A DNA stretch of 64,000 nt from the IMG/VR virus record IMGVR_UViG_3300028608_000006, positions 1 to 64,000 of that record. One strand, given 5' to 3'. The notes under the pieces are model-generated. The model was given only the letters and a program-made list of their open reading frames with translations. It ran no database searches and had not been told where the DNA came from. Shown here one piece after another: positions 1 through 64,000 of the stretch (positions are counted from its first letter, which is position 1; each line of letters begins with the position of its first letter). The translations under genes and the position numbers were made by a program.

Positions 1-91
1 CAGAGGTAATAAGTAATACCGGAAACAGTTGTCATGTGTTTATCTCTTCAGTGTGGAAAATTTGGAACAACCTTAATTGGTTATCCCACAA

Positions 92-108
92 GTAATATAG
101 GGGTGAAA
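92..108 (-). promoter_or_regulatory. phiKZ-type early promoter (TTTCA-N3-CTATATTAC on minus strand), firing leftward out of the window
   Basis: Plus strand GTAATATAGGGGTGAAA = minus TTTCACCCCTATATTAC. The same motif recurs 5 more times; TATATTAC is the known early motif of phiKZ-like phages. Confidence 0.7.
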
Positions 109-570
109 TTCTCTTGCCCCCCCCCCCTTATCCCCCGACAAGGGTTGGTCTGCCTTTATAAAAGAAAAGGCCCTGCTGGTGCTCTTCAGAGCAACACACC
201 AGCAGGTATCCTCAATGGAGAGAATCAAACTCGTAGGAGAACCGATGAGCCACCCGAGGTACTAGCCAAAGAACCCCAAGCGGTTTGCCGGTATATGATT
301 AGTTCGCCCCAGTCGCAAAATAAATAGAAGCAAACATAAGCCCACACCGCCTGGACCCGGTTAAGGAATCCAGACGATATGGGTTATGAATGGGTGGAGT
401 TTTCTTATTGCTGTCCGAAGGTAAACAAACTGGGGGAACACTTCGAACACTACGACAGGTTGACTCCTCCCAATAACCTTGTCGCGAAACACTACACACG
501 ATGCGCCACTTAACGAGAGCTTCTTCAGAGCAAAACGTTACGAATGAAACATAACATAGTAACTCTTACT

Positions 571-804
571 CTAATCAAGGTCCGACCAATCACTGGTTGA
601 ACGTTCTGGCGGTGGCGTTATTCCGGCTGTTTCATTCAGAGTGTCGCCGAAACCTTTAGCGAGTTTGTCCTGAATGTCTCGCAGTGGACCCGGAACGATT
701 TCTTCAAAGGTCTTACCGACCGTCGCTGATACCGAAACCTGTTTACCAGTAGTCCTTTGTCTAACGGTAATGGTCAAGCGTCTACGACTGAGCTTATTGA
801 GCAT
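571..804 (-). CDS. hypothetical protein (77 aa, MLNKLSRRR...)
   Basis: ATG at 804 overlaps the end of the upstream gene (11 nt), consistent with translational coupling; shortened from track ORF 571..864. Confidence 0.45.
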   Translation of the reverse strand: MLNKLSRRRLTITVRQRTTGKQVSVSATVGKTFEEIVPGPLRDIQDKLAKGFGDTLNETAGITPPPERSTSDWSDLD

Positions 805-1453
805 TACCCGCTGCCTCTCGTTGGATGAGTTCCAAAGCTTCTTGCGCCAAACGACGGGATTCATGAAGCATCTCTGGAGGGGTCATCTTGGACGTGTCGA
901 TCTGAGTGGCAGGCTTTTCTTCCACCACTACTACCGGACGAGTGCTCAACACTTCAGGTACCCCCGGGAAGTCCCAGCTCTGAATTGCCCCACCACTGTG
1001 GTTGTCCAACCGGATAGCCTGTTTAACAGCATCCTTCGCAGAACGGCCAATCGACATGACTGCGTTAGCAATCACTTGTCCAGTACCCGCCGACCCAGGA
1101 CCAAAGATCGGGCTGAGGATAACGGTGTTACGCCCCTGCCGTGCATTACGGCTCAAACCAAAGTACCACGCTTCGCCTTTCTCAGTAATGCAGAGAGTAA
1201 CGAAGTCAGTTTCCTGAATGTCTTCCAGCCCGGTGCGGTGGGTAACGCCTTTCTCCAATGCCTCCAAAACCCAAGGCAATACATCCGGGTCGCCCGCCAG
1301 CGCAAAAGCCAAAACTTTAGTACCCTGAATTTCCCAGTACTGATCAGCAGTAGGAAGGTAAAGCTTCTTGTGGTCGCCAATCATCGCAATGTCGCGCTGC
1401 GAGGCTTTCGAATCAGTCGCCAGTACCTTGCCGTCCCAACAGATAGTCGTCAT
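794..1453 (-). CDS. Ntn-hydrolase, HslV/proteasome-beta-like peptidase
   Basis: N-terminus M-TTICWDGKVLATDS gives a Thr1 nucleophile; later SAGTG..A...AVKQAIRLDNHSGG resembles the HslV GSG...D..TGG motifs. Confidence 0.65.
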   Translation of the reverse strand: MTTICWDGKVLATDSKASQRDIAMIGDHKKLYLPTADQYWEIQGTKVLAFALAGDPDVLPWVLEALEKGVTHRTGLEDIQETDFVTLCITEKGEAWYFGLSRNARQGRNTVILSPIFGPGSAGTGQVIANAVMSIGRSAKDAVKQAIRLDNHSGGAIQSWDFPGVPEVLSTRPVVVVEEKPATQIDTSKMTPPEMLHESRRLAQEALELIQREAAGNAQ

Positions 1454-1536
1454 ACCAAATTACCCTTTTATCAACGATTGAACTAAAGCACTGATCTCTG
1501 ACAAACAGTACTATACCAAATCCAGTTACTAATCAG

Positions 1537-1553
1537 GTAATATAGGTTCATAT
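1537..1553 (-). promoter_or_regulatory. early promoter (CCTATATTAC)
   Basis: GTAATATAGG at 1537-1546, about 85 nt upstream of the Ntn-hydrolase start. Confidence 0.65.
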
Positions 1554-1636
1554 CTTTCTTGTAGAGGTCTTTGGTATAGCTCTCTTCCCTTTTCCCTGTA
1601 ACTGGTTCGCCAGCTCACAGAGCGAACAAGGAAGAC

Positions 1637-1654
1637 GCTTAGCTTAAGCTAAGC
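1637..1654. repeat. perfect 18-bp palindrome GCTTAGCTTAAGCTAAGC
   Basis: Self reverse-complementary, read directly; lies in the 1454-1827 intergenic region. Confidence 0.9.
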
Positions 1655-1827
1655 TACTAAGGTCAAGATCACAAGCATCAGACTTAAGCACAATCGCTTA
1701 AATTAGGCACACACTCCCCCTCTGCTTTCGCAAAGAGTTTACTTATTCAGTATACAATACACCCTAGTCTGAAAAATACTCAAATGCTATGAACAGCATC
1801 ACTCCGATCCCTTAGGGAGCTTTATCA

Positions 1828-2673
1828 ATGAATCCAGTAGACTATGCCATTAACCGGGTGATGGGGTCAGACATCGATGACTACCTCCTCAAGCTTGCAT
1901 TCGAAAACCCAAACGCCAACTACAACGGTAACTGGTACAACATCCAAGGCGCTACCACCGTACAGCAAGGCATCCGGGAACAAGTCATCTTCCGCACCGT
2001 ACTCCCCGACTGTCACGTAGGTGGTGGTAAGACCGAGTTCGTCGACCTGTCCGGTGCCAAGATGATGGACAAGGGTAACGGTTGCGTGGAAGTAAACGTA
2101 CCCGACATTGCCACAGGTGGACGGAAGATTGTTTCCGTTAACGAAGTGTACCTCGGTAGCATGACCTCCGCGACTGGTATGTTGGGGATGGGGATGAACG
2201 ACGGCACTGACTGCGGTCAAGGTTCCATCTCTGACATGATGCAGGGAATGATTGACGGGTTGACACCTAGTCGTTCCATGCCACACACCTACACCAATGT
2301 TCACATGACGGGTAACAACAGCTTTGTTATCTTCGGCCTGAACTCCGGTACGTTCTCCATGACCGCCAAGTGCATTCTGGAATACGACCAAGGCATGAGC
2401 AGCATTCACCCGCGCCATTACAAGTTCTTCGCCAATCTGGTTGAACTGGCCGTGAAGGCTTACGTCTACCGTAAGTGCCGCCGTGCAACAGGTGAAGCCG
2501 TTATCCGTGCTGGTATCCCGTTGCAGGATATCAAAGACGACATCCAAGCTTACAGCGATTGCTGGACTCAGTACAAAGAGTACTTCGAGGGCGAGTGGTC
2601 CCGCTGCATGGCTTGGAGCGATACTCAACTGGTTACCGACATGACTCGTATGAGCGTGCCGCGTCGCATGTAA
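1828..2673 (+). CDS. conserved phiKZ-like protein, probable virion structural protein (281 aa)
   Basis: RBS (GGGAG) and strong codon bias; MNPVDYAINRV..I...L..AF start resembles a recalled phiKZ-family structural protein. Confidence 0.55.
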   Translation: MNPVDYAINRVMGSDIDDYLLKLAFENPNANYNGNWYNIQGATTVQQGIREQVIFRTVLPDCHVGGGKTEFVDLSGAKMMDKGNGCVEVNVPDIATGGRKIVSVNEVYLGSMTSATGMLGMGMNDGTDCGQGSISDMMQGMIDGLTPSRSMPHTYTNVHMTGNNSFVIFGLNSGTFSMTAKCILEYDQGMSSIHPRHYKFFANLVELAVKAYVYRKCRRATGEAVIRAGIPLQDIKDDIQAYSDCWTQYKEYFEGEWSRCMAWSDTQLVTDMTRMSVPRRM

Positions 2674-2684
2674 GGAATGCCCGC

Positions 2685-4127
2685 ATGTTAAAAGCACAGT
2701 ACAACCCCGATGACTTTAACTACTCCGAAGAAGAGGAACGCCTCTACCACGAGCAGAATAATGTCTACGGCATGTTCGAAAGTTTGGACGCTCACTCCTA
2801 CCTGGCCCAACAAGGACTTTACCTCGACCCACTGTCTTTGAATGAAGTTCAGTCGGTGTCTGGTACCGAGGCATTGCTCACCGGCGTAAACTTCGAATCC
2901 AACAACGCAATCCTTTCGGTGTGTAACCGTTTCGGTGGTGATCTGGAATGCACTCCGAAGTGGGCGGCGGTTCTGCGTCGTTATGTGTACAGCTTTATCA
3001 CCCGTCGTGTTGGTATGGTGGATTACATGGAGTTCTTCGGTAGCCCGTACCTGGGTTTGCAGAAGATCACCTTTACCACCGCTGACCGTAACCAGTGGTT
3101 CAGTGAAATCTTCGACGTGGACGAAGAGGAACTCAAGGAGAACCTGCACGCCTGTAAAGCGATCAACGCTGAGTGGTCGGTTGTGGGTGACACGTTTAAC
3201 CTGACTGTTCCTTTCCTGCTGCACAAGGTTTACCACAGCAAACTGGACAAAGACACCAAGCATCAGGCGATGGTTGACATCCTCTGCATGTATCACTACA
3301 AGTGTCTGACCTCCATCATCCACAACGACTACCCGTTCCAGGCGCGCCGTGAAGTGGTCGTGGAAACCTACAACCGTCTGAGTCTGAAATACGACATCAA
3401 GCGGTACGGTAGCTGGCGTGCGCTGATCGAGGCTCGGGCTGAGTTCATCCTGAACCCGAACACCGGCATCCACTTCAAGAACGGTGTGATCACCCGGATG
3501 GATGACGACAAGGCGATCGTCTACATGGTGGGCGACATTCAGAACCGCTTGCGTCGGGCTATCAACGACATCAACAAGGTGTTCCACGAGGTCAAAACTC
3601 AGACCAACATTGTAAAGGTGGATTCCTCCAAGATTAACTTGGGCGACGAACTGAGCATCAAGTCCGTTACCAAGGAAGTCACTCAATACGGTCTGTACAT
3701 TGACCGGGTGTTGACGGAAGAAACCTCTTTCTACAAGGAAGAGTTGGCGGGTTACGCTGCGAGTGTTCTGGAGAACGTGCCGAAGGATAAACTGGCTTTC
3801 ATCATCCAGACCTTCCCGCAAGTCTACAAGAACGCCAAGAAGCCTCACTACAAGGAATTTACCGACGCTGTTCTGATTCACTTGTTCGAATACCTTCACA
3901 CCAATGGTATCAAGAAGACGAACGTGTACGACGTGCTTACCAAGATGCGCGGTGCTTATGGCGCCCCTCGCAGTAAGAACGACACCGTTAAAGTCATTCG
4001 CTCGTTGGGCGATGAAATCGTCGTGGAACAGACCGGGGTGAAAACTCCACAAACTGTAACAGTTCTCCGCACGGCATTGAGTCTGTACTTTGTGCTGCGC
4101 ATCCTTTCAAAAGAATATTTCGAGTAA
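2685..4127 (+). CDS. conserved jumbo-phage hypothetical protein (480 aa)
   Basis: Start moved to ATG 2685 (AAGGA RBS just after the previous stop); long biased ORF. Confidence 0.7.
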   Translation: MLKAQYNPDDFNYSEEEERLYHEQNNVYGMFESLDAHSYLAQQGLYLDPLSLNEVQSVSGTEALLTGVNFESNNAILSVCNRFGGDLECTPKWAAVLRRYVYSFITRRVGMVDYMEFFGSPYLGLQKITFTTADRNQWFSEIFDVDEEELKENLHACKAINAEWSVVGDTFNLTVPFLLHKVYHSKLDKDTKHQAMVDILCMYHYKCLTSIIHNDYPFQARREVVVETYNRLSLKYDIKRYGSWRALIEARAEFILNPNTGIHFKNGVITRMDDDKAIVYMVGDIQNRLRRAINDINKVFHEVKTQTNIVKVDSSKINLGDELSIKSVTKEVTQYGLYIDRVLTEETSFYKEELAGYAASVLENVPKDKLAFIIQTFPQVYKNAKKPHYKEFTDAVLIHLFEYLHTNGIKKTNVYDVLTKMRGAYGAPRSKNDTVKVIRSLGDEIVVEQTGVKTPQTVTVLRTALSLYFVLRILSKEYFE

Positions 4128-4136
4128 GAGGCTCCC

Positions 4137-4469
4137 ATGCAAGACTTCCAAGATGACTCCGTTAAAATTCTGGCACAAACCGACACCATCGTCGCTGGCA
4201 AAACCGTCTTGCAACACGGCAGCGGCAAAACCGCCTCGGAAACCGAAGTCTACGTGCTGATCCGTAAGGCTGACGATCATCGCCGCTACTACTCCAGTTC
4301 GGTTGTGTCCAAAGCGGCTTTCCGCGAGATCACCGAGAACAAGGCTACCTTCGAAACCCTGACCACCAACTTCAATGGTCGTCCTCTGGGTGACATGGTT
4401 GCGTTCCTGGCCAAGAACTACGTAGCGCCGAAAGTCCCAGCCGCCGCACCAGTCACTGAAGCTGCTTAA
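4137..4469 (+). CDS. hypothetical protein (110 aa)
   Basis: GAGG RBS, operonic spacing, strong codon bias. Confidence 0.75.
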   Translation: MQDFQDDSVKILAQTDTIVAGKTVLQHGSGKTASETEVYVLIRKADDHRRYYSSSVVSKAAFREITENKATFETLTTNFNGRPLGDMVAFLAKNYVAPKVPAAAPVTEAA

Positions 4470-4471
4470 TC

Positions 4472-5140
4472 ATGGTCGACGTCAGTGAACTCCGCATTGC
4501 TACACCGCTGCCTGTTTCCGAAACGAATCCGGTAGCATTGGAACTCCCGGCTGTTGATGCCCTGAACCAGTGTCCTGAAGTTATCCGTCGTTTGCCGGAC
4601 GGTAGCATCTGGCTCAGTGCGCCAACCAAGGGTGCTTCCAGCAAGTCCACCAAACGCACCCGCTGCGAATGGAAGGAAGATGGTTACTGGTACCTGACCA
4701 GCGCCACCAAGCACTGGAGCCGTCAGACGATGGTGCTGACCAAGGTTAACTCCGCTCTGAAGGTGGTGATTGGTCAGATCCACGTCAAAGACGCCAACAC
4801 GCCTCCACTGAAGGTGTTCTGGAACAAGGGCAAGATCACACTGGGGTTCCGTCAGAACTTTGACAACCCAGAGATCGTTAACTCAGTCCTTCATCCGAAT
4901 GTGCCTCTGGGTACGACGTTCAAGCTCAGCATCGGCGTTACGCACACCGGGTACATCTCGGTTAACGTGTTGGTGCCTGGGTCTGATACCGTCAGCGCGA
5001 AGCTGTGGATGGATACGTCGTGGCGTGATCAGTTGTTGCAGTTCCACGGCGGTCTGTACAACCAGGTCGATTACACCGAGGACACTCTCCCGTACGACGG
5101 TTCTGAATCCATCATCAGCGACCTTGTCATCACCCATTGA
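4472..5140 (+). CDS. polysaccharide lyase family 7 (alginate lyase-like)
   Basis: PL7 motifs RTRCEWKE (R.ELRE-like), GQIH and QFHGGLYNQ (YFKAG.Y.Q-like); no signal peptide. Confidence 0.75.
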   Translation: MVDVSELRIATPLPVSETNPVALELPAVDALNQCPEVIRRLPDGSIWLSAPTKGASSKSTKRTRCEWKEDGYWYLTSATKHWSRQTMVLTKVNSALKVVIGQIHVKDANTPPLKVFWNKGKITLGFRQNFDNPEIVNSVLHPNVPLGTTFKLSIGVTHTGYISVNVLVPGSDTVSAKLWMDTSWRDQLLQFHGGLYNQVDYTEDTLPYDGSESIISDLVITH

Positions 5141-5153
5141 GTAAGGAAGTTGA

Positions 5154-5696
5154 ATGTCTTACGTCTTAGTTAACAGCGCAAGTCTGCGTGATGCTCAAAA
5201 TGCCGCGTGCGACATCAAGGCAAAGCTCCACATGAACTTCGATCGTGACATTCTGATCGTGGAAGACTTCATGTCGGAGACAGAGCGTGGTCAAGCACTG
5301 TTCGAGGAAATCAAAAGGCCTAACATCCGTGGTGCACGGGCTTTGTCGATTATCTTGGATCAGCGCAAGGCTTTGATCAAGGAAGTTATCATCCCAGCTG
5401 TTAACTCTGGCCAGCAGGTGGTCTACGTTGGCGGTGTGCTGGATGACACCCGTTACGTCAGGACTATCGAGTTTCACGACATCCTGAAAGAAAACCAAGA
5501 GATGTTGCAGTCTTTCGGTGGCTTCACTTATCCGCGGGGTGCTATCTACGTGAAGCATCCTGCCGATTCGCCCAACACCAGTCGCGGCTACTTCAAGCGT
5601 TGCGACCGGTTGATGGCAAGCATGGCTGGCTTGAAGTTGGTCAACTACGACTATCGTCATGGCACCATGATCAAGATCAACGACATGTTCCGCTGA
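5154..5696 (+). CDS. hypothetical protein, possibly a degenerate dTMP-kinase fold
   Basis: RKALIKEVIIPAVNSGQQVV resembles the TMK R.....I.PAL..G..V motif, but no P-loop or DR motif is present. Confidence 0.45.
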   Translation: MSYVLVNSASLRDAQNAACDIKAKLHMNFDRDILIVEDFMSETERGQALFEEIKRPNIRGARALSIILDQRKALIKEVIIPAVNSGQQVVYVGGVLDDTRYVRTIEFHDILKENQEMLQSFGGFTYPRGAIYVKHPADSPNTSRGYFKRCDRLMASMAGLKLVNYDYRHGTMIKINDMFR

Positions 5697-5705
5697 GGAA
5701 TCAGT

Positions 5706-5981
5706 ATGAGCTTGACCACTCTTAAAACTATCAAGCGTAACAACAGCCTTGCTCTGCTAGAAGTACCGATGAACCCAACCTCCGCGTGGTTGCTTGTCCC
5801 TCTTGACAGTCAAGCTCCCCACCCCGACGTGATTGACTTCAGCAATGAAGGTTATCGCTTCTACCTCGACCCGAACATTGCGGGCGATGCTTTTGATCAA
5901 ATTAACCACGGTGTCGAACCGTTGGGTAAATTCAAAGGACTTCGTTGGTCTGACACTGTTCCGTTCCTGGTTTCGCATTGA
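5706..5981 (+). CDS. hypothetical protein (91 aa)
   Basis: GAGGA RBS; last gene of the plus-strand operon before a hairpin. Confidence 0.65.
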   Translation: MSLTTLKTIKRNNSLALLEVPMNPTSAWLLVPLDSQAPHPDVIDFSNEGYRFYLDPNIAGDAFDQINHGVEPLGKFKGLRWSDTVPFLVSH

Positions 5982-5992
5982 TTCAAACATAT

Positions 5993-6029
5993 CCCTTACC
6001 CTGCCTCCATTACGGGGACAGGGTAAGGG
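5993..6029. terminator. bidirectional GC-rich hairpin between convergent genes
   Basis: CCCTTACCCTG...CAGGGTAAGGG, 11-bp inverted repeat. Confidence 0.75.
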
Positions 6030-6040
6030 GGTTATGTCCG

Positions 6041-9000
6041 CTAGGCTGCGCGCTTCAATTGCAGCATTCGCTTACTACGTTCAAACTTGGCCTGCTCCAG
6101 CAGACTATCGACTGTCATGAGGCGAGACTGTTCAGGCGGCAGTACTTTGCCGAGCTTCCGAATCTCTGCTTCCAGACGCATAGCCAAGATGTTGTCGTTG
6201 GTATTGAGCAACTCTTCAGTTAGCCCCTCCACCCGCGCTTTCACCTTGTCCAAGAATTGAACCACATGAGGCTCCATTGCAGGACCCTTCTTGTTCGAAC
6301 CCGTATCCAGCAGGTTCTTGGTATCCGTTAATGCAATCCCACCTTGGATACCATACAGGGACTTGTTAGCCCCCAACTTGATGAACCAGTACGTCAACAG
6401 CCAGCCGATTACCAAGTCATCGTGCTTCTTGGCATCGTGGTCGATTCGATCACCCTTAGTCCGCAGGTTGATCAACTCGTCCGCCAGCTTGTCGTAGTTC
6501 AGACCGTACGCTGTCATCCCCACCGCTTCCTGAATCAACCCGTAAAGAATCTCACGAGAACGGGAAGTGGTGTTGAACCCGAAGTACTGCTTAAACTTCA
6601 GGTAGAAGTTCTTCTGACGATAAGCGAACTTAACGTTTTGGATCTCCTTGAACTCTTTCTCGTACGTTACCGTGTCTTGGTAGACTTGGTTGAAGATGCG
6701 GGTGAATGGATCCATCCCTTTCGCCGGCAGCATAATCAACAGGTTGTCGATCATGTGGTGGGCGTAGTTGCGTTCAATCACCAGCAGGCTGTTGTTGAGG
6801 ACTTGCAGCAGGTCCACTATAATGGCTGTCACGTCGTCCAAGAAGGCCAATGGATAACGACCCACCCCAACTACCTTACCAGTACGCATGCTCCTGATAA
6901 TGATGGTACAGGCGTCCTTGTTGATAGCCGAGGACGTATCCACACCAATCAGGAAGTAGTCGTTGTACTCTTTCTTACCCATGTTGATGAGTTCTTGCTG
7001 GGTGCAGAAGAAGTCCATGAACAACCCGCTTTCCTTGTACTCCTTACTCCAGACCACCGCGCTCTTACAGTTGTTGATTGCTTCCCGCGTTACGTCATCA
7101 AACAGACGGTTCTCACCATCTTCCACCCACATCAACAACAAGTCGATCTTGGCCTTAGCAAGGCTGAGGTTGAGGGAGTCGATTGTCTCCTTCACCCAAT
7201 CCTTGTCTTTGCCCAACTGCATGTAGTTGTAAACCATGGCAATCGATGGACTGGTGGTAGACTTCGGCGAAGCACGCAGCAGACGTTCACGCAGATGACT
7301 CTCACTGAAGGAGTCAAAGAACTTCTCACGCCATTCAGTCGAGGACATCAGCTTCTCGAACATGAACTCGCCACTTGGGTGCAACGTTGTGTTCGGAGTC
7401 GTAATGAAACTGATTCCGTACGGTTTACCCTGTGTCCTGGCGTTGGCCATCGCGGTCAGTGCAGAAGGTGCACATCCGTTGATGATCTCTTCGATGAAAC
7501 TAATGTAAGCCGGTTCGTCGTAGGTTGTCGTTTCAACGGTAAGACCCCGTCCCAAGTCACCTGCTGCATCACGACCCATCTGAGGAACGTTAATGTTGAG
7601 CGTGTTGACATACTCATCACCAAAGGCCTTGTAGTTGAGGTAGTTACCTGAGTCCTTGTCTCGCCAGGTGGGGTTCACCAAGTAAGACGGCATACAGGTG
7701 CGGATCTTCTTGATGGCGTCAATGAACTGAGCCCGGTTATCCGACTTCAACGTAATGAGGTGAGACTTGTACCCTCGACCGTTGATGTAGGTCAGCCAGA
7801 AGTTGATGACCTGAACAGACACCGTGTTGTGCGTGACAATGAAGTCATCGGTGATGTACAGGTGTTCCTGGTTGTCCACTTCGATACAACTGGCCTCGTC
7901 GTCGCCACAGTACTCGATCTTGTCGACCCAGAGCCGGTTGTCCACTTCCGGACGCTTCTCTTTACGGAAACGGAAGTACTCCATCTCCTTAGGCAGCGTG
8001 ACCGTCAGGGTTTCCTTCTCTGGCTTGGCAGTGCCACCCAATCCCCTCACCAGGTAAGCCAACTGAGACGCTATAAGCGCGTTAGGCGCCTTTAAGGTCA
8101 AAGTCTTACCGATCTTCAGTCCTTCATCGAAAAACGCGTGTAGCAGCTTCAGGCGATCTTCCTGAGCCCCTTCAAGGTAGGACGATGGAAGCCCGACGTT
8201 TAAATCGAAGTCAAAAGGTTTTCCATCCCGACGTTTAATGATTCGGAACTTCTTGTCCTTGTCCATGGCCAGCGTCTGAGGAACCACAGACTCCAAGTAA
8301 GCGACTTGCTCCTTACTCAGGTTACGACCCCGCAACACACCATCGGTTAACTCAGAGTTGATCATGCAACCGATGAGGTAAGGGTCCAAGGTAAGACGTT
8401 GCGGTTTACCCTTCTCCGAACGAATCAACGGAAGCTCGAACGCATGCCCCTTCGCCATGGCGGTAAGCAGATCCGCTGTGGTGTAGTCGTCCGTAATACC
8501 CCGACGGCTCGCAGTACCCCGGGAAAAGTCCTTCAGGGTCCACAAGTGCTCAGCACCCACATCGGTGGAACGACCGTCGCTCATGGTCACCCGGTAAAGA
8601 CGCAACTTGCCCTGAGGGTGGATGCCAATCACGTTGGTGGTCTTACCAAAGCGGTCGATCAGCACATCACCAGTACGCAGGTCACCGATCTTCTTCCACG
8701 TATCAGCAGGGGTGATGTTACCCTGCTTCTCAACCTTGACTCGAACCTTGCTCGAGTTACGCTGCATCTTGCCTTGTTGGCGAGGCATGATCATGTACGT
8801 GGTGATGTGGTTGAGGTAGTTCCAGATGAAACTGATGTTACCCCGGTTCGCCATGAAGTTCTGATCAGGCTTTAACCGACAGACCTCACGCAGGAAGTAC
8901 CAGAAGTTAGTCCGGCACTCTTCGGCGATCATCAACTTCTGTTCGTTGGTGAGATCGTCAGCGTAAGGATCCACACCCTGCAACATGCGGTTGTTCAGCT

Positions 9001-9310
9001 GCAACAGGAAGTAGTAGTTCTTAATACCTTGTTGACGGAAGACTTCGGCGGTACGAATAAAGCTCGCATTACCGGTCTTCAAATCAGGTGCAGCTTTGTA
9101 ACGGTAGAAGTCTTTCAGGAAGCGCACGGTCTTGATGCTGTGCAGGCTGTCTTCCTCGAAGTGAGCCATCAAGGTCTCTTCTTCGGTGCGTGCATCGGAG
9201 TCCACACGGTTCTGCCGGTCGTCAATCAACTTCTTGGGTAGGTTCTGCGCACCCAAGTATGTTACCAGCTTCTTTGCAAACTCCAATGTCTTTTCATAAG
9301 CTTCAGACAT
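6041..9310 (-). CDS. terL: terminase large subunit (phiKZ gp25-like) with intein
   Basis: Walker A MPRQQGK|TVS after intein removal, Walker B-like TTYDEPAY, nuclease motifs IGVDTSS and HDDLVIG; next to the sheath/tube block. Confidence 0.9.
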   Translation of the reverse strand: MSEAYEKTLEFAKKLVTYLGAQNLPKKLIDDRQNRVDSDARTEEETLMAHFEEDSLHSIKTVRFLKDFYRYKAAPDLKTGNASFIRTAEVFRQQGIKNYYFLLQLNNRMLQGVDPYADDLTNEQKLMIAEECRTNFWYFLREVCRLKPDQNFMANRGNISFIWNYLNHITTYMIMPRQQGKMQRNSSKVRVKVEKQGNITPADTWKKIGDLRTGDVLIDRFGKTTNVIGIHPQGKLRLYRVTMSDGRSTDVGAEHLWTLKDFSRGTASRRGITDDYTTADLLTAMAKGHAFELPLIRSEKGKPQRLTLDPYLIGCMINSELTDGVLRGRNLSKEQVAYLESVVPQTLAMDKDKKFRIIKRRDGKPFDFDLNVGLPSSYLEGAQEDRLKLLHAFFDEGLKIGKTLTLKAPNALIASQLAYLVRGLGGTAKPEKETLTVTLPKEMEYFRFRKEKRPEVDNRLWVDKIEYCGDDEASCIEVDNQEHLYITDDFIVTHNTVSVQVINFWLTYINGRGYKSHLITLKSDNRAQFIDAIKKIRTCMPSYLVNPTWRDKDSGNYLNYKAFGDEYVNTLNINVPQMGRDAAGDLGRGLTVETTTYDEPAYISFIEEIINGCAPSALTAMANARTQGKPYGISFITTPNTTLHPSGEFMFEKLMSSTEWREKFFDSFSESHLRERLLRASPKSTTSPSIAMVYNYMQLGKDKDWVKETIDSLNLSLAKAKIDLLLMWVEDGENRLFDDVTREAINNCKSAVVWSKEYKESGLFMDFFCTQQELINMGKKEYNDYFLIGVDTSSAINKDACTIIIRSMRTGKVVGVGRYPLAFLDDVTAIIVDLLQVLNNSLLVIERNYAHHMIDNLLIMLPAKGMDPFTRIFNQVYQDTVTYEKEFKEIQNVKFAYRQKNFYLKFKQYFGFNTTSRSREILYGLIQEAVGMTAYGLNYDKLADELINLRTKGDRIDHDAKKHDDLVIGWLLTYWFIKLGANKSLYGIQGGIALTDTKNLLDTGSNKKGPAMEPHVVQFLDKVKARVEGLTEELLNTNDNILAMRLEAEIRKLGKVLPPEQSRLMTVDSLLEQAKFERSKRMLQLKRAA
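7826..8767 (-). mobile_element. intein (314 aa, class-3 WCT type, degenerate LAGLIDADG remnant) in terminase
   Basis: Begins MQRNSSKV after GK; block B GRSTDVGAEHLW, block F ASCIEVD, ends FIVTHN; +1 residue is Thr. Confidence 0.88.
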
Positions 9311-9352
9311 AGGGACCTCGTTAAAAATAGAGATGGCGTACAGAAAAGAAAG

Positions 9353-9380
9353 CAGGCCAGAGGTGTTACCCCCTGGCCTG
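9353..9380. terminator. hairpin, probable terminator upstream of terL
   Basis: CAGGCCAG.GG-tgtta-CC.CTGGCCTG; same TGTTA loop as the 27327 hairpin. Confidence 0.55.
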
Positions 9381-9396
9381 TTTAGAACGGTATTAC

Positions 9397-9585
9397 TTAC
9401 ACGGCAGCCGGAGCTTCTTTCAGACGCTCATGCGACGAGACGGCGCGTGCGTCATAGATCATGACCTCACGGGATTCGCCGTCTTGCAGAATGATCTCTT
9501 CGACCACAACGCCACCGTTGGTGACAACTACAACTACTTCTTTGTCGCGCGCACAGTGTGCCGAGACTTTAACGCTAGAAGTCAT
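9397..9585 (-). CDS. hypothetical protein (62 aa)
   Basis: AGGAG RBS, phage-like codon usage. Confidence 0.6.
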   Translation of the reverse strand: MTSSVKVSAHCARDKEVVVVVTNGGVVVEEIILQDGESREVMIYDARAVSSHERLKEAPAAV

Positions 9586-9612
9586 GGGGCTTCTCCTGAT
9601 TGATGTATAACA

Positions 9613-11334
9613 TCAAACGAAGAGTTCAACCACCAAACCAGTCAGACCCAGCTGCAACTCGGCGCCCGAAGCCGCTTTGTTGATCCAGCTGATGAACCAG
9701 GTCTTGCCTTTCTGGAGCTGGATGTTGATCGGGTTCTCTTTGTTGTAGTCGCCCACCGCAAAGCGCCACTTCCGACCGGTATCGTCCATGAGGTCGAAGT
9801 GAGTCGGGGTAGGAGCCTTGTCCTCGTTGCGAGGGGAGTAAGCAGGTTTGATCGACCAGTACAGCTCATCCAGCCAATCCACCAAGTCACGCTGCCCTTG
9901 CGACACATCGAAGGTGGTGTTGACACCGTTGTTCTTGACAACAATGCTCTTGCCACCGAACGCCGGCATGTCGTTCGAGAAGTTGACGTCCCAACGCTTG
10001 CCTGGACCGTTGACGTTTTTGTACAACGTGATCCCGGTGTGTTGAATGAAGACCACACTCTCGTAGATGTTCGACACATCGCGGAGGTTGAGGTTGAAGA
10101 TCATCGACTGAGACACGCCGTACGAAGTCGGACGGAATGGCGGGCTCTGATCGTTCAACGTTACCAGATCGGTAACATCGGTCCGGGTCTTGCGGTCCAG
10201 ATCGAACAGCCAGTGCTTCAGGACATAACCAGCGGTTGCCGTGTCCCACTGCGGGTAGCTGTAGATCTTCGGCGAGTAAGCACCGATTGCGTCACCCGAT
10301 TGCAGCATGTAACTGTGGGTGGCGTGTTTCGGGCTACCTGGCTTGGCGATGTAATGTTGCTCATCGTCGGCCAAGGTGTAGATCAGCGAGATCTCAGTGG
10401 ACTGACCAGGCCAGGTTGGACGGTGTTCCTGCAACCCATACAGGTTGAACTTGGTACCGTTCACCGGCCAGATCTGAGTCGAGCCATCCGAGTAGTACAC
10501 TGCCGCACGCAGTTCCACCGCCAACAGCTGGATGTTCATTGGAACAATGAGACGATCCGGGTCGCTGGTGTTGGTGAACCATGGCGAGATCAGTTTGACC
10601 TCAGTGACGTACTTGATGCCGATCTGGTGATCACGCATGTAAGCGCAATGCTGAACCATCACAGGCTGCACAGGTGGAATGAACTCACCACCCTCGTCGT
10701 AGAACACCAGCGTACAGCGGGTGCCGTCCGGCAGACCTTCTTCGTTCTCGGTGACACTGAACGAACCCGTGGTCATGATCGACTCGTTGGTCCGGTCCAC
10801 AATCTCGGCCAACTTGGTCGGAACCTTGTTGGTCAGCAGATTGAGGGAGGTGTCGTACTGAGCACTGATGATCTTGCCGTTAGCGCTGGCATCGTTACCG
10901 ACGAAGAGCTTGGCGTAACCCGCACCCGGACGCATGATCGTGCTATCAACACGAGCCACGTTCGGGCGAACGCTGTAGTCGATGCTGAGCAATGCTTCAC
11001 CCAACAGTGGACCACCACGCAGACCGAAGATCCAGTCTTGTTCCGTGGTGTTACCTTCGTCGACGTTGGTCAAACGCCAAGGCACCAGCGTGGTCTTCAG
11101 GGTTGCCTGCCAGTCCACATGGGAAGCCCGGTAGATGACGCCCTGATCAATATCGAACACCGCCTCGTTTTCTTGAGGGACCACGTACTTGTGAAGATCG
11201 TCAATCGGATGTTTGTCCGGATCGAAGATGTTCTCAATGTAGTGGAAGGTACGACGCTCCCCGGTGTTTTGTGGGGTAATGGCCGTGCCAGGTACCGCCC
11301 CTGCTGCCGTCGTATTCGGCTTGCTATCGAACAT
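9613..11334 (-). CDS. virion structural protein (phiKZ gp26-like by position, 573 aa)
   Basis: Size and position between terminase and sheath match recalled phiKZ-family synteny; beta-rich sequence. Confidence 0.65.
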   Translation of the reverse strand: MFDSKPNTTAAGAVPGTAITPQNTGERRTFHYIENIFDPDKHPIDDLHKYVVPQENEAVFDIDQGVIYRASHVDWQATLKTTLVPWRLTNVDEGNTTEQDWIFGLRGGPLLGEALLSIDYSVRPNVARVDSTIMRPGAGYAKLFVGNDASANGKIISAQYDTSLNLLTNKVPTKLAEIVDRTNESIMTTGSFSVTENEEGLPDGTRCTLVFYDEGGEFIPPVQPVMVQHCAYMRDHQIGIKYVTEVKLISPWFTNTSDPDRLIVPMNIQLLAVELRAAVYYSDGSTQIWPVNGTKFNLYGLQEHRPTWPGQSTEISLIYTLADDEQHYIAKPGSPKHATHSYMLQSGDAIGAYSPKIYSYPQWDTATAGYVLKHWLFDLDRKTRTDVTDLVTLNDQSPPFRPTSYGVSQSMIFNLNLRDVSNIYESVVFIQHTGITLYKNVNGPGKRWDVNFSNDMPAFGGKSIVVKNNGVNTTFDVSQGQRDLVDWLDELYWSIKPAYSPRNEDKAPTPTHFDLMDDTGRKWRFAVGDYNKENPINIQLQKGKTWFISWINKAASGAELQLGLTGLVVELFV

Positions 11335-13981
11335 TGTTGTTTACCTCGAAATGGCCTTCCAGCACACAGACTGAGTTGAGGTAGCTTTCGTTTACCTGAT
11401 TCAGGAACAAGAGCTCATTAGCGGTTACCGTCAGCTTACCGAAGTTAGCGTACGGCATGATCGCGAAGTAACGGAGATCGAAGTCCAAGTTGATTGGATC
11501 ATGATCATACCACCACAGGTAAGGACGCACCGTCTCACGAATCGATTGCTCGGTGTAAGCGGTATCGCCAGCAGCCTTAGGCGGCAGAACGATCAACCCA
11601 TTGAGTAGACCGTTGACGATGGCGTTCATGGTTGGACTGTACAGCCGGTACTTGTCTTGGATGTTCGGAATGACCGGTACACCAGGACCCGTTGGTTGAA
11701 CAGGATCGATCTCGCCAGCATTGGTTGTAGGCTTGGGCAACCACATGGTCATGTAGTCGCTAACGCGTTGGTCAGTTTCCCGGCTACGGTCGTACAGGGG
11801 ATAGTTGTAATACGGCTCGACAAACTTAATCGGGCAGTAAACGTGTTTCACCATGTACGGCTTACCGTTGAGGTGGTCCCAGAGATCATCTGGTACTTCT
11901 CTTTCGGCGCGAGGAACCTCGTCGGTGGGATATAGGGCTCCATTGATAACCGTACGAGTAACTCGATCACCCCGCAGGTTGTAACGACCAAAACGCCCAA
12001 TGACACCACCTTCAACAAATCCCAGTTCGGTTTCGAACTTAGGCGTATCCATGTCGCCATGCATCCCATGGGCTCTCACCGTGATCTTCTGCGGACCGTC
12101 GACGATGAACTCCTTGTTGATGATGTAGCAGTACTTATCCTTGTACAACCAATCCACGTGGTCGACCAGTGGATGGCCGTTTAACCAGAGGTCCACTTGG
12201 GCGAAACTCATCGGGAAGATCAAACCACCTTCCTCGTAGATTTCCGTCAAGGCAAAGGACAGGCTGTGGTCGATGTGATCCAACTCGAACTCGTAAGCCA
12301 GGCAGGCCTTGTTGGTCAACACGATTGCACGGTAGTTTACCTTGTCCAGACCTACCCAGTGGATAGTCCCGTCGTTGAACGTGTAGAGAGTAGCGTCGCC
12401 GGTTCTATCGACCATCTCGCCTACCAATTCACCGAGGTCAACACTCCACGGTTGTACGTACACCCGGAAGTCGTACTCAGGAGCAACTGTGATGTCGTCC
12501 TTCGTGACAGTGTAGTCCATCTTGCGCTGAGCTTTACCCAACACAAACTCGACCAACACACACTGTGGGTTGAACGGGCTGTAGTAAACCTCGTCCGTTC
12601 GGTTGTGCACTTCCAACAACTGACCCGCCGCGTCGTATTCCCACGCCGAGAACATCGCTCGGTAAGTAGGAGGAACGATAACACCACGACCCCCTTCAAC
12701 GAACTCCACCCGCACTGGGGTTTCACTCACCACACGAGTCGCCGCGTTGTAACCCAGCGCCAGCGATGCGTTCTCGCGCTTCACTGCCGGGTATTGGCTG
12801 CGAGTCAGGCTCATCACCGTCCCGCTTTCCAAGCCATCGGCCGTCCACTCAGGAACCGTAGCCCGGTCACCTGTCATTGCCCGCACAATCCCCACATCAT
12901 CAAAACGATACAGGTACTTAATGCGTTGGTGTTCGTTCGGCCACTGGTATTCCCAGTCGGTCTTACGCACCAGCACCATGATCTTGTTCTTCGACACGTC
13001 GGACAAGTTGGCGTGGTAGTTGCTCGCATTACGAATGGCTTCATCCGCAATCGCCACATCCACATGGGTCAACTGACGAAGAGTCGTTTCGTTGTTCCGA
13101 TGGATGTACAAGCCGTACTTCTTCGGACCGGTAACGTAGAAGTCGTTATCGTCGAAGTAACGCAAGGTGTAATCACCTTTCCGCTTAGGCGGGTGCAGGA
13201 TCATCTTGCGTTTGTTGTCCAGCGAAGACCAGAAGTCTTTCAAAGCACTGTAGTTGTAGCGTTCAACCCGAATAACTGTTGGGTCGTGCCAGAACTCCAC
13301 CACGTCCCCCGCTTGAAGCCCCTGTAGTGCGTTAGGAGCCCCATCGAAGAACACACCGTTGTGCATCACACCAGTGAACCCAGGCTTGCCCTTAAACAGG
13401 CTGTAGCGAGCTGTGAAGACCGCGAGTTCCGCAGTGCTTTCATAGGTCATGGTTTCGTAGGTGTACGGGTTGTGGTCATCCGAGATTGCCAGATCACCAA
13501 AGTCAACCGGAATGCTTGGGGTGAAACAACGGAAGAAGAACTCGTCCACTTTAGGAACCGGGAAGTTCTTCATTTTCTGCAAAGCGATCAACACCAGCCC
13601 ATCGTAGGTAATCATCACCCAGCAATGCGAACGGCTGTATTGGAAACCCTTGGTGTTGTACAGATCGAGCTGCATGCCGCGAACCTTGCACAACGCCCCG
13701 AGGTTAACCCAACGGTCGAGTGGGTTGCGGTACAGCACGTTGTTGCGGAAGTTCCAGAACCCAGGATGCAAACCCCCGGCACTGAAGATGTGGAAGAAGG
13801 TATTGACCTTAGGCAACGCCCGCCACTTCCCCATGTAGTTGTAGTTCATGGAGGCACCGTAGTCGTCGGTTACCCGAACCAGCTTGACTTGGTACTGGTG
13901 GTTCTCTTCCGGGTTACCCCACAAGTTTGCTTCCACGTACTGAACAACCGGGTTATTACTGTCGTAAACGGTCGTCGTCAT
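11324..13981 (-). CDS. virion structural protein (phiKZ gp27-like by position, 885 aa)
   Basis: Start moved to ATG 13981 (MTTTVYDSN, AAGGA RBS); synteny. Confidence 0.65.
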   Translation of the reverse strand: MTTTVYDSNNPVVQYVEANLWGNPEENHQYQVKLVRVTDDYGASMNYNYMGKWRALPKVNTFFHIFSAGGLHPGFWNFRNNVLYRNPLDRWVNLGALCKVRGMQLDLYNTKGFQYSRSHCWVMITYDGLVLIALQKMKNFPVPKVDEFFFRCFTPSIPVDFGDLAISDDHNPYTYETMTYESTAELAVFTARYSLFKGKPGFTGVMHNGVFFDGAPNALQGLQAGDVVEFWHDPTVIRVERYNYSALKDFWSSLDNKRKMILHPPKRKGDYTLRYFDDNDFYVTGPKKYGLYIHRNNETTLRQLTHVDVAIADEAIRNASNYHANLSDVSKNKIMVLVRKTDWEYQWPNEHQRIKYLYRFDDVGIVRAMTGDRATVPEWTADGLESGTVMSLTRSQYPAVKRENASLALGYNAATRVVSETPVRVEFVEGGRGVIVPPTYRAMFSAWEYDAAGQLLEVHNRTDEVYYSPFNPQCVLVEFVLGKAQRKMDYTVTKDDITVAPEYDFRVYVQPWSVDLGELVGEMVDRTGDATLYTFNDGTIHWVGLDKVNYRAIVLTNKACLAYEFELDHIDHSLSFALTEIYEEGGLIFPMSFAQVDLWLNGHPLVDHVDWLYKDKYCYIINKEFIVDGPQKITVRAHGMHGDMDTPKFETELGFVEGGVIGRFGRYNLRGDRVTRTVINGALYPTDEVPRAEREVPDDLWDHLNGKPYMVKHVYCPIKFVEPYYNYPLYDRSRETDQRVSDYMTMWLPKPTTNAGEIDPVQPTGPGVPVIPNIQDKYRLYSPTMNAIVNGLLNGLIVLPPKAAGDTAYTEQSIRETVRPYLWWYDHDPINLDFDLRYFAIMPYANFGKLTVTANELLFLNQVNESYLNSVCVLEGHFEVNNNVR

Positions 13982-13986
13982 AATCC

Positions 13987-14865
13987 TTACCCATTGAGGT
14001 CGTAAGTGTATTCGATGTTGTTCTTGAAGGAGTCCAACGTGTTCTTGTTGTACTTCGGATCCATGGCAATGGCCAGAGGGCTCTTGCTCCAGGCGTTGAA
14101 GGTCGCGGCGCCGTAGACGATGGCGGTAAACAGGCAAGGGGCTTCAACCGAAGCAGCAATCACCTTTGGACCCAGTGCAGCGAAACCGATCGAACCGCAC
14201 AGAGCAATCATGCTCTTCAGATCCAGCACCTTCAACTTGAACAGGATCGGGTTGCTACGGATAGCCGCGATCAAGTCAGACAGGGTGGTCATGCGTGGCA
14301 GTTCTTCGATCACACCGAGGATGTAATTCTTCTCGGTACCGTAGATGCTGCGAATTACGTTCAACGCGATGAAGGTCACGTCTTCGGCTGGGTTTTCCTG
14401 GAGGGTCAGGAAGAAGTACGCCAACAACACCTTGAGGGTCAGCGCTTCGTTCTTTTCCAAACCAGCACCCGACACCATCTTCGAACTCAGTGCTTCAGCG
14501 AACGCTTTGGTCGCGAGCAGTCGGCAGTTCTTCAGAGGGGTCATGTAGTTCTCGGAAACGTCCTGTTGCAGGAACGCTGCCAGACGAGTAACGGTGATCT
14601 CGTTGGGGTGAGTCACTTGGTTACTTTTGTTGCGATACGGACGCTCGTCGTAGACAGTGATCATCTCGCGAGTGTGACTTTGCATGGTGATCGGGAATGC
14701 GAAGATATCAACCCGTAGCTCAGTCTCGTTGGTCAGACAGAACACGTTCTTCTTCTTGGTCGGCGTCAGGTTTCGCGAAAGGTGCAGGGTCTTGATGGTG
14801 TTCGCGACGTCGTCTGTAGCGCGGTATGGCTGCCCGACCGTAGTGTCATAAGCATTAATAAGCAT
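13987..14865 (-). CDS. virion structural protein (phiKZ gp28-like by position, 292 aa)
   Basis: Start moved to ATG 14865 (MLINAYDTT, GAGG RBS), divergent from the sheath gene. Confidence 0.65.
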   Translation of the reverse strand: MLINAYDTTVGQPYRATDDVANTIKTLHLSRNLTPTKKKNVFCLTNETELRVDIFAFPITMQSHTREMITVYDERPYRNKSNQVTHPNEITVTRLAAFLQQDVSENYMTPLKNCRLLATKAFAEALSSKMVSGAGLEKNEALTLKVLLAYFFLTLQENPAEDVTFIALNVIRSIYGTEKNYILGVIEELPRMTTLSDLIAAIRSNPILFKLKVLDLKSMIALCGSIGFAALGPKVIAASVEAPCLFTAIVYGAATFNAWSKSPLAIAMDPKYNKNTLDSFKNNIEYTYDLNG

Positions 14866-14968
14866 GGGGTGTCCTCGAAAATAACATGTTATGTGCCAGA
14901 TGTATACGCACTGTACGGCCCTATAGTGGGTTGCATACGATTGCTCCAGTACACTTACGAGGTTCTCC

Positions 14969-17140
14969 ATGACCATCTTTAACAAAATTGTTCCGGGGAA
15001 AGTTGTCAACCGGGGGATTAAGGATAACTCCGTCCCCGACTATGTCGTCAACTATCCTGTCTACCCGCTGCACGCGCCGGTCATCTCGATTGTCACTCCG
15101 AAAGGTGAACTGGCAAGCGAGAAAGGCACGCAGTGGATCTCTGTCAGCGACTTCACCGCGATGTTCGGCGATGTGATGGACTACAAGACTCCGTACTACA
15201 ACCCAACGTCTTTGCTGATCCAGCAATTGACTCGTGGTGGTCAGTCGGTGATCGGTATCCGTCGTCTGTCGGCGAACAACGAAGTGTCCCGCGTGGCCTT
15301 CTCCGCTTTCGTTCAACAGGTCCAAGTGCAGGATTACCAGCGTGACCTCGCCGGTAATTTCAAGCGCGACCCTGATACCGGTTTGAAAATTCCGAATGTC
15401 GGTGTCACCTACCCTGGCCTGAAAGTTGTCATCCGTCCGGACGACACTGCCAAAGCTAAAGGCTACGGCAAGTTGGTTCACCGCGTGATCCCGGGTACCC
15501 CTGCTGACGGTCAGACTCCTGCTGTTCCAGAAACCCTGGTTTACCCGCTGTTCGAGTTGGCTGCTGGTGTGGGCGATGCCTACAACGCCGGTGGTATCAA
15601 CATGGGTATCAACAACAATACCCTGAACTGGCGTTCGATCTCCGCCTTCGTTAAATCGACTGGCGTGTTCCCGTTCGACCTGCGTATGTTCACCGACTCG
15701 GCCACCGGTGTTCGCACCTACGCCAAGACCACTGACCGGAAAGAGACAGCAACCTTCACGCTGTTCCCAACCGAAGCTGGTGGTGAGCAGTTCAGCGTTA
15801 AGCGCGCTGTCGGTGCCTTCACCGGTACCAACGTCAACCGCAAGATCGTCCCGATCCCTCAGCCGTTCAAAGACGCCCACGTCTACGCGGATGACATCGA
15901 CACGCTTTGCCAACTGATGTACATGGTTGAGAAAGACGTGAACGAAAGCCTGGTTGAAGTGGGTGCTCGTCCATACCAGCAGATGAACCCGTTCACCGCT
16001 ACCAACCACGTTGGTGCTCCGTACTTCGCCATCCAGACCGACGACGCCACTCTGTGGGATCTCAGCGGTGCTGTGAAAGCGGCTTACGGCGTGAACCCGT
16101 TCTACCTGGCCAACGGCGACATGCCTGCTGGCGTGACCCCAGTTGTTCCGAACGACCCGTTCGGTCTGCTGGCCGACACCAAGTTCCCAATGACCACTGG
16201 TCAGGCATGGGAAGTGACCAACAGCTTGATGGCTGCGGATCTGACGACTTACGTCAACGGTTCCGAGATCAAGAACTACACCCGTAACCGCCAGTCGGTT
16301 TTCTGGGACGTTGGTTACACCAAAGAAGTTAAAGACATCGCTGCTCAGTTGCTCGGTCAGCGTAAAGACGTCTTCTTCTTCGGTGACGCAACTGTTTGGG
16401 AACCAGGCACCCCGAACGACCTGGGTACTGTCTACTCCCGCATGGCATCGCTCGTGGCTTCGCTGCGCCTGACGCCGGAATCGGAACAGTGGGGTACTCC
16501 GACTGTGCGTGCGTCGATCAACCTGATCGAAGCGAAACTGATCAACGAAGTGACCGGTGGCTACTTCTCCGGCAACCTCGACCTGGCTTACGCGTTCGCG
16601 CTGTTCGCCGGCAACAACAGCGGTATCATCACTGCTTCGGCTTCGCCGGACCACGGTGACAACCGTATCCTCCGCACCATGCACTCTCCGAACATCGAGT
16701 TCGAAGAAGACGACGTGGCCAACGACAACTTCGAGAACGGCGCGATCACTCTGCGTCCGTACGACGTTGAACAACTGTATCGCCCAGCTCTGATCACCGT
16801 TTTCAACAACGTTGACTCCGTGCTGAAAGATGCGGTGACCGCGTTCCTCTGCGTGTGCATGGAGAAGATCCTGCAAGACGAATGGAACACCGTCTGCGGT
16901 GACACCTCGATCTCGGCCGCCAGCTACGCTGCGCTCGTGAAAGACGGTGCCGAACGTAAGTGCCGTGACCGCCTTGGCGGGCTGGTGAAGAACATCACCG
17001 TTCTGACTTCCTACGACGAAACCCGTCCTGGTGGTCGTGCTGTGATGAACGCCATCGTGAATGGCTACTTCAACAAGGGCAAGTACATGATGAACCTGGA
17101 TCTGTTCGCCTACAACGAACAAGATGCAGCCACTGCTTAA
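14969..17140 (+). CDS. contractile tail sheath protein (phiKZ gp29-like)
   Basis: 723 aa, extreme codon bias; motifs P.YP.H.P, YTRNRQSVFWDVGY and LTPES..WGTP..RA; followed by the tube gene. Confidence 0.85.
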   Translation: MTIFNKIVPGKVVNRGIKDNSVPDYVVNYPVYPLHAPVISIVTPKGELASEKGTQWISVSDFTAMFGDVMDYKTPYYNPTSLLIQQLTRGGQSVIGIRRLSANNEVSRVAFSAFVQQVQVQDYQRDLAGNFKRDPDTGLKIPNVGVTYPGLKVVIRPDDTAKAKGYGKLVHRVIPGTPADGQTPAVPETLVYPLFELAAGVGDAYNAGGINMGINNNTLNWRSISAFVKSTGVFPFDLRMFTDSATGVRTYAKTTDRKETATFTLFPTEAGGEQFSVKRAVGAFTGTNVNRKIVPIPQPFKDAHVYADDIDTLCQLMYMVEKDVNESLVEVGARPYQQMNPFTATNHVGAPYFAIQTDDATLWDLSGAVKAAYGVNPFYLANGDMPAGVTPVVPNDPFGLLADTKFPMTTGQAWEVTNSLMAADLTTYVNGSEIKNYTRNRQSVFWDVGYTKEVKDIAAQLLGQRKDVFFFGDATVWEPGTPNDLGTVYSRMASLVASLRLTPESEQWGTPTVRASINLIEAKLINEVTGGYFSGNLDLAYAFALFAGNNSGIITASASPDHGDNRILRTMHSPNIEFEEDDVANDNFENGAITLRPYDVEQLYRPALITVFNNVDSVLKDAVTAFLCVCMEKILQDEWNTVCGDTSISAASYAALVKDGAERKCRDRLGGLVKNITVLTSYDETRPGGRAVMNAIVNGYFNKGKYMMNLDLFAYNEQDAATA

Positions 17141-17150
17141 GGAGTAATTC

Positions 17151-18101
17151 ATGGCTACCACCCCAATTCCGGGCACCTCCGCTGGCGGTTCTTCGCCGGC
17201 AACGAACTACCCGCACCGCGACGCGAACACACTGCTGCCAGAGAGTGATGCCTTCGTCCAGGCGCTGGACCTCGCCAAACGTCCTGTCATCAACGCCGAA
17301 TCCGGTGGCATGTACGGTTGGGCAGGTAACGTCTTCGAGTACATCAGTGCTCAGCCTCACGTTTCGCAACAGAGCTGGTGCATCATGCTCAGCACGCCGA
17401 TGATGTTCTCCCGCCTCCCAGGTGGCGATCGTCTGCACGCACTGTGCAAAGCGTTCTTCGAGAACCGCTCGCAGTCCTTCGAAGGTCTGCAAGATCGTAC
17501 CGAACACGCCTTCGGGCGTATGGAATGGACTGGCCACGTCATGTCCATCCCTACCGGCGCGACTCGTACCCTGGGTAGCGTGACTCATACCGTGATCGAC
17601 GTAGAAGGTGAATCTTTCACCAAGCTGCTGAAGATCTGGGGTCAGTGGGGCGTGATGGATCCAGAAATCATGAACGCCAAACTCGTGATCCTCGACGAGC
17701 CAGGTGACATGCTGCTGGACGAAGTGTCGGCTGCGGCTTGCTACTTCGAACCAACTCGCAACATGCGTGACATTGCTCACGCCGCGATCGTTGTTGGTAT
17801 GATGCCTAACGGCACTGTGCCAATCGAGTTGAAGCGCAACAAGGCCGAAGAGAACACCATCCGCACCATTCAGATGGAGTTCACCGGTGTTGTTGAATTC
17901 GACACCCTGGCAGTGAAGCAAATCGCTCGCGAAATGCTGGCACTCCTGCCGCTGTACAACCCGGACGCTATCGACGCGCCTGAGGGCTTCAAGTCTCGCA
18001 CCTCGACTCTGGAAGCGCTGACCAACGCCGGTACCATCGAGCGTATGACCACGCAGAAAGAATCCGTGAGCGAAACTGCTTCTGGCCAGTACATGGGCTA
18101 A
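17151..18101 (+). CDS. tail tube / major tail protein (phiKZ gp30-like)
   Basis: 316 aa directly after the sheath, AAGGAG RBS; YFEPT..MRDI.HA.....MMP motif typical of this family. Confidence 0.75.
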   Translation: MATTPIPGTSAGGSSPATNYPHRDANTLLPESDAFVQALDLAKRPVINAESGGMYGWAGNVFEYISAQPHVSQQSWCIMLSTPMMFSRLPGGDRLHALCKAFFENRSQSFEGLQDRTEHAFGRMEWTGHVMSIPTGATRTLGSVTHTVIDVEGESFTKLLKIWGQWGVMDPEIMNAKLVILDEPGDMLLDEVSAAACYFEPTRNMRDIAHAAIVVGMMPNGTVPIELKRNKAEENTIRTIQMEFTGVVEFDTLAVKQIAREMLALLPLYNPDAIDAPEGFKSRTSTLEALTNAGTIERMTTQKESVSETASGQYMG

Positions 18102-18120
18102 GTAGCGAAAGCGGAATAGA

Positions 18121-18159
18121 CCCCTACCCCACGCCCCTTATGGAGGCGTGGGGTAGGGG
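18121..18159. terminator. bidirectional hairpin between convergent genes
   Basis: CCCCTACCCCACGCC...GGCGTGGGGTAGGGG, 15-bp stem. Confidence 0.8.
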
Positions 18160-18183
18160 GTATTTCTGCGCTCTTATAAAGCA

Positions 18184-18621
18184 TTAAGGTCGTTTGTCCC
18201 TTCTACGGTCTTCCGTATACAACACGCCTCGAATGCACGTAAGGGCGTAGTTATTCATCAGCACCACCTGCCTGAAGACTTCCAGGTCTTTTGAGTGGGA
18301 CTTGTTCTTGCCGTCAGTCGGGTTGGCCCGCATGATAAACTTGTAAACCTGTTGGTCAGTGTACCAGCCTGGGAAGACGATCTCCCAACCATCCGCTTTT
18401 CGCAGTATGTTGGGATACTCCAGACTCCAATCCCTGGTAATTCTGACGCAACCCGCGTAGATACCCAACTTGTAGGTAAACACCATACCGTTGACGGTTC
18501 TCTCGACGTGGTAGGAGAACGCTCGACTTTCCATCACTCGTTGGATAACCAGAATGATTAGCACCGCATAGATAATCAACAGTGCAAAGTTAACTCCGAT
18601 ATCGTACGTAGTTTTGGACAT
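18184..18621 (-). CDS. membrane-anchored hypothetical protein
   Basis: N-terminal hydrophobic helix (FALLIIYAVLIILVI). Confidence 0.65.
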   Translation of the reverse strand: MSKTTYDIGVNFALLIIYAVLIILVIQRVMESRAFSYHVERTVNGMVFTYKLGIYAGCVRITRDWSLEYPNILRKADGWEIVFPGWYTDQQVYKFIMRANPTDGKNKSHSKDLEVFRQVVLMNNYALTCIRGVLYTEDRRRDKRP

Positions 18622-18631
18622 ATTGGGCCTC

Positions 18632-19372
18632 CTAAGCGAATATGTGCTTAGCGTTTTGGTTAATGAGGTTCTTGATGAGTTCTTGGTTTTCAGCTATGAC
18701 GTTGAACTTATGAATTTCCTCTCGATACACCTCCTTAGCAACTTGGGATACTGCATTCCAGATGCTTCCTTTATAGCCGTAACGGCCGGTGAATTTAGCT
18801 GCTAATGAGTTCACCCACTCTTCAAGATCAATGGGGTCGTCATTATCAACCGCGCTTGGGTCTTTGTTCGCTTTGACAAAGACGGTTACCAGCTTGGCTG
18901 GATTCGGATACACGACATCGACAAGGGTCCTGACGTTGTGCACAAGAATGGTAATACGAGTACGGTCCGACAACTTCATGCTGTGCGGGTATACCGGTCG
19001 ACAGCTACGACTGATGAACCGCTCGTCAACGGCATTAAAGAACCCGGGTGCGTGTTGCTTTAAGAACGGGTAGGTTAAGCCAGGCGAAACTTCATAGGGG
19101 AACTCAGCGGAGTAAGCGTGTCCGGTTTCCATCAGGAAAACAATGGCATACGCGATGGATAGCTCGTCCTGAGTCAAGTCCTGTCGGCTCGAAAGCTGCC
19201 GAGTAAGCCTTATAGCATTGAGCAAAAACACATGGTCATAGTCGCCCATTTGAACTTGTCGCAGGTGCTGAAACGCCGCAATAACAAAGTTCATCGGAAG
19301 GTAAGGTCCGGTTATGGATAACAGTTCCGAGAAGGTCTCGAAGTCCTTTCGATCACTACTGGTCAGGGGCAT
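18632..19372 (-). CDS. hypothetical protein, possibly a degenerate HD-domain fold (246 aa)
   Basis: Start moved to ATG 19372 (GGGAG RBS); YDH.FL...RL..QL....AYAIVFLMETGH mimics an HD-domain helix pattern with ME in place of HD. Confidence 0.4.
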   Translation of the reverse strand: MPLTSSDRKDFETFSELLSITGPYLPMNFVIAAFQHLRQVQMGDYDHVFLLNAIRLTRQLSSRQDLTQDELSIAYAIVFLMETGHAYSAEFPYEVSPGLTYPFLKQHAPGFFNAVDERFISRSCRPVYPHSMKLSDRTRITILVHNVRTLVDVVYPNPAKLVTVFVKANKDPSAVDNDDPIDLEEWVNSLAAKFTGRYGYKGSIWNAVSQVAKEVYREEIHKFNVIAENQELIKNLINQNAKHIFA

Positions 19373-19430
19373 AGTAAATCTCCCACAAAAAAATAAGAGA
19401 AGAAGGGGAGGGGCGAAACCGCCCCACCTC

Positions 19431-19874
19431 TTAATCAACTTCGGTCATATTTTCAAACAGTTCGTAGTCGTCAAACTTTGAACGCATCGACTTGGGGTCG
19501 CAGTTCTCGTAAGACTTCTCAACACCACCAGACATGATTTGCAGGTAACCGGTTTTCGATCCCTGCTTGTCCATGAAGCCAATGTTGTAGAACTTATCTC
19601 CGTCCGTAACATACATCTCACGGCTCAGAGAACCTTCTTCCTTGGACATCCGACCGGAGGTGCCGAGGTTGTTGGAACGTTTCATGATGGTCACATCCGG
19701 TATATCCAGATTCTGGCCGTAGCTGAATGTGAACACATCAGTACCTGGGTTGTGCTCGACCAACACATGTTCCCCTTTAGGCAGGTCACATACGAAGACC
19801 ACTTCATTACTTGCTGCGTGTGCGGTACCCAGCATCAACGACACCAGTACGAACAGACCTGTTACATATTTCAT
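19431..19874 (-). CDS. predicted secreted/periplasmic protein
   Basis: Sec signal MKYVTGLFVLVSLMLGTAHA with an A-H-A cleavage site; two Cys in the mature part. Confidence 0.7.
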   Translation of the reverse strand: MKYVTGLFVLVSLMLGTAHAASNEVVFVCDLPKGEHVLVEHNPGTDVFTFSYGQNLDIPDVTIMKRSNNLGTSGRMSKEEGSLSREMYVTDGDKFYNIGFMDKQGSKTGYLQIMSGGVEKSYENCDPKSMRSKFDDYELFENMTEVD

Positions 19875-20233
19875 GCGTTAACTCCTTGTGGGATGCGTAG
19901 ATCCTTTCTTATTTGAAAGGTGGTTTTATTTACGAACTGTTGGAATTCCGGAATGCCTTCTTGTGCCACGCGAGCTGCGAGTGCATCAGCAAACAGAACG
20001 AAAGCCTTCAGGATATCGCTATCCCGAAACCACGCGTTGTCGAAGATGAGGAACTGATTCACCACAGGGCAAATAGTTCCAACCGTCTTGTCACCGCGGT
20101 GGATCAGAATGGTTGGAACCGCCGTTGTGAAACTCCAACCCTCGTGTTTAAAACTTACACTGAACCCACGTTTAGCTTGGGTGTTTACTTCCGTTGCCAA
20201 GGACATCAGGCAAGCGTGATGTGGTGCGAACAT
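19871..20233 (-). CDS. hypothetical protein (120 aa)
   Basis: AAGGAGG RBS; ATGA overlap with the downstream gene. Confidence 0.65.
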   Translation of the reverse strand: MFAPHHACLMSLATEVNTQAKRGFSVSFKHEGWSFTTAVPTILIHRGDKTVGTICPVVNQFLIFDNAWFRDSDILKAFVLFADALAARVAQEGIPEFQQFVNKTTFQIRKDLRIPQGVNA

Positions 20234-20245
20234 AAGGCCTCCTTA

Positions 20246-20575
20246 TCAAGCGGCGAGTTTACCGTTGAAGTCCATGCCAAAATTGAATGCCTTCTTGTGC
20301 ATAAAGAAGTCACCAGTCAGTTTCTTTACCGAACCAAATGTACGTTCCGACGGGGTGATGTAAACAGCACCGGTCCGCCAGAAGCCATCGGGGTCTTGAC
20401 GCGGGATAACAAAGCCAACAGCCTTGCCACCTTTAACAAACACATACAGCTCGTGGAAGTGACGGATCCAAGAGCTGACGTCGCCTAACCAACGATCCTG
20501 TTTGGATTCGTCAATCAGCCATTTGTCAGCTTCTTCGCCACGCCTAATGAAGCCAACTTCAGTCTTGTATTCCAT
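20246..20575 (-). CDS. GNAT-like acetyltransferase, possibly C-terminally truncated (109 aa)
   Basis: VGFVIPRQ...WRTGAVYITPSERTFG resembles GNAT motif A (Y..P..R..G). Confidence 0.45.
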   Translation of the reverse strand: MEYKTEVGFIRRGEEADKWLIDESKQDRWLGDVSSWIRHFHELYVFVKGGKAVGFVIPRQDPDGFWRTGAVYITPSERTFGSVKKLTGDFFMHKKAFNFGMDFNGKLAA

Positions 20576-20619
20576 GATTAATCTCCTGATTAGTTAAACT
20601 GCCTTTGATCCCAAAGGCA

Positions 20620-20673
20620 TTTGTATTGCTTACTAACCGGGTAATATAGGTCTGAGATCGAATGTAAGTTAAA
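20620..20673 (-). promoter_or_regulatory. early promoter cassette copy A (TATATTAC core at 20641-20648)
   Basis: 42/54 ungapped identity to 22238..22291. Confidence 0.75.
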
Positions 20674-20700
20674 TTCCGACAAAACAAATAAACCGTGTAA

Positions 20701-20731
20701 TAACCTCCTACCCGTAATGGGTAGGAGGTTA
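20701..20731. terminator. hairpin terminator
   Basis: TAACCTCCTACCC-gtaat-GGGTAGGAGGTTA, perfect 13-bp stem. Confidence 0.8.
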
Positions 20732-20741
20732 TACGGCTTAC

Positions 20742-21284
20742 TTAGTAGTGCGCGGTTGATTGGTGAGGAGGGCGATGCGCGTTACTGAACAGTTCCGCCT
20801 CTTCAGCCTTTTCCATTGCACGAGTCTTCACCCGACGATGGACAGCCATCACACGTTCCAGCCGGGCCATGTGGTTGCCGATGTTGTGCGAAGAGTTGTG
20901 CTGGCTTACTACCCGAGTCAGCACTTCCAACGTTACCAGATCACCGGCCGCAGCACCGATGAAGAAGTCGAGGGATTCCGGTGCGATCACATCGAGACTG
21001 AATGGACCGTGACCCAGCGGATACATCTCAGTGACGGCCACAACACCTACGCGCGTACCGACCATGATGATGCGACGCCCATCCTCGGCCTGCGACTTAC
21101 ACACTTCACCGATCTCCATCGGGTGATGGATGATGGCGAAGATGTATTTATCACCTTCGTCTTCCACAACCCAGTCTTCACTGAATGGAGTGAAGTCCAG
21201 AATCTTGGTGAGGGTGTTAGTGAATGCATCTTGCAGCTGGCGTTCGTTGAAAGCTTGTTGCTGTACTGCGGTCAAATCGTTCAT
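20742..21284 (-). CDS. hypothetical protein (180 aa)
   Basis: Clean ORF ending just before the hairpin. Confidence 0.65.
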   Translation of the reverse strand: MNDLTAVQQQAFNERQLQDAFTNTLTKILDFTPFSEDWVVEDEGDKYIFAIIHHPMEIGEVCKSQAEDGRRIIMVGTRVGVVAVTEMYPLGHGPFSLDVIAPESLDFFIGAAAGDLVTLEVLTRVVSQHNSSHNIGNHMARLERVMAVHRRVKTRAMEKAEEAELFSNAHRPPHQSTAHY

Positions 21285-21326
21285 GCCGTCAAATCCTGTA
21301 CAAGAGTGTAAGAGTGTTAGGGAGGA

Positions 21327-21713
21327 TTAGAACTTTACAACATTGGTCAGTTGACCGCTGCTGAATGGGAAACCTGCTTGCTCGGCGTTGTATTGCTCAA
21401 CGCCGTCTTCTACTGGAGCACCGTGCAGCTCGATGGTGCCGCCTACCGAATTGGTAGACAGGTGAACACCACCACGGGTATCCATGTAAACCGAGTTCAA
21501 GCAGAAGTAACGCGCATCGATCAGGGCAACAACAGTTTGCTTGTCGCCTTTCTCGATGGTGGCCAGACCCCACAGCTGCATGGTCTTGCCGGCGCCGTGG
21601 TCATCGGCGACCAAACCATTAACAGCTTCAGCCGCCGCATAGATCAACGCATTACCTACTTTCAGGTTAGGGTTGGTAGCAACAGATACAACAGCAACGT
21701 TTGCATTAGTCAT
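21327..21713 (-). CDS. hypothetical protein (128 aa)
   Basis: AAGGA RBS, operonic. Confidence 0.65.
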   Translation of the reverse strand: MTNANVAVVSVATNPNLKVGNALIYAAAEAVNGLVADDHGAGKTMQLWGLATIEKGDKQTVVALIDARYFCLNSVYMDTRGGVHLSTNSVGGTIELHGAPVEDGVEQYNAEQAGFPFSSGQLTNVVKF

Positions 21714-21751
21714 GATTCAATTCCTTGTATTTCAGGGTAGGTAGTTTGTTA

Positions 21752-22072
21752 TCAGTTTGTAGCGTCGTCTAACGCTTTGGTCAGACGTTCGATCACTTTG
21801 TTAACATCGGCGGTTTCGTAGATAACGAATAGCCCGCCCGGAGCGATGTCGCTATCAGCCCATGGATTGTCCGTTTCGAGGGGAAAGGAATTTCCAGTGA
21901 TACCCATGTCGATATCGAACAGTTCCTCATGCCCAGCGCCAGATGCATCGGAAAGATGCTGGACCGTGGCACCAGGACCCTTGATAAGCATTTCGTACAG
22001 ACCCAGTGGATACCGGGTAAACACTGTGCCCTCTGGGAGGGATTGCAGTACATCCATACCAACTACTTTCAT
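21752..22072 (-). CDS. hypothetical protein (106 aa)
   Basis: AAGGA RBS, operonic. Confidence 0.6.
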   Translation of the reverse strand: MKVVGMDVLQSLPEGTVFTRYPLGLYEMLIKGPGATVQHLSDASGAGHEELFDIDMGITGNSFPLETDNPWADSDIAPGGLFVIYETADVNKVIERLTKALDDATN

Positions 22073-22085
22073 GTTCGGTTCCTTG

Positions 22086-22223
22086 TTAGCGGGAAGTCAA
22101 TGCGTTGCTAATACCGTTAGAGATGTATTGCGAACTCGTCCCGGCGTCAGTACCGGAGCAAGCTGCACAAATCCCAACGATAGCAATAACGAGACCGATG
22201 AGTGTAAGTGCTTTCATTTGCAT
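22086..22223 (-). CDS. small predicted lipoprotein/membrane peptide (45 aa), not in ORF track
   Basis: My translation MQMKALTLIGLVIAIVGICAACSGTDAGTSSQYISNGISNALTSR; TAGGAG RBS; first gene after an early promoter. Confidence 0.6.
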   Translation of the reverse strand: MQMKALTLIGLVIAIVGICAACSGTDAGTSSQYISNGISNALTSR

Positions 22224-22237
22224 GCTCCTAAAAGTTA

Positions 22238-22291
22238 TTTGTATTACTTACTGAAATGGTAATATAGACTTGAAACTTAATGTAAGTTAAA
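22238..22291 (-). promoter_or_regulatory. early promoter cassette copy B (TATATTAC core at 22259-22266)
   Basis: Minus strand TTTCAAGTCTATATTAC; near-duplicate of 20620..20673. Confidence 0.75.
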
Positions 22292-22313
22292 AAGAAAGAA
22301 AGCAAACATAACC

Positions 22314-22345
22314 CTATCCCCAGCACCCGAAGGCACTGGGGATAG
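22314..22345. terminator. hairpin terminator
   Basis: CTATCCCCAG...CTGGGGATAG. Confidence 0.7.
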
Positions 22346-22352
22346 TAACGGG

Positions 22353-22526
22353 TTACTTCTTGGGTACAGACAAGTCCATGCCGAACTCGAAATGCTTCGG
22401 TGGTTCAGCAGGCTTGATGATACCCTGAGACTTGCTCAGGTAAGACGGGCGTTCTGGAGGAACAGTCTCATGGCGACGACCGAGTCCTTCCAACAGTTTA
22501 GGATCAATAACAACGTCGTTGCTCAT
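22353..22526 (-). CDS. small hypothetical protein (57 aa), not in ORF track
   Basis: MSNDVVIDPKLLEGLGRR...HFEFGMDLSVPKK; AGGAG RBS; fills the gap before the hairpin. Confidence 0.6.
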   Translation of the reverse strand: MSNDVVIDPKLLEGLGRRHETVPPERPSYLSKSQGIIKPAEPPKHFEFGMDLSVPKK

Positions 22527-22540
22527 GACACTTCTCCTGG

Positions 22541-23152
22541 TTACGGAAACACTTTCTTGCGGAAGTCGCTGCCGATCTTCAGCTCATTAACTTCCCTAAC
22601 GATGATTTGGCCACCTTCAGGATACAGCATGAGATGAGGAACATTAGCAGCATACTTGTTGTAGCCATACTGGAAGTCCTCGCGTTGGCTGGCGGCTATA
22701 AAGCAGGAAGCAGTGATCCCGGTGTTTTTACTGATTTGGATTTTCAACCGGGTCCGGGATCGACCTGCCTCACCAGCTTTTAATGTTTCGCCGGCAATCA
22801 GGTTCTCCCACTTCCTCAGGAGAGCTGGGTCATCGTCCACCCAATTATGCTCTTCACTGAACTCATCCAACAGCTTGGTCTTCATCAAGCTTTCAACGAC
22901 GTGGAAACGGATACCGTCATCCAGTTCATTGACATCAATGATGTGCTCGTAAATGCGGTGACCGGAATACCAGAAGGGATGACCCTTGCTGAAAACCTCC
23001 GGCATGATCTTCGACGGAATCGGATCAAAGAAGAAGGAGATGTGGTCCATGTAATCTTCGGATACTTTAACGCCCTCCAAAGGTTTAGACCCAGAAGCGC
23101 GTCGAGTTAGGAGGACGTCGTACTGGGCGTCGGAATAGTGATACAGTTTCAT
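22541..23152 (-). CDS. hypothetical protein (203 aa), possible ADP-ribosyltransferase-like fold
   Basis: Starts MKLYHYS and has a later ISFFFDP strand; weak ART-fold resemblance only. Confidence 0.5.
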   Translation of the reverse strand: MKLYHYSDAQYDVLLTRRASGSKPLEGVKVSEDYMDHISFFFDPIPSKIMPEVFSKGHPFWYSGHRIYEHIIDVNELDDGIRFHVVESLMKTKLLDEFSEEHNWVDDDPALLRKWENLIAGETLKAGEAGRSRTRLKIQISKNTGITASCFIAASQREDFQYGYNKYAANVPHLMLYPEGGQIIVREVNELKIGSDFRKKVFP

Positions 23153-23168
23153 GGTGTACTTGCTCGAA

Positions 23169-23825
23169 TTAGGTTGTCGGTCGTGGGATCATGAGGTTCT
23201 TGATCTTCATCAGGGTAGGGAGCATTTGCGCGAACACTTGATCACGCGGTTGGTTGGCGTCGACTACAAGGTAAGACTCGGGTTTCGCCTTCGCTTGGTC
23301 CAGGTAGGCCTCACGAGCGCGCTCATAGAACGGAAGCCCGAGCTTGTCGTACTTGTTCACCTCGTCGCGATCTTCGCTCTGCATGCGCTCTAGGAAGGTC
23401 TCAGGAGGACCGTCCATCAACAGCGTCATATCAGGGTACATGCCGATCGCCAACTCGTGAATACCACGCAGGGTCTTTTGATCAACACCCATGCCAGCGC
23501 CTTGATAAGCGATAGTGGTGTCGAAGAAGCGGTCACACAGAACAACCTTACCTGCTTCCAATGCGGGACGTATCTTCAAAGCGACATGCTGAGCACGAGC
23601 AGCGTTAAACAACAGCATCGCTGCAACAGGATCAACATCTTCCTGAACACCTTCAAAGCCGTGACGCAGACCTAGGCGGATGAATTCAGCCAGATCAGTG
23701 CCACCGGGCTCACGGGTAACAACGTGCGGTACTTTTGCTTCATCAAACCAGCGACTGATGCGAGTCACCGTGCCAGACTTACCAGCGCCATCAATCCCAT
23801 CAACTACAAGTAGCAGGCCCTTCAT
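23169..23825 (-). CDS. tmk: thymidylate kinase
   Basis: DGIDGAGKS P-loop, TREPGGT, IRPALEAGKVVLCDRF, AYQG motifs. Confidence 0.93.
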   Translation of the reverse strand: MKGLLLVVDGIDGAGKSGTVTRISRWFDEAKVPHVVTREPGGTDLAEFIRLGLRHGFEGVQEDVDPVAAMLLFNAARAQHVALKIRPALEAGKVVLCDRFFDTTIAYQGAGMGVDQKTLRGIHELAIGMYPDMTLLMDGPPETFLERMQSEDRDEVNKYDKLGLPFYERAREAYLDQAKAKPESYLVVDANQPRDQVFAQMLPTLMKIKNLMIPRPTT

Positions 23826-24813
23826 GCTCTTTCCTCTTTGCTTCGCGGAGTTCTTCTTTTGTCGGCAATTTCGCCATCAATTGAGCCGACCTAATAAGAT
23901 CGCTGACTCGGTTAGTAATGTCGTTTTTGATAGCGCTTACGTCACGAGGACGAATGAGAGTACGACCTTTACAGAAGAAGGGAGCTACAAGGTTCAGTAT
24001 TTCACGAGTATGAGGTGTATCTTCGAGCTCAACATCCTGAGGAAGGAGAGTACCAGAACAGTAACGGCCCAGCCAGCTGGCCTCTTCAATGTTGAAAACG
24101 TATTCCCTCTGCGAAGGAATGCCCGCCGCTTTCCACTCATCCACCTTGTGTTCAAAAGGAACGTGGGTGACAGTTAGGTTAGACCAGTTGATATACCCCG
24201 TGCCGTTAGGAATGAGGAGTGGTTTCACTTCATCAATGATCGAGTCGTAAATCACACTCTTTGGCATGTCCCACAGCGGAGCACGGAATTCAATCCCGAT
24301 GTTGTCAGCGTTGCTCAGAGGACCGATGATCTTAGGCAACTTCAACAGCTGCTGGTATTCATCTTCCGTGAAGTCGACTTCGTTAAACGAGGTTTCCGCA
24401 GCGTCCTGTTTAATCCAACCGATCCAGCACGACGGAATGCTGGTGTCCATGTATTCCCGACGGATCATCAGCATACCCAAGACAGCGGCGAACTGTTGAG
24501 TCACGTCAAAGGTGACCACTGACCTGAACTTGTCCTGACGTGTTGGGAAAGGACAAACTGGCATGTGCATGATGTCATTGATCTTACCCTTGAACCTCTG
24601 TTTGGCTCTGGGTAGATACTCCTGGTCATCAAAGATCTTTTCATTGAACACCTTGATGATCTTCTCCATGGCAAGAATCTCACCAATACGGGTGTCCAGA
24701 CTGTTATTCACGTTGATCATGCAGATGTTGACCTTGAATCCCCGTTCCAACGCCATCTGCAACAAGTAGACCGATTCGACCCCGCCACTGAATGCAATAT
24801 TGACTGTTGTCAT
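23800..24813 (-). CDS. PP-loop (adenine nucleotide alpha-hydrolase, QueC-like) protein
   Basis: N-terminal IAFSGGVES matches the SGGxDS PP-loop; no C-terminal QueC Zn-Cys cluster. Confidence 0.55.
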   Translation of the reverse strand: MTTVNIAFSGGVESVYLLQMALERGFKVNICMINVNNSLDTRIGEILAMEKIIKVFNEKIFDDQEYLPRAKQRFKGKINDIMHMPVCPFPTRQDKFRSVVTFDVTQQFAAVLGMLMIRREYMDTSIPSCWIGWIKQDAAETSFNEVDFTEDEYQQLLKLPKIIGPLSNADNIGIEFRAPLWDMPKSVIYDSIIDEVKPLLIPNGTGYINWSNLTVTHVPFEHKVDEWKAAGIPSQREYVFNIEEASWLGRYCSGTLLPQDVELEDTPHTREILNLVAPFFCKGRTLIRPRDVSAIKNDITNRVSDLIRSAQLMAKLPTKEELREAKRKEHEGPATCS

Positions 24814-24971
24814 TTCTTCATGATCTCCACTACCTTGTCCTGCATGATGTCAAAGCCCCCTGACACCATAATCGAAAGAATGATTACAACGAATATTAAC
24901 GAACTCCATTCAAGGAGCAGCCAACGAAATTTAGGTGGCTTGTAGCCAGGCGGTTTATTAATCACGTCCAT
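24810..24971 (-). CDS. small single-pass membrane protein (53 aa), not in ORF track
   Basis: MDVINKPPGYKPPKFRWLLLEWSSLIFVVIILSIMVSGGFDIMQDKVVEIMKK; ATGA overlap with the next gene. Confidence 0.6.
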   Translation of the reverse strand: MDVINKPPGYKPPKFRWLLLEWSSLIFVVIILSIMVSGGFDIMQDKVVEIMKK

Positions 24972-24989
24972 CCCCAATCAAAAATAACC

Positions 24990-25013
24990 CCCTCCCCACC
25001 GAAGCAGGGAGGG
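24990..25013. terminator. short hairpin, possible terminator
   Basis: CCCTCCC...GGGAGGG preceded by ATAACC; T-tract on minus strand. Confidence 0.5.
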
Positions 25014-25026
25014 AATTGAACAACAG

Positions 25027-25872
25027 TTACGCAGTAGCTTCGGCTGGAGCGCCCTGTGTGGACATCAACAGCTTGTGGAAGGTGTTCAGGATGTAGGCTT
25101 CCAGCGCCTTGGCCTGATCCACGATCATCTTCGACCATGGCTCGAACGGCACTTCAGGATCGTTGAACATGGCGTTGTTTTGCAGTTCGTCAACCCCAGC
25201 CCATGCAACGGCTTCGTTCTGCGGTTCGCGCATTTGGAACGAGGCGACGTCGTTTGGAGCTTCCAGTGCGTAGACCACGCCGAAGTGGATGTTGCCCACG
25301 TAACCAGGTTCCGGCTGGCTGTCCATTACGAAACCGACCTTCTGGAAACCAGTAGCGTTGGCCGCACCCAGGAGTGCTTCGGTCATGTCGTGGTTTTCAC
25401 GGCTGGCCAGTTCGACTTCTTCGCCGTATTCGCGGATGTAGGAGTCGTCGATGGTTTCCAGCATGTCGATGGCTTGGGTTGGGATGATCTCGTCGTTGTC
25501 TTTGATGACGTGGTACGAAACGTCGTCACCCTCGATGTGACCACCGGCGCCCAGGGACAGCTTGGAGCTCAGCTGACCTTCGTTATTACGCTTGTTGCGT
25601 TTGTACACCGCGAACAACAGACGAGGAGCGCCTGGTACCGTGAAGTCAACCCGGTAGGTCAGACCGTAAGCAATACCTTGACGCAGGAGTTCCAGTGCGT
25701 GGTTCAGAGCTCGTACAGAGCCCATGACGCCACCGTCCAGTTGACGAAGTGCTTCGTTCAAGGGCTCTTGTTCCATGATCGTGAAAGCGTTATCAGGAGC
25801 AACGCGAGCCAGTACGTCCTTGTGAACGCCGTAGGTGAATTCGGAGTTTTTGGCGAGAGCTTTAAGAAACAT
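25027..25872 (-). CDS. NUDIX-superfamily phosphoesterase (COG4112/YmaB-like)
   Basis: EGQLSSKLSLGAGGHIE...REYGEEV...VGNIHFGVVY motifs. Confidence 0.7.
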   Translation of the reverse strand: MFLKALAKNSEFTYGVHKDVLARVAPDNAFTIMEQEPLNEALRQLDGGVMGSVRALNHALELLRQGIAYGLTYRVDFTVPGAPRLLFAVYKRNKRNNEGQLSSKLSLGAGGHIEGDDVSYHVIKDNDEIIPTQAIDMLETIDDSYIREYGEEVELASRENHDMTEALLGAANATGFQKVGFVMDSQPEPGYVGNIHFGVVYALEAPNDVASFQMREPQNEAVAWAGVDELQNNAMFNDPEVPFEPWSKMIVDQAKALEAYILNTFHKLLMSTQGAPAEATA

Positions 25873-25885
25873 GAAATATCCTTAA

Positions 25886-26977
25886 TTAACGGGATTGATT
25901 AAGTTGTTCGATCTTTGACAGGCCGTAGGTGTGGGCTTCGTCCCAGGACATATTGCGGCTGTAGCGCATATGGATAACATACCCCAGTGAGAGCTTACCG
26001 TCAGAGGTCTGTATCTCAAAGGGCACACACTCCCGATCGGCTTGAGAACGGTACTTCCCGTAACCCAATCGCTCAAGAAGAAAAACCCGCTGCACGGTTG
26101 CAGAACCCACATCAGGGCCTTCGCCACCAGGCTGTTTACGCTTCCACACCACCCATGGATTATCGACGTAGCCCCTTTGATCGTGACCAAACGGACTAGG
26201 TTCATCTTTGTCCGGGATATAATGACCTAGGTCAGCGAGGGTTGACTGCATTGTGTTACCCATGACCAACCTGTCTTCGGTGTCGATGACGTTGGGTACC
26301 AACCTCGCATGCTGAGGGTAGATCTGTTCCAGTTCTTGTGCCGATCGCTTGGAGTCAATCACGAACTCTTCAGGCGACATCTCCTGCAACTGGATAAGGC
26401 GCTGAAGATACTCAGCGTATTTCTTATCGTCAGCAAAGGTCATGCGAAGCTTCACTTCCAGAGAGCGGACATAATCGTCCTCTGTCAGACTAGCGCGTAG
26501 CTTACCAAGCTGTGTTGGTTCACCCTCCCGCAGTTTGCTAAGAGTTGCGCTCAGGCTGATGCGACGCATCATTCGGCTGATCAAGCCACCCTTTCCTTCT
26601 GCGAGTTCAAGCAGGTTACCTTTACCATCGTGGAAAAGCTCTGGCTCACCAGTAGGGGGTCTGCGGGCTTCCAGCAAGGTGATGATCTCGGTAAGAATCC
26701 CCTCTACAAACTGGGAGTCGTAATTGCTCGCTTCACCGGTCCACACGACAGAACCCGAACGCAGGTGGCAGATACGAGTGAATCCATTACCGCCACCCAT
26801 CATGCCTGGAAGGATACGGGACAAGTCACCGCCGTTCTCACAGATGGAGATCAGCTGCGTAGTCTTGTCGAAGAATGCGATGTACTTTTTATCGAGTGTA
26901 ATGTAGGGTAACAAATGACATTCAAACAAACCCAGTTCTTTCAACCGGTTCAACAACTTAGGAATCAGACTTTCCAT
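25886..26977 (-). CDS. hypothetical protein (363 aa)
   Basis: AAGGAG RBS before ATG 26977. Confidence 0.65.
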   Translation of the reverse strand: MESLIPKLLNRLKELGLFECHLLPYITLDKKYIAFFDKTTQLISICENGGDLSRILPGMMGGGNGFTRICHLRSGSVVWTGEASNYDSQFVEGILTEIITLLEARRPPTGEPELFHDGKGNLLELAEGKGGLISRMMRRISLSATLSKLREGEPTQLGKLRASLTEDDYVRSLEVKLRMTFADDKKYAEYLQRLIQLQEMSPEEFVIDSKRSAQELEQIYPQHARLVPNVIDTEDRLVMGNTMQSTLADLGHYIPDKDEPSPFGHDQRGYVDNPWVVWKRKQPGGEGPDVGSATVQRVFLLERLGYGKYRSQADRECVPFEIQTSDGKLSLGYVIHMRYSRNMSWDEAHTYGLSKIEQLNQSR

Positions 26978-27293
26978 CTTGGTACTCCTTAACAATCAAA
27001 GCTTCGGTGGCCTCTAAGAGCCGTACGAATTTACTCATCCACTCGTCAGTCCGTGGGACCGCCGTCCATGAGCACCCTCTTGGGTAGAACGTGGCGATCT
27101 GGACGTACAGGGGTTTACTGGGTTTATCGATATCAAACGTCTTTATCCAGATACTGGCGGTCTTCACATTGAAGTTGAAGTTAACCTTGAAGTCGTCGAC
27201 ATCGTGAATTTCGTATTGCCGCTTAGGAACATCCGTCACACCCGCTTCAGTCAGTCGGGTAAAGATGTTCTCAACATGGATTACGATTGACAT
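26958..27293 (-). CDS. hypothetical protein (111 aa)
   Basis: Start moved to MSIVIH at 27293. Confidence 0.55.
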   Translation of the reverse strand: MSIVIHVENIFTRLTEAGVTDVPKRQYEIHDVDDFKVNFNFNVKTASIWIKTFDIDKPSKPLYVQIATFYPRGCSWTAVPRTDEWMSKFVRLLEATEALIVKEYQDGKSDS

Positions 27294-27326
27294 AGAACAC
27301 CAACGAAAAATAAAGAAAGCGGACAT

Positions 27327-27352
27327 AAGGCTAGGGTGTTACCCCTAGCCTT
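27327..27352. terminator. hairpin terminator
   Basis: AAGGCTAGGG-tgtta-CCCCTAGCCTT, preceded on plus strand by GCGGACATAA. Confidence 0.7.
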
Positions 27353-27364
27353 ACTTAGCGATGC

Positions 27365-27805
27365 TTAACCGAACAGCTTAGCTGCCAGTTCGTGGTTGGC
27401 CTGGCGCTGGGTATCGAGCCAGCCGGCTTGTTCGCTGCTGTGAACGTAGTCGACGGCAGTGGTAGAGTGCCCGAACAGGAAATCTTCGCCGACTTGTTGA
27501 CGCAGGTGATGCTGGGTGTTGATGTTGAACGCGCCCATGTTCAGGGTGCCGTCGATGGTGGTCAGCTTGTCGTTATCGGCAAACTGGGTACGGCCGATTT
27601 CAGCAGTGGCTTGTTCGGCAACAGCGCTCAGGTCGTTGAAGTAATCGACGTGAGTTTGAATCGATTCGGTAGTGACACCTTCAGGCATTTCCAGTTTCTC
27701 TGGATTGAAGGTGACGTGGTTGGTTGCTTTGTCGTAGTCGGCAAATTCAACCATGTTCTTAACAGCCAGGTCCATGACTTCACCGTAAGTTTTATTAACG
27801 CTCAT
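27365..27805 (-). CDS. highly expressed early hypothetical protein (146 aa)
   Basis: GAGG RBS, very strong codon bias, monocistronic between an early promoter and a hairpin. Confidence 0.75.
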   Translation of the reverse strand: MSVNKTYGEVMDLAVKNMVEFADYDKATNHVTFNPEKLEMPEGVTTESIQTHVDYFNDLSAVAEQATAEIGRTQFADNDKLTTIDGTLNMGAFNINTQHHLRQQVGEDFLFGHSTTAVDYVHSSEQAGWLDTQRQANHELAAKLFG

Positions 27806-27902
27806 AACTAACCTCTTTGTTTTGAATGAAAGGATACAATGATGTAACAAACAAAGGAATGTGTTCACTCCTCCCCAGGTATGAGCCTGCGTTGTCCTAA
27901 AA

Positions 27903-27919
27903 GTAATATAGGTGTGAAA
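27903..27919 (-). promoter_or_regulatory. early promoter
   Basis: Minus strand TTTCACACCTATATTAC. Confidence 0.75.
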
Positions 27920-27963
27920 TATTCCAGCCCGAGCAACGTCAATTACTCGGGCTGGGCCCGGTG

Positions 27964-28980
27964 TTACAACAGGTGTGCAGCACCCAGCGATTGGATCGGC
28001 GCGGTGTAGTTGTAGGCCGAAGCAATTTGACGGACGCTGAAAGGACGGCTAGCCTTTTCTTGCTTGGCGGCGAACTCGATCAACCACTGCTTGAACTCGC
28101 TGGAGTAGTCGATGTCTTTCGGCAGGACTACTTCCAGGCCAGGGTACTGCTGGGAGCAGACTTCGATGGTGGTCGAAGGATCCGGATCATCTTGGTCGAT
28201 CAGCAGTTCGAACACGCTGGCGTCAGGCGCAGCAGCGGCCGCAGCAGTGGTCAGCTCGTCGTACAGCTTCGAGGTGTCGGCGTGTTCTTGGTTAACCTGA
28301 ACAACCACGTCGAGGATGTCGAACAGATCCCAGTGGTTCATTGCCACGCCTTCGAACGCTTCGAAGTACTTCATCGCTTGGTAGAGATGAGCGGCGAAGA
28401 ACTCAGGAGTAAACCCGTCAGTCTTCAGCAGGATGGACAGATCAACCGTTTGGTCGATGTACATGGTGTGAGGCTTTTCAGTCCCCACCGACAGATCGAA
28501 CTGAGCGGACAGGTAGTCCATCATCAGTTTGGCGCGGGTGTCGACGTCGTCTTCCAATGCGAAAGCGATCAGTGCGTCGTCGAAGCCCAGAAGGCGGCTT
28601 GCTACAATCTTGAACAGCTCACGGTTGTTCTTGAACTCGATGGCCGCGATACGGTTGCTGATAGCAACGTTGGTTGGGTTCTCACCCGCCACGGTATCTT
28701 TGGTCCAGGCCGTCAGACGGCTACCGGTGGAGATCATGTGCAACTTGACGATCTTGGCGATGTAGATACGGACCGCTTCAGATTTCTGTGGGCTGGTGAA
28801 CACACCCTGAATGAGGTGACGGTCACGGTCGTTAGCGTCGAAAGAACGATCCCATTCTTCCTGCGAGGTCCGGAACAGCGCCTGAATCACTTTGGAGCCG
28901 TTGACCACATCACGCATGTGAAGGATGAACGACTGGTAATCCAGAAAAGGAATCAGGTTGGCTTGTGGAACTGCACTCAT
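27964..28980 (-). CDS. probable head-associated structural protein (phiKZ gp174 position, 338 aa)
   Basis: Start moved to MSAVPQ (AGGAG RBS); synteny next to the protease. Confidence 0.55.
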   Translation of the reverse strand: MSAVPQANLIPFLDYQSFILHMRDVVNGSKVIQALFRTSQEEWDRSFDANDRDRHLIQGVFTSPQKSEAVRIYIAKIVKLHMISTGSRLTAWTKDTVAGENPTNVAISNRIAAIEFKNNRELFKIVASRLLGFDDALIAFALEDDVDTRAKLMMDYLSAQFDLSVGTEKPHTMYIDQTVDLSILLKTDGFTPEFFAAHLYQAMKYFEAFEGVAMNHWDLFDILDVVVQVNQEHADTSKLYDELTTAAAAAAPDASVFELLIDQDDPDPSTTIEVCSQQYPGLEVVLPKDIDYSSEFKQWLIEFAAKQEKASRPFSVRQIASAYNYTAPIQSLGAAHLL

Positions 28981-29087
28981 TAAAATTCTCCTAGGAATGG
29001 TCGTGTTGCTCTGCAATATAAAGGATGCACGGTACATAAAAATAGACAAGGCCGATGGGTTGCCCCACCGACCTTATCCACCCGGGT

Positions 29088-29936
29088 TTAACCGAAGACG
29101 CCCAGCGAGTTGGATTGGATCAACTGGATAGGCTTCTTGACTTGCAAGCGCTTCAGTTGTTCTACCATCTCGCTAACACGGTTGAAGCTTTCCGAACCTT
29201 CGAAACGAGCCAGAAGGATTGGGTCCTTCATGTTCTTCTCGCAGGTGAAGATCACTTCGTCGATGGTGGTCGATACTTCCACCATTGGAGCACCCTGCAC
29301 TTCCTGGATGTAGCTCTCCAGACCGGCGGTGAGGTGTTTGCAAGCGCGCAGTACGCCCTGCTCTACCACAACGTCGTAAGTACTGTGATACTCGACCTCA
29401 CGCACCATGTCACCCATGCGTTGCGGTTTAGTCACAGAACGGAGGCTCAACGCGAAGTTGATGTCGGGGTTAGCCAACGCATCAGCCGTCCAATCCTTGT
29501 AAGGACCGAATGGAGCCAACTCAACTTCGTTGTACACCGGTGCGGAATCGTTACCCGTCATGATCCAGTGGATCTTGCGGATGTGAGCACACACGTTGGC
29601 CATCTCGATCGTGCGCAGACGGTTGATCCATTGAAAGACCTCCGTGATCTGCGTACGAACGATTTGACCGTTGATGCGTTCCATGAAGTACTGAGGAGGG
29701 TGCCCCAGCTCACAATACACCTGGCCTTCGCTGACGCGACGGTTCAGGTCACTCTCGGGAGCCATGCACTCCTTCAAGTACTGATTGAGGCGATACGAAA
29801 TGCCGCCGCGGTTTGGGATGTTGAACCCACCCGCGTTCATCCGGGTATACCCGGAACCGTCGCTCATCGGCTTGAGAATGCCACGCTTGCCAGATTCGGC
29901 CAGCATGATGTTCCCAAAAGAAATGACCTGACTCAT
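29088..29936 (-). CDS. prohead (head maturation) protease, phiKZ gp175-like
   Basis: GGFNIPNRGGISY and YCELGHP motifs plus SLRS/TYD; position upstream of the vRNAP block. Confidence 0.8.
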   Translation of the reverse strand: MSQVISFGNIMLAESGKRGILKPMSDGSGYTRMNAGGFNIPNRGGISYRLNQYLKECMAPESDLNRRVSEGQVYCELGHPPQYFMERINGQIVRTQITEVFQWINRLRTIEMANVCAHIRKIHWIMTGNDSAPVYNEVELAPFGPYKDWTADALANPDINFALSLRSVTKPQRMGDMVREVEYHSTYDVVVEQGVLRACKHLTAGLESYIQEVQGAPMVEVSTTIDEVIFTCEKNMKDPILLARFEGSESFNRVSEMVEQLKRLQVKKPIQLIQSNSLGVFG

Positions 29937-30658
29937 TTTGGAACTCCTTTAATGATCTCTTCGAGATCCGTGACTTTGGTGTCAGGGTTAACGATAGCCG
30001 CCAACGTGTTGTCCTGAAGATACCCGCCCAACAGCTTAGAGAAAGTACCGTCAATCAACATTGCACTGTTGTTGAGCCCCACGATCGCAGGAGGTCGACC
30101 TTCCAGCATAGCTTTACTGTGCCGATAAGCGACGTCCAAGTTATCAGGGTCCCGGAACTGCAACGAGTTGAACACACGCATGACTTGTGGACTGCTACCG
30201 ACTTTACCGCCGCACTCATACTGCGCGTAGTCATAGAGGGAAGTCAGGTCATCCTTGTTCATATACCAAGGCTTTTTGGAGTACAGGTTGAACTCCAGGT
30301 AGTACTGGTGAGGTTTGTTGGGGTCTTGCAGCACATCGAGGTTTTCAATCAGGGTATCACCCTTCTGGAATTCCAAGATCAAGTACTGCACCCCTTCAAT
30401 GGCCGCTTCACGGATGCTGAGAGGCACCAGTGTAATGTCCATCAAAGCCAAAAGGGGAGCGTAACACTCCCCCGGAATGACCAGCCCCAGCACAGCCGAA
30501 GTCCAGACTGTCTCCCCCACGACCGCCATACCGTTTTCCACAAACCGTTTAGGGATATGGATTTCCATTGGACGGTTAGCAATAACACTGCCGTCCTCCA
30601 GAACGGTATAAGCTTTATGGATGCGAGCATCGTCTCTGACTAGGTGGCTGATTTCCAT
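29933..30658 (-). CDS. virion protein, phiKZ gp176-like (proposed extra vRNAP beta-prime C-terminal subunit)
   Basis: Synteny; C-terminus VGLNNSAMLIDGTFSKLLGGYLQDNTLAAI resembles the RNAP beta-prime region H pattern. Confidence 0.55.
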   Translation of the reverse strand: MEISHLVRDDARIHKAYTVLEDGSVIANRPMEIHIPKRFVENGMAVVGETVWTSAVLGLVIPGECYAPLLALMDITLVPLSIREAAIEGVQYLILEFQKGDTLIENLDVLQDPNKPHQYYLEFNLYSKKPWYMNKDDLTSLYDYAQYECGGKVGSSPQVMRVFNSLQFRDPDNLDVAYRHSKAMLEGRPPAIVGLNNSAMLIDGTFSKLLGGYLQDNTLAAIVNPDTKVTDLEEIIKGVPK

Positions 30659-30663
30659 ACTGC

Positions 30664-32220
30664 TTACGCCCCGATGGAGTGCTTAACGATCAGTTTGATC
30701 AGGGCTGCGTGCAGACGCTGACGTTTGGCCGCGGTGTCTTCCTGCGTCTCAACAGAAACGTAGGTAGCCTCCACGATGTCAGCAGCCAGGTTGCATTCAA
30801 CAGCGCGCAGGAACGCAGGCACCAGACCACCGGCCATCAGCGCTTGCAGAACCACACCGTCGTGCTCACCTTCAACAGCCAGCATTTCACCGCTGTTATC
30901 GCCACGACGAGCAGCGAGCGCACGAGATACAGCGTAGTACGCCTTCTCGTATTCGTCACCCATCTTGACCGAGAACCACTGGTCGACCATGAACTTGCCA
31001 TTAACCAGGCTACCGACGCGATCGTTCAACTTCGGGGTTTCCAGCAGGAACTTCAGAGCACGCTCACGCGCAGCCTTGATGAACAGTTGCTTGGCCTTGC
31101 TGCTCAGCGAGGTATCGATGGACTTGTAGTAAGCGCCCGCCCATTCCTTCACGAAGTCAGGAGTGGTGAGTGCCGACGCAGGGTTCACGTCAACCTTGTT
31201 GAAGCGAGCGAAGGTAACAGCCACCAGCCACTCTTTGAAGCTGATGCCGTGTTCTTCCAGCAATGCCAGCGATTGCGCCGTGTAGAAGATCTGCACGTTG
31301 CCGGACATGAACTTGGCGCCTTCGTAGTCCTTGTTCGGGTGGTCGGCCAAACGGATTGGCTCGAGTTCACCGATGGCTACAACGCGGCTCTTGTAAGCAG
31401 TCGCGATCTGCTTCAAGCTGATGAGGTAACGGGTCATGCCGTTCCACAGCAGGTTCACGTACTCGCGGTAGTCCGACAGCTTACCGCCCGACAGCCACTT
31501 CACTGGGTTCTCGTCGGTAACCATTTTGGTCAGGACGACATACATCTTGAGCAGGCGGTTGATTTCCAGGCTCTTGATGACACCGAAGTTGAAGACGCTG
31601 TTCTTCACGCTGAAGATGTTCTGCAACTCGTAGATGTCGGTCACCGAGTTCGCAGCGCGCGACAAGTCGTACTCGTCGTTGCTCAGGATCTCGACCACGT
31701 CAGGGTGCGACGTGTTGACGTATTCCTTGATCTCTTCCGAGCTGGCGTAGTTGAACTGAAGACGGTTCAACGCTTCCAACGAGATGTTGGAGAAGTCCAG
31801 GGCGCTGTTCTTCACTTCGGTCGGGTAGATCTGCGACTCGAAGAACGGATCGTCAACGTTGACGAAGTTGTAGGTCATACGGCTGAAGCTCAGGTCTTGC
31901 AAGCGATCAGACGTATAAAGGAGACCCAACTCAGCAGCCAACGACTTGGCAAATGGAACGCCGAAGTCCTTGATCATGTCGAAGCCACCACGGATCACAG
32001 CAGCCAGACGGTCGCTGGTAGCGTCCATGACTTGGCTGTGTGGGGTGATCTCGCCAGTCACACGAACGATCTCGTCGCGGAAACCAGCAGGGGTGTAAGC
32101 GGCAGAACCGTAGCTCTGTTCGTTCAGACCGACGACCAGGTTCTTAACGCGGATCGGGGTATCGGAGTTGTGGGCAACCGCGATGGATTCAGCGAGTGCA
32201 AGGCTCGAACGACTGATCAT
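30664..32220 (-). CDS. virion (head) structural protein, phiKZ gp177-like
   Basis: 518 aa, strong codon bias, synteny. Confidence 0.6.
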   Translation of the reverse strand: MISRSSLALAESIAVAHNSDTPIRVKNLVVGLNEQSYGSAAYTPAGFRDEIVRVTGEITPHSQVMDATSDRLAAVIRGGFDMIKDFGVPFAKSLAAELGLLYTSDRLQDLSFSRMTYNFVNVDDPFFESQIYPTEVKNSALDFSNISLEALNRLQFNYASSEEIKEYVNTSHPDVVEILSNDEYDLSRAANSVTDIYELQNIFSVKNSVFNFGVIKSLEINRLLKMYVVLTKMVTDENPVKWLSGGKLSDYREYVNLLWNGMTRYLISLKQIATAYKSRVVAIGELEPIRLADHPNKDYEGAKFMSGNVQIFYTAQSLALLEEHGISFKEWLVAVTFARFNKVDVNPASALTTPDFVKEWAGAYYKSIDTSLSSKAKQLFIKAARERALKFLLETPKLNDRVGSLVNGKFMVDQWFSVKMGDEYEKAYYAVSRALAARRGDNSGEMLAVEGEHDGVVLQALMAGGLVPAFLRAVECNLAADIVEATYVSVETQEDTAAKRQRLHAALIKLIVKHSIGA

Positions 32221-32390
32221 TGTTTATCCCCTGTCACAGCAGCGTTGATGGCTTTGCTGATGTGTTCGTCCTGGATGGCAGGAGGCATTGGAGCGATGAA
32301 CTCCAAACCAACCTTGTTGATAGTGCTCTTCACGAGTTCCACCGTGTTGGCGATAGACACCGTGTCTTGAATGAAAGTTTGCTGGTTCAT
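32217..32390 (-). CDS. small hypothetical protein (57 aa), not in ORF track
   Basis: MNQQTFIQDTVSIANTVELVKSTINKVGLEFIAPMPPAIQDEHISKAINAAVTGDKQ; ATGA overlap with the gp177-like start. Confidence 0.7.
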   Translation of the reverse strand: MNQQTFIQDTVSIANTVELVKSTINKVGLEFIAPMPPAIQDEHISKAINAAVTGDKQ

Positions 32391-32419
32391 GGTGAACGAC
32401 CCTTTACGGAAGAATGGGA

Positions 32420-33295
32420 TTAAGCAGCGGTCAGGACACGATTGACTGTGTCCATCCCTTTGTAATACGTGTCGTACAAGCGAGCGTTGATTTCGCCCAC
32501 AGTGATCTGCCCGTCCTTGTCGTAGTCGAAGCCAGAGTTCTGACGATAGCCAGTAGCCTCAACGTCCTTACGGAAGATAACGGTATCAGCGGACAACCCA
32601 ACCGCTTTCGGGTAGAAGATGGTCAGGTAGAAGTCTTCCAGCTGCGTGTAGGTCTTGCCACGCTTCGCCCACATGTCGAAGTAAGCGAACACCCACTTGA
32701 GTTGTTCGATCTGTGGCAGAACCCGCAGCGATGCGGTGGTGGTCTTGAGGTCAGCAGCCGCCATGTCGCCGAACTGGATCAAGCCGAAGTACTTGGCCCC
32801 TGCACCGTTCTGAATGGTCGGGCTGAACGTACCACCCGTTTCAAAGCACATGCAGGACATCAGCCAGTCCACAGCTTCATCAGGCCAGTTGCGGGCTTTG
32901 CAACCCGCGATGACCGCGTCCAGAAACTCCTTCGATACCTTGGTACTCCAGGCTGCCTTATAACGAGGCAAACGGTGTTGTTGGATATAGCCATCGAGTG
33001 CTTTACGGACACCCGATTTAGTGCCTTTACCGTAGACACCATCCACCTTACCGTCGTACAGCCCAGCCGCCTTCAGCAGATCCTGAATGCTTACAATGGC
33101 TTTCACCGTTGCATCACCTGGAATCGTCGAAGGAGGAATGTTCGGTAGGTCCATGCGTTTGTACGCGGTGAGCAGGGACATCATGGCGAACAGACTGCCG
33201 CCTCCCCATGCACCGTCGATACCGGAAGTGTAGAGACCACTTTCCTTCAGCATTACCTGAACGTCTTTGATACCGTTGGAGTTTCTGTAGTTCAT
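32420..33295 (-). CDS. modular endolysin: two PG-binding repeats + lysozyme-like/transglycosylase domain
   Basis: LY...IDG.WG and LYDGKVDGVYGKGT PG_binding_1 repeats; MCFETGGTFSP...YFGLIQF catalytic region. Confidence 0.8.
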   Translation of the reverse strand: MNYRNSNGIKDVQVMLKESGLYTSGIDGAWGGGSLFAMMSLLTAYKRMDLPNIPPSTIPGDATVKAIVSIQDLLKAAGLYDGKVDGVYGKGTKSGVRKALDGYIQQHRLPRYKAAWSTKVSKEFLDAVIAGCKARNWPDEAVDWLMSCMCFETGGTFSPTIQNGAGAKYFGLIQFGDMAAADLKTTTASLRVLPQIEQLKWVFAYFDMWAKRGKTYTQLEDFYLTIFYPKAVGLSADTVIFRKDVEATGYRQNSGFDYDKDGQITVGEINARLYDTYYKGMDTVNRVLTAA

Positions 33296-33296
33296 G

Positions 33297-36200
33297 TTAC
33301 TTACCTCGATAGATGGCGATGGCTTGTTTAGTGACCGCGATGGTGAGTTCGCAACTGACCAGCTTGTTACGGAAACTCAACACCATTCGGTTAAACATAC
33401 CTTTAAGACTGGTTTTGATCAGAACTTCACGACCATCTTCGGTCATCAGGGGCTTGTGCATGATGCGACCCACTGTGCCTTTCATCTGGTTCGCGATAAC
33501 GTATTTGTCCGCGTTGGTACTTGGATCCATGGACTCCACCAAGATGGTGACGAACGCTTTACCAGGCGACAGAATCGGCTTGTTAACGTTCAAGCTGTTA
33601 GACACAGCTCCCTTTACAACATCGGACCCTTCAATCTCTGCGGTTCTCTTGCGGGCTTTGTCCTGAGAGGTGATGAACTTCTTCACCGTCTCCGACATAT
33701 CTTCGGGTGCAGAGTTATACACCACGTCGATTTTGATGACCTTGCCGTGATGCTTGGAACGAACTTGCCGGATACCCAGTTTGTTCATTTCCGTGGCGAG
33801 ACTAACTTCAGCAACATCGCCCACCAAGTGAGCGTCTTCAACGTTGCATAAAATCGAGTCATAGTCAACAGAATCGCCCACTTTAACTTCGAGGCTGATG
33901 TTCTGTACCACGTCGATCGCGAAACGCATACCTTTGATGTACGGAGTAACACCTTCCATAGCCAGTTCTTTCGCAATGGCGATGGAGTCTTCGTACACGT
34001 CCTGGTCTTCCACCATGGCAATCCGCACCATGCGCCCTGCTTTCCAAGCCACTTGACCTGGGCAGAAAGCGTCTCGAGCAAACCACTGCTCATCCCAACC
34101 AATCACATCACCCTTATTAAAGCTATCGCCAACCTTGAGGTCAGTGATCCGGGTATGTCGATGGTATTCACCTGCTGCCTCACCGATAGCCAACCCGAGA
34201 GGGTAGACGTCAGTGGTGCCGTCCTTATACGTCACTCTGAGAGCGTCCTCAGTGACTTCTGTGACCTTGCCAGCGTCAGTAGCTACCTTGCTGTACAGAT
34301 CGGACGTACGGTGCGCTACGACGTTCTCGTAGCCGGTACGGAGGATGTTCGGCGTGTAGTTCATTGCACTGACCGCCTGACTCGCTTGAGTCGAGGTAAA
34401 GGTCGAACGTTTCGGGTCATCGTGACCCACGCCGTACTGCAAGTTACCCGTAACCGATACCAAACCCGAGTTGGACGGTTTCTCACCCAGAGCGATGTTA
34501 CCCCGGAAGTCTTTGATGCTAGGGTCAGAGGTCAGGTAGGTTACGAAGCCTACTTTACCGCTGTCCTTGTTCGCCTCCGAGATCTTGCCCTTGTAAGTGT
34601 CCAGCTGCTGACGAGCGCGTTTCACCATGGTGATCTCACTACGACCACCCACACCGCCGAAGGTTACTTCTTCCTGATCCTTCAACTGGTGAATCGGGTT
34701 CACCTCTTCCACCAAGTTCACCGAGGTATCGGTAATGATGTTGAGGATAACCGCTTCAGGGTTGATGTCGATGGTGTGCTTGCGCTCTTTGCCTTTGTTC
34801 CGGTACATGCGAATGGCTTTCACCAATTCCCGGTACACATGACCCGCAAACCGCTCGTAACCCACGATGCGTTGTTCTTCAATCTCTACTTCATGACGCG
34901 AGTAGTCCGTCTCCAGCAACTTCACAGCGTCGATCAGCAGATAGTGGAAGGACGTCGCATAACCCAACTTCGCCAGCTCTTCCTTGGTCACCGGGTCGAT
35001 GAACAGGTCGAACAGGTTCTTCATTTCCTTGAACTGCTGAGGCTTAACCTTTGGATCGCCCATCAATGGAACCCAGATACCTTTCTCGTTGAGATCGGTG
35101 CGACTGAAGTTACTGATGTTGTTCAGCTTCGGCATACCACCGAAGATCAGGCTGGCCAGTTTCTCACGACGGTTGAAGATCAGGTACTCGTCGTTGAAAG
35201 CAATAGCGTACTCATCTTCACTGAGCTTAGGACGGGTGCCCATTGGAACAGTGCGAGTGGTCGCCTTGGTAACTTGGATCAGCTTGTCGATACCGAAGTA
35301 GTAGCAGAGCACCACACCAATCGGGAAGTGATACCCGCTGATGTTGATGACCGCGTACTCGATAGGCGCCTTGGCCAAAGACACACCGCACAGACCCTCT
35401 AGGGTGCCCATCTCGGTGTCGCCGTGGTAAAGGTTACCGTAACTGTCAATCCACAGCGGCTTGCCCGCCTTAACGCCCACCAGGAAGCACTCCTTCTTGG
35501 TGTACTTCAAGCGGTAATCAGGATACTTCTCCAGCAACTCGTCAATACGGAAGTCGAGAGTAACGTCGCCAACAGTAATGAACGTGAACTTCTTCGCCAG
35601 AATGCTGTAGATCCGTGGGGAGATGTAGTCAGGGTTGTAACCCGAACCTTGGCTGTAAGTCAGGAAGGCAGCCTCACCTTCTTTCTTCATGCCACGGGTA
35701 CGGATCTGTTTCACCAGCCACAGACCGTAGTCGTCCACCACCTTCTGGCTACGCAGCACCATGAGCTTGCGGTCATAGTAGCTGGTCAGAGCAACCTTGA
35801 AAGCGTTGATCTTGCGGATCGGCAGTTCCATGCGTTGCAGTTGCATGTGTTGCTTCACACCGTCAACAGTGAAAGACCCATCCTTCTGCACTTTAGGCAA
35901 ACGGATCTGGTGGGTACTTTGAGCGCCGTCTACAGGGTGAAGCTGAATGCGCAGTACGTCGTAGGCACCTTCAACACCGGAAATCGATTCGGTCTTGTAG
36001 TCAGCTACCGCAACACCGGCGTTCTGCACACCCACTACCATCTTGGCAATGTCTTTGTGCAGGAAGCGCTGAGCGTACTCTTGTTTCAATACAGCGGAGC
36101 GGCTACGGAGCATGCTCTCGTCAAGCACGGTGATGAAGTTACCTTCGATCTTGCCGTCCAACGAGTTGATCTCTTCTTGAGAGATGTGCATGTATTCGCC

Positions 36201-37613
36201 CAGTGTCTGACCGTTCTCCATTTCAATGTGCTGGAAGGCAGTGCCCTTGCGCATGAAGAAGTTTTGTTCAGAGACTGTCAGAACGCCATCACGAGCACGT
36301 TCTTCCAAAGCCGCACGGATGCCAGACTCAGGGGTAGGGAACGCATCCTTGTTGGTCGAGATCTCCACCGAAGTGGTTTCAACGTCCAACAGGGAGTCAT
36401 CTACGTTACTTGTCCAATCCCCAGCAGCTTCATCAGCTGTATGTTCTGCCGCATCTCCTTGCCCTTCCACCAGTGCGCCGTTATGTCCCGCGTCACTGCT
36501 GAAAACATCAAGGATGCTACTATCAGCAGAATGATCATCCACAGGCGCATCTTTGCCAGCAGGCGAGGTTGCTTCTCCGTTACCGGATGCTCGTCCTTGC
36601 CCTTTCGCAGCTCCCGCCTTTCCTTGAGCCACTGAAGCGTCGTTTTCCGCTCCACCGGATCCGTTGGCTCCTGTTCCATCTTTCTTCTCCTCGTCGGTAA
36701 TATCCTTTTCACTTACCGAACCACGGGACAAGTTCATCAACGCCAAGTAGAAACGCTTGGTTACGTTGAGACGCTTGGGAGAAACTGCTTCAGTCTTGTC
36801 CTTCGTGTTCAGCTCGTCAAGCCAGGACTTGATCGTTTTAACGTTGATGATCAATGCCTTGCTGTTCGAAGTAAAGATGAAGTGCAGGTCGTCTTCCGCC
36901 TGAGGGCTCAACTTACCGAACAAACTGTACTCGTACTGTCCCTGTAGGAAAGCCAACAGATCCAGCAACCAGTATGTCCCCTCGGCTTTAGTTACCCGAA
37001 GAGATTGGTTACTAGGAACTGGAAGACCTTCTTTAAAGCTTCCGATATACTTTTCATAATCGACCATCAACTCTTTGTAAGAGGGAACGTTGATCGGGAG
37101 TTCCATTCGCAGGAACTGTTTACGGGTCTGTGTGCGGGCTGCCTCCTCATTCGCACCCTCAACCAACATGTTCAGCCGGTTGTAATGGATTTCGAAGTTA
37201 ACGAAGGTCGCTGCACGTTGAGCCCAGGTTTTGTCCGCAATGCCGTAGTTCTTCACAACCAGCACATCGTTTCGGCGATACACCGTGTTGATGTCTTTGG
37301 TCCAGTTGTAGTTGTAGTGGCTGGCGCGATACGCTTGAATCGCTTTCTTGATGTCGAACGCCAACACACGACCATGCCCCAACACCGGAGTGAAACGAGG
37401 CACGAACTCAACGAACACGTCTTCTGGGAAGTTAGAGATAAACGCTTCCGACACAGAAGGACCGTACTCACTCGCCAGCTTCGGTACAAAGTGCACCAAG
37501 GCTTGCTTCGGCATGACAATCTCGCTCACGCCGATAAAGTTGGGCTCTATGAGCTCCTGTTTCTTCCGTTGTACAAACAGCTTGAAAAACTCACTGTACG
37601 TAAGAAGCCGCAT
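33297..37613 (-). CDS. virion RNA polymerase beta subunit, large fragment (phiKZ gp178-like)
   Basis: 1438 aa; HDDPKR...QASQ, NVVAHRT, EDSI and DKYVIANQMKGTV beta-type motifs. Confidence 0.88.
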   Translation of the reverse strand: MRLLTYSEFFKLFVQRKKQELIEPNFIGVSEIVMPKQALVHFVPKLASEYGPSVSEAFISNFPEDVFVEFVPRFTPVLGHGRVLAFDIKKAIQAYRASHYNYNWTKDINTVYRRNDVLVVKNYGIADKTWAQRAATFVNFEIHYNRLNMLVEGANEEAARTQTRKQFLRMELPINVPSYKELMVDYEKYIGSFKEGLPVPSNQSLRVTKAEGTYWLLDLLAFLQGQYEYSLFGKLSPQAEDDLHFIFTSNSKALIINVKTIKSWLDELNTKDKTEAVSPKRLNVTKRFYLALMNLSRGSVSEKDITDEEKKDGTGANGSGGAENDASVAQGKAGAAKGQGRASGNGEATSPAGKDAPVDDHSADSSILDVFSSDAGHNGALVEGQGDAAEHTADEAAGDWTSNVDDSLLDVETTSVEISTNKDAFPTPESGIRAALEERARDGVLTVSEQNFFMRKGTAFQHIEMENGQTLGEYMHISQEEINSLDGKIEGNFITVLDESMLRSRSAVLKQEYAQRFLHKDIAKMVVGVQNAGVAVADYKTESISGVEGAYDVLRIQLHPVDGAQSTHQIRLPKVQKDGSFTVDGVKQHMQLQRMELPIRKINAFKVALTSYYDRKLMVLRSQKVVDDYGLWLVKQIRTRGMKKEGEAAFLTYSQGSGYNPDYISPRIYSILAKKFTFITVGDVTLDFRIDELLEKYPDYRLKYTKKECFLVGVKAGKPLWIDSYGNLYHGDTEMGTLEGLCGVSLAKAPIEYAVINISGYHFPIGVVLCYYFGIDKLIQVTKATTRTVPMGTRPKLSEDEYAIAFNDEYLIFNRREKLASLIFGGMPKLNNISNFSRTDLNEKGIWVPLMGDPKVKPQQFKEMKNLFDLFIDPVTKEELAKLGYATSFHYLLIDAVKLLETDYSRHEVEIEEQRIVGYERFAGHVYRELVKAIRMYRNKGKERKHTIDINPEAVILNIITDTSVNLVEEVNPIHQLKDQEEVTFGGVGGRSEITMVKRARQQLDTYKGKISEANKDSGKVGFVTYLTSDPSIKDFRGNIALGEKPSNSGLVSVTGNLQYGVGHDDPKRSTFTSTQASQAVSAMNYTPNILRTGYENVVAHRTSDLYSKVATDAGKVTEVTEDALRVTYKDGTTDVYPLGLAIGEAAGEYHRHTRITDLKVGDSFNKGDVIGWDEQWFARDAFCPGQVAWKAGRMVRIAMVEDQDVYEDSIAIAKELAMEGVTPYIKGMRFAIDVVQNISLEVKVGDSVDYDSILCNVEDAHLVGDVAEVSLATEMNKLGIRQVRSKHHGKVIKIDVVYNSAPEDMSETVKKFITSQDKARKRTAEIEGSDVVKGAVSNSLNVNKPILSPGKAFVTILVESMDPSTNADKYVIANQMKGTVGRIMHKPLMTEDGREVLIKTSLKGMFNRMVLSFRNKLVSCELTIAVTKQAIAIYRGK

Positions 37614-37615
37614 TG

Positions 37616-39232
37616 TTACTCCTCAAGACCACTCGTAGCGGCCTTCAACATAAACAGAATCGGTTCGTTGACAGGGTCATAAAGGAAACGACCGCTGCCA
37701 CTGATGTAGTACTCGCGCTTGCCGAACAGATCCCGAACTTCGGACTTACTGTCTTCGGCGTTCACGCTGTTGCTGTTCAACTGGTCACCGTCGTGGTCGG
37801 AGTCATAGCCCGCTTCACGAGAAGGGTCAACCGACATGGCATCGAAGTAGTCAGGGGTTTCCGTCCGGTGCGGGTAACGGGAACAGGTTTCCATTACTTC
37901 CCAATCAGGGGTGCGAATGGTCCGAGGCTTAGCCCCAGTGATCGTCACCAAGTTCACCTTGGCAGGAACGATAGAACCGATACCAATGATCGGGTAACGT
38001 GTCTGCTGGGTGATCTGATCCATGACTGTGGCTTGACACGACAGGTAGAACAGCTCCATGTACGTGATTGGACGAACCAGTTTACGGTCCTTATCCTTGG
38101 GGAGATCGTTGATGTCATGCAGCACACAAACGTCCTCACCATCGTCATAGACTAGGGCGAGGTAGTGTTTTTCAACGATGATCTCCTTGTTCCGCAGATG
38201 CACGTTGGAGAAGCCGTTGAAGAGTTTGTTCAACCCAGTAAAGGTCGACCACTTCTCAACCACATACGGTGGCACTTCGACGTACTCGTATTCGAGGGTC
38301 TTGGTGTTCACCAGCTTCACGGTCTGCGAACCAGGAGTAAAGATGTTCTGCAAGTACTTGCTCAGAAGAGCGTGCACACAGACGTACTGGTTGTTCAGCA
38401 GCGCTTGATACAGACCGATGTCCGTGGAGTTAGGGTTAACCCCGTTGGTCTTGAACAAGTCTGCCCGAGAGACCTTACGCGCAGTAATAACGTTACGGGT
38501 ACCCGACACCACACCACGAGTAGACAAACGCTTCTGGAACAAACCCCCTTTACCTTCAGTCAAACCGAAGAGGTATTGGTCGATGTCGTTGAAGGCACTT
38601 TGCAGGGACCAACGCACGTTGTCGTACAGTGGGTTCTCCGCATCCCGTTGACTACCCAAACTGATGACTCGAGTCTTGAAGATCAGCTTCCTATATAGGT
38701 CGGTGATCTCGGGCTCAGTCGGAGCACCGCTCGGTTGGAACTGAATGTCCCGCAGACCCGCCGGAATCACCAACACTTTATTGCTGACGGCGATGTCACG
38801 GAACTGAGTGACCAACTTCACCCGCTGCTTACGTTTGTAGGAATCCGTCGTAGCAGGAACGATTTCGTGGAAGTGACGCATAAAGAAAGCAAAACCCGTC
38901 TCCCCGTCGAGGAGGTTGGATTTTATGAAATCTTTAGCCACAGGATCCCATACCGCGTATTCCGTTCCTTTCAGAATACTGAGGTACAAGGATTTTATTT
39001 GCGTCAGTGCTTTGAAGTAAGTTGGGTTGAAGAGCCCGAGCTTTGTGTCAATGTACGCTTCAGTTCTATCGCGCTCTTTGCTACCCAGCTTGCCGAAAAT
39101 CTCTAGGGAATAAAGACCCTCGTCATTCAAGTTCTGGGTCATCCCTTCAAAGGCGTCCGTGGACGTTACTTCTTTGAAGACGCCCGGCAGAATAGTCTTT
39201 GGATCTAACAACTTAAGGTTTGTGGGCTTCAT
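37616..39232 (-). CDS. virion RNA polymerase beta-prime catalytic fragment (phiKZ gp180-like)
   Basis: GLYSLEIFG, VIPAGLRD and catalytic DSDHDGD (DxDGD) motifs. Confidence 0.88.
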   Translation of the reverse strand: MKPTNLKLLDPKTILPGVFKEVTSTDAFEGMTQNLNDEGLYSLEIFGKLGSKERDRTEAYIDTKLGLFNPTYFKALTQIKSLYLSILKGTEYAVWDPVAKDFIKSNLLDGETGFAFFMRHFHEIVPATTDSYKRKQRVKLVTQFRDIAVSNKVLVIPAGLRDIQFQPSGAPTEPEITDLYRKLIFKTRVISLGSQRDAENPLYDNVRWSLQSAFNDIDQYLFGLTEGKGGLFQKRLSTRGVVSGTRNVITARKVSRADLFKTNGVNPNSTDIGLYQALLNNQYVCVHALLSKYLQNIFTPGSQTVKLVNTKTLEYEYVEVPPYVVEKWSTFTGLNKLFNGFSNVHLRNKEIIVEKHYLALVYDDGEDVCVLHDINDLPKDKDRKLVRPITYMELFYLSCQATVMDQITQQTRYPIIGIGSIVPAKVNLVTITGAKPRTIRTPDWEVMETCSRYPHRTETPDYFDAMSVDPSREAGYDSDHDGDQLNSNSVNAEDSKSEVRDLFGKREYYISGSGRFLYDPVNEPILFMLKAATSGLEE

Positions 39233-39261
39233 TCAAATTTCCCTTTATTAGGAGTTAGCAC

Positions 39262-42200
39262 ATGGCTGACGATTTTGATATGGATTGGGGCGACGACCCC
39301 TTTTCGGGGGACATGAGTTTTGACAGTGATTTTGACACCCCGTCCAACCATGGCTTCCTGCGTTCGTTCACCACGGGGTTTCTGAGCGGTTTGGTGGAGA
39401 AGACCGTCGGTGATACTGACGCTCGAATCGACACCTTAAAGATGGTGTTGCCGCGCAGTTACCTGGGAGCGTTCAGCACATTAAGTGATCTGAACCGCCG
39501 TCGTGCAGAATTGATGCAAGAGATCAAAGGCGACTCCTACGAGTCTGTCAAAGATCTGCAATACCTCGCTGGGCGCGCTGCGGATAAGCTCCGCAAGATT
39601 GCCCCTAATAAGATCGCTGACGGTTTTCAGAACTTTAGCCAAAATGATTTCAGTGATTGGGAGAAGGCAAGCAGTGGTGGTCGTGATTCCGGACCAAGTC
39701 TTTCCGACACCACCGAAGACGAAATAAAATCAGCCATTGACAACGCCGACGCCAACTCCGTGCTTGAACGGGAGACGATGATCGGTTCGGCTGGCGCTAT
39801 CACGGACATGATGGCAAACGTCGGTGGTCGTACTCTGGCTAACTTGCAGGCCATGGGTCAAGGGACGGTACGTACTAACCAGCTGTTGGAGCAGATTGTT
39901 GACTTCCAACGTCGGGTTCAGGCGCGCAACGATGCCTTGAAACTTAACATCATGACCCGCTCGTATTTGACGGACGCTAAGTTCTACAAGTTCGTTGAAG
40001 CGAGTAACCACCGTATTGTTGAAGAGCTGAAGAAGATCAGCGACAGTTCTGCCAAGTCTGACTACGAAAAGACCACACACTCCCAAGCGGTGCGTAAGAC
40101 TATCCGGGAATCCGTGTTCAGTTCGGTCAAGAGCAAGATCGGCGGTATTTCTGGTTTCATCGATGATCGTTTTGGCAAGAACGCTCGTGGCGAGTTCACT
40201 GGCGGCTCAAACGAGCTGATCAGTTCGATTCGCATGGCTGCCGAGATGACCGAGGGGATGGACCTTAACCTCGGGCAGATGTTGGGTAACGCTGCTGCGG
40301 GTATCTTCATCAACAACCTCCCCCGGATGCTTAAATCGGGCAAGGCGAAGAAGTACCTTGACGACTTCAAGAAGAAGTTCCCTGCACAGGCTAAGTGGGC
40401 GGAAGATGCTTACATCCGCATCACTGACTTGGGTAACGTGGCGTCGTACGGTCTGACCAACGCCGAAGGCCTGACCAACACCATGGCGAAGTATTACCAA
40501 GGTGGCCAGACGTGGAGCGAAGCCGAGGATTACGAACAGTATCTCGACCTGCTTCCTGAGGGTGAGCAGAAGCTCAGCAAAGTTGAGTGGACTCTCATCA
40601 GCAACGCTCGCAAGATTGGTAACAAAGCGTTTGCAGGTGTGTTCGACAACATGAGCCGTTCCAACGGTACTCAGTACACCTTAGCGCGGCGTACGTTGGA
40701 CAATGGTCACGAGCAAGCTTTGTGGAACAACCGCTCCGACCGTACCCTCAACGAAGTGTTGCCACAATGGCTGAGTCAGATCCACTTGTCTCTTGAGAAG
40801 TTCCGGACAGGCGATGATGACATGCGGGCTATGACCTACGACTATGTCAAGGGTAAGTTCAACAGCCATGATCAGAAGATCTCCACCGTTCTCAACCAAG
40901 TGTTGGACAAACGTCAGTTCAGTAACCAAGCGACAATGGCGAACAATTTGGCGGAACAGATCGATGCTGATGGTGCCCTGACTCCGGAGGCTAAACGAGA
41001 GTTGGCGTTCCTTCTGGCGAAAGACACTGATGCGGACATGGGTTTCAGTCCTTACAACTACCTGCACGCCGATAAGGAGCACGGCGTGCCTCCTGCATTG
41101 GCGGCTGAGATCAAGCGCATGATTCAGGTGCAGTTTGGTATCAGCGACGATCACATCAAGGCCTTTAATGAAGGTACTGATGTAGACCGCTCGAAGGCTT
41201 TGATTTACATGCCGACTGAAAAAGGTCGTCAGCGAGTGGCAGAACTGGCGCCTTCGGCCAAATCGCTGGGTGCTTTCGCCCCTGACATCACCAACCGACT
41301 GGATGTCCTTAAGTCGAGCGGGTATTACGATGCAATGAAAGAAGCGGGTATCGTCACTACAACGGACGGTCAAGACAACGTCGACATGGAGAAGATCTGG
41401 GGTACGCTGAAAAGCTTCATCCAAGACACCAAGCGTGAGACCGCCCCACGCGTTCCTGACGCCGTTCCGTTGCCAAGCCGCGCCTTCGGTGGGGGTTATC
41501 CTCCGCAACCTGCTCCGCCTACCCCAGGACCTCTCCCACTGCCTGGTCCTACTCCCGTTATTCCGGAGTCGATCAAGCTGGATGGTTTGGAAGACCTGAC
41601 CAAGTCCATGAGCGGTATGGAGGGCTTGAAGGAGACCATGGAACAGCTGGGCAAGTCCTTCTCGGGATACCGTCCTCCTGATGCACCTCCGACGGTGGAC
41701 ATCGTTCCTATCACCACAGGGCTCGAAGGGATCAGTGCTAAGCTTGAGCAGATGCTTGCTCTGGGGACTACTCGTAACCAGATCCTGACCGACATCCTCC
41801 TGCGTCAACCGGCTGAAGCCAAGCCGTTGTCCGAGAGTGATGAGAAGGAAGTGTCTCGTGAGAAGAAAAGTCTCCTTGATAAGCTGAAGGGAACTTCGTT
41901 CAAGGATCTCTTTAACAGTGGCGTTGAAAAGCTGATGGACAACCAACCGCTGATCCTGGGTGGGTTGTTGGGTGGTCTGGCTGGCTTGGCGGTCTACGAT
42001 AAGAAGAGCGCTGCGTTGCTGGCGGGTGGCGCGATTATCGCTGGCGGCTACATGAAGCTGAAAAGCCTCAAGTCCAAAGAAGCTGACGATACACAGGACC
42101 TTTACGAGGAAGGGGCAGAGAACCCTATTCTGGAGGCGTCCAAGCTTCAGAACGGCGATTACTACGATGCCACTAAGGGCTTCTTGATCAAGTCCTGGAA

Positions 42201-45200
42201 AGACATCACTGGCAGTGTTGTGGACAACGTCACCAAGGTTGTGATTGGTGCTCGTCGTTTGGCCGGTAAACTCTTCACTTCGGAGAATAAGGAAGTCTTC
42301 CTGAGTGGTCTGGACAAGGTGCGGGAATACCTGCTCAAGGCGTACCACTTCATCGATCCGTTCAAACGGGTTAAACGTTGGGGTAATGCGCTGCGTACTC
42401 GCTTCTACCAGATGGACGTGTATAAGGAAGGGGAAGATTCACCGACACTCGTTGGGAAACGTTTTGAGTCGGGCGCTTATTGCAAGCGTAACGAATCGGG
42501 TGAGTTGGAGGTCATCAACGGCTGGAACGAGATTGATGGTCCGGTCTACACGCCTGAGGGTGAGGTCATCATTACTCAGGACGAGTACGACCGTGGGTTG
42601 CGTACCTCGATGGGGGTCAGTGTTAACAAGCTGCAAGAAGGCTCCAAGAAATTGGGTCGACTGGGCTTGGACTTCCTCGGTAAGGTGAAAGACAAAGCCT
42701 TGCCAATGATGGGAATGGCCGCGGATAAAGCGAAAGGTGCGATGACTGTTAGTTACGCGCCGATTGTGAACTCCGTAGATCGCATCTACAACCTGTTGCT
42801 CAAACACTGGGGCTACCAGCAGGAAGTAGACATTGAACTGCCTGAGCCGACCGTACAGCCTGTGGCAGGTCCTACCAAGGATCAACCAGGTACACCAAAG
42901 GGAACCCTCATCCCTACCATCGTGGAGAAACCCGAAGCGGATGTTGTTGATCCGAACAGGCCTTTCCCGAAGAACCCTTCCATCAAGCCTAAGACCCCAA
43001 TGGAGAATGCGGTCGAGAAGGTTAAAGAGGATCTCGAAAGCAATACCCCTCAGGGTCGTCTGAACTCCCTTGCTGACAAGAAGGAGAAGAGTGAAGAGAA
43101 ACGGAAAGCGGACTCTGAAGAAGCTCTGATCTACATGGCCAAGAACTTTGGCTTCGGTGCTAAGCCGGGTGAAGAGGAGAAGAAAAAGAGTCAAGGTCTG
43201 TTCGGTCTGCTGGCCAGTGGCTTTGGCGCTATCGCCAGTGGCATTGCTGGGATCACTACTTTCTTCACCAAGCGACTGTTCAGTGGTTTCCAAACCCTGT
43301 TCAGGTTCGGCTCTCTTGGTTTGAAGGTATTCCCTATCTTGGCGACCGGTATCACTGCGGTTGCTAAAGGGATCTTCACCCTCATTAAAACTCGCAGCGT
43401 TACTGAAGCTGGTGGTTCGGTATGGGATACTCTCACCGGGGGTGGTGAAGAAGATGCTGGTGAAGGCAAGAAGGGCAAGGGTAAGAAAGGCAAGAAAGGC
43501 AAGAAGGGTGAGAAAGCCCCTCGAACCGCGGGCAGTCGTTTGAAGACCGGTGTCAAAGGCGTTGGGTACGGCATGGCGGCTGGGATGGCTACTGACTTCC
43601 TGATGGATAGCGGTATTGTCGACGAAGACTCGGCTACCGGGACAGTGTTGGATGCGGCGAGTACGGCGGCCACTGCTTACGGCGGTTACCAAATGGCCGC
43701 TGGTGTTGCGACAGCCGCTGGTCTTGACATCAGTGCAGGTGCTGTAGCGACGGGCGTGGCTGCTGGCGGTGCTGCTGCTGCTTCTTGGGTGGGTGGTACA
43801 GCTGCGGCTGGTATGGTGGCGAACCTCGGCATTGCCGCGCTCCCTATGCTGTTGAACCCGTATGTCTTGGGTGCGATTGCTGTGGGTGCTGTTGGTTACG
43901 GGATCTACCGTTTTGTGAACCGTGGCGAAGGGAAACAGTTCGAACTTCGTATGGCTCAGTACGGTGTCTCTGACCCGGATTCCGATCTGGCGAAGAAGAT
44001 CCTGAAAGCGGAAGAGATGCTTCTTTCCCATGTCGTCATCGGTAACGGTCGCGCTTCGTTCTCGAAGCAAGCCCCTATCAGTGAAGTGATTCAGATGTTT
44101 GTAAGCGATCCGAAGAACAACAAGGAAGTCGGTGACGTCTTTACTTGGTTCAACGGTCGTTTCAAGCCTGTGTTGCTGACGTACATGGCTTGCCTTGACA
44201 CCATCAAGATGAAGTCCTTGAAGGAATACGACGAGGGCAAAACGCAAGACATCTACAAGGTGGCGAAGCAGACGCACGCGGCACTGAACGGGGTTCAACC
44301 TTACCCGTACTCCATCACGGCGAAGATCGATGCCGATACCCCTATCCTCGGTGAGAAGGCAACCCTGATCCGGGTTAACAACTTGCTGGGTGAGCTGAAG
44401 GATTACATCGACCGCAAGACACCATCTGAAGACCTGAACCCTATCACCACGCCTAAGGCTCAAAGTAAGGCGGGGCTTGAGAAGGAGAAGGCTGAGCTGA
44501 AACAAACCGTGGAAGGACCACGCGGTTTCTTTGACAGCAAAGAGAAGATGGCTCGGGTAGCCAAAGCTGAAACCCGCCTGCAACAGGTTGACGAGGAAAT
44601 CAAACGCCTCAACGACTCTTACAAAGCTGGTGGAATTGTCGCTCAGATCTACATCAAGGATTTGATGCCGGACGACAAGGCAATGGACCTGATGACCGCC
44701 ATCCGCGCTGCCTGCTACGGCAACGAGGAAGATGTTACATGGCGTGTCGAAGCGGTGATGAAGCTGGAGCGTTACTGCGAACCTTTGTTTGCTGATCGTG
44801 GGGAGTCGATGGAGTTCACTGGCCAGATTGGTCAGATCTTCAGTCTGTTCAAAGATTCCTTCCGGGTTAGCGATGGTGATGCAGACGATTGGTGCCTGTG
44901 GTTCCGTGACCGGTTCTTGCCGGTTCTGACGACCTACATGAACACCATGAAGACCTATCGCCGTGGACGCCCTGCCGTGGTGTGGAAGACCCTGTCGGCA
45001 ACGGCTCGGTACGAAATCGCCAAGGCATTGGTTGAAACGAAAGGTAAGGGTACGCTGTGGTTTGACTTCTCCATCTGGACTGTACGGGCATCTCCTTTCA
45101 AAGGCACTAAGTCTCCCGCTAAACCTGACAAGGTAGATCGGATGCTGAAGCTGCTGGGTGAAGCCAGTACTGCGGCGAAGTTAAAAGATCCTGAAGCAGA

Positions 45201-47301
45201 GGCCGGTAAAACCAACGCACAAACTTGGGCGAAGACTGTATCCCCGCACAAGGTCGGTGGCGACTTCCAACCTGAGGCGCCTAACGTCGATGACGTGAGC
45301 AAAGCCAAAACCCGTGGTGAAGTAGCGGGCGGTGGTCAGTTCGGTACCAATGGGTCTGGGACAGGCAACACGTACTCGGCAGGCGGTGTGTATCAAACGC
45401 CTTCCAACAAGTACGGGTTCGTTCCACTGGGTGGTGACTCCGATACCAGTCACTTGGACATGTCGGGTGTTAAAGCTCAGGAAGGGAATGACAAAGGGGT
45501 TAAGGTTCCCAAGAAGCTGGCTCAACAAATCCTGATTCGGGAAATGCTGAAACAAGGCTTTACGGATCCTCGGGAGATTGCGGAAGTACTGGCGCTGACG
45601 GATTACGAGTCGGGCGGTTATCAGAACACCACTGAGAGCCTGAAGTACTCTGATCCGAAACGTTTGGCGAGCATGTTCAGGGAAGTGAAGAGCGTCGAAC
45701 AAGCGCGCATGCTGATTGACCAAGGTGAGGTGGCCATTGCCAACACTGTTTACGGTGGCGGTAAAGGTGCATCCATTGGTAACCGTGAACCAGGAGACGG
45801 TTGGAAGTATCGTGGGCGTGGTTTCATTCAGCTCACGGGTAAAGCGAACTACGCCAAGACCGGACAAGAGTTGGGGATTGACCTGGTTAACAAACCGGAA
45901 CTCGCCTCCAATGACCCTAACGTCATGGCCGCTGTCGCTGTTAACTTCTTCAAGAACAGCAAGCTTCTGCGCAGTATCAGTCAGACCGGCAACTTCGGTG
46001 AAGCCGCAAAAGGACTTAACGGCGGTAACGAACTTCCAGGGATGCCTAAACGGTATCAGTTGTACCTGTCTTACCTGGAACAGTTGCAGAAAGGCGAACT
46101 CTCCACGGAAACCAGTACTGCCGAGGACCCAGCAGCTGCCGAAGGGCAAACGGCTGGTCAGATGTACGGTGGTGGCGGTTCCAGCGGTGGTGGCTCTACA
46201 GGGGCTCCTGCGGCAAGTGGTGGGGGTGGCGAAGCTCCAATGATGGGAAGCGGTAATCTGCCTTCTCTCGCTAACGCACCTGCGGGTGGCGGAGCATCTG
46301 GTAACTATCAGACTCCAGCTCCAGCGGGCGGTGGTGGGTACGGTAGTAACCCTGAGATGGATCCAGCCGCTGTTCCGTTCAGCGGGCCATACCAAGACTC
46401 CGACTTGCTGGTTAACAGCAATGCTTCGGGGACTAGTGGGCTTCGTCTGAAATCGGCTGAGTCGGTTGCTGGTGGTAAGGCTCACCCGGGTCTTACAGCG
46501 TTGTGCAAAATGATTCAACAGCGAGTACCGGGCTTCAAGGTGTTCACTGCTCTGAACGACGCGTACCACGTTAACAAAGGTTCTAAAGGGGCTCACCCTA
46601 AAGGACTGGCGGCTGACTTCACGTTGACCAATGGCATTGCAGGCAGTGATCGTGCTGCGACGATGGTAACGGAGATTCTGCGTCAAGCAGGTCTGCAACC
46701 CGGTGCCGAGTTCTTGGTCATCAACGAGTACAAGCGGAAAACTGCCATCGGTACAGGCGGTCATGTTCACGCGGGCTTTAAGTCGCCAGCGGCAGCACAG
46801 AAGTTCTTGGATGCAGCAGGTGGTACCCAGACCAACGGTCAGGACACTACCGGTACTGGCGGTGGAGCGGAAGTAGCGCCTGAAGAGGCACCAAACCGTG
46901 CACAGCCAACCCTGCCACCAGGTAACCCAATGTCTGCACCGGATGAAGAAGGCGGTGCCGCAGCTCCAAGCGCACAACCAGCTTCTGCTGCACCGGGTGC
47001 TGGCTTCACAGGCTTGCCTCTTCCTAATCAGCCACCTCCTCAGCAACCGCTTCCAGAGGGTTACAAAGGACCGGCGCCAGCTCCTCAGGCGCCAGCACCT
47101 GTTGCTCAAGCACCGAAGGCAGCTCCGGCTCCTGCGACGCCTGATAACAGTGCTCAAGTGGCTGAGCTGATGAAGAGCTTGATTGCCGCAACACAATCTT
47201 CTGGGGGTGACAACGCGCAGTTGTTGAAAGCCGTCCTAGATCAACTGGTTCAACTGAACAAGAAAGGGGAGAAAACTCCTCAAGGCGTGAAGGTGAACTA
47301 A
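39262..47301 (+). CDS. tail tape-measure / tail-associated lysin (phiKZ gp181-like) with GH19 and M15-like domains
   Basis: 2679 aa, divergent from vRNAP; ES...YRGRGFIQLTG GH19 motif; H-x6-D and HxH peptidase motifs; Gly/Ala/Pro-rich linkers. Confidence 0.85.
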   Translation: MADDFDMDWGDDPFSGDMSFDSDFDTPSNHGFLRSFTTGFLSGLVEKTVGDTDARIDTLKMVLPRSYLGAFSTLSDLNRRRAELMQEIKGDSYESVKDLQYLAGRAADKLRKIAPNKIADGFQNFSQNDFSDWEKASSGGRDSGPSLSDTTEDEIKSAIDNADANSVLERETMIGSAGAITDMMANVGGRTLANLQAMGQGTVRTNQLLEQIVDFQRRVQARNDALKLNIMTRSYLTDAKFYKFVEASNHRIVEELKKISDSSAKSDYEKTTHSQAVRKTIRESVFSSVKSKIGGISGFIDDRFGKNARGEFTGGSNELISSIRMAAEMTEGMDLNLGQMLGNAAAGIFINNLPRMLKSGKAKKYLDDFKKKFPAQAKWAEDAYIRITDLGNVASYGLTNAEGLTNTMAKYYQGGQTWSEAEDYEQYLDLLPEGEQKLSKVEWTLISNARKIGNKAFAGVFDNMSRSNGTQYTLARRTLDNGHEQALWNNRSDRTLNEVLPQWLSQIHLSLEKFRTGDDDMRAMTYDYVKGKFNSHDQKISTVLNQVLDKRQFSNQATMANNLAEQIDADGALTPEAKRELAFLLAKDTDADMGFSPYNYLHADKEHGVPPALAAEIKRMIQVQFGISDDHIKAFNEGTDVDRSKALIYMPTEKGRQRVAELAPSAKSLGAFAPDITNRLDVLKSSGYYDAMKEAGIVTTTDGQDNVDMEKIWGTLKSFIQDTKRETAPRVPDAVPLPSRAFGGGYPPQPAPPTPGPLPLPGPTPVIPESIKLDGLEDLTKSMSGMEGLKETMEQLGKSFSGYRPPDAPPTVDIVPITTGLEGISAKLEQMLALGTTRNQILTDILLRQPAEAKPLSESDEKEVSREKKSLLDKLKGTSFKDLFNSGVEKLMDNQPLILGGLLGGLAGLAVYDKKSAALLAGGAIIAGGYMKLKSLKSKEADDTQDLYEEGAENPILEASKLQNGDYYDATKGFLIKSWKDITGSVVDNVTKVVIGARRLAGKLFTSENKEVFLSGLDKVREYLLKAYHFIDPFKRVKRWGNALRTRFYQMDVYKEGEDSPTLVGKRFESGAYCKRNESGELEVINGWNEIDGPVYTPEGEVIITQDEYDRGLRTSMGVSVNKLQEGSKKLGRLGLDFLGKVKDKALPMMGMAADKAKGAMTVSYAPIVNSVDRIYNLLLKHWGYQQEVDIELPEPTVQPVAGPTKDQPGTPKGTLIPTIVEKPEADVVDPNRPFPKNPSIKPKTPMENAVEKVKEDLESNTPQGRLNSLADKKEKSEEKRKADSEEALIYMAKNFGFGAKPGEEEKKKSQGLFGLLASGFGAIASGIAGITTFFTKRLFSGFQTLFRFGSLGLKVFPILATGITAVAKGIFTLIKTRSVTEAGGSVWDTLTGGGEEDAGEGKKGKGKKGKKGKKGEKAPRTAGSRLKTGVKGVGYGMAAGMATDFLMDSGIVDEDSATGTVLDAASTAATAYGGYQMAAGVATAAGLDISAGAVATGVAAGGAAAASWVGGTAAAGMVANLGIAALPMLLNPYVLGAIAVGAVGYGIYRFVNRGEGKQFELRMAQYGVSDPDSDLAKKILKAEEMLLSHVVIGNGRASFSKQAPISEVIQMFVSDPKNNKEVGDVFTWFNGRFKPVLLTYMACLDTIKMKSLKEYDEGKTQDIYKVAKQTHAALNGVQPYPYSITAKIDADTPILGEKATLIRVNNLLGELKDYIDRKTPSEDLNPITTPKAQSKAGLEKEKAELKQTVEGPRGFFDSKEKMARVAKAETRLQQVDEEIKRLNDSYKAGGIVAQIYIKDLMPDDKAMDLMTAIRAACYGNEEDVTWRVEAVMKLERYCEPLFADRGESMEFTGQIGQIFSLFKDSFRVSDGDADDWCLWFRDRFLPVLTTYMNTMKTYRRGRPAVVWKTLSATARYEIAKALVETKGKGTLWFDFSIWTVRASPFKGTKSPAKPDKVDRMLKLLGEASTAAKLKDPEAEAGKTNAQTWAKTVSPHKVGGDFQPEAPNVDDVSKAKTRGEVAGGGQFGTNGSGTGNTYSAGGVYQTPSNKYGFVPLGGDSDTSHLDMSGVKAQEGNDKGVKVPKKLAQQILIREMLKQGFTDPREIAEVLALTDYESGGYQNTTESLKYSDPKRLASMFREVKSVEQARMLIDQGEVAIANTVYGGGKGASIGNREPGDGWKYRGRGFIQLTGKANYAKTGQELGIDLVNKPELASNDPNVMAAVAVNFFKNSKLLRSISQTGNFGEAAKGLNGGNELPGMPKRYQLYLSYLEQLQKGELSTETSTAEDPAAAEGQTAGQMYGGGGSSGGGSTGAPAASGGGGEAPMMGSGNLPSLANAPAGGGASGNYQTPAPAGGGGYGSNPEMDPAAVPFSGPYQDSDLLVNSNASGTSGLRLKSAESVAGGKAHPGLTALCKMIQQRVPGFKVFTALNDAYHVNKGSKGAHPKGLAADFTLTNGIAGSDRAATMVTEILRQAGLQPGAEFLVINEYKRKTAIGTGGHVHAGFKSPAAAQKFLDAAGGTQTNGQDTTGTGGGAEVAPEEAPNRAQPTLPPGNPMSAPDEEGGAAAPSAQPASAAPGAGFTGLPLPNQPPPQQPLPEGYKGPAPAPQAPAPVAQAPKAAPAPATPDNSAQVAELMKSLIAATQSSGGDNAQLLKAVLDQLVQLNKKGEKTPQGVKVN

Positions 47302-47309
47302 CCGGTAAA

Positions 47310-47337
47310 CAGGGGAGGCAACTCCCCTGTTCTTTTT
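47310..47337 (+). terminator. classical intrinsic terminator
   Basis: CAGGGGAG-GCAA-CTCCCCTG followed by TTCTTTTT. Confidence 0.8.
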
Positions 47338-47350
47338 AGAGAGATTGTCT

Positions 47351-49519
47351 ATGGCTACGGTATCCACACGAGATCGGGACATTATCACGAAATCGTTTCG
47401 TATGCTGACCCGAGGGATTCCTCCAAGTCAGCTGTTGGAAAAGTTGGACTGGGATAACTACTTCAACGTATTTTCCAGTGCAACAGGCGACAACCGTTAC
47501 ATCAACCCGATTGCACAATTCAGTCCTGCAACAGATCCACGTTACGGCCGTCTCATGGTTACCTCCGAAGGTGGCATGGGCAGCATGTGGAAGGACATGT
47601 ACGAAGACAACGTCACCCTGCTCACCTTAACAGCAGGCGTGCCACAATTTGCGGGGCTGCTCAGTTTTATCACCAACATGTTCAGCCCTACTGCGGCGAT
47701 CATTGCGAACAAAGGTCGCGCACCCGGCTTGGCGTTCTACATGGGCCAAGCGGCAGGCTCCATCGCGTTTGCCGGCATTCAGATGATGTCGATCAGCGTT
47801 CAGTTCTTGGCGTTCATCATGGACTCCCCAAGAAACAACTTCTACACTATTAAACCGTCAATGGGTGCTTACACCATGGCGGCAACAGGCGTGCTCAACG
47901 ACCTGATGGTGAAGCTGGGTTACATCGATCCAATCCTGCCGAAGCGTGCTCAGGAACAGCAGGACCCGTTGTACGGTCTGAAGCCTGACTACGACAACAG
48001 CAACTCCGTGGCCAGCCTCAGTCTGTTGATGCCTGACGTGGTTAACAGCGACGGCACCATCGATTTGATGCGTCTGGTAATGAAGGGGACGCGTAAGCAT
48101 CGCAAGATGCTGAAGAAGCTGACAGAGCTGGACAACGAGACTCTGAGTACACCGGACGAGAAATTGGTCCGGGCTCAGCAGTTGATGGAAGAGATTACGT
48201 TTGGTCAAGACGTGATTTCGGGTTCTCCTTCTCAGAGCTACATTGAAGCCGAGATGGGAACCGTTGGTAAGGTCCGTGGTGAAGACGAAGGTAACTTCAG
48301 TGAGCAGGACAGCGCTTACACCAACAGGGCGGCTTACGAGAACACCAGCAACGCTGGCGTGGGTGTGGCTGACTTAGGTGTGGCTGGAGCTGCTGCTGCG
48401 GCTGCTGGCGGTGGCGCTAGTCCTCAGGGCATGGGCGAGACGACCTCTTACGGTTCAGGTCCCGCCATTAACCCGAACGAGAACGCGGGTCGTCCTCAGA
48501 CTGCTACACCAGGGGCTAACCCTAACGTGGCGGGTGGTCAACAAGAGTACTACGCGGATGACCCGAACGACCGTACGTGGGCGGGTGATGTTTATGACCT
48601 TGTTCAAACAGCAATCTACGGTGGTATGGATGCGCTCACTTTCCGTGTTGAGACCAGTTCTGGCTCTATTACTGACAGCTTTAGTAGCAACCACGGGCCT
48701 TCACCAATGGCGGAGAAGTTCAACTCCATTGTGTCTTCGGCTAACGACTTCAAATTCGACGTGGCTGGTGGTGCAACGGGGATCGGCATCATCGACTCCG
48801 TGGTTAACACAATCAAGGAAGGTGCAATTGGTGCCTTGTCAGGTTCCGTTATTGGGAACATTCCACTCGCGCTAGTGAACAACTCGTACGTGAAGATCCC
48901 GGACCACTGGACTGGGGCCACGAGCAACCTGCATACTGAAAGTTACGAAATGAACTTCCAGTGCAACTACGCTCACCCGTACGAACAGATCATGAAGATC
49001 TGGGTGCCGTTTGCGTTGATCCTCCCACTGGTGGCTCCATTCAGTTCGGGCGGTTCGATGTACACCGCTCCGTTCTACGTGAAAGCCTTCTGCCAGTCTC
49101 GTTCGATTATTCGGACAGGTCTGGTGAGTTCTGCTCGCTTTGTATTCGGTGATGGTGAAGCCGGTTGGACCAAAGACCGTAAGCCGTTGAACCTCAAGAT
49201 CACTCTTGAGATCGCGGACATGGAGCCTCTGGTGTCTGTCCCAATCGACCGCTCCATGAGCCTGCTGCGTCTGACCAACCCAGCCGACGTTGCGCAACGT
49301 ATCTTCTCTGACGATACCGCGTACAACAACTACCTCAGTCGTTTGACCGGTGTAAGTTACCTCGACACCGTAATGCGTTATTCCCGTATCAACCGTCAAC
49401 TGACGGGTGTGGTATTGGACATGAAGCAAAGCATCCGGGCTGACAACATCGCCGCGAAGATCTCTGACTCCGTAGTGGCTGACTTGGCGCGTATCTTCAC
49501 CAAGCCTATTTCCCGATAA
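47351..49519 (+). CDS. tail/baseplate structural protein (phiKZ gp182-like, 722 aa)
   Basis: Follows the tape measure; GGNRYINP..QFSP.TDP-like N-terminus; start moved to ATG 47351. Confidence 0.7.
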   Translation: MATVSTRDRDIITKSFRMLTRGIPPSQLLEKLDWDNYFNVFSSATGDNRYINPIAQFSPATDPRYGRLMVTSEGGMGSMWKDMYEDNVTLLTLTAGVPQFAGLLSFITNMFSPTAAIIANKGRAPGLAFYMGQAAGSIAFAGIQMMSISVQFLAFIMDSPRNNFYTIKPSMGAYTMAATGVLNDLMVKLGYIDPILPKRAQEQQDPLYGLKPDYDNSNSVASLSLLMPDVVNSDGTIDLMRLVMKGTRKHRKMLKKLTELDNETLSTPDEKLVRAQQLMEEITFGQDVISGSPSQSYIEAEMGTVGKVRGEDEGNFSEQDSAYTNRAAYENTSNAGVGVADLGVAGAAAAAAGGGASPQGMGETTSYGSGPAINPNENAGRPQTATPGANPNVAGGQQEYYADDPNDRTWAGDVYDLVQTAIYGGMDALTFRVETSSGSITDSFSSNHGPSPMAEKFNSIVSSANDFKFDVAGGATGIGIIDSVVNTIKEGAIGALSGSVIGNIPLALVNNSYVKIPDHWTGATSNLHTESYEMNFQCNYAHPYEQIMKIWVPFALILPLVAPFSSGGSMYTAPFYVKAFCQSRSIIRTGLVSSARFVFGDGEAGWTKDRKPLNLKITLEIADMEPLVSVPIDRSMSLLRLTNPADVAQRIFSDDTAYNNYLSRLTGVSYLDTVMRYSRINRQLTGVVLDMKQSIRADNIAAKISDSVVADLARIFTKPISR

Positions 49520-49525
49520 GGCGGT

Positions 49526-49570
49526 TATAACCCCCTACCCACCCTGAGAAGGAGTGGGTAGGGGGTTATA
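49526..49570. terminator. bidirectional hairpin between convergent genes
   Basis: TATAACCCCCTACCCAC...GTGGGTAGGGGGTTATA, 17-bp perfect stem. Confidence 0.8.
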
Positions 49571-49579
49571 GTTGCTTGC

Positions 49580-50683
49580 TTACAAATCGATCTGAGGTGC
49601 GTTCTTCAATACACGCTTCAATTCAAACACCGCATTGCGTTCGGTAAACATACCGGCGGTGGCAATCATCGGGATCAAGTAATCAACGGTGCTCAACAGT
49701 TCGATCATGTCAGAGCTGGCCGTGTTGATCAGTGTCAAGTCATACGCCATACCGAATTGGGTATACGCCATCCACCAGTCCGGACCACACACCTTGGTCA
49801 GGATAAACAACAGCTTGTCCCGGAGGATAGGGTAGTCTTCCGGATACACGTCATCGTCGAAGCGGAAAGAACGGAAGATGGTCTTGATGAACTCAGGGTA
49901 ACCGGCATTGATTGCGTTGATCCCGCTTTGGTCCAACAGCGCCAGCACTGCATCAATACTTTCGATGTCACCGTTGGCGATCATGGTCCGAACACTGTCC
50001 ACCATGATCTGCTGAGCAGTACGACGATCCTTATAAAGGTCGTAGATGGACTTGTAGCTGTCCTTCATACCCAACTGAGCGGCCATCTGCATAACCGAGT
50101 TGTACATGGCATGCTGAACACTGGTGTCAATGAATTCGTTGATGCCCGTGAACTTGTTGATCAGGCTCAGAGTTTCACGACCTACTGAGGTACGCCAGTT
50201 CTGGTTAACCCGGAAACCTTTACCGTCCGATGTAATCAGACCGTTGATGTTGGTACCCGTGATGTTCTTGAACTCAGTGGAGATCATCGAAGCCAGCTTA
50301 CGCATAGCCGATGTCTTACCGCTAACAGGAACACCCATCTGACCCGAAGCAGACGACAGGATCGAGTCATCACTCAGGGTTACACCGTTGGGACCGATCT
50401 TGATCGCCTTGGTGATCGCCTTGGTGTTCAACAGACCACCGGACAACATACCGATGATACCGTCCAACTCAGACACCGCACTGGACTTGTACTTGGTGAT
50501 TGTGCCTTTAACCGAAGTGTCCTGTGGCTTAACCAGTGCCACGCCTTCCTTGAGCTTATCACCCGTTACATCCATCGGGGTGAGAACGCCTTCCTTCACC
50601 GTACCCATCTGGGTGTTGGTTTGTTTCTTAAACATGCTTAGGCTGTTGCCAAGATCCAGCCCGTCGAAAATGCCACCAGCCAT
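49580..50683 (-). CDS. probable virion structural protein (367 aa)
   Basis: AAGGAG RBS before ATG 50683; adjacent to the tail block. Confidence 0.5.
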   Translation of the reverse strand: MAGGIFDGLDLGNSLSMFKKQTNTQMGTVKEGVLTPMDVTGDKLKEGVALVKPQDTSVKGTITKYKSSAVSELDGIIGMLSGGLLNTKAITKAIKIGPNGVTLSDDSILSSASGQMGVPVSGKTSAMRKLASMISTEFKNITGTNINGLITSDGKGFRVNQNWRTSVGRETLSLINKFTGINEFIDTSVQHAMYNSVMQMAAQLGMKDSYKSIYDLYKDRRTAQQIMVDSVRTMIANGDIESIDAVLALLDQSGINAINAGYPEFIKTIFRSFRFDDDVYPEDYPILRDKLLFILTKVCGPDWWMAYTQFGMAYDLTLINTASSDMIELLSTVDYLIPMIATAGMFTERNAVFELKRVLKNAPQIDL

Positions 50684-50749
50684 AACAGACTCCTTGAACA
50701 AAAAATAAAAGAAGTAGCAGGTGGGCAGCCGAAGCCACCCACCTTTTAC

Positions 50750-51196
50750 TCATGCTTTAGGATCTTCGGACTCGTCGTGCTTTTTGCCCCGATGACTACC
50801 CATGACCCCGATGACTTCTTCAACGGTATGGACGTTCCCCTCTTCGTCGGTAACCGTGATGGTAATCACACATGACTTCATACGTAAAATTGACAGGCCT
50901 TCCAGAAATTTGTTAAATGTAAGGTTGGGTTTCTGGAAGTACGTGTCTTTGATGTTGCCTGCTCGGGTGATGCGATCTGCCTTGGCTTTGTCGCGGTCAT
51001 CGGTAGTAATGACCCAGTCTAAGTAATCCCGTAGAAGTTGTGTCCATCTACGGGGGTTCATGTCCAGCTTCTTTAACAGCAGCCGGAATAACCGTGCGGG
51101 TGTATCCTGAAGTTTGTCGTCTTCCACGTATTTGTGAGAGACGCTACTCAGCATGCTCGCCTTTAACTCCCTACCGTTCTTTTTCATGGATACCAT
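50750..51196 (-). CDS. hypothetical protein (148 aa)
   Basis: GGAG RBS; downstream of the early promoter at 51813. Confidence 0.65.
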   Translation of the reverse strand: MVSMKKNGRELKASMLSSVSHKYVEDDKLQDTPARLFRLLLKKLDMNPRRWTQLLRDYLDWVITTDDRDKAKADRITRAGNIKDTYFQKPNLTFNKFLEGLSILRMKSCVITITVTDEEGNVHTVEEVIGVMGSHRGKKHDESEDPKA

Positions 51197-51779
51197 TTAT
51201 CTCCAAATCGAGTACGATACGAAGAGCTTGAATAAGGTCCAACACCAGGAGTTTGAAATACCTACTCGATAGAAATTCCTGGGTGCTGTAACTCACTGCC
51301 AGCTCCTTAGCGGTGTACACATGACCGTCGTCAGAACGAGGGTTCATCTTAGTATAGAGATCTAACAGCCAGATCGTTCCACCGATGAAACCATCGAAGC
51401 TTTGCTTGTTGCTGTACCAGTTGAGGAAAGGACTGGGGGTTTCTTTTATGGTGTCTTTGAAGAACTCTTCGACCTTAGGACCACCTATCCCTCTTAGGCG
51501 TTCTAACAGTCTGTGAGCCTCACCAGAGGTCTTTGTGTAGGCAACCAGCGTCAGCGTATGGTAAGCCTTAAAGTCCTCGTTAAGCGTGTAATCAAAGCCT
51601 TCCAACGAATCGTATAGATGGTGTAGATTGTGACTGAACCGAATCGTGGGAGAGCTAAAGCCTTTTTCCACTAAATCGAATTTTTCAAGGAGCTGGTTTG
51701 CCAGAGTTAACCTGATCTTCTTCCCCACAAAAGGCCAGTTGGACATCAGCCTTAACATCGCCAGCTTAGTTATTGCCAT
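51171..51779 (-). CDS. hypothetical protein (202 aa)
   Basis: GGAG RBS; first gene after the early promoter. Confidence 0.65.
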   Translation of the reverse strand: MAITKLAMLRLMSNWPFVGKKIRLTLANQLLEKFDLVEKGFSSPTIRFSHNLHHLYDSLEGFDYTLNEDFKAYHTLTLVAYTKTSGEAHRLLERLRGIGGPKVEEFFKDTIKETPSPFLNWYSNKQSFDGFIGGTIWLLDLYTKMNPRSDDGHVYTAKELAVSYSTQEFLSSRYFKLLVLDLIQALRIVLDLEINGIHEKER

Positions 51780-51812
51780 TGCAAGCGTACTCCAATTCTC
51801 TTAACTGTACTA

Positions 51813-51829
51813 GTAATATAGGTTTGAAA
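51813..51829 (-). promoter_or_regulatory. early promoter
   Basis: Minus strand TTTCAAACCTATATTAC. Confidence 0.75.
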
Positions 51830-51834
51830 TTATT

Positions 51835-52335
51835 ATGGACGGACAATACGAATCAAAGCCCCCAGCGTCTATCGAGCCTTCCCTTGAAATGCAAGCCATC
51901 ATGGAGAAGATGCGCAAAGCCATGGAGGACAACCCTGAGGACATCGATCAGACAGCTTTGATCAAAGTCATTCAGGAAAACCGTGCGAACATCCTGCAAT
52001 ACGCGATGGGTCAATACCTGCAAAACCCAAAGAGCGCTTCCCTGCTGGAAGGTGTGACGTCTCTCATCGGTCAGATGGAAAGCACTGTGCGTAATGACCG
52101 TAAGGAACGTGCGAAGAAGAAGGATGCCGAGAACAACGTGCTCTCCTTCAACCAGATGCTGGATGCGATGCAGAACATCTCCAACGGCGCGATTGTTATC
52201 CCGCACTTTGATATGTCGGACTTTATCCTGGATCCAAGTAAAACTCTGCTGACGCAGGCGGATGTAGCGCCGATCAAGCCAGAGGAGTTGGTACAGGGGA
52301 ACGAACTTATCGATATAGATGGCAACGCGGTTTAA
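51835..52335 (+). CDS. conserved helical hypothetical protein (166 aa)
   Basis: Clean biased ORF ending at a hairpin. Confidence 0.7.
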   Translation: MDGQYESKPPASIEPSLEMQAIMEKMRKAMEDNPEDIDQTALIKVIQENRANILQYAMGQYLQNPKSASLLEGVTSLIGQMESTVRNDRKERAKKKDAENNVLSFNQMLDAMQNISNGAIVIPHFDMSDFILDPSKTLLTQADVAPIKPEELVQGNELIDIDGNAV

Positions 52336-52346
52336 ACATAAATAAC

Positions 52347-52378
52347 CTAACAGTGCAGGGTCGCCCCTGCACTGTTAG
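52347..52378. terminator. bidirectional hairpin between convergent genes
   Basis: CTAACAGTGCAGGG-tcgc-CCCTGCACTGTTAG. Confidence 0.8.
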
Positions 52379-52386
52379 TAATGTCA

Positions 52387-53127
52387 CTATGCCTTTGGTG
52401 GTTCGAAATCGTAGAAGGCGTGGCTGATAGGAATCAGCTTAAACACATGGGCGAGTGTCAACGAGTACGCGTAGATGCGATCGGCAACAGCCCCTGTGAA
52501 TCCTTCCACTTCCCGGCTGAGGATGTCCGGAACCACAAAGGTTACTTCAGGGATGGGCATGGACTTGATCGTCGTCTGGAGGTGAGCGCCGGCTTCCGCC
52601 AAGACGTCATACTTGAACACGTAGTTGTACTGACGGTAGAACGCCGGTCCAGCTTCGGTCGTGTCACTGAACTGCAACTTGATATCAAAGCGACCACCAA
52701 ACAACGAGTTGCAGTAAGCCAAGAACTCATCCTGCATCGCGTCATCGAACTCATAAGGGAACGTGTTGACGTACAACGTTACCCCTTTGATATCAAGAGG
52801 CTTCTCGTCAAGGTGTTCCAGCTCAACGATCTTCCGGAACAACGTCCGACATAACGACGTCGGGTAGAACATCAGCCAGTGTTCCAGCTTGGCTTCTTTC
52901 ACCAGAGCATCGATCTTCGCCTTGGTAATCCCCACATGAGGATAATCGAAGGTGTCCATACGACGCTCTTCATAATTGCGGGCAATGTGCAGATCCCACA
53001 ACCGATCACCTTCACGGGCGCGCAGCACGTCGTCGGTAATCCCCTCGGTCAGCAGCCACTGAATCAAGCCACGCCGCATGTCATACATGCTTTGTACTTC
53101 GGTGTAGACCTTCAGGTTACGGTTCAT
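52387..53127 (-). CDS. conserved hypothetical protein (246 aa)
   Basis: ATGA overlap with the upstream gene; biased codons. Confidence 0.7.
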   Translation of the reverse strand: MNRNLKVYTEVQSMYDMRRGLIQWLLTEGITDDVLRAREGDRLWDLHIARNYEERRMDTFDYPHVGITKAKIDALVKEAKLEHWLMFYPTSLCRTLFRKIVELEHLDEKPLDIKGVTLYVNTFPYEFDDAMQDEFLAYCNSLFGGRFDIKLQFSDTTEAGPAFYRQYNYVFKYDVLAEAGAHLQTTIKSMPIPEVTFVVPDILSREVEGFTGAVADRIYAYSLTLAHVFKLIPISHAFYDFEPPKA

Positions 53128-53561
53128 GCCTCACCGTCCTTAGCAGGCGCCAGCGCATCACGCGGCATGACAATCCCATTGATGTTGATTGCGTCCAGGT
53201 ACACTCGGAAAGCCAACGCTACAACAAAGCTGGTGTCCTTGAAGCGCTCCGGATCGAACACCGCCACGTCAGCACCCTCAGTGCCCTTGAGCACCGTGCG
53301 GAACATTTCGCCGAACTGAGGGATAGCGTCTTGGTCATCCTGAAGCTCGGTGTACACCTGGATCTGGATGTTCATCCAGCGGTCATACAGTTCCGAACTC
53401 TTCGCCACCGTTTCGATGAAGTTCTTGTAAGCCTCATCGAAAACCACCAGTGGTTTGTGGAACATGCTACCCATCGGAACAATGATGTCTTTACGACCAT
53501 CATGATTGATGTTGACGTAGACGCGCTCGATAACCGTCTTGAGTGCAATCAGTTTATCCAT
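53124..53561 (-). CDS. hypothetical protein (145 aa)
   Basis: Start moved to MDKLIAL at 53561. Confidence 0.65.
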   Translation of the reverse strand: MDKLIALKTVIERVYVNINHDGRKDIIVPMGSMFHKPLVVFDEAYKNFIETVAKSSELYDRWMNIQIQVYTELQDDQDAIPQFGEMFRTVLKGTEGADVAVFDPERFKDTSFVVALAFRVYLDAININGIVMPRDALAPAKDGEA

Positions 53562-54237
53562 GACGTTTATCCATGTTGTTGTCGATGTGGCGACCACGCA
53601 TGATGTGGTGGGCAGTTTCCAACACTTTAACGATCGTGCCTTTACGCAGGCTACTGTTGGTGTTGGTCTTACCCGTAGTCAGCAGGTCGTTCTTGTAAGC
53701 CTTCAAGGCGTCCAAGTCACCACCCTTCACGTTGTACAGTTCGTTGGCCATGGTGTACAAGCCCAGGTTACGCAGTACCGTGATTTCCGGTTGACTGATA
53801 CCTGTGCTACGAGAGTCGCCCATGACCTGCCCGGTGAGGTCGTCGATGCTGTAGTCGTCCTTTGCCGCGCCAAACTTCTTGACGAGCATCTGACGCTGCT
53901 TCCGCGCCTCAGCGGTACCGATGATGGCCGAGTACTCCGTCATCGATTTAATCCCGGTGTCTTCATCGTAAACGATCAGACGTTGAACCGCGTTAACCCC
54001 GTACTCGTCGCAGAGCTTCAGCAGGTTATCGAAGTCCAGTTTTTCCTTTACATCAAAACTGCTTGCCCAGATGGAGAGGGGCATGCCTTGTTCAAGCTTC
54101 ACGACGAACTCTTCGATCTGCTTGTCGGACATAGGCTTGAGCAGGCGCTCGTAAATAACCTTGTTACCCCCACCCTTTGTTAACCGTGCCATGAAGCCAT
54201 AGATGAAGTCTTCAAAGCCTTTGCGATTGCCTGCCAT
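53554..54237 (-). CDS. virion RNA polymerase beta subunit C-terminal fragment (phiKZ gp149-like)
   Basis: DDLTGQVMGDSRSTGISQPEITVLRNLGL...ELYNVKGGD parallels the RpoB C-terminal GG.R.GEME..AL...G...E.L..KSDD. Confidence 0.75.
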   Translation of the reverse strand: MAGNRKGFEDFIYGFMARLTKGGGNKVIYERLLKPMSDKQIEEFVVKLEQGMPLSIWASSFDVKEKLDFDNLLKLCDEYGVNAVQRLIVYDEDTGIKSMTEYSAIIGTAEARKQRQMLVKKFGAAKDDYSIDDLTGQVMGDSRSTGISQPEITVLRNLGLYTMANELYNVKGGDLDALKAYKNDLLTTGKTNTNSSLRKGTIVKVLETAHHIMRGRHIDNNMDKRHG

Positions 54238-54239
54238 GA

Positions 54240-54611
54240 TTACTTCCTCGGGTACTTGTAGTGGGTGGAAGTTTTGCTGGCGGTAGTGACGACTTCTTTT
54301 GCTGCCAAGATGAACGGATCATTCTCGTTCACACTGATCACCATGAGCTCGTCGAACAGCATGGTGGAGTTTTCCAACGTTTGACTGAACAAAGTTTTGT
54401 TACGGTCTTCAACGTCCAACGTTGGCATTTCTTTATCGATGTTGCTAATCCCGTACTTGCCGGTAACGGTGTACAGCAATGCGTCGCCCTTTCTGTTGGT
54501 AACCACACGCTCTTTCAACAGATTAACATACTCAACAGGGTCTTTACACAGGTTGACAAAGTTGCTGTCTGCCACGACCAAAATGATGCTCGCGCAAGGA
54601 ATCGGGTCCAT
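54240..54611 (-). CDS. hypothetical protein (123 aa)
   Basis: Operonic with the RNAP fragment. Confidence 0.65.
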   Translation of the reverse strand: MDPIPCASIILVVADSNFVNLCKDPVEYVNLLKERVVTNRKGDALLYTVTGKYGISNIDKEMPTLDVEDRNKTLFSQTLENSTMLFDELMVISVNENDPFILAAKEVVTTASKTSTHYKYPRK

Positions 54612-54682
54612 TAGTTTACATCCTCGAGTCTATAAAGGCGAAGGAGTGCCATGTAGTATGAACACTCCCCGCTTCGTAACTA

Positions 54683-56140
54683 CTACGCTGCTTTACCCGC
54701 AGCTTCTTTTATCCAGTACGGCTTGCGTTCGCCCAGAGCAACTTTCAGCAGCTCCATGGTGGACACAGTCGACTTCTTGATGTCAGGGTTGGTGAACCAG
54801 TAATCCACGGTGTTCTCGAGGATATCGTTCCAGTCAATGCCCTGATCTTTGATCTTGGTGTACAGTTCTTGCGGGGTGATGCGGTACTTGTGGTCGAGTT
54901 TCAACCAGAAGGTTTGCATGAACCACATCTGGTAGCAGATACCGAGCGCACGCAACAGCTTCTTGTCGTCGGTGGTCTTACGCCAAACGGTGGTACGACC
55001 CAGCTTGCATTCCGGGTACAGGACACAGGCATGGCTAACCACGCTGCCTTCCAGACCGAACATGTTGGAGGATTTCATAGCATGATACATGCTCAAACCC
55101 TCTTGGATCCCTAGAGACTGGGAACCAATAAAGAACAAGCTACTACCAGAAGAGCCACTCTTGTTACGGAAAACGCTAGTTGTGTAGAAAAGCAGATCAG
55201 GGTTTTCTTTTGCATCTTTACCAATTACCACGTCGCTGCCGAACGGATTAGGGTACATCCATTCCTGGCCAGATTTGAGCGCACTGCCCTTAATGATCCG
55301 GTAACCGATCTGAGGAATACGCAGCAGGGATTTAGGTCCCTTGAGCTTCTTGCCCTGACCGATGAACACGGTTTCCTTTTCCAACGGCTGACCTGTCATG
55401 TTGACAATGTCAGTTACTTGAGCGGTGGTCACTTGATACGCACCGAACTCACCACCCAGCACATCGCAGTCTTCATAGACGATACGACGCTGGTTGCCGA
55501 TCACGAGGTCACGCGTCTTCTGCGCACCACCGGTGTCGACTTCTTCTTCCTGGAACTTGGCCGATGTTTTGGCGAAGTGCATTTCCGAGATGGAGTCGGT
55601 AATGGTCAGGATAGGAGAAATGATCTTCATCTGCAAACCGTCGTTACCTGCATACGGTGTTGCGATGTAGATGTCGTGCTTGGCCTTGATCGCTTCTTTG
55701 ATCTCGCCATGACGATCTTTGAACCACTGGTGAACGAAGTTACCGTCACATGGGTTCTGGATATCGTTTCGACTGAAATAGAAGAAGCGGACATCCATGA
55801 TGAATTCAGCGAAGTAACCCGGGATACCCATCTCACGATCGACTTCATCAGCCAGACGGCTAACGTTGAAGGTCGCTTCGATGTCAAAGAACACAACGAT
55901 GGACGTGTGATAACGAACCAGAGTACGCGCCATCATCAATACGCACTGACCGGTCTTTTGGGTGTTGTTACCACCTGTGACCGCGTTGTTCCGGCAGATA
56001 CCGCCGTTCATGTAGGTAATGCCATCAGGACCTACCAAGAACTCGCCGTTGATCATGTCCATCATCGGGGAGTACTGGAGTGTCGCGATTACCGTATTGG
56101 AAGACTTCTGATTCTTTGCCCAACTATGCGGAGTTGTCAT
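54683..56140 (-). CDS. UvsX/RecA-like recombinase (phiKZ gp152-like, 485 aa)
   Basis: TGGNNTQKTG P-loop variant, FFDIEAT, ITDSISE Walker B; synteny; start moved to ATG 56140. Confidence 0.75.
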   Translation of the reverse strand: MTTPHSWAKNQKSSNTVIATLQYSPMMDMINGEFLVGPDGITYMNGGICRNNAVTGGNNTQKTGQCVLMMARTLVRYHTSIVVFFDIEATFNVSRLADEVDREMGIPGYFAEFIMDVRFFYFSRNDIQNPCDGNFVHQWFKDRHGEIKEAIKAKHDIYIATPYAGNDGLQMKIISPILTITDSISEMHFAKTSAKFQEEEVDTGGAQKTRDLVIGNQRRIVYEDCDVLGGEFGAYQVTTAQVTDIVNMTGQPLEKETVFIGQGKKLKGPKSLLRIPQIGYRIIKGSALKSGQEWMYPNPFGSDVVIGKDAKENPDLLFYTTSVFRNKSGSSGSSLFFIGSQSLGIQEGLSMYHAMKSSNMFGLEGSVVSHACVLYPECKLGRTTVWRKTTDDKKLLRALGICYQMWFMQTFWLKLDHKYRITPQELYTKIKDQGIDWNDILENTVDYWFTNPDIKKSTVSTMELLKVALGERKPYWIKEAAGKAA

Positions 56141-56248
56141 CTGTTTAATGTTCCCCAATATTTTATGACTTTAACGAGAGGGGCTGAATGCCCGAAACAA
56201 TGGGCGAAATGCGGCCCTTTCTAAACTATACTGATGCCGAGGTCAGTG

Positions 56249-57049
56249 ATGGAAAATTACATCCAACTTGTGAAACAACCAGCACCCTTTACTGTTCAAG
56301 GCTTCGAAGCTCTCAGCATTGGTGAAAGCTTCAACCTGTTCTTCAAAGAACTCAACTCATCTGTGGACAAGCGACTGGCATTGCTGAGCAAGTCCGTCCA
56401 CAAGGTCGACATCGGTGGCGCCGAGAACAACGTAAAGACCAAGAAGCTGCTTTACGTCAAACTCGCCGGCACCATGCTGTTGACCCCACAAGGTTATCGC
56501 TCCGGTATGGCCAACATGGCGGCGCACAGCAAAGCAGTCAGCGGCGGCGTCTACATTATCAGCAGCCTGAAAACCGAAGCGTCAAGGCTATATCATTGGT
56601 TGAAACAAATCCTGAAAACAGGACGTCTCGACCAATCGTTCCGCTGGACCGTAACCGACTTTGATCAAGCCCTTACCCAGGCTGAAAACTTCATCAAGAA
56701 CCTGCCGGCTCAAGACACCCAAGCGAAGTTTTCTCTCGGGCAGGTCTACGTCAGCTTCGAAGAGTTCTTTGAAGTCACTGCCAACTTCAACAACGCAGTC
56801 GGCATGCTCAACGCTCGTGACGTCGAACTCACCGCGAAAGAACTGAGCAACGTTTACGACCTAGGCACCCTGCTGGTCAACAAGATCCACGCCAACGACA
56901 TCGTGTTGAAAGAAGAAGCTATCGCTGATATCGAGAGCGTAGTGAACCGTTTCGTCGAGCTGACCAACATTGCAGGCGCGATGATGGTGTTGCTGAACGA
57001 GTTGACGGCCGTCTTCACCGACCAAGCCAAGACCATCGCCAAGCTGTAA
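56249..57049 (+). CDS. probable virion structural protein (phiKZ gp153 position, 266 aa)
   Basis: GAGG RBS before ATG 56249; contains a GFE/AxE-type protease site near the N-terminus; synteny. Confidence 0.55.
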   Translation: MENYIQLVKQPAPFTVQGFEALSIGESFNLFFKELNSSVDKRLALLSKSVHKVDIGGAENNVKTKKLLYVKLAGTMLLTPQGYRSGMANMAAHSKAVSGGVYIISSLKTEASRLYHWLKQILKTGRLDQSFRWTVTDFDQALTQAENFIKNLPAQDTQAKFSLGQVYVSFEEFFEVTANFNNAVGMLNARDVELTAKELSNVYDLGTLLVNKIHANDIVLKEEAIADIESVVNRFVELTNIAGAMMVLLNELTAVFTDQAKTIAKL

Positions 57050-57067
57050 AAACGGCATAAGCGGACC

Positions 57068-57103
57068 ATAACCCTGAGGCCGACACACTGGCCTCAGGGT
57101 TAT
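57068..57103. terminator. bidirectional hairpin between convergent genes
   Basis: ATAACCCTGAGGCC...GGCCTCAGGGTTAT, 14-bp stem. Confidence 0.8.
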
Positions 57104-57109
57104 AGCTGT

Positions 57110-58612
57110 TTACGCTTTACGACCGAGTTCGCCCAACGTCAGTACCCGCAGATTAGCGATCGCACTGGTATGAATGTAGATGAACTCTTCAGTCACCACC
57201 AGTGTGCTGTAACGCAGACCTTGTTCGTTACGCGTATCCGTGACAACCCAGACTTGAACGGCCGGATCTTCCACGGAGTTAAACGCGTTACGCTCAGGAA
57301 TGTCGTAACCCACAGACAACATGATCGGCACTGGCTTAACCGAGTTGCGATGTTCGACGTTCACTTTGATTGTCGTACGCAGCTGATTGAAGTCAGGATG
57401 CACTTTCAACTTGGTGACGCCCTTGCCGTTGACTTCCTTGACGTAGATCATGTCAGTGATGTCGTAGAACTTGGCGTGACCAAAGACGTTGTTCTCGTCC
57501 TTCTCCAACCAAGCCTTCATGATCACGTCCATCCCCACCAGGAAATCCCGGATACGGTAAGACATCATGGTTGGCTTGATCAGTTCGATCAGCACAGGTC
57601 GACCGTTCTGTTTAACAAACGGAGAGACCAGTTGATGCTTGACTGGCAACGCAGGCACTGTGTCCACCAACCGGGCAACGTCTTTCGACACTACATGGTT
57701 GAGGTCACCCGCTGACAAGTAACCGTCGGGATTGTCGATGCGCTTAACTGTGTAGTTGAAGAGCTTGTCGAGAATCTCAATTGGCTTCTTGGTAAACAGC
57801 TTGGAGTACGTCACGTCAGGTGTAAGCTTGCCGTAGTAGTTCTTGTCGGGTTCAACCTTACCGAAGTCGTAGACTCGGTACCCGTGCTTCTCTTCAAAGA
57901 ACTTCTCAGGCTCATGCGTGTTGAAGTACCAGCGGCTAGCGCTAACCAGTTTGTTGAAATCGACTTCTGGGTTCTCGTAATCCTTGCGGGATTGAACGAC
58001 CAGATTGGATTCCTTATCGAAACCCCACTTGGAGATGACTTCCGCCAAATCCAATTGTTTCTGAGCGTCACGGTTACCCATGCCACCTTCAGCCGAACCG
58101 GTGAAGTCGAAGAAGATCTTGCGACCTTTGACAGCGTTGAATTCGTCCAGTTGCAGAACGATCAAATCGATCAACGCTTTCTCGTCTTTCTTCAAGACGT
58201 ACTTACCGATCTTGACCTCAGGCTCAGCGAGAGTGAGTGCCTTCACTTTGGTAAAGGCTTCCATCTCTTTATGCGGAGTCACGATCCAGACATTGGTAAG
58301 CTTCTGCTGGTTAGCGTGGGTGAGGACCTCCAACAGACCCTTCATCATTGCTTCCACCGGAGTGTGAGCGTTGGGAACGGTCAGGCTGAGGATATCCTCC
58401 ACGACTACCACGGTGTTAGGTTTCTGAGGGTTGCCGGTGTAGTAGCCTGTGGAAGTTGGAACGTCTTTGGCTAGTTTCTTCTTCCCTTCCTGCCCACGGT
58501 CATAAGTGTAGCCGTGACCGCCCAGGAAGTAGTGTTTCTTATGGCTCCCTTCTTCGGCTACGTTGGCAACCAGATAAACCACCATGTTTATCTCGGGGAT
58601 TTTATCGTCCAT
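57110..58612 (-). CDS. RNase H-like protein (phiKZ gp155 position), catalytic residues apparently altered; start uncertain
   Basis: GGHGYTY, VEAMMKG, GNRDAQK..LA, WYF and YGKLTPD features plus synteny after UvsX. Confidence 0.55.
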   Translation of the reverse strand: MDDKIPEINMVVYLVANVAEEGSHKKHYFLGGHGYTYDRGQEGKKKLAKDVPTSTGYYTGNPQKPNTVVVVEDILSLTVPNAHTPVEAMMKGLLEVLTHANQQKLTNVWIVTPHKEMEAFTKVKALTLAEPEVKIGKYVLKKDEKALIDLIVLQLDEFNAVKGRKIFFDFTGSAEGGMGNRDAQKQLDLAEVISKWGFDKESNLVVQSRKDYENPEVDFNKLVSASRWYFNTHEPEKFFEEKHGYRVYDFGKVEPDKNYYGKLTPDVTYSKLFTKKPIEILDKLFNYTVKRIDNPDGYLSAGDLNHVVSKDVARLVDTVPALPVKHQLVSPFVKQNGRPVLIELIKPTMMSYRIRDFLVGMDVIMKAWLEKDENNVFGHAKFYDITDMIYVKEVNGKGVTKLKVHPDFNQLRTTIKVNVEHRNSVKPVPIMLSVGYDIPERNAFNSVEDPAVQVWVVTDTRNEQGLRYSTLVVTEEFIYIHTSAIANLRVLTLGELGRKA

Positions 58613-58658
58613 TGTGAGCTGCTCTGATAAGAAGTTGATGTCACGCATTAGATGAGGA

Positions 58659-59126
58659 TCAAGGTAACTTTTTAGAGTCGGCTGGTGTGCACATTTTGAG
58701 TAGCACATCGTTATTGGTCTTCAGCCTTTCGTTCTCAGCCAACGCCCGGATAAGATAGGGACGCAGGAAGTTGTTCTCATCGGTAAGCTTGATGTTGTTT
58801 TTGAACAGCAGCAAGTTCTCTTGTTTGACCAACGTCATCTGCTTGTTGAGACTGTCGTTGATGCGTACAAAAGCTTTCAGTGGACCCCCATCCGTGGGAT
58901 CGAAGAGCAGGCTAACTTTGGAGACACCTGCTTCCATGTCGGATAGATCAATGCGTAGGTTAATATTGGCCATCAGTAGACCAATAGTTGCCCACGACAA
59001 AATAGCAATGAGGAAGACGGCAGACTTGAGTACAGAAGTAAGTTGTTCTTCGACCGTCGCTCCCTTAACAAAACGCAAGACAAATTCTATGAATCTGTCG
59101 GCCAGCTCCTTCAAGAGCCCAAACAT
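58659..59126 (-). CDS. membrane-anchored coiled-coil protein (155 aa)
   Basis: TM segment VFLIAILSWATIGLLMA followed by heptad repeats. Confidence 0.65.
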   Translation of the reverse strand: MFGLLKELADRFIEFVLRFVKGATVEEQLTSVLKSAVFLIAILSWATIGLLMANINLRIDLSDMEAGVSKVSLLFDPTDGGPLKAFVRINDSLNKQMTLVKQENLLLFKNNIKLTDENNFLRPYLIRALAENERLKTNNDVLLKMCTPADSKKLP

Positions 59127-59158
59127 AAGAGATTTCCTTACTTTCTAGGTGGAAGATC

Positions 59159-60499
59159 ATGACAACGAGTTATCTTTCTTTTGGCAGCATAGCACAACTC
59201 CATAACAACGGTCCATTGACAGCTTCCGTAATCGGTGAACTGTCTACCAAAGCACAGACGTACGCTAAGGACCCCGGCAGATTTGGTCTGAAGGGTGTCG
59301 CTAGCGATACCATGCTGTTCAACTTCCTGTCCCAAAATAACAACGTCGACATCATCATGCCGCAAGCAATTGCGGAAGCCCAGATCGGCATCGGCAACTG
59401 GCTTTACGCGCAGGCTAAAACCGGTAACATCACCGGCAGTCGTCCAAACACTCTTGCGTTGTTGCAAGCCACCTTTACTAACAACATCGAAATCACCGAC
59501 ATCGGTGAGATGGTTACCAATAACGATATCTGGTTCCCAAGTTTCGTACAGGGTAATCACATCGTTTCGGGCGTAAAGCAGAGCTTCTATCTGTGGTTCG
59601 CTAACCAGTACTTCCTGGAGCAGTATCCAAAGGTCTCGTTTACAATCGTTCACCCAGTGCCGCTGGACGATATCGACCAGCTGATGAACATGAACTATCT
59701 TCAGCTCGAAGAACGGTTCGCACTGGAAACCCCGATCGTTATCGAGGACCGTACTCACGCGCTGACCAACCAAAGCGAATGGCCGTACACCGAACGTAAC
59801 GTGATCTCGTTCCAGATCATGGACTTGATCAACACGCCGAAGTTCGTCAACGGCTACTGGCGCTACCTGGAATGGGGTAACGGCGAAGATTCGGAAGATC
59901 AACTCTTCGACCAGATCAAACAGGAAATTCTGGATAACTCCGAGTTCCCTGAATCGAAGTGGGAAGACAAGATCCCCGATCTGTTCAATCCGATCGAGTT
60001 CTATGTGCTGCCGTACTTCAACCGTCTCGGCGTTGTGAACAAGACCAACGGTGCCAGCTCGCTGTCGCCAATTGTTGACCGCGAAACCATGATGGCTCTG
60101 GTCGACAAGTTCTTGACGCCTAATATGACGCCACAGCACGTCATAAAATCCACCCAAGTCATTCCGTTCCTTTATAAGTCAATGGCTTGCGCGTTTGTTG
60201 CGAAGTTGAACAACCGCTCCGGAATGGAAAAGATCTCCGCGATCGTTCCCGATTACCAACTGATTCCGTCCACTGACCCAGACTTCGACATCATGTCCGG
60301 CGCCACCATGGAGTTCATCCGTCAAATGGAGAACTTGCTGGCAGCGGCTGAAACAGTTACCCCGTATACCCTGACTCCAATCGGTATCACCCGCATCGTT
60401 CGCTTCGGCAAGGTGTGCGTGGCTCGCCGTATTGGCAAAGTGAAATACATCGTCGTCACCCGCTGGCAGTACCTGGAAGACGACGTCATTGAGAGCTAA
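59159..60499 (+). CDS. virion structural protein (phiKZ gp157-like, 446 aa)
   Basis: FGSIAQLHNN......IGELS and WEDKIPDLF.P.EF motifs recalled from this family; synteny. Confidence 0.65.
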   Translation: MTTSYLSFGSIAQLHNNGPLTASVIGELSTKAQTYAKDPGRFGLKGVASDTMLFNFLSQNNNVDIIMPQAIAEAQIGIGNWLYAQAKTGNITGSRPNTLALLQATFTNNIEITDIGEMVTNNDIWFPSFVQGNHIVSGVKQSFYLWFANQYFLEQYPKVSFTIVHPVPLDDIDQLMNMNYLQLEERFALETPIVIEDRTHALTNQSEWPYTERNVISFQIMDLINTPKFVNGYWRYLEWGNGEDSEDQLFDQIKQEILDNSEFPESKWEDKIPDLFNPIEFYVLPYFNRLGVVNKTNGASSLSPIVDRETMMALVDKFLTPNMTPQHVIKSTQVIPFLYKSMACAFVAKLNNRSGMEKISAIVPDYQLIPSTDPDFDIMSGATMEFIRQMENLLAAAETVTPYTLTPIGITRIVRFGKVCVARRIGKVKYIVVTRWQYLEDDVIES

Positions 60500-60504
60500 G
60501 TGAT

Positions 60505-61155
60505 ATGGCGACTGAAAATAACGTGATCCCGTCGATTAACGCGGCGGGTCGGTTTGAAGCTTTGGCACCGTTTGACACAGTAGTGATCCCCTCTACTTAT
60601 TACACGGTAGAAGCACTGCGTACCATCCACGAAATGCAGGCGTTGAAACTGAACCTGTATGAGCTGGTGTTTAAACCCATCGGTGTGCTGGAAGCGGATT
60701 ACAACACGGTGCTGGAGCGTGCTCGTTCTTACGGCGCGATCATCGTTACCCTCACCAGTCGCTTCGGCCCACCGGTTTACGTACTGAGCAACTACTTCAA
60801 GTCCTTCCCGTTGATTGATGGGGTGTCCTACGAACGTATGTGCTTGATCGTTGACTTCGGTCCGTGTCCTCCCAGCATGAAAGATACCTTTGCTCAGGCA
60901 CAGGCGCACATCCAGCAATACTGCAAAGCCACCATCGGTATGGACAGTCAGGTTAAACTCGGCACTGTTCCTACCATTGGTTACGTTTCGCAGGCACAGG
61001 CTGAGTTCTTTGAGACGACCCGTAAGAACCTCATCACTGATGGTGACAACGACATCGCAAAGATCAACAACCTGCAAACCAAGCTGGTGCAGAAAGATGC
61101 GTACATTGCGCAGCTGGAAGCTCAGTTAGGTGCATTGGTTCCTCCAGCCCCATAA
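60505..61155 (+). CDS. probable virion structural protein (216 aa)
   Basis: Operonic with the gp157-like gene; C-terminal coiled coil. Confidence 0.6.
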   Translation: MATENNVIPSINAAGRFEALAPFDTVVIPSTYYTVEALRTIHEMQALKLNLYELVFKPIGVLEADYNTVLERARSYGAIIVTLTSRFGPPVYVLSNYFKSFPLIDGVSYERMCLIVDFGPCPPSMKDTFAQAQAHIQQYCKATIGMDSQVKLGTVPTIGYVSQAQAEFFETTRKNLITDGDNDIAKINNLQTKLVQKDAYIAQLEAQLGALVPPAP

Positions 61156-61166
61156 GGCGAACATAT

Positions 61167-61204
61167 CCCCTACCCATTCCCCTTGATGGCGGAATGGGTA
61201 GGGG
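61167..61204. terminator. bidirectional hairpin between convergent genes
   Basis: CCCCTACCCATTCC...GGAATGGGTAGGGG. Confidence 0.8.
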
Positions 61205-61210
61205 TATGGT

Positions 61211-62689
61211 TTATTTCACGCGACGGATAGTACCCAGCGCGATACCGTCAGACAGGTCAGCGACTTCACGGTAGTCGTACGGTTTGATCAGCGGGTTGCC
61301 CAGGTTGATCAGGAACGCGTACAGTGCTTCGATGAAGCCTTCGGTGTAACGGTTGAACAGCGTGTTCACGAAGTCCAGATCTTCTTCGGTGATACGCTCT
61401 GGTGGAACGCCCGGTTTGTATTCCCAAACGATCCAGCTGTTCAGGTCGAGGCCGATGTTGACACCGGTAGCGGACTTGGCGGTCAGCTTGCGGATAACGT
61501 CGTTGGCGACTTCTTGTACCAGCGCCTTGCCGTAGCCAATGCCGAAGCCGTAGATGCGCTTGGTGAAGTGGCTGGCGGCGTACAGGATGGTCTTCAGCTT
61601 GTCGTCGAAGACAGCCTGGATAACCGGGTGCTGGCTGATTATGGCGCGGACGCCGTCGATTTCACGGTTGATCTGGTTGCGGTAGTTGTTGATCTGCTTC
61701 ACGGCCACCAGAACCTTCTTGTCCTTACCGTTCCATTCGAAAATGGTGGTAGGGTCTTCACCCAGCGAGATCTGACCGTTTTCAGGCAGCTTCGGGTAAA
61801 CCTTGTCGAGGGTTACGTTCAGGTGCTTGAAGTTGTCGATCGCTTTGAAAGCCAGATACAGGTCGTGGTCTTTCTCGATGTCAGCGTTAACCAACACGTT
61901 GGCTTTGAGAGTAGCCAGACCCAACTTGTTCGAGATGGTCAGCTTCAACTTCTCAGTCAGGTTTTCGACGGCAATGAAGTCACCGTTGACCAGACCTTCC
62001 ATTGGGTCCTTCTCGAACATCGGTGTCTGGTAGAACGACATCGGATACTCTATAGGGAGCTTGGATACGTTCAGCATGAAGCCACGGTCTTTCATGCTTT
62101 GCAGGGCTTGTGGTTGCACGCACCACTCGATGGTCGCGTCGTCCAGCACAGCTTCCATCCAGCGCTCGAAGCGGGATTCACGTACCACGAAGGTGTGGGA
62201 GTTGGCCTCGGTCTGGAAACGCACGTAGCGAACTTCTTCTTCGTCAACCAGACCTTGGTAGGTGTAGATAGACAGTTGTTCAGGCGGTGTTGGTACCAAG
62301 TCCATGAAGAACTTGACCAACCCGGCGTTACGGCGCTCAGAGACCGAACTCAGGACGCTGGAGTAGTTCGCTGGGCGTACGGCTGGCGGGTAGATCATGG
62401 TCATGGCATTAACCACGAGGCCGTCGTGTGGGATCTCCTGACCCTGCCAGATTGCCGGGACGTCAACGAACTTGCCAGCTGTCAGATCCATTGGCTCGGA
62501 GTAGCCTTCTTTAGGGAGGCTCGCCAGATACTCGTCACGGAACGCATTCCAGTCTTCGGCGCTGCCCTCGTAACCTTTGCTGGCGGCTGTCTCGTAATTC
62601 ATGCCGGGGTTCGCTGCGAAATCGGCGATCGACACGCCGTGTTTAAGTTGTTCTGCGGTCAGGTCGATAGGGGTCAGTTGTTCAGTCAC
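61211..62689 (-). CDS. hypothetical protein (492 aa, GTG start)
   Basis: AAAGGAG RBS 7 nt before GTG 62689; very strong codon bias. Confidence 0.7.
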   Translation of the reverse strand: MTEQLTPIDLTAEQLKHGVSIADFAANPGMNYETAASKGYEGSAEDWNAFRDEYLASLPKEGYSEPMDLTAGKFVDVPAIWQGQEIPHDGLVVNAMTMIYPPAVRPANYSSVLSSVSERRNAGLVKFFMDLVPTPPEQLSIYTYQGLVDEEEVRYVRFQTEANSHTFVVRESRFERWMEAVLDDATIEWCVQPQALQSMKDRGFMLNVSKLPIEYPMSFYQTPMFEKDPMEGLVNGDFIAVENLTEKLKLTISNKLGLATLKANVLVNADIEKDHDLYLAFKAIDNFKHLNVTLDKVYPKLPENGQISLGEDPTTIFEWNGKDKKVLVAVKQINNYRNQINREIDGVRAIISQHPVIQAVFDDKLKTILYAASHFTKRIYGFGIGYGKALVQEVANDVIRKLTAKSATGVNIGLDLNSWIVWEYKPGVPPERITEEDLDFVNTLFNRYTEGFIEALYAFLINLGNPLIKPYDYREVADLSDGIALGTIRRVK

Positions 62690-62865
62690 TTCATTGCTCC
62701 TTTCGTGGAATCGTGTGCAGGGGATGTCCCGCATGGGGTAACTTTGTAAATGTTGCCGCCGTAAGGTGATGGTGTCTTTGTAATCTCGATACGGCTAAGC
62801 TGCGGTGGAATCTGTATAGATACAAACCCCAGTTCCGCAGTATTTGTTTTTGGTTTGTTATCCAT
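62686..62865 (-). CDS. small hypothetical protein (59 aa), not in ORF track
   Basis: MDNKPKTNTAELGFVSIQIPPQ...GAMK; GGAG RBS; GTGA overlap with the next gene. Confidence 0.55.
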   Translation of the reverse strand: MDNKPKTNTAELGFVSIQIPPQLSRIEITKTPSPYGGNIYKVTPCGTSPAHDSTKGAMK

Positions 62866-62895
62866 TTGTTACTCCAAGATTAGGACAAAAAGATT

Positions 62896-64000
62896 ATGTA
62901 TAACCCATTCTCGGTTGGCGTAAAACAAACCGGAGTCTACGTTCATGTGACTGGCGTTTCGTTTTACAACCTAGCCAAGGACATCGAGAAGTTCTACAGC
63001 ACGGCGCTGGTCACAAAGTATATGATTCGCCGTGAAAGCTGGGACACAATCAAAGTCCATAATTTCTACTTGGTTGAGCTGCACTTCTTGTTAGGTGAAT
63101 TGCTCAAGCTGAAAACACTGCGTAGCCGTCGTCGTTCTCTTAATGAGCTGCGTCAGCTGTTGGAAACTGATACGTGGATCAAGGACACGGTCACGCCTTC
63201 TGGTAAACCTTTCGACTTTAAGCGACTGGATGCCTTTACCAAGAGCCCTTTCCCTAAACAACGGGAGTTCTTGGAACAGTATCCCCTGATCACCAAGAGT
63301 TACCACCTTAAAGGCATCCTGCTGGACTCTGTACCGGGTTCGGGTAAAGCGATGCCCAAGAGTACCAAGGTTAAGGTACCGGGCGGCTGGAAGGCTCTGG
63401 GAGCGATTCAGGTAGGCGATCAGGTCATGACCCCTTCAGGTCGTGTGTCTGATGTGTCGGGTGTGCATGATCAAGGTGTAACTGACGTTTACCGCTTCTA
63501 CTTCGAAGACGGTCGTTGGGCAGACTCTCACCCTGAACACTTGTGGCATGTGGATGAGGTCAGTGTTGTAGATGGCGAAGTGGTCATTAGCCCTGACAAC
63601 GTAACCACGACGCAAGACATCCTCGATCACTTCCAAGACTACGAGTATCAGATCCCGCTGGTTAGCAAGATCGATGGCTTGTTGTCGGGTGAAGGTTTCG
63701 CTTCCATTGAGGTGGCTGAAGAACTGTTGCTGTCAAGTATAGCAATAGACGATCCAGTCCTAGAATTACCGTATTCAGAACGCTTTAATATTGCCAAGGC
63801 GATGTTGGGTCGTTCCGGCTGTCAGATCTCTGCGGGGAGTGTTGCCTTTGTTACTTCTAACACCATGGCGGCATCTAACTTCCAAGCCTTGATCTGGAGC
63901 TTGGGTGGTATTGCTGAGAAGACGGCTATTGTTGACGTCGGTTACCGGGTAGATGTTTACCACGGCGAGATCGAAGAACTGGTGGCTGATCTGGTAGGCC
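62896..64000 (+). CDS. SF2 (DEAD/UvsW-like) helicase, 5-prime part, intein-containing; runs off the window
   Basis: My translation is open from ATG 62896 to the end: ...FPKQREFL...KGILLDSVPGSGK (Q motif and Walker A), then the intein. Absent from the ORF track because there is no stop. Confidence 0.75.
   Translation, partial: MYNPFSVGVKQTGVYVHVTGVSFYNLAKDIEKFYSTALVTKYMIRRESWDTIKVHNFYLVELHFLLGELLKLKTLRSRRRSLNELRQLLETDTWIKDTVTPSGKPFDFKRLDAFTKSPFPKQREFLEQYPLITKSYHLKGILLDSVPGSGKAMPKSTKVKVPGGWKALGAIQVGDQVMTPSGRVSDVSGVHDQGVTDVYRFYFEDGRWADSHPEHLWHVDEVSVVDGEVVISPDNVTTTQDILDHFQDYEYQIPLVSKIDGLLSGEGFASIEVAEELLLSSIAIDDPVLELPYSERFNIAKAMLGRSGCQISAGSVAFVTSNTMAASNFQALIWSLGGIAEKTAIVDVGYRVDVYHGEIEELVADLVG
63349..64000 (+). 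mobile_element. intein (partial, Ala-initiated, likely class 3) in helicase Walker A
   Basis: GK|AMPKSTKVKVPGGWKALGAIQVGDQV...VHDQG...YRFYFEDGRWADSHPEHLW; LIWSLGG LAGLIDADG remnant. Confidence 0.82.

Follow-up and report, generated by a model that had tools for sequence, protein, structure and literature searches.

The routes by which T4 and the Z-genome phages replace a canonical base run from a dNTPase, through an enzyme that modifies the dNMP, to a dNMP kinase. Within the PP-loop superfamily, QueC carries the zinc motif C(x)8CxxCxxC, which is kept by Cap9 and QatC; Cap9 also keeps the QueC-type CDG-binding motifs, and QatC has a motif set of its own (PMC13329287). Cap9 and QatC, the nearest structural relatives of the phage enzyme described here, modify proteins rather than nucleotides, and in the superfamily's GMP-synthase branch, which is zinc-less, the substrate is a nucleoside monophosphate (PMC13329287). 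Among NUDIX hydrolases, YmaB, the founding member of COG4112, is encoded in the RNR operon of B. subtilis, and preliminary studies reportedly found dNTP pyrophosphohydrolase activity in it (PMC5960316).

The window, that is, the whole stretch of DNA analyzed here, is the first 64 kb of the complete 231.8-kb genome of a phiKZ/EL-like jumbo phage, a relative of Pseudomonas phage EL. A first-pass annotation had described a block of genes between positions 22353 and 25872. All of the ORFs it described are present on the minus strand, to which all coordinates below refer, and it gave correctly the SGGVES motif, the overlap of 26 nt with tmk and the N-terminal LYHYS. Its gene identities stand, as does its statement that no standard 7-deazaguanine pathway is supported, while its step from these genes to a module is insecure. 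The function it proposed, modification, sanitising or anti-defence, was worded too broadly to be wrong, and finds positive support for the sanitising or pool-supply part alone. The gene identities, motifs, fold affinities, terminators, synteny and missing pathways reported below are observations. The genes do exist and stay with one another across the EL-type group; that the block represents a novel nucleotide-modification pathway is possible but unsupported. It is best read as a set of thymidylate/dNTP-pool supply genes that includes one predicted PP-loop enzyme.

That enzyme, encoded at 23800-24813, is a PP-loop ATP pyrophosphatase of 337 aa from a zinc-less QueC clade (phrog_8825, E 5.7e-28). 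An N-terminal adenine-nucleotide alpha-hydrolase domain of about 230 residues, with SGGVES at residues 9-14, is followed by a helical C-terminal part of about 100 residues. Residues S9, G10, G11, E13, S14 and K185 are invariant in the family alignment. The SGGxES motif, whose D-to-E change relative to the SGGxDS of QueC is invariant in the family, and the lysine of PLW-x3-K are both kept; other conserved residues are N29, N34, E45, Q106, Q107, I131-G-W133 and D137. The earlier description of a protein with no zinc cluster holds because no cysteine is invariant across the family; none is even nearly invariant in the alignment, where C(x)8CxxCxxC is accordingly missing. Inspection of the same alignment revealed none of the QueC substrate motifs YxQxHxxE, VPxRN and YPDC.

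An AlphaFold model of the PP-loop protein (pLDDT 84.8) agrees with its description as QueC-like, its fold being nearest to Cap9, QueC and YcfA (Z 13-15). By VIA-align the best match is Cap9 (9nto_B, Z 15.3, 171 residues aligned, rmsd 2.9), followed by QueC (3bl5, Z 13.6) and, third, YcfA (9kq6, Z 13.1); Foldseek returned QueC (2pg3) at E 4.7e-4. Pfam searches of 16 relatives matched PP-loop models in 13 and QueC models in nine, all sub-threshold, and Atlas features place the protein at 0.95 to viral QueC-like clusters. Assignment to the Cap9/QatC type is not supported: the fold agrees (Z 15.3), but the zinc motif and a TGT-like Cap10 are missing, and the sole PADLOC match is a QueC N-terminal one at E 0.025. 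It is a small family: of 1.84 billion representatives, 28 match at E<=1e-30, and all members whose contigs were examined occur on phiKZ-like jumbo-phage contigs. Between the window and the related contig L008, identity is 59% for the PP-loop protein, 82% for Tmk and 93% for a conserved 57-aa protein, the PP-loop protein evolving faster than its neighbors.

The absence of QueD, QueE and FolE, first noted near the block, extends to the complete 231.8-kb genome, which has no QueD, FolE, radical SAM/QueE or TGT/DpdA; the block is not a 7-deazaguanine pathway. Neither this genome nor that of EL encodes ThyA, ThyX, RNR, dUTPase or dCMP deaminase, and the phage must therefore live on host-derived nucleotides. 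None of the literature searched describes EL DNA as modified.

The adjoining gene, tmk (23169-23825), encodes a protein of 218 aa that matches Pfam PF02223 (E 2.4e-38) and scores 141.1 bits against TIGR00041, for which the curated equivalog cut-off is 83.25 bits. The P-loop GxxGxGK[ST], TREPGGT and DRF (DR[YFH]) motifs are conserved, with G10, G13, G15, K16, E39-T43, D98 and R99 invariant. Judged by these thresholds and motifs, the protein is a bona fide dTMP kinase, and intact, as first annotated. The PP-loop reading frame ends with a stop codon at 23800-23802; with the tmk start at 23825, the two genes overlap by 26 nt.

The NUDIX gene (25027-25872) encodes a 281-aa hydrolase of the COG4112/YmaB/TM1382 type (phrog_8902, E 1.5e-27), predicted from its sequence to be a (d)NTP pyrophosphohydrolase. 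The COG4112-like label given to it earlier is in line with the JGI name attached to its relatives, predicted NUDIX family phosphoesterase, and with conservation of the catalytic helix REx2EE (REUxEE). Across 25 aligned sequences, the helix residues E148 and E152 never vary and R147 and E151 hardly do; in the GGH loop, G111 and H112 are invariant and G110 nearly so. The loop (110-112) is about 30 residues from R147, and the canonical 23-residue Nudix box (Gx5Ex7REUxEExGU) is absent. The window protein has no Pfam match, hence no above-threshold Pfam NUDIX score, and 5 of 25 relatives are matched by Pfam NUDIX, at best with E 5e-4. Comparison of the profile to PDB 3e57 (TM1382) gave a weak match, E 0.021, confined to the GGH region, and tblastn matched genes annotated as nudix hydrolase in phages SP-15 and LIS04 (E 2e-4 and 7e-4). 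A C-terminal extension of about 110 aa, common among the relatives, is missing from the window copy. An ORF 13 nt upstream (25886-26995), for a conserved 369-aa protein with no assigned function and no match in Pfam or PHROG searches, probably shares a transcription unit with the NUDIX gene; relatives at 30-74% identity lie directly upstream of the NUDIX gene in six related contigs (L005, L007, L008, L015, L026 and L028).

Two features of the region were missed at first pass: a conserved 57-aa gene inside the coordinates of the block, and a hairpin between the NUDIX and PP-loop genes. The hairpin (24986-25017), directly 3' of the NUDIX stop codon, resembles an intrinsic terminator with a 14-bp stem, a TTCG loop and a T-rich tail. 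Its sequence is conserved (97% in L014, 88.5% in L015, 88% in L008), and it sets the NUDIX gene apart from the PP-loop-tmk operon. A second terminator-like hairpin with a 14-bp stem and TTCG loop (22314-22345) marks the operon end, directly 3' of the 57-aa gene; blastn with the sequence of the first hairpin gave weak matches just 3' of the 57-aa gene in L015 (E 0.47) and L008 (E 0.04). The 57-aa gene itself (22353-22526) encodes a proline-rich protein that travels with tmk, with relatives at 91-98% identity in L008, L014 and L015, 58-65% in L007 and L026, and 43-46% in L005, L025, L028 and EL, where it lies unannotated between ORF200 and ORF201. Erwinia phage RisingSun, which is without the PP-loop and NUDIX genes, has tmk and, two genes after it, an unannotated 51-aa homolog (profile E 2.7e-13). 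In EL, L005, L025 and L028, the conserved small protein gene adjoins the PP-loop gene. The small membrane peptide of the first-pass annotation is a 55-aa ORF (24810-24977) that does have one hydrophobic segment, starts with TTG within the terminator tail, and has a stop codon overlapping the PP-loop ATG. It has no relative in nine related loci and a single one in the closest contig, L014, a 49-aa ORF of 37% identity that shares its C-terminus, retains the hydrophobic segment and has another small TM ORF next to it; the 55-aa ORF is either a small membrane protein particular to its lineage or a spacer.

The LYHYS gene (22541-23152; phrog_23338, E 3.8e-51) encodes a 203-aa protein with the N-terminus MKLYHYS, possibly of ADP-ribosyltransferase (ART) fold to judge by its model (pLDDT 93.1). 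All full-length matches in structure comparison are to ART proteins, as the earlier ART-like label would have it, but they are weak and leave the fold not established: Tpt1 (Z 6.1), DarT (Z 4.5-5.9), TreX and HopF span Z 4.3-6.1, where the noise level stated for the tool is Z 7-8. Foldseek gave E 0.09-1, with DarT at 0.09, and the Atlas neighbors are DarT/PARP, Arr and DUF952 (TM 0.36/0.50 for DUF952). With Z <= 6.1, Foldseek E >= 0.09 and TM <= 0.5, the scores do not rise above noise, and no sequence-profile link joins the protein to ART proteins: its 164 relatives have no Pfam domain, and a scan of 31 members with E values up to 10 matched no ART family. A search for cellular relatives found none. 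Residues Y4, H5, Y6, D36, H37, S39, E69, E87, Y167 and H173 are invariant. DarT, Tpt1, Arr and DUF952 families carry an LYH-type motif. As in DarT, Tpt1 (KptA), Arr and DUF952, an aromatic-His motif lies on the N-terminal beta-strand of the LYHYS protein and invariant Glu residues on later strands; judged by their order, H5 (strand 1), H37/S39 (strand 3) and E69/E87 (later strands) may correspond to the catalytic H-Y-E or R-S-E triad of an NAD+ pocket. Unlike those proteins, it has a helical insert of about 75 residues and no macrodomain or antitoxin neighbor.

Our preference, tentative and somewhat short of an even chance, is for a collinear accessory block of EL-type (phiKZ-like) jumbo phages, in two transcription units, that serves deoxynucleotide supply, above all that of thymidylate. 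We infer substrates, coupling of the enzymes and a role for the 57-aa protein as follows. The first unit would end with the NUDIX enzyme, most likely converting (d)NTPs to monophosphates and so trimming or sanitising the pool. The second, between two strong hairpins, would supply the PP-loop enzyme, dTMP kinase, the possibly ART-fold protein (in half of the lineages) and the 57-aa protein. Tmk would re-phosphorylate dTMP, the PP-loop enzyme would adenylate a carbonyl or carboxyl of a probably nucleobase-like substrate for replacement by an amine, and the 57-aa protein may be a Tmk-associated factor.

Gene order in relatives bears on this reading and on its strongest competitor, unlikely in our estimate, in which there is no functional coupling: independent accessory genes would owe their adjacency to inherited EL-type collinearity, Tmk serving ordinary salvage and the others acting elsewhere. 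In the EL-type clade, the NUDIX, PP-loop and tmk genes are contiguous in 12 of 12 sampled lineages, down to about 30% PP-loop identity, with the 57-aa gene in ten of the twelve and the LYHYS gene in six. Because the 57-aa gene shifts in position and the LYHYS gene comes and goes, the region evidently rearranges, yet the trio stays together, which argues against independence. Since the whole region from prohead protease through tail tube is collinear in EL-type phages, with Peptidase_S80 upstream and tail tube and sheath downstream (L005, L007, L008, L015, L025, L026, L028 and the window), adjacency may nevertheless be merely inherited; the terminator that follows the NUDIX gene, and an LYHYS gene whose presence or absence leaves the rest unaffected, also suit uncoupled genes. 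So does the scattering of the families outside the clade, in Miami, Kwan, SPN3US, Noxifer and partly RSL2: in the first three the PP-loop enzyme is retained, but NUDIX is absent and tmk lies elsewhere. Against independence, RSL2 keeps NUDIX-like, PP-loop and LYHYS genes within 11 kb, and outside the clade, in L029, the PP-loop gene is placed 2.5 kb upstream of a ThyA that bears an intein, and in Miami 4 kb upstream of DHFR, so that its association with thymidylate metabolism is seen again in three separate arrangements. The module proposed at first pass is favored by conserved linkage within the clade, and disfavored by the terminator, possibly inherited collinearity, scattering outside the clade and an LYHYS gene found in half of the lineages; evidence of modified DNA or of an anti-defence effect was not found.

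For the deoxynucleotide-supply reading we counted Tmk scores above thresholds, REx2EE, the YmaB precedent, 12/12 contiguity, the 26-nt overlap and ThyA/DHFR proximity, and further the fold nearest Cap9/QueC/YcfA, the 57-aa gene in 10/12, the missing ThyA, ThyX, RNR, dUTPase and dCMP deaminase, the absence of TGT, QueD, FolE and radical SAM, and the GMP-synthase branch. Counted against it were the conserved terminator, collinearity, Miami/Kwan/SPN3US, the protein-modifying Cap9/QatC and fast PP-loop evolution.

We consider improbable a non-canonical deoxynucleotide pathway, in which NUDIX would generate a dNMP from a dNTP, the PP-loop enzyme would adenylate a base carbonyl and aminate or conjugate it, and the Tmk-type kinase would re-phosphorylate the product, giving modified virion DNA. 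The order of enzymes matches phage base-replacement logic and the trio is contiguous in 12/12, but the terminator leaves the NUDIX gene uncoupled from the operon, and three phages, Miami, Kwan and SPN3US, possess the PP-loop enzyme but no NUDIX. PP-loop chemistry on bases is known, for example from GMP synthase (PMC13329287), and the genome has no canonical thymidylate synthase; Tmk, however, has the score of an ordinary dTMP kinase at equivalog level, neither another specialised enzyme nor a dedicated polymerase signal is present, and modified EL DNA is unreported in the literature searched. Less probable again is a protein-directed or anti-defence role, in which the PP-loop enzyme would ligate a nucleobase carboxylate to a protein amine, as do Cap9/QatC, or drain the precursor to counter type IV CBASS/Qat, and the ART-like protein and NUDIX would counter NAD/ADP-ribose immunity: it draws on the best fold match being Cap9 and the third YcfA, on the small conserved gene beside the PP-loop gene in EL, L005, L025 and L028, on ART-fold hints toward DarT, Tpt1 and Arr, and on the typically accessory, patchy nature of phage anti-defence genes, but the zinc motif of Cap9/QatC and the CDG-binding motifs of Cap9 are absent, the genome has no TGT-like partner, the 57-aa gene follows tmk rather than the PP-loop gene (RisingSun), PADLOC yields that one QueC match alone, and the ART fold is not established.

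Compared with described systems, the PP-loop enzyme shares with QueC, Cap9 and QatC (PF06508) the fold over residues 1-232 (Z 13.1-15.3) and the place of the PP-loop, and retains the Pro-Leu...Lys element that follows the central strand in the QueC family; by analogy, ATP-dependent adenylation and then amine attack would be expected. Unlike all three, it has an SGGxES loop, no zinc cysteine motif, no YxQxHxxE/VPxRN/YPDC, an extra helical C-terminal part of about 100 residues, and sub-threshold Pfam scores. Unlike QueC, it comes from a genome without QueD, QueE, FolE and TGT; unlike Cap9 and QatC, it has no CD-NTase or QatABD partners in the PADLOC output, and no TGT-like Cap10. The phage NUDIX differs from YmaB and TM1382 in an extra N-terminal region of about 60 residues and, often, the C-terminal extension of about 110, and its sequence tie to TM1382 is weak (E 0.021 against 3e57); with both it shares the GGH loop and REx2EE helix with an insert between them, and the COG name that JGI gives its relatives. 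Like YmaB, it is linked to deoxynucleotide-metabolism genes, the neighbor being tmk and not RNR. Set beside the T4 and Z-genome modules, the block has no noted homology to gp56, gp42, PurZ or DatZ and no sign of a replaced base; like T4 gp56 dCTPase with gp1 dNMP kinase, and like MazZ/PurZ/DatZ, it encodes both a nucleotide pyrophosphohydrolase and a dNMP kinase and, between the two, a candidate enzyme for altering the base.

All the open reading frames that the first-pass annotation had placed on one strand are present on the minus strand, and a sixth, unmentioned there, lies within its coordinates. The order of the genes runs from a NUDIX-like gene (25027-25872, 281 aa) through a small ORF with a hydrophobic segment (24810-24977, 55 aa), the PP-loop gene (23800-24813, 337 aa), tmk (23169-23825, 218 aa) and the LYHYS gene (22541-23152, 203 aa, N-terminus MKLYHYS) to the additional 57-aa gene (22353-22526). 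The PP-loop gene overlaps tmk by 26 nt, as had been stated. Two hairpins on the coding strand, each with a 14-bp stem, a TTCG loop and a T-rich tail, occur at 25017-24986, directly after the NUDIX stop codon, and at 22345-22314, directly after the 57-aa gene. The first is kept in three related contigs, L014, L015 and L008. By these positions, the NUDIX-like gene and a conserved upstream gene of 369 aa close one unit, while the PP-loop gene, tmk, the LYHYS gene and the 57-aa gene make up the next. Two transcription units, split after the NUDIX-like gene, are therefore predicted from the sequence. The two terminators resemble each other in their G+C-rich 14-bp stems and TTCG tetraloop, in L015 and L008 the sequence following the 57-aa gene weakly matches the first of them, and both may belong to a phage-specific terminator family.

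The parent IMG/VR virus record (231,788 bp, G+C 51.9%), of which the window is the first 64 kb, is complete by CheckV and contains no tRNA gene in its whole length. The window requires no alternative genetic code; the standard code suffices. A Peptidase_S80 gene, encoding a phiKZ-type prohead protease (29088-29936, minus strand, E 4.6e-64), marks the start of a block collinear with EL-type contigs. The nearest cultured relatives of the studied proteins are from Pseudomonas phage EL, Klebsiella phage Miami and Erwinia phages. Together, the protease and these relatives identify the phage as a phiKZ/EL-like jumbo phage, for which metagenomes are the only source; megablast of the gene region against 50,697 phage records returned no match. 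A very long ORF (2679 aa, 39262-47301, plus strand) lies on the strand opposite to most of its neighbors.

The observations cover the identity of the genes, their motifs and fold affinities, the terminators, the synteny and the missing pathways; from these we infer substrates and couplings between the enzymes. The reading we favor, tentatively, is that the block serves thymidylate/dNTP-pool supply and holds one PP-loop-type enzyme of unassigned substrate. Linkage was assessed in 12 EL-type lineages (the window, EL, L005, L007, L008, L014, L015, L025, L026, L027, L028 and L030) that span 30-95% PP-loop identity. All 12 have the NUDIX-like gene immediately upstream of the PP-loop gene; tmk comes next on the downstream side, and nothing more than the 57-aa gene intervenes. 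The 57-aa gene was found in 10 of the 12, with one locus incomplete, and LYHYS in six. Collinearity among the EL-type contigs extends over the entire region, from the prohead protease to the genes for tail tube and sheath, and outside the clade the families come apart. Miami has its PP-loop gene at 106 kb and tmk at 213 kb, Kwan has them at 113 kb and 99 kb, and both lack the NUDIX-like gene. In SPN3US the PP-loop gene adjoins a DUF488 gene, in Noxifer all families are scattered, and in RSL2 the NUDIX-like, PP-loop and LYHYS genes lie within 11 kb while tmk is about 40 kb from the PP-loop gene. Phages phiKZ, 201phi2-1 and OBP are without all three families. Gene-neighborhood conservation, named in the first-pass annotation as a check on its proposed module, thus held for NUDIX, PP-loop and tmk throughout the EL-type lineages but did not extend beyond them. 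Whole-region collinearity and the unlinked families elsewhere temper the 12/12 linkage, and mere collinearity, with no functional coupling among the genes, is a less likely alternative.

Bearing on that alternative from the other side are two positions outside the EL-type arrangement. In L029, a thymidylate synthase gene with an intein lies 2.5 kb downstream of the PP-loop gene, and in Miami DHFR lies 4 kb downstream of it. With the EL-type tmk linkage, these place the PP-loop family near thymidylate metabolism in three arrangements, and the L029 and Miami positions are suggestive of a link between the two. At 8442-10909 of L029, a food-metagenome jumbo-phage contig of 234,968 bp, the ThyA gene has a 635-aa product whose intein carries a LAGLIDADG endonuclease, and a 99-aa ThyA fragment follows the gene. 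In SPN3US (L021, 6008-7343), the PP-loop member gp147 (335 aa) overlaps the downstream DUF488 gene, and Kwan gp146 overlaps gp147 likewise; the partner in this branch is not tmk.

The 57-aa ORF is a real gene. Its product is 91-98% identical to homologs in L008, L014 and L015, 58-65% to those in L007 and L026, and 43-46% to those in L005, L025, L028 and EL. The EL homolog (about 57 aa, 44% identity, profile E 5.7e-28) is unannotated and lies at 5942-6115 of our locus from AJ697969.1, record positions 210337-210510, between ORF200 and ORF201; newer EL-like records annotate the ORF as hypothetical. Its place varies: in EL, L005, L025 and L028 it separates the PP-loop gene from tmk; in the window's group and L026 it follows tmk. 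Erwinia phage RisingSun (MF459646.1) has neither a PP-loop nor a NUDIX gene, yet encodes an unannotated 51-aa homolog (4992-5147 of locus L013, profile E 2.7e-13) two genes after tmk. The shifting position and the RisingSun case make tmk the constant companion of the 57-aa gene. The RisingSun ORF partly overlaps the end of gp7, a 123-aa protein annotated "putative thymidylate kinase"; the real Tmk is gp6.

Only L014, the closest contig (PP-loop protein 95% identical), has a relative of the 55-aa hydrophobic ORF, with 37% identity, a shared C-terminus and the hydrophobic segment kept. Where the window has one such ORF, L014 has two (about 54 and 49 aa, 1157-1472), between the conserved terminator and the PP-loop gene; in other relatives a longer NUDIX gene fills the space. 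The spacer between the NUDIX and PP-loop genes seems to collect small membrane-protein genes.

Tmk scores E 2.4e-38 by Pfam and 141 bits against the curated cut-off of 83 for TIGR00041. Its P-loop, REPGGT and DRF motifs are intact, in agreement with its earlier description as an intact dTMP kinase. Searches for ThyA, ThyX, dCMP deaminase, RNR large subunit and dUTPase found none in the complete genome and none in EL; every control search recovered its family in at least 5 of the 14 reference genomes. Tmk is therefore the sole canonical nucleotide-metabolism enzyme detected, and the phage would depend on nucleotides from its host. Given the size of the genome, such a set is unusually sparse, and EL has the same pattern.

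The 281-aa NUDIX-like protein, a member of phrog_8902, has no match by Pfam scan. Its relatives carry the JGI name "predicted NUDIX family phosphoesterase", and five of 25 reach Pfam NUDIX (best E 5e-4). The family profile reaches PDB 3e57 (TM1382) at E 0.021, confined to the GGH loop region. E148 and E152 never vary and R147 and E151 hardly do, which indicates that the catalytic helix REx2EE is kept; its distance from the glycine loop exceeds that of the canonical Nudix box by about 30 residues. Many relatives (including P0022, P0025, P0045 and P0071) measure 372-422 aa and carry at the C-terminus an unrelated, poorly conserved extension of some 110 residues, which is missing from the window and EL copies. 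The COG4112 label in the first-pass annotation implies YmaB, described (PMC5960316) as a Nudix homolog encoded in the RNR operon of B. subtilis, with dNTP pyrophosphohydrolase activity seen in preliminary work; a literature search for COG4112 itself found no paper.

A pathway making a non-canonical deoxynucleotide is unlikely. The standard 7-deazaguanine pathway, already called unsupported here in the first-pass annotation, is excluded, since QueD, FolE, radical-SAM and TGT/DpdA genes are missing from the complete genome; TGT and QueD were not found in EL, Miami or Kwan either. A literature search on DNA modification in EL found nothing relevant. One specific version, for which we see only a slim chance, is that EL-type jumbo phages produce a non-canonical pyrimidine deoxynucleotide, leading to an undescribed base modification in virion DNA. 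The COG4112 NUDIX enzyme would provide a dNMP, the PP-loop enzyme would adenylate a base carbonyl and swap in ammonia or an amino compound, and re-phosphorylation of the product would fall to the neighboring Tmk, perhaps with the 57-aa protein as a guide. The core of NUDIX (ORF198 in EL), PP-loop (ORF200), 57-aa gene and tmk (ORF201) occurs in the cultivable phage EL, which makes the question open to direct test. Should the PP-loop enzyme prove to use a nucleotide, a new DNA base or salvage reaction could come to light; otherwise the block amounts to ordinary nucleotide housekeeping by the phage.

Three families are without assigned function: the zinc-less QueC-like PP-loop enzyme, LYHYS and the 57-aa tmk companion. 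In the genomes surveyed, all three seem restricted to jumbo phages. The LYHYS protein belongs to phrog_23338, and none of its 164 relatives has a Pfam domain. A profile search of 185,579 prokaryote genomes gave pattern matches only, with no cellular relative. The model is highly confident (pLDDT 93.1), and the invariant residues H5, H37/S39 and E69/E87 fall on successive strands. Its earlier description as ART-like stands insofar as every whole-protein match is an ADP-ribosyltransferase-fold protein, but none is significant: Tpt1 (Z 6.1), DarT from four organisms (4.5-5.9), the Rhs toxin TreX (5.4), HopF/AvrPphF (5.2), and further heat-labile enterotoxin, Scabin and a DUF952 protein. Foldseek places DarT first at E 0.09, followed by pertussis and cholera toxin A chains. 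By features, Atlas points to DarT/PARP and Arr clusters, and by shape to DUF952; BFVD returns non-significant PolyVal-ART and Arr entries. The modeled fold is probably, with some reservation, of ART type.

The PP-loop protein belongs to phrog_8825. QueC, LarE and TilS models touch it only over the first 40-80 residues, and a single-sequence search against PDB sequences joined its PP-loop motif to LarE only (E 0.9); such searches with two further uncharacterized proteins of the block gave noise. Of 1.84 billion representatives searched exhaustively with the family profile, only 28 reached E <= 1e-30 and 45 reached E <= 1e-10, weaker matches having only the generic N-terminal 60 residues in common. 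A profile search of IMG/VR yielded three loci, too few for statistics. Residues 233-337 form an additional helical part, and Pfam scans found no fused domain in the longer members (349-438 aa). In exhaustive structural comparison, the AlphaFold model (16 homologs, pLDDT 84.8, pTM 0.83) matched Cap9 first (9nto_B, Z 15.3, 171 aligned, rmsd 2.9), then QueC (3bl5, Z 13.6) and YcfA of Erwinia amylovora (9kq6, Z 13.1). ThiI, LarE, TilS, NcsA, GMP synthase, MnmA and NadE ranked lower (Z 8.7-12.3). Foldseek agrees (QueC 2pg3, E 4.7e-4). A tRNA-modifying role is down-weighted because the genome has no tRNA and because the TilS, ThiI and MnmA folds (Z 10.6-12.3) score lower than those of the QueC clade, although host tRNAs may be targets. 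Sulfur transfer is down-weighted because no cysteine is conserved, and an NAD synthetase role ranks low (NadE, Z 8.7-10.5).

Recent work shows the QueC scaffold put to a new use in anti-phage defense, the conjugation of nucleobases to proteins (PMC13329287), and that review of the QueC family does not describe a viral cluster like this one. By analogy with Cap9 and QatC, a protein-directed or anti-defense role would fit the first-ranked fold match, but it is improbable, and inspection of the family alignment did not reveal the YxQxHxxE, VPxRN and YPDC motifs. Against the motif set for QueC, Cap9 and QatC (PMC13329287), the phage family is without a conserved cysteine and hence without a zinc site, which bears out the earlier reading of SGGVES (residues 9-14) with no zinc cluster. 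It shares with those enzymes the PP-loop, here in the form SGGxES with its Glu invariant, and the Pro-Leu-Trp...Lys185 element. A zinc-less QueC branch in phages, tied to thymidylate kinase, would carry the story of QueC repurposing to the virus side.
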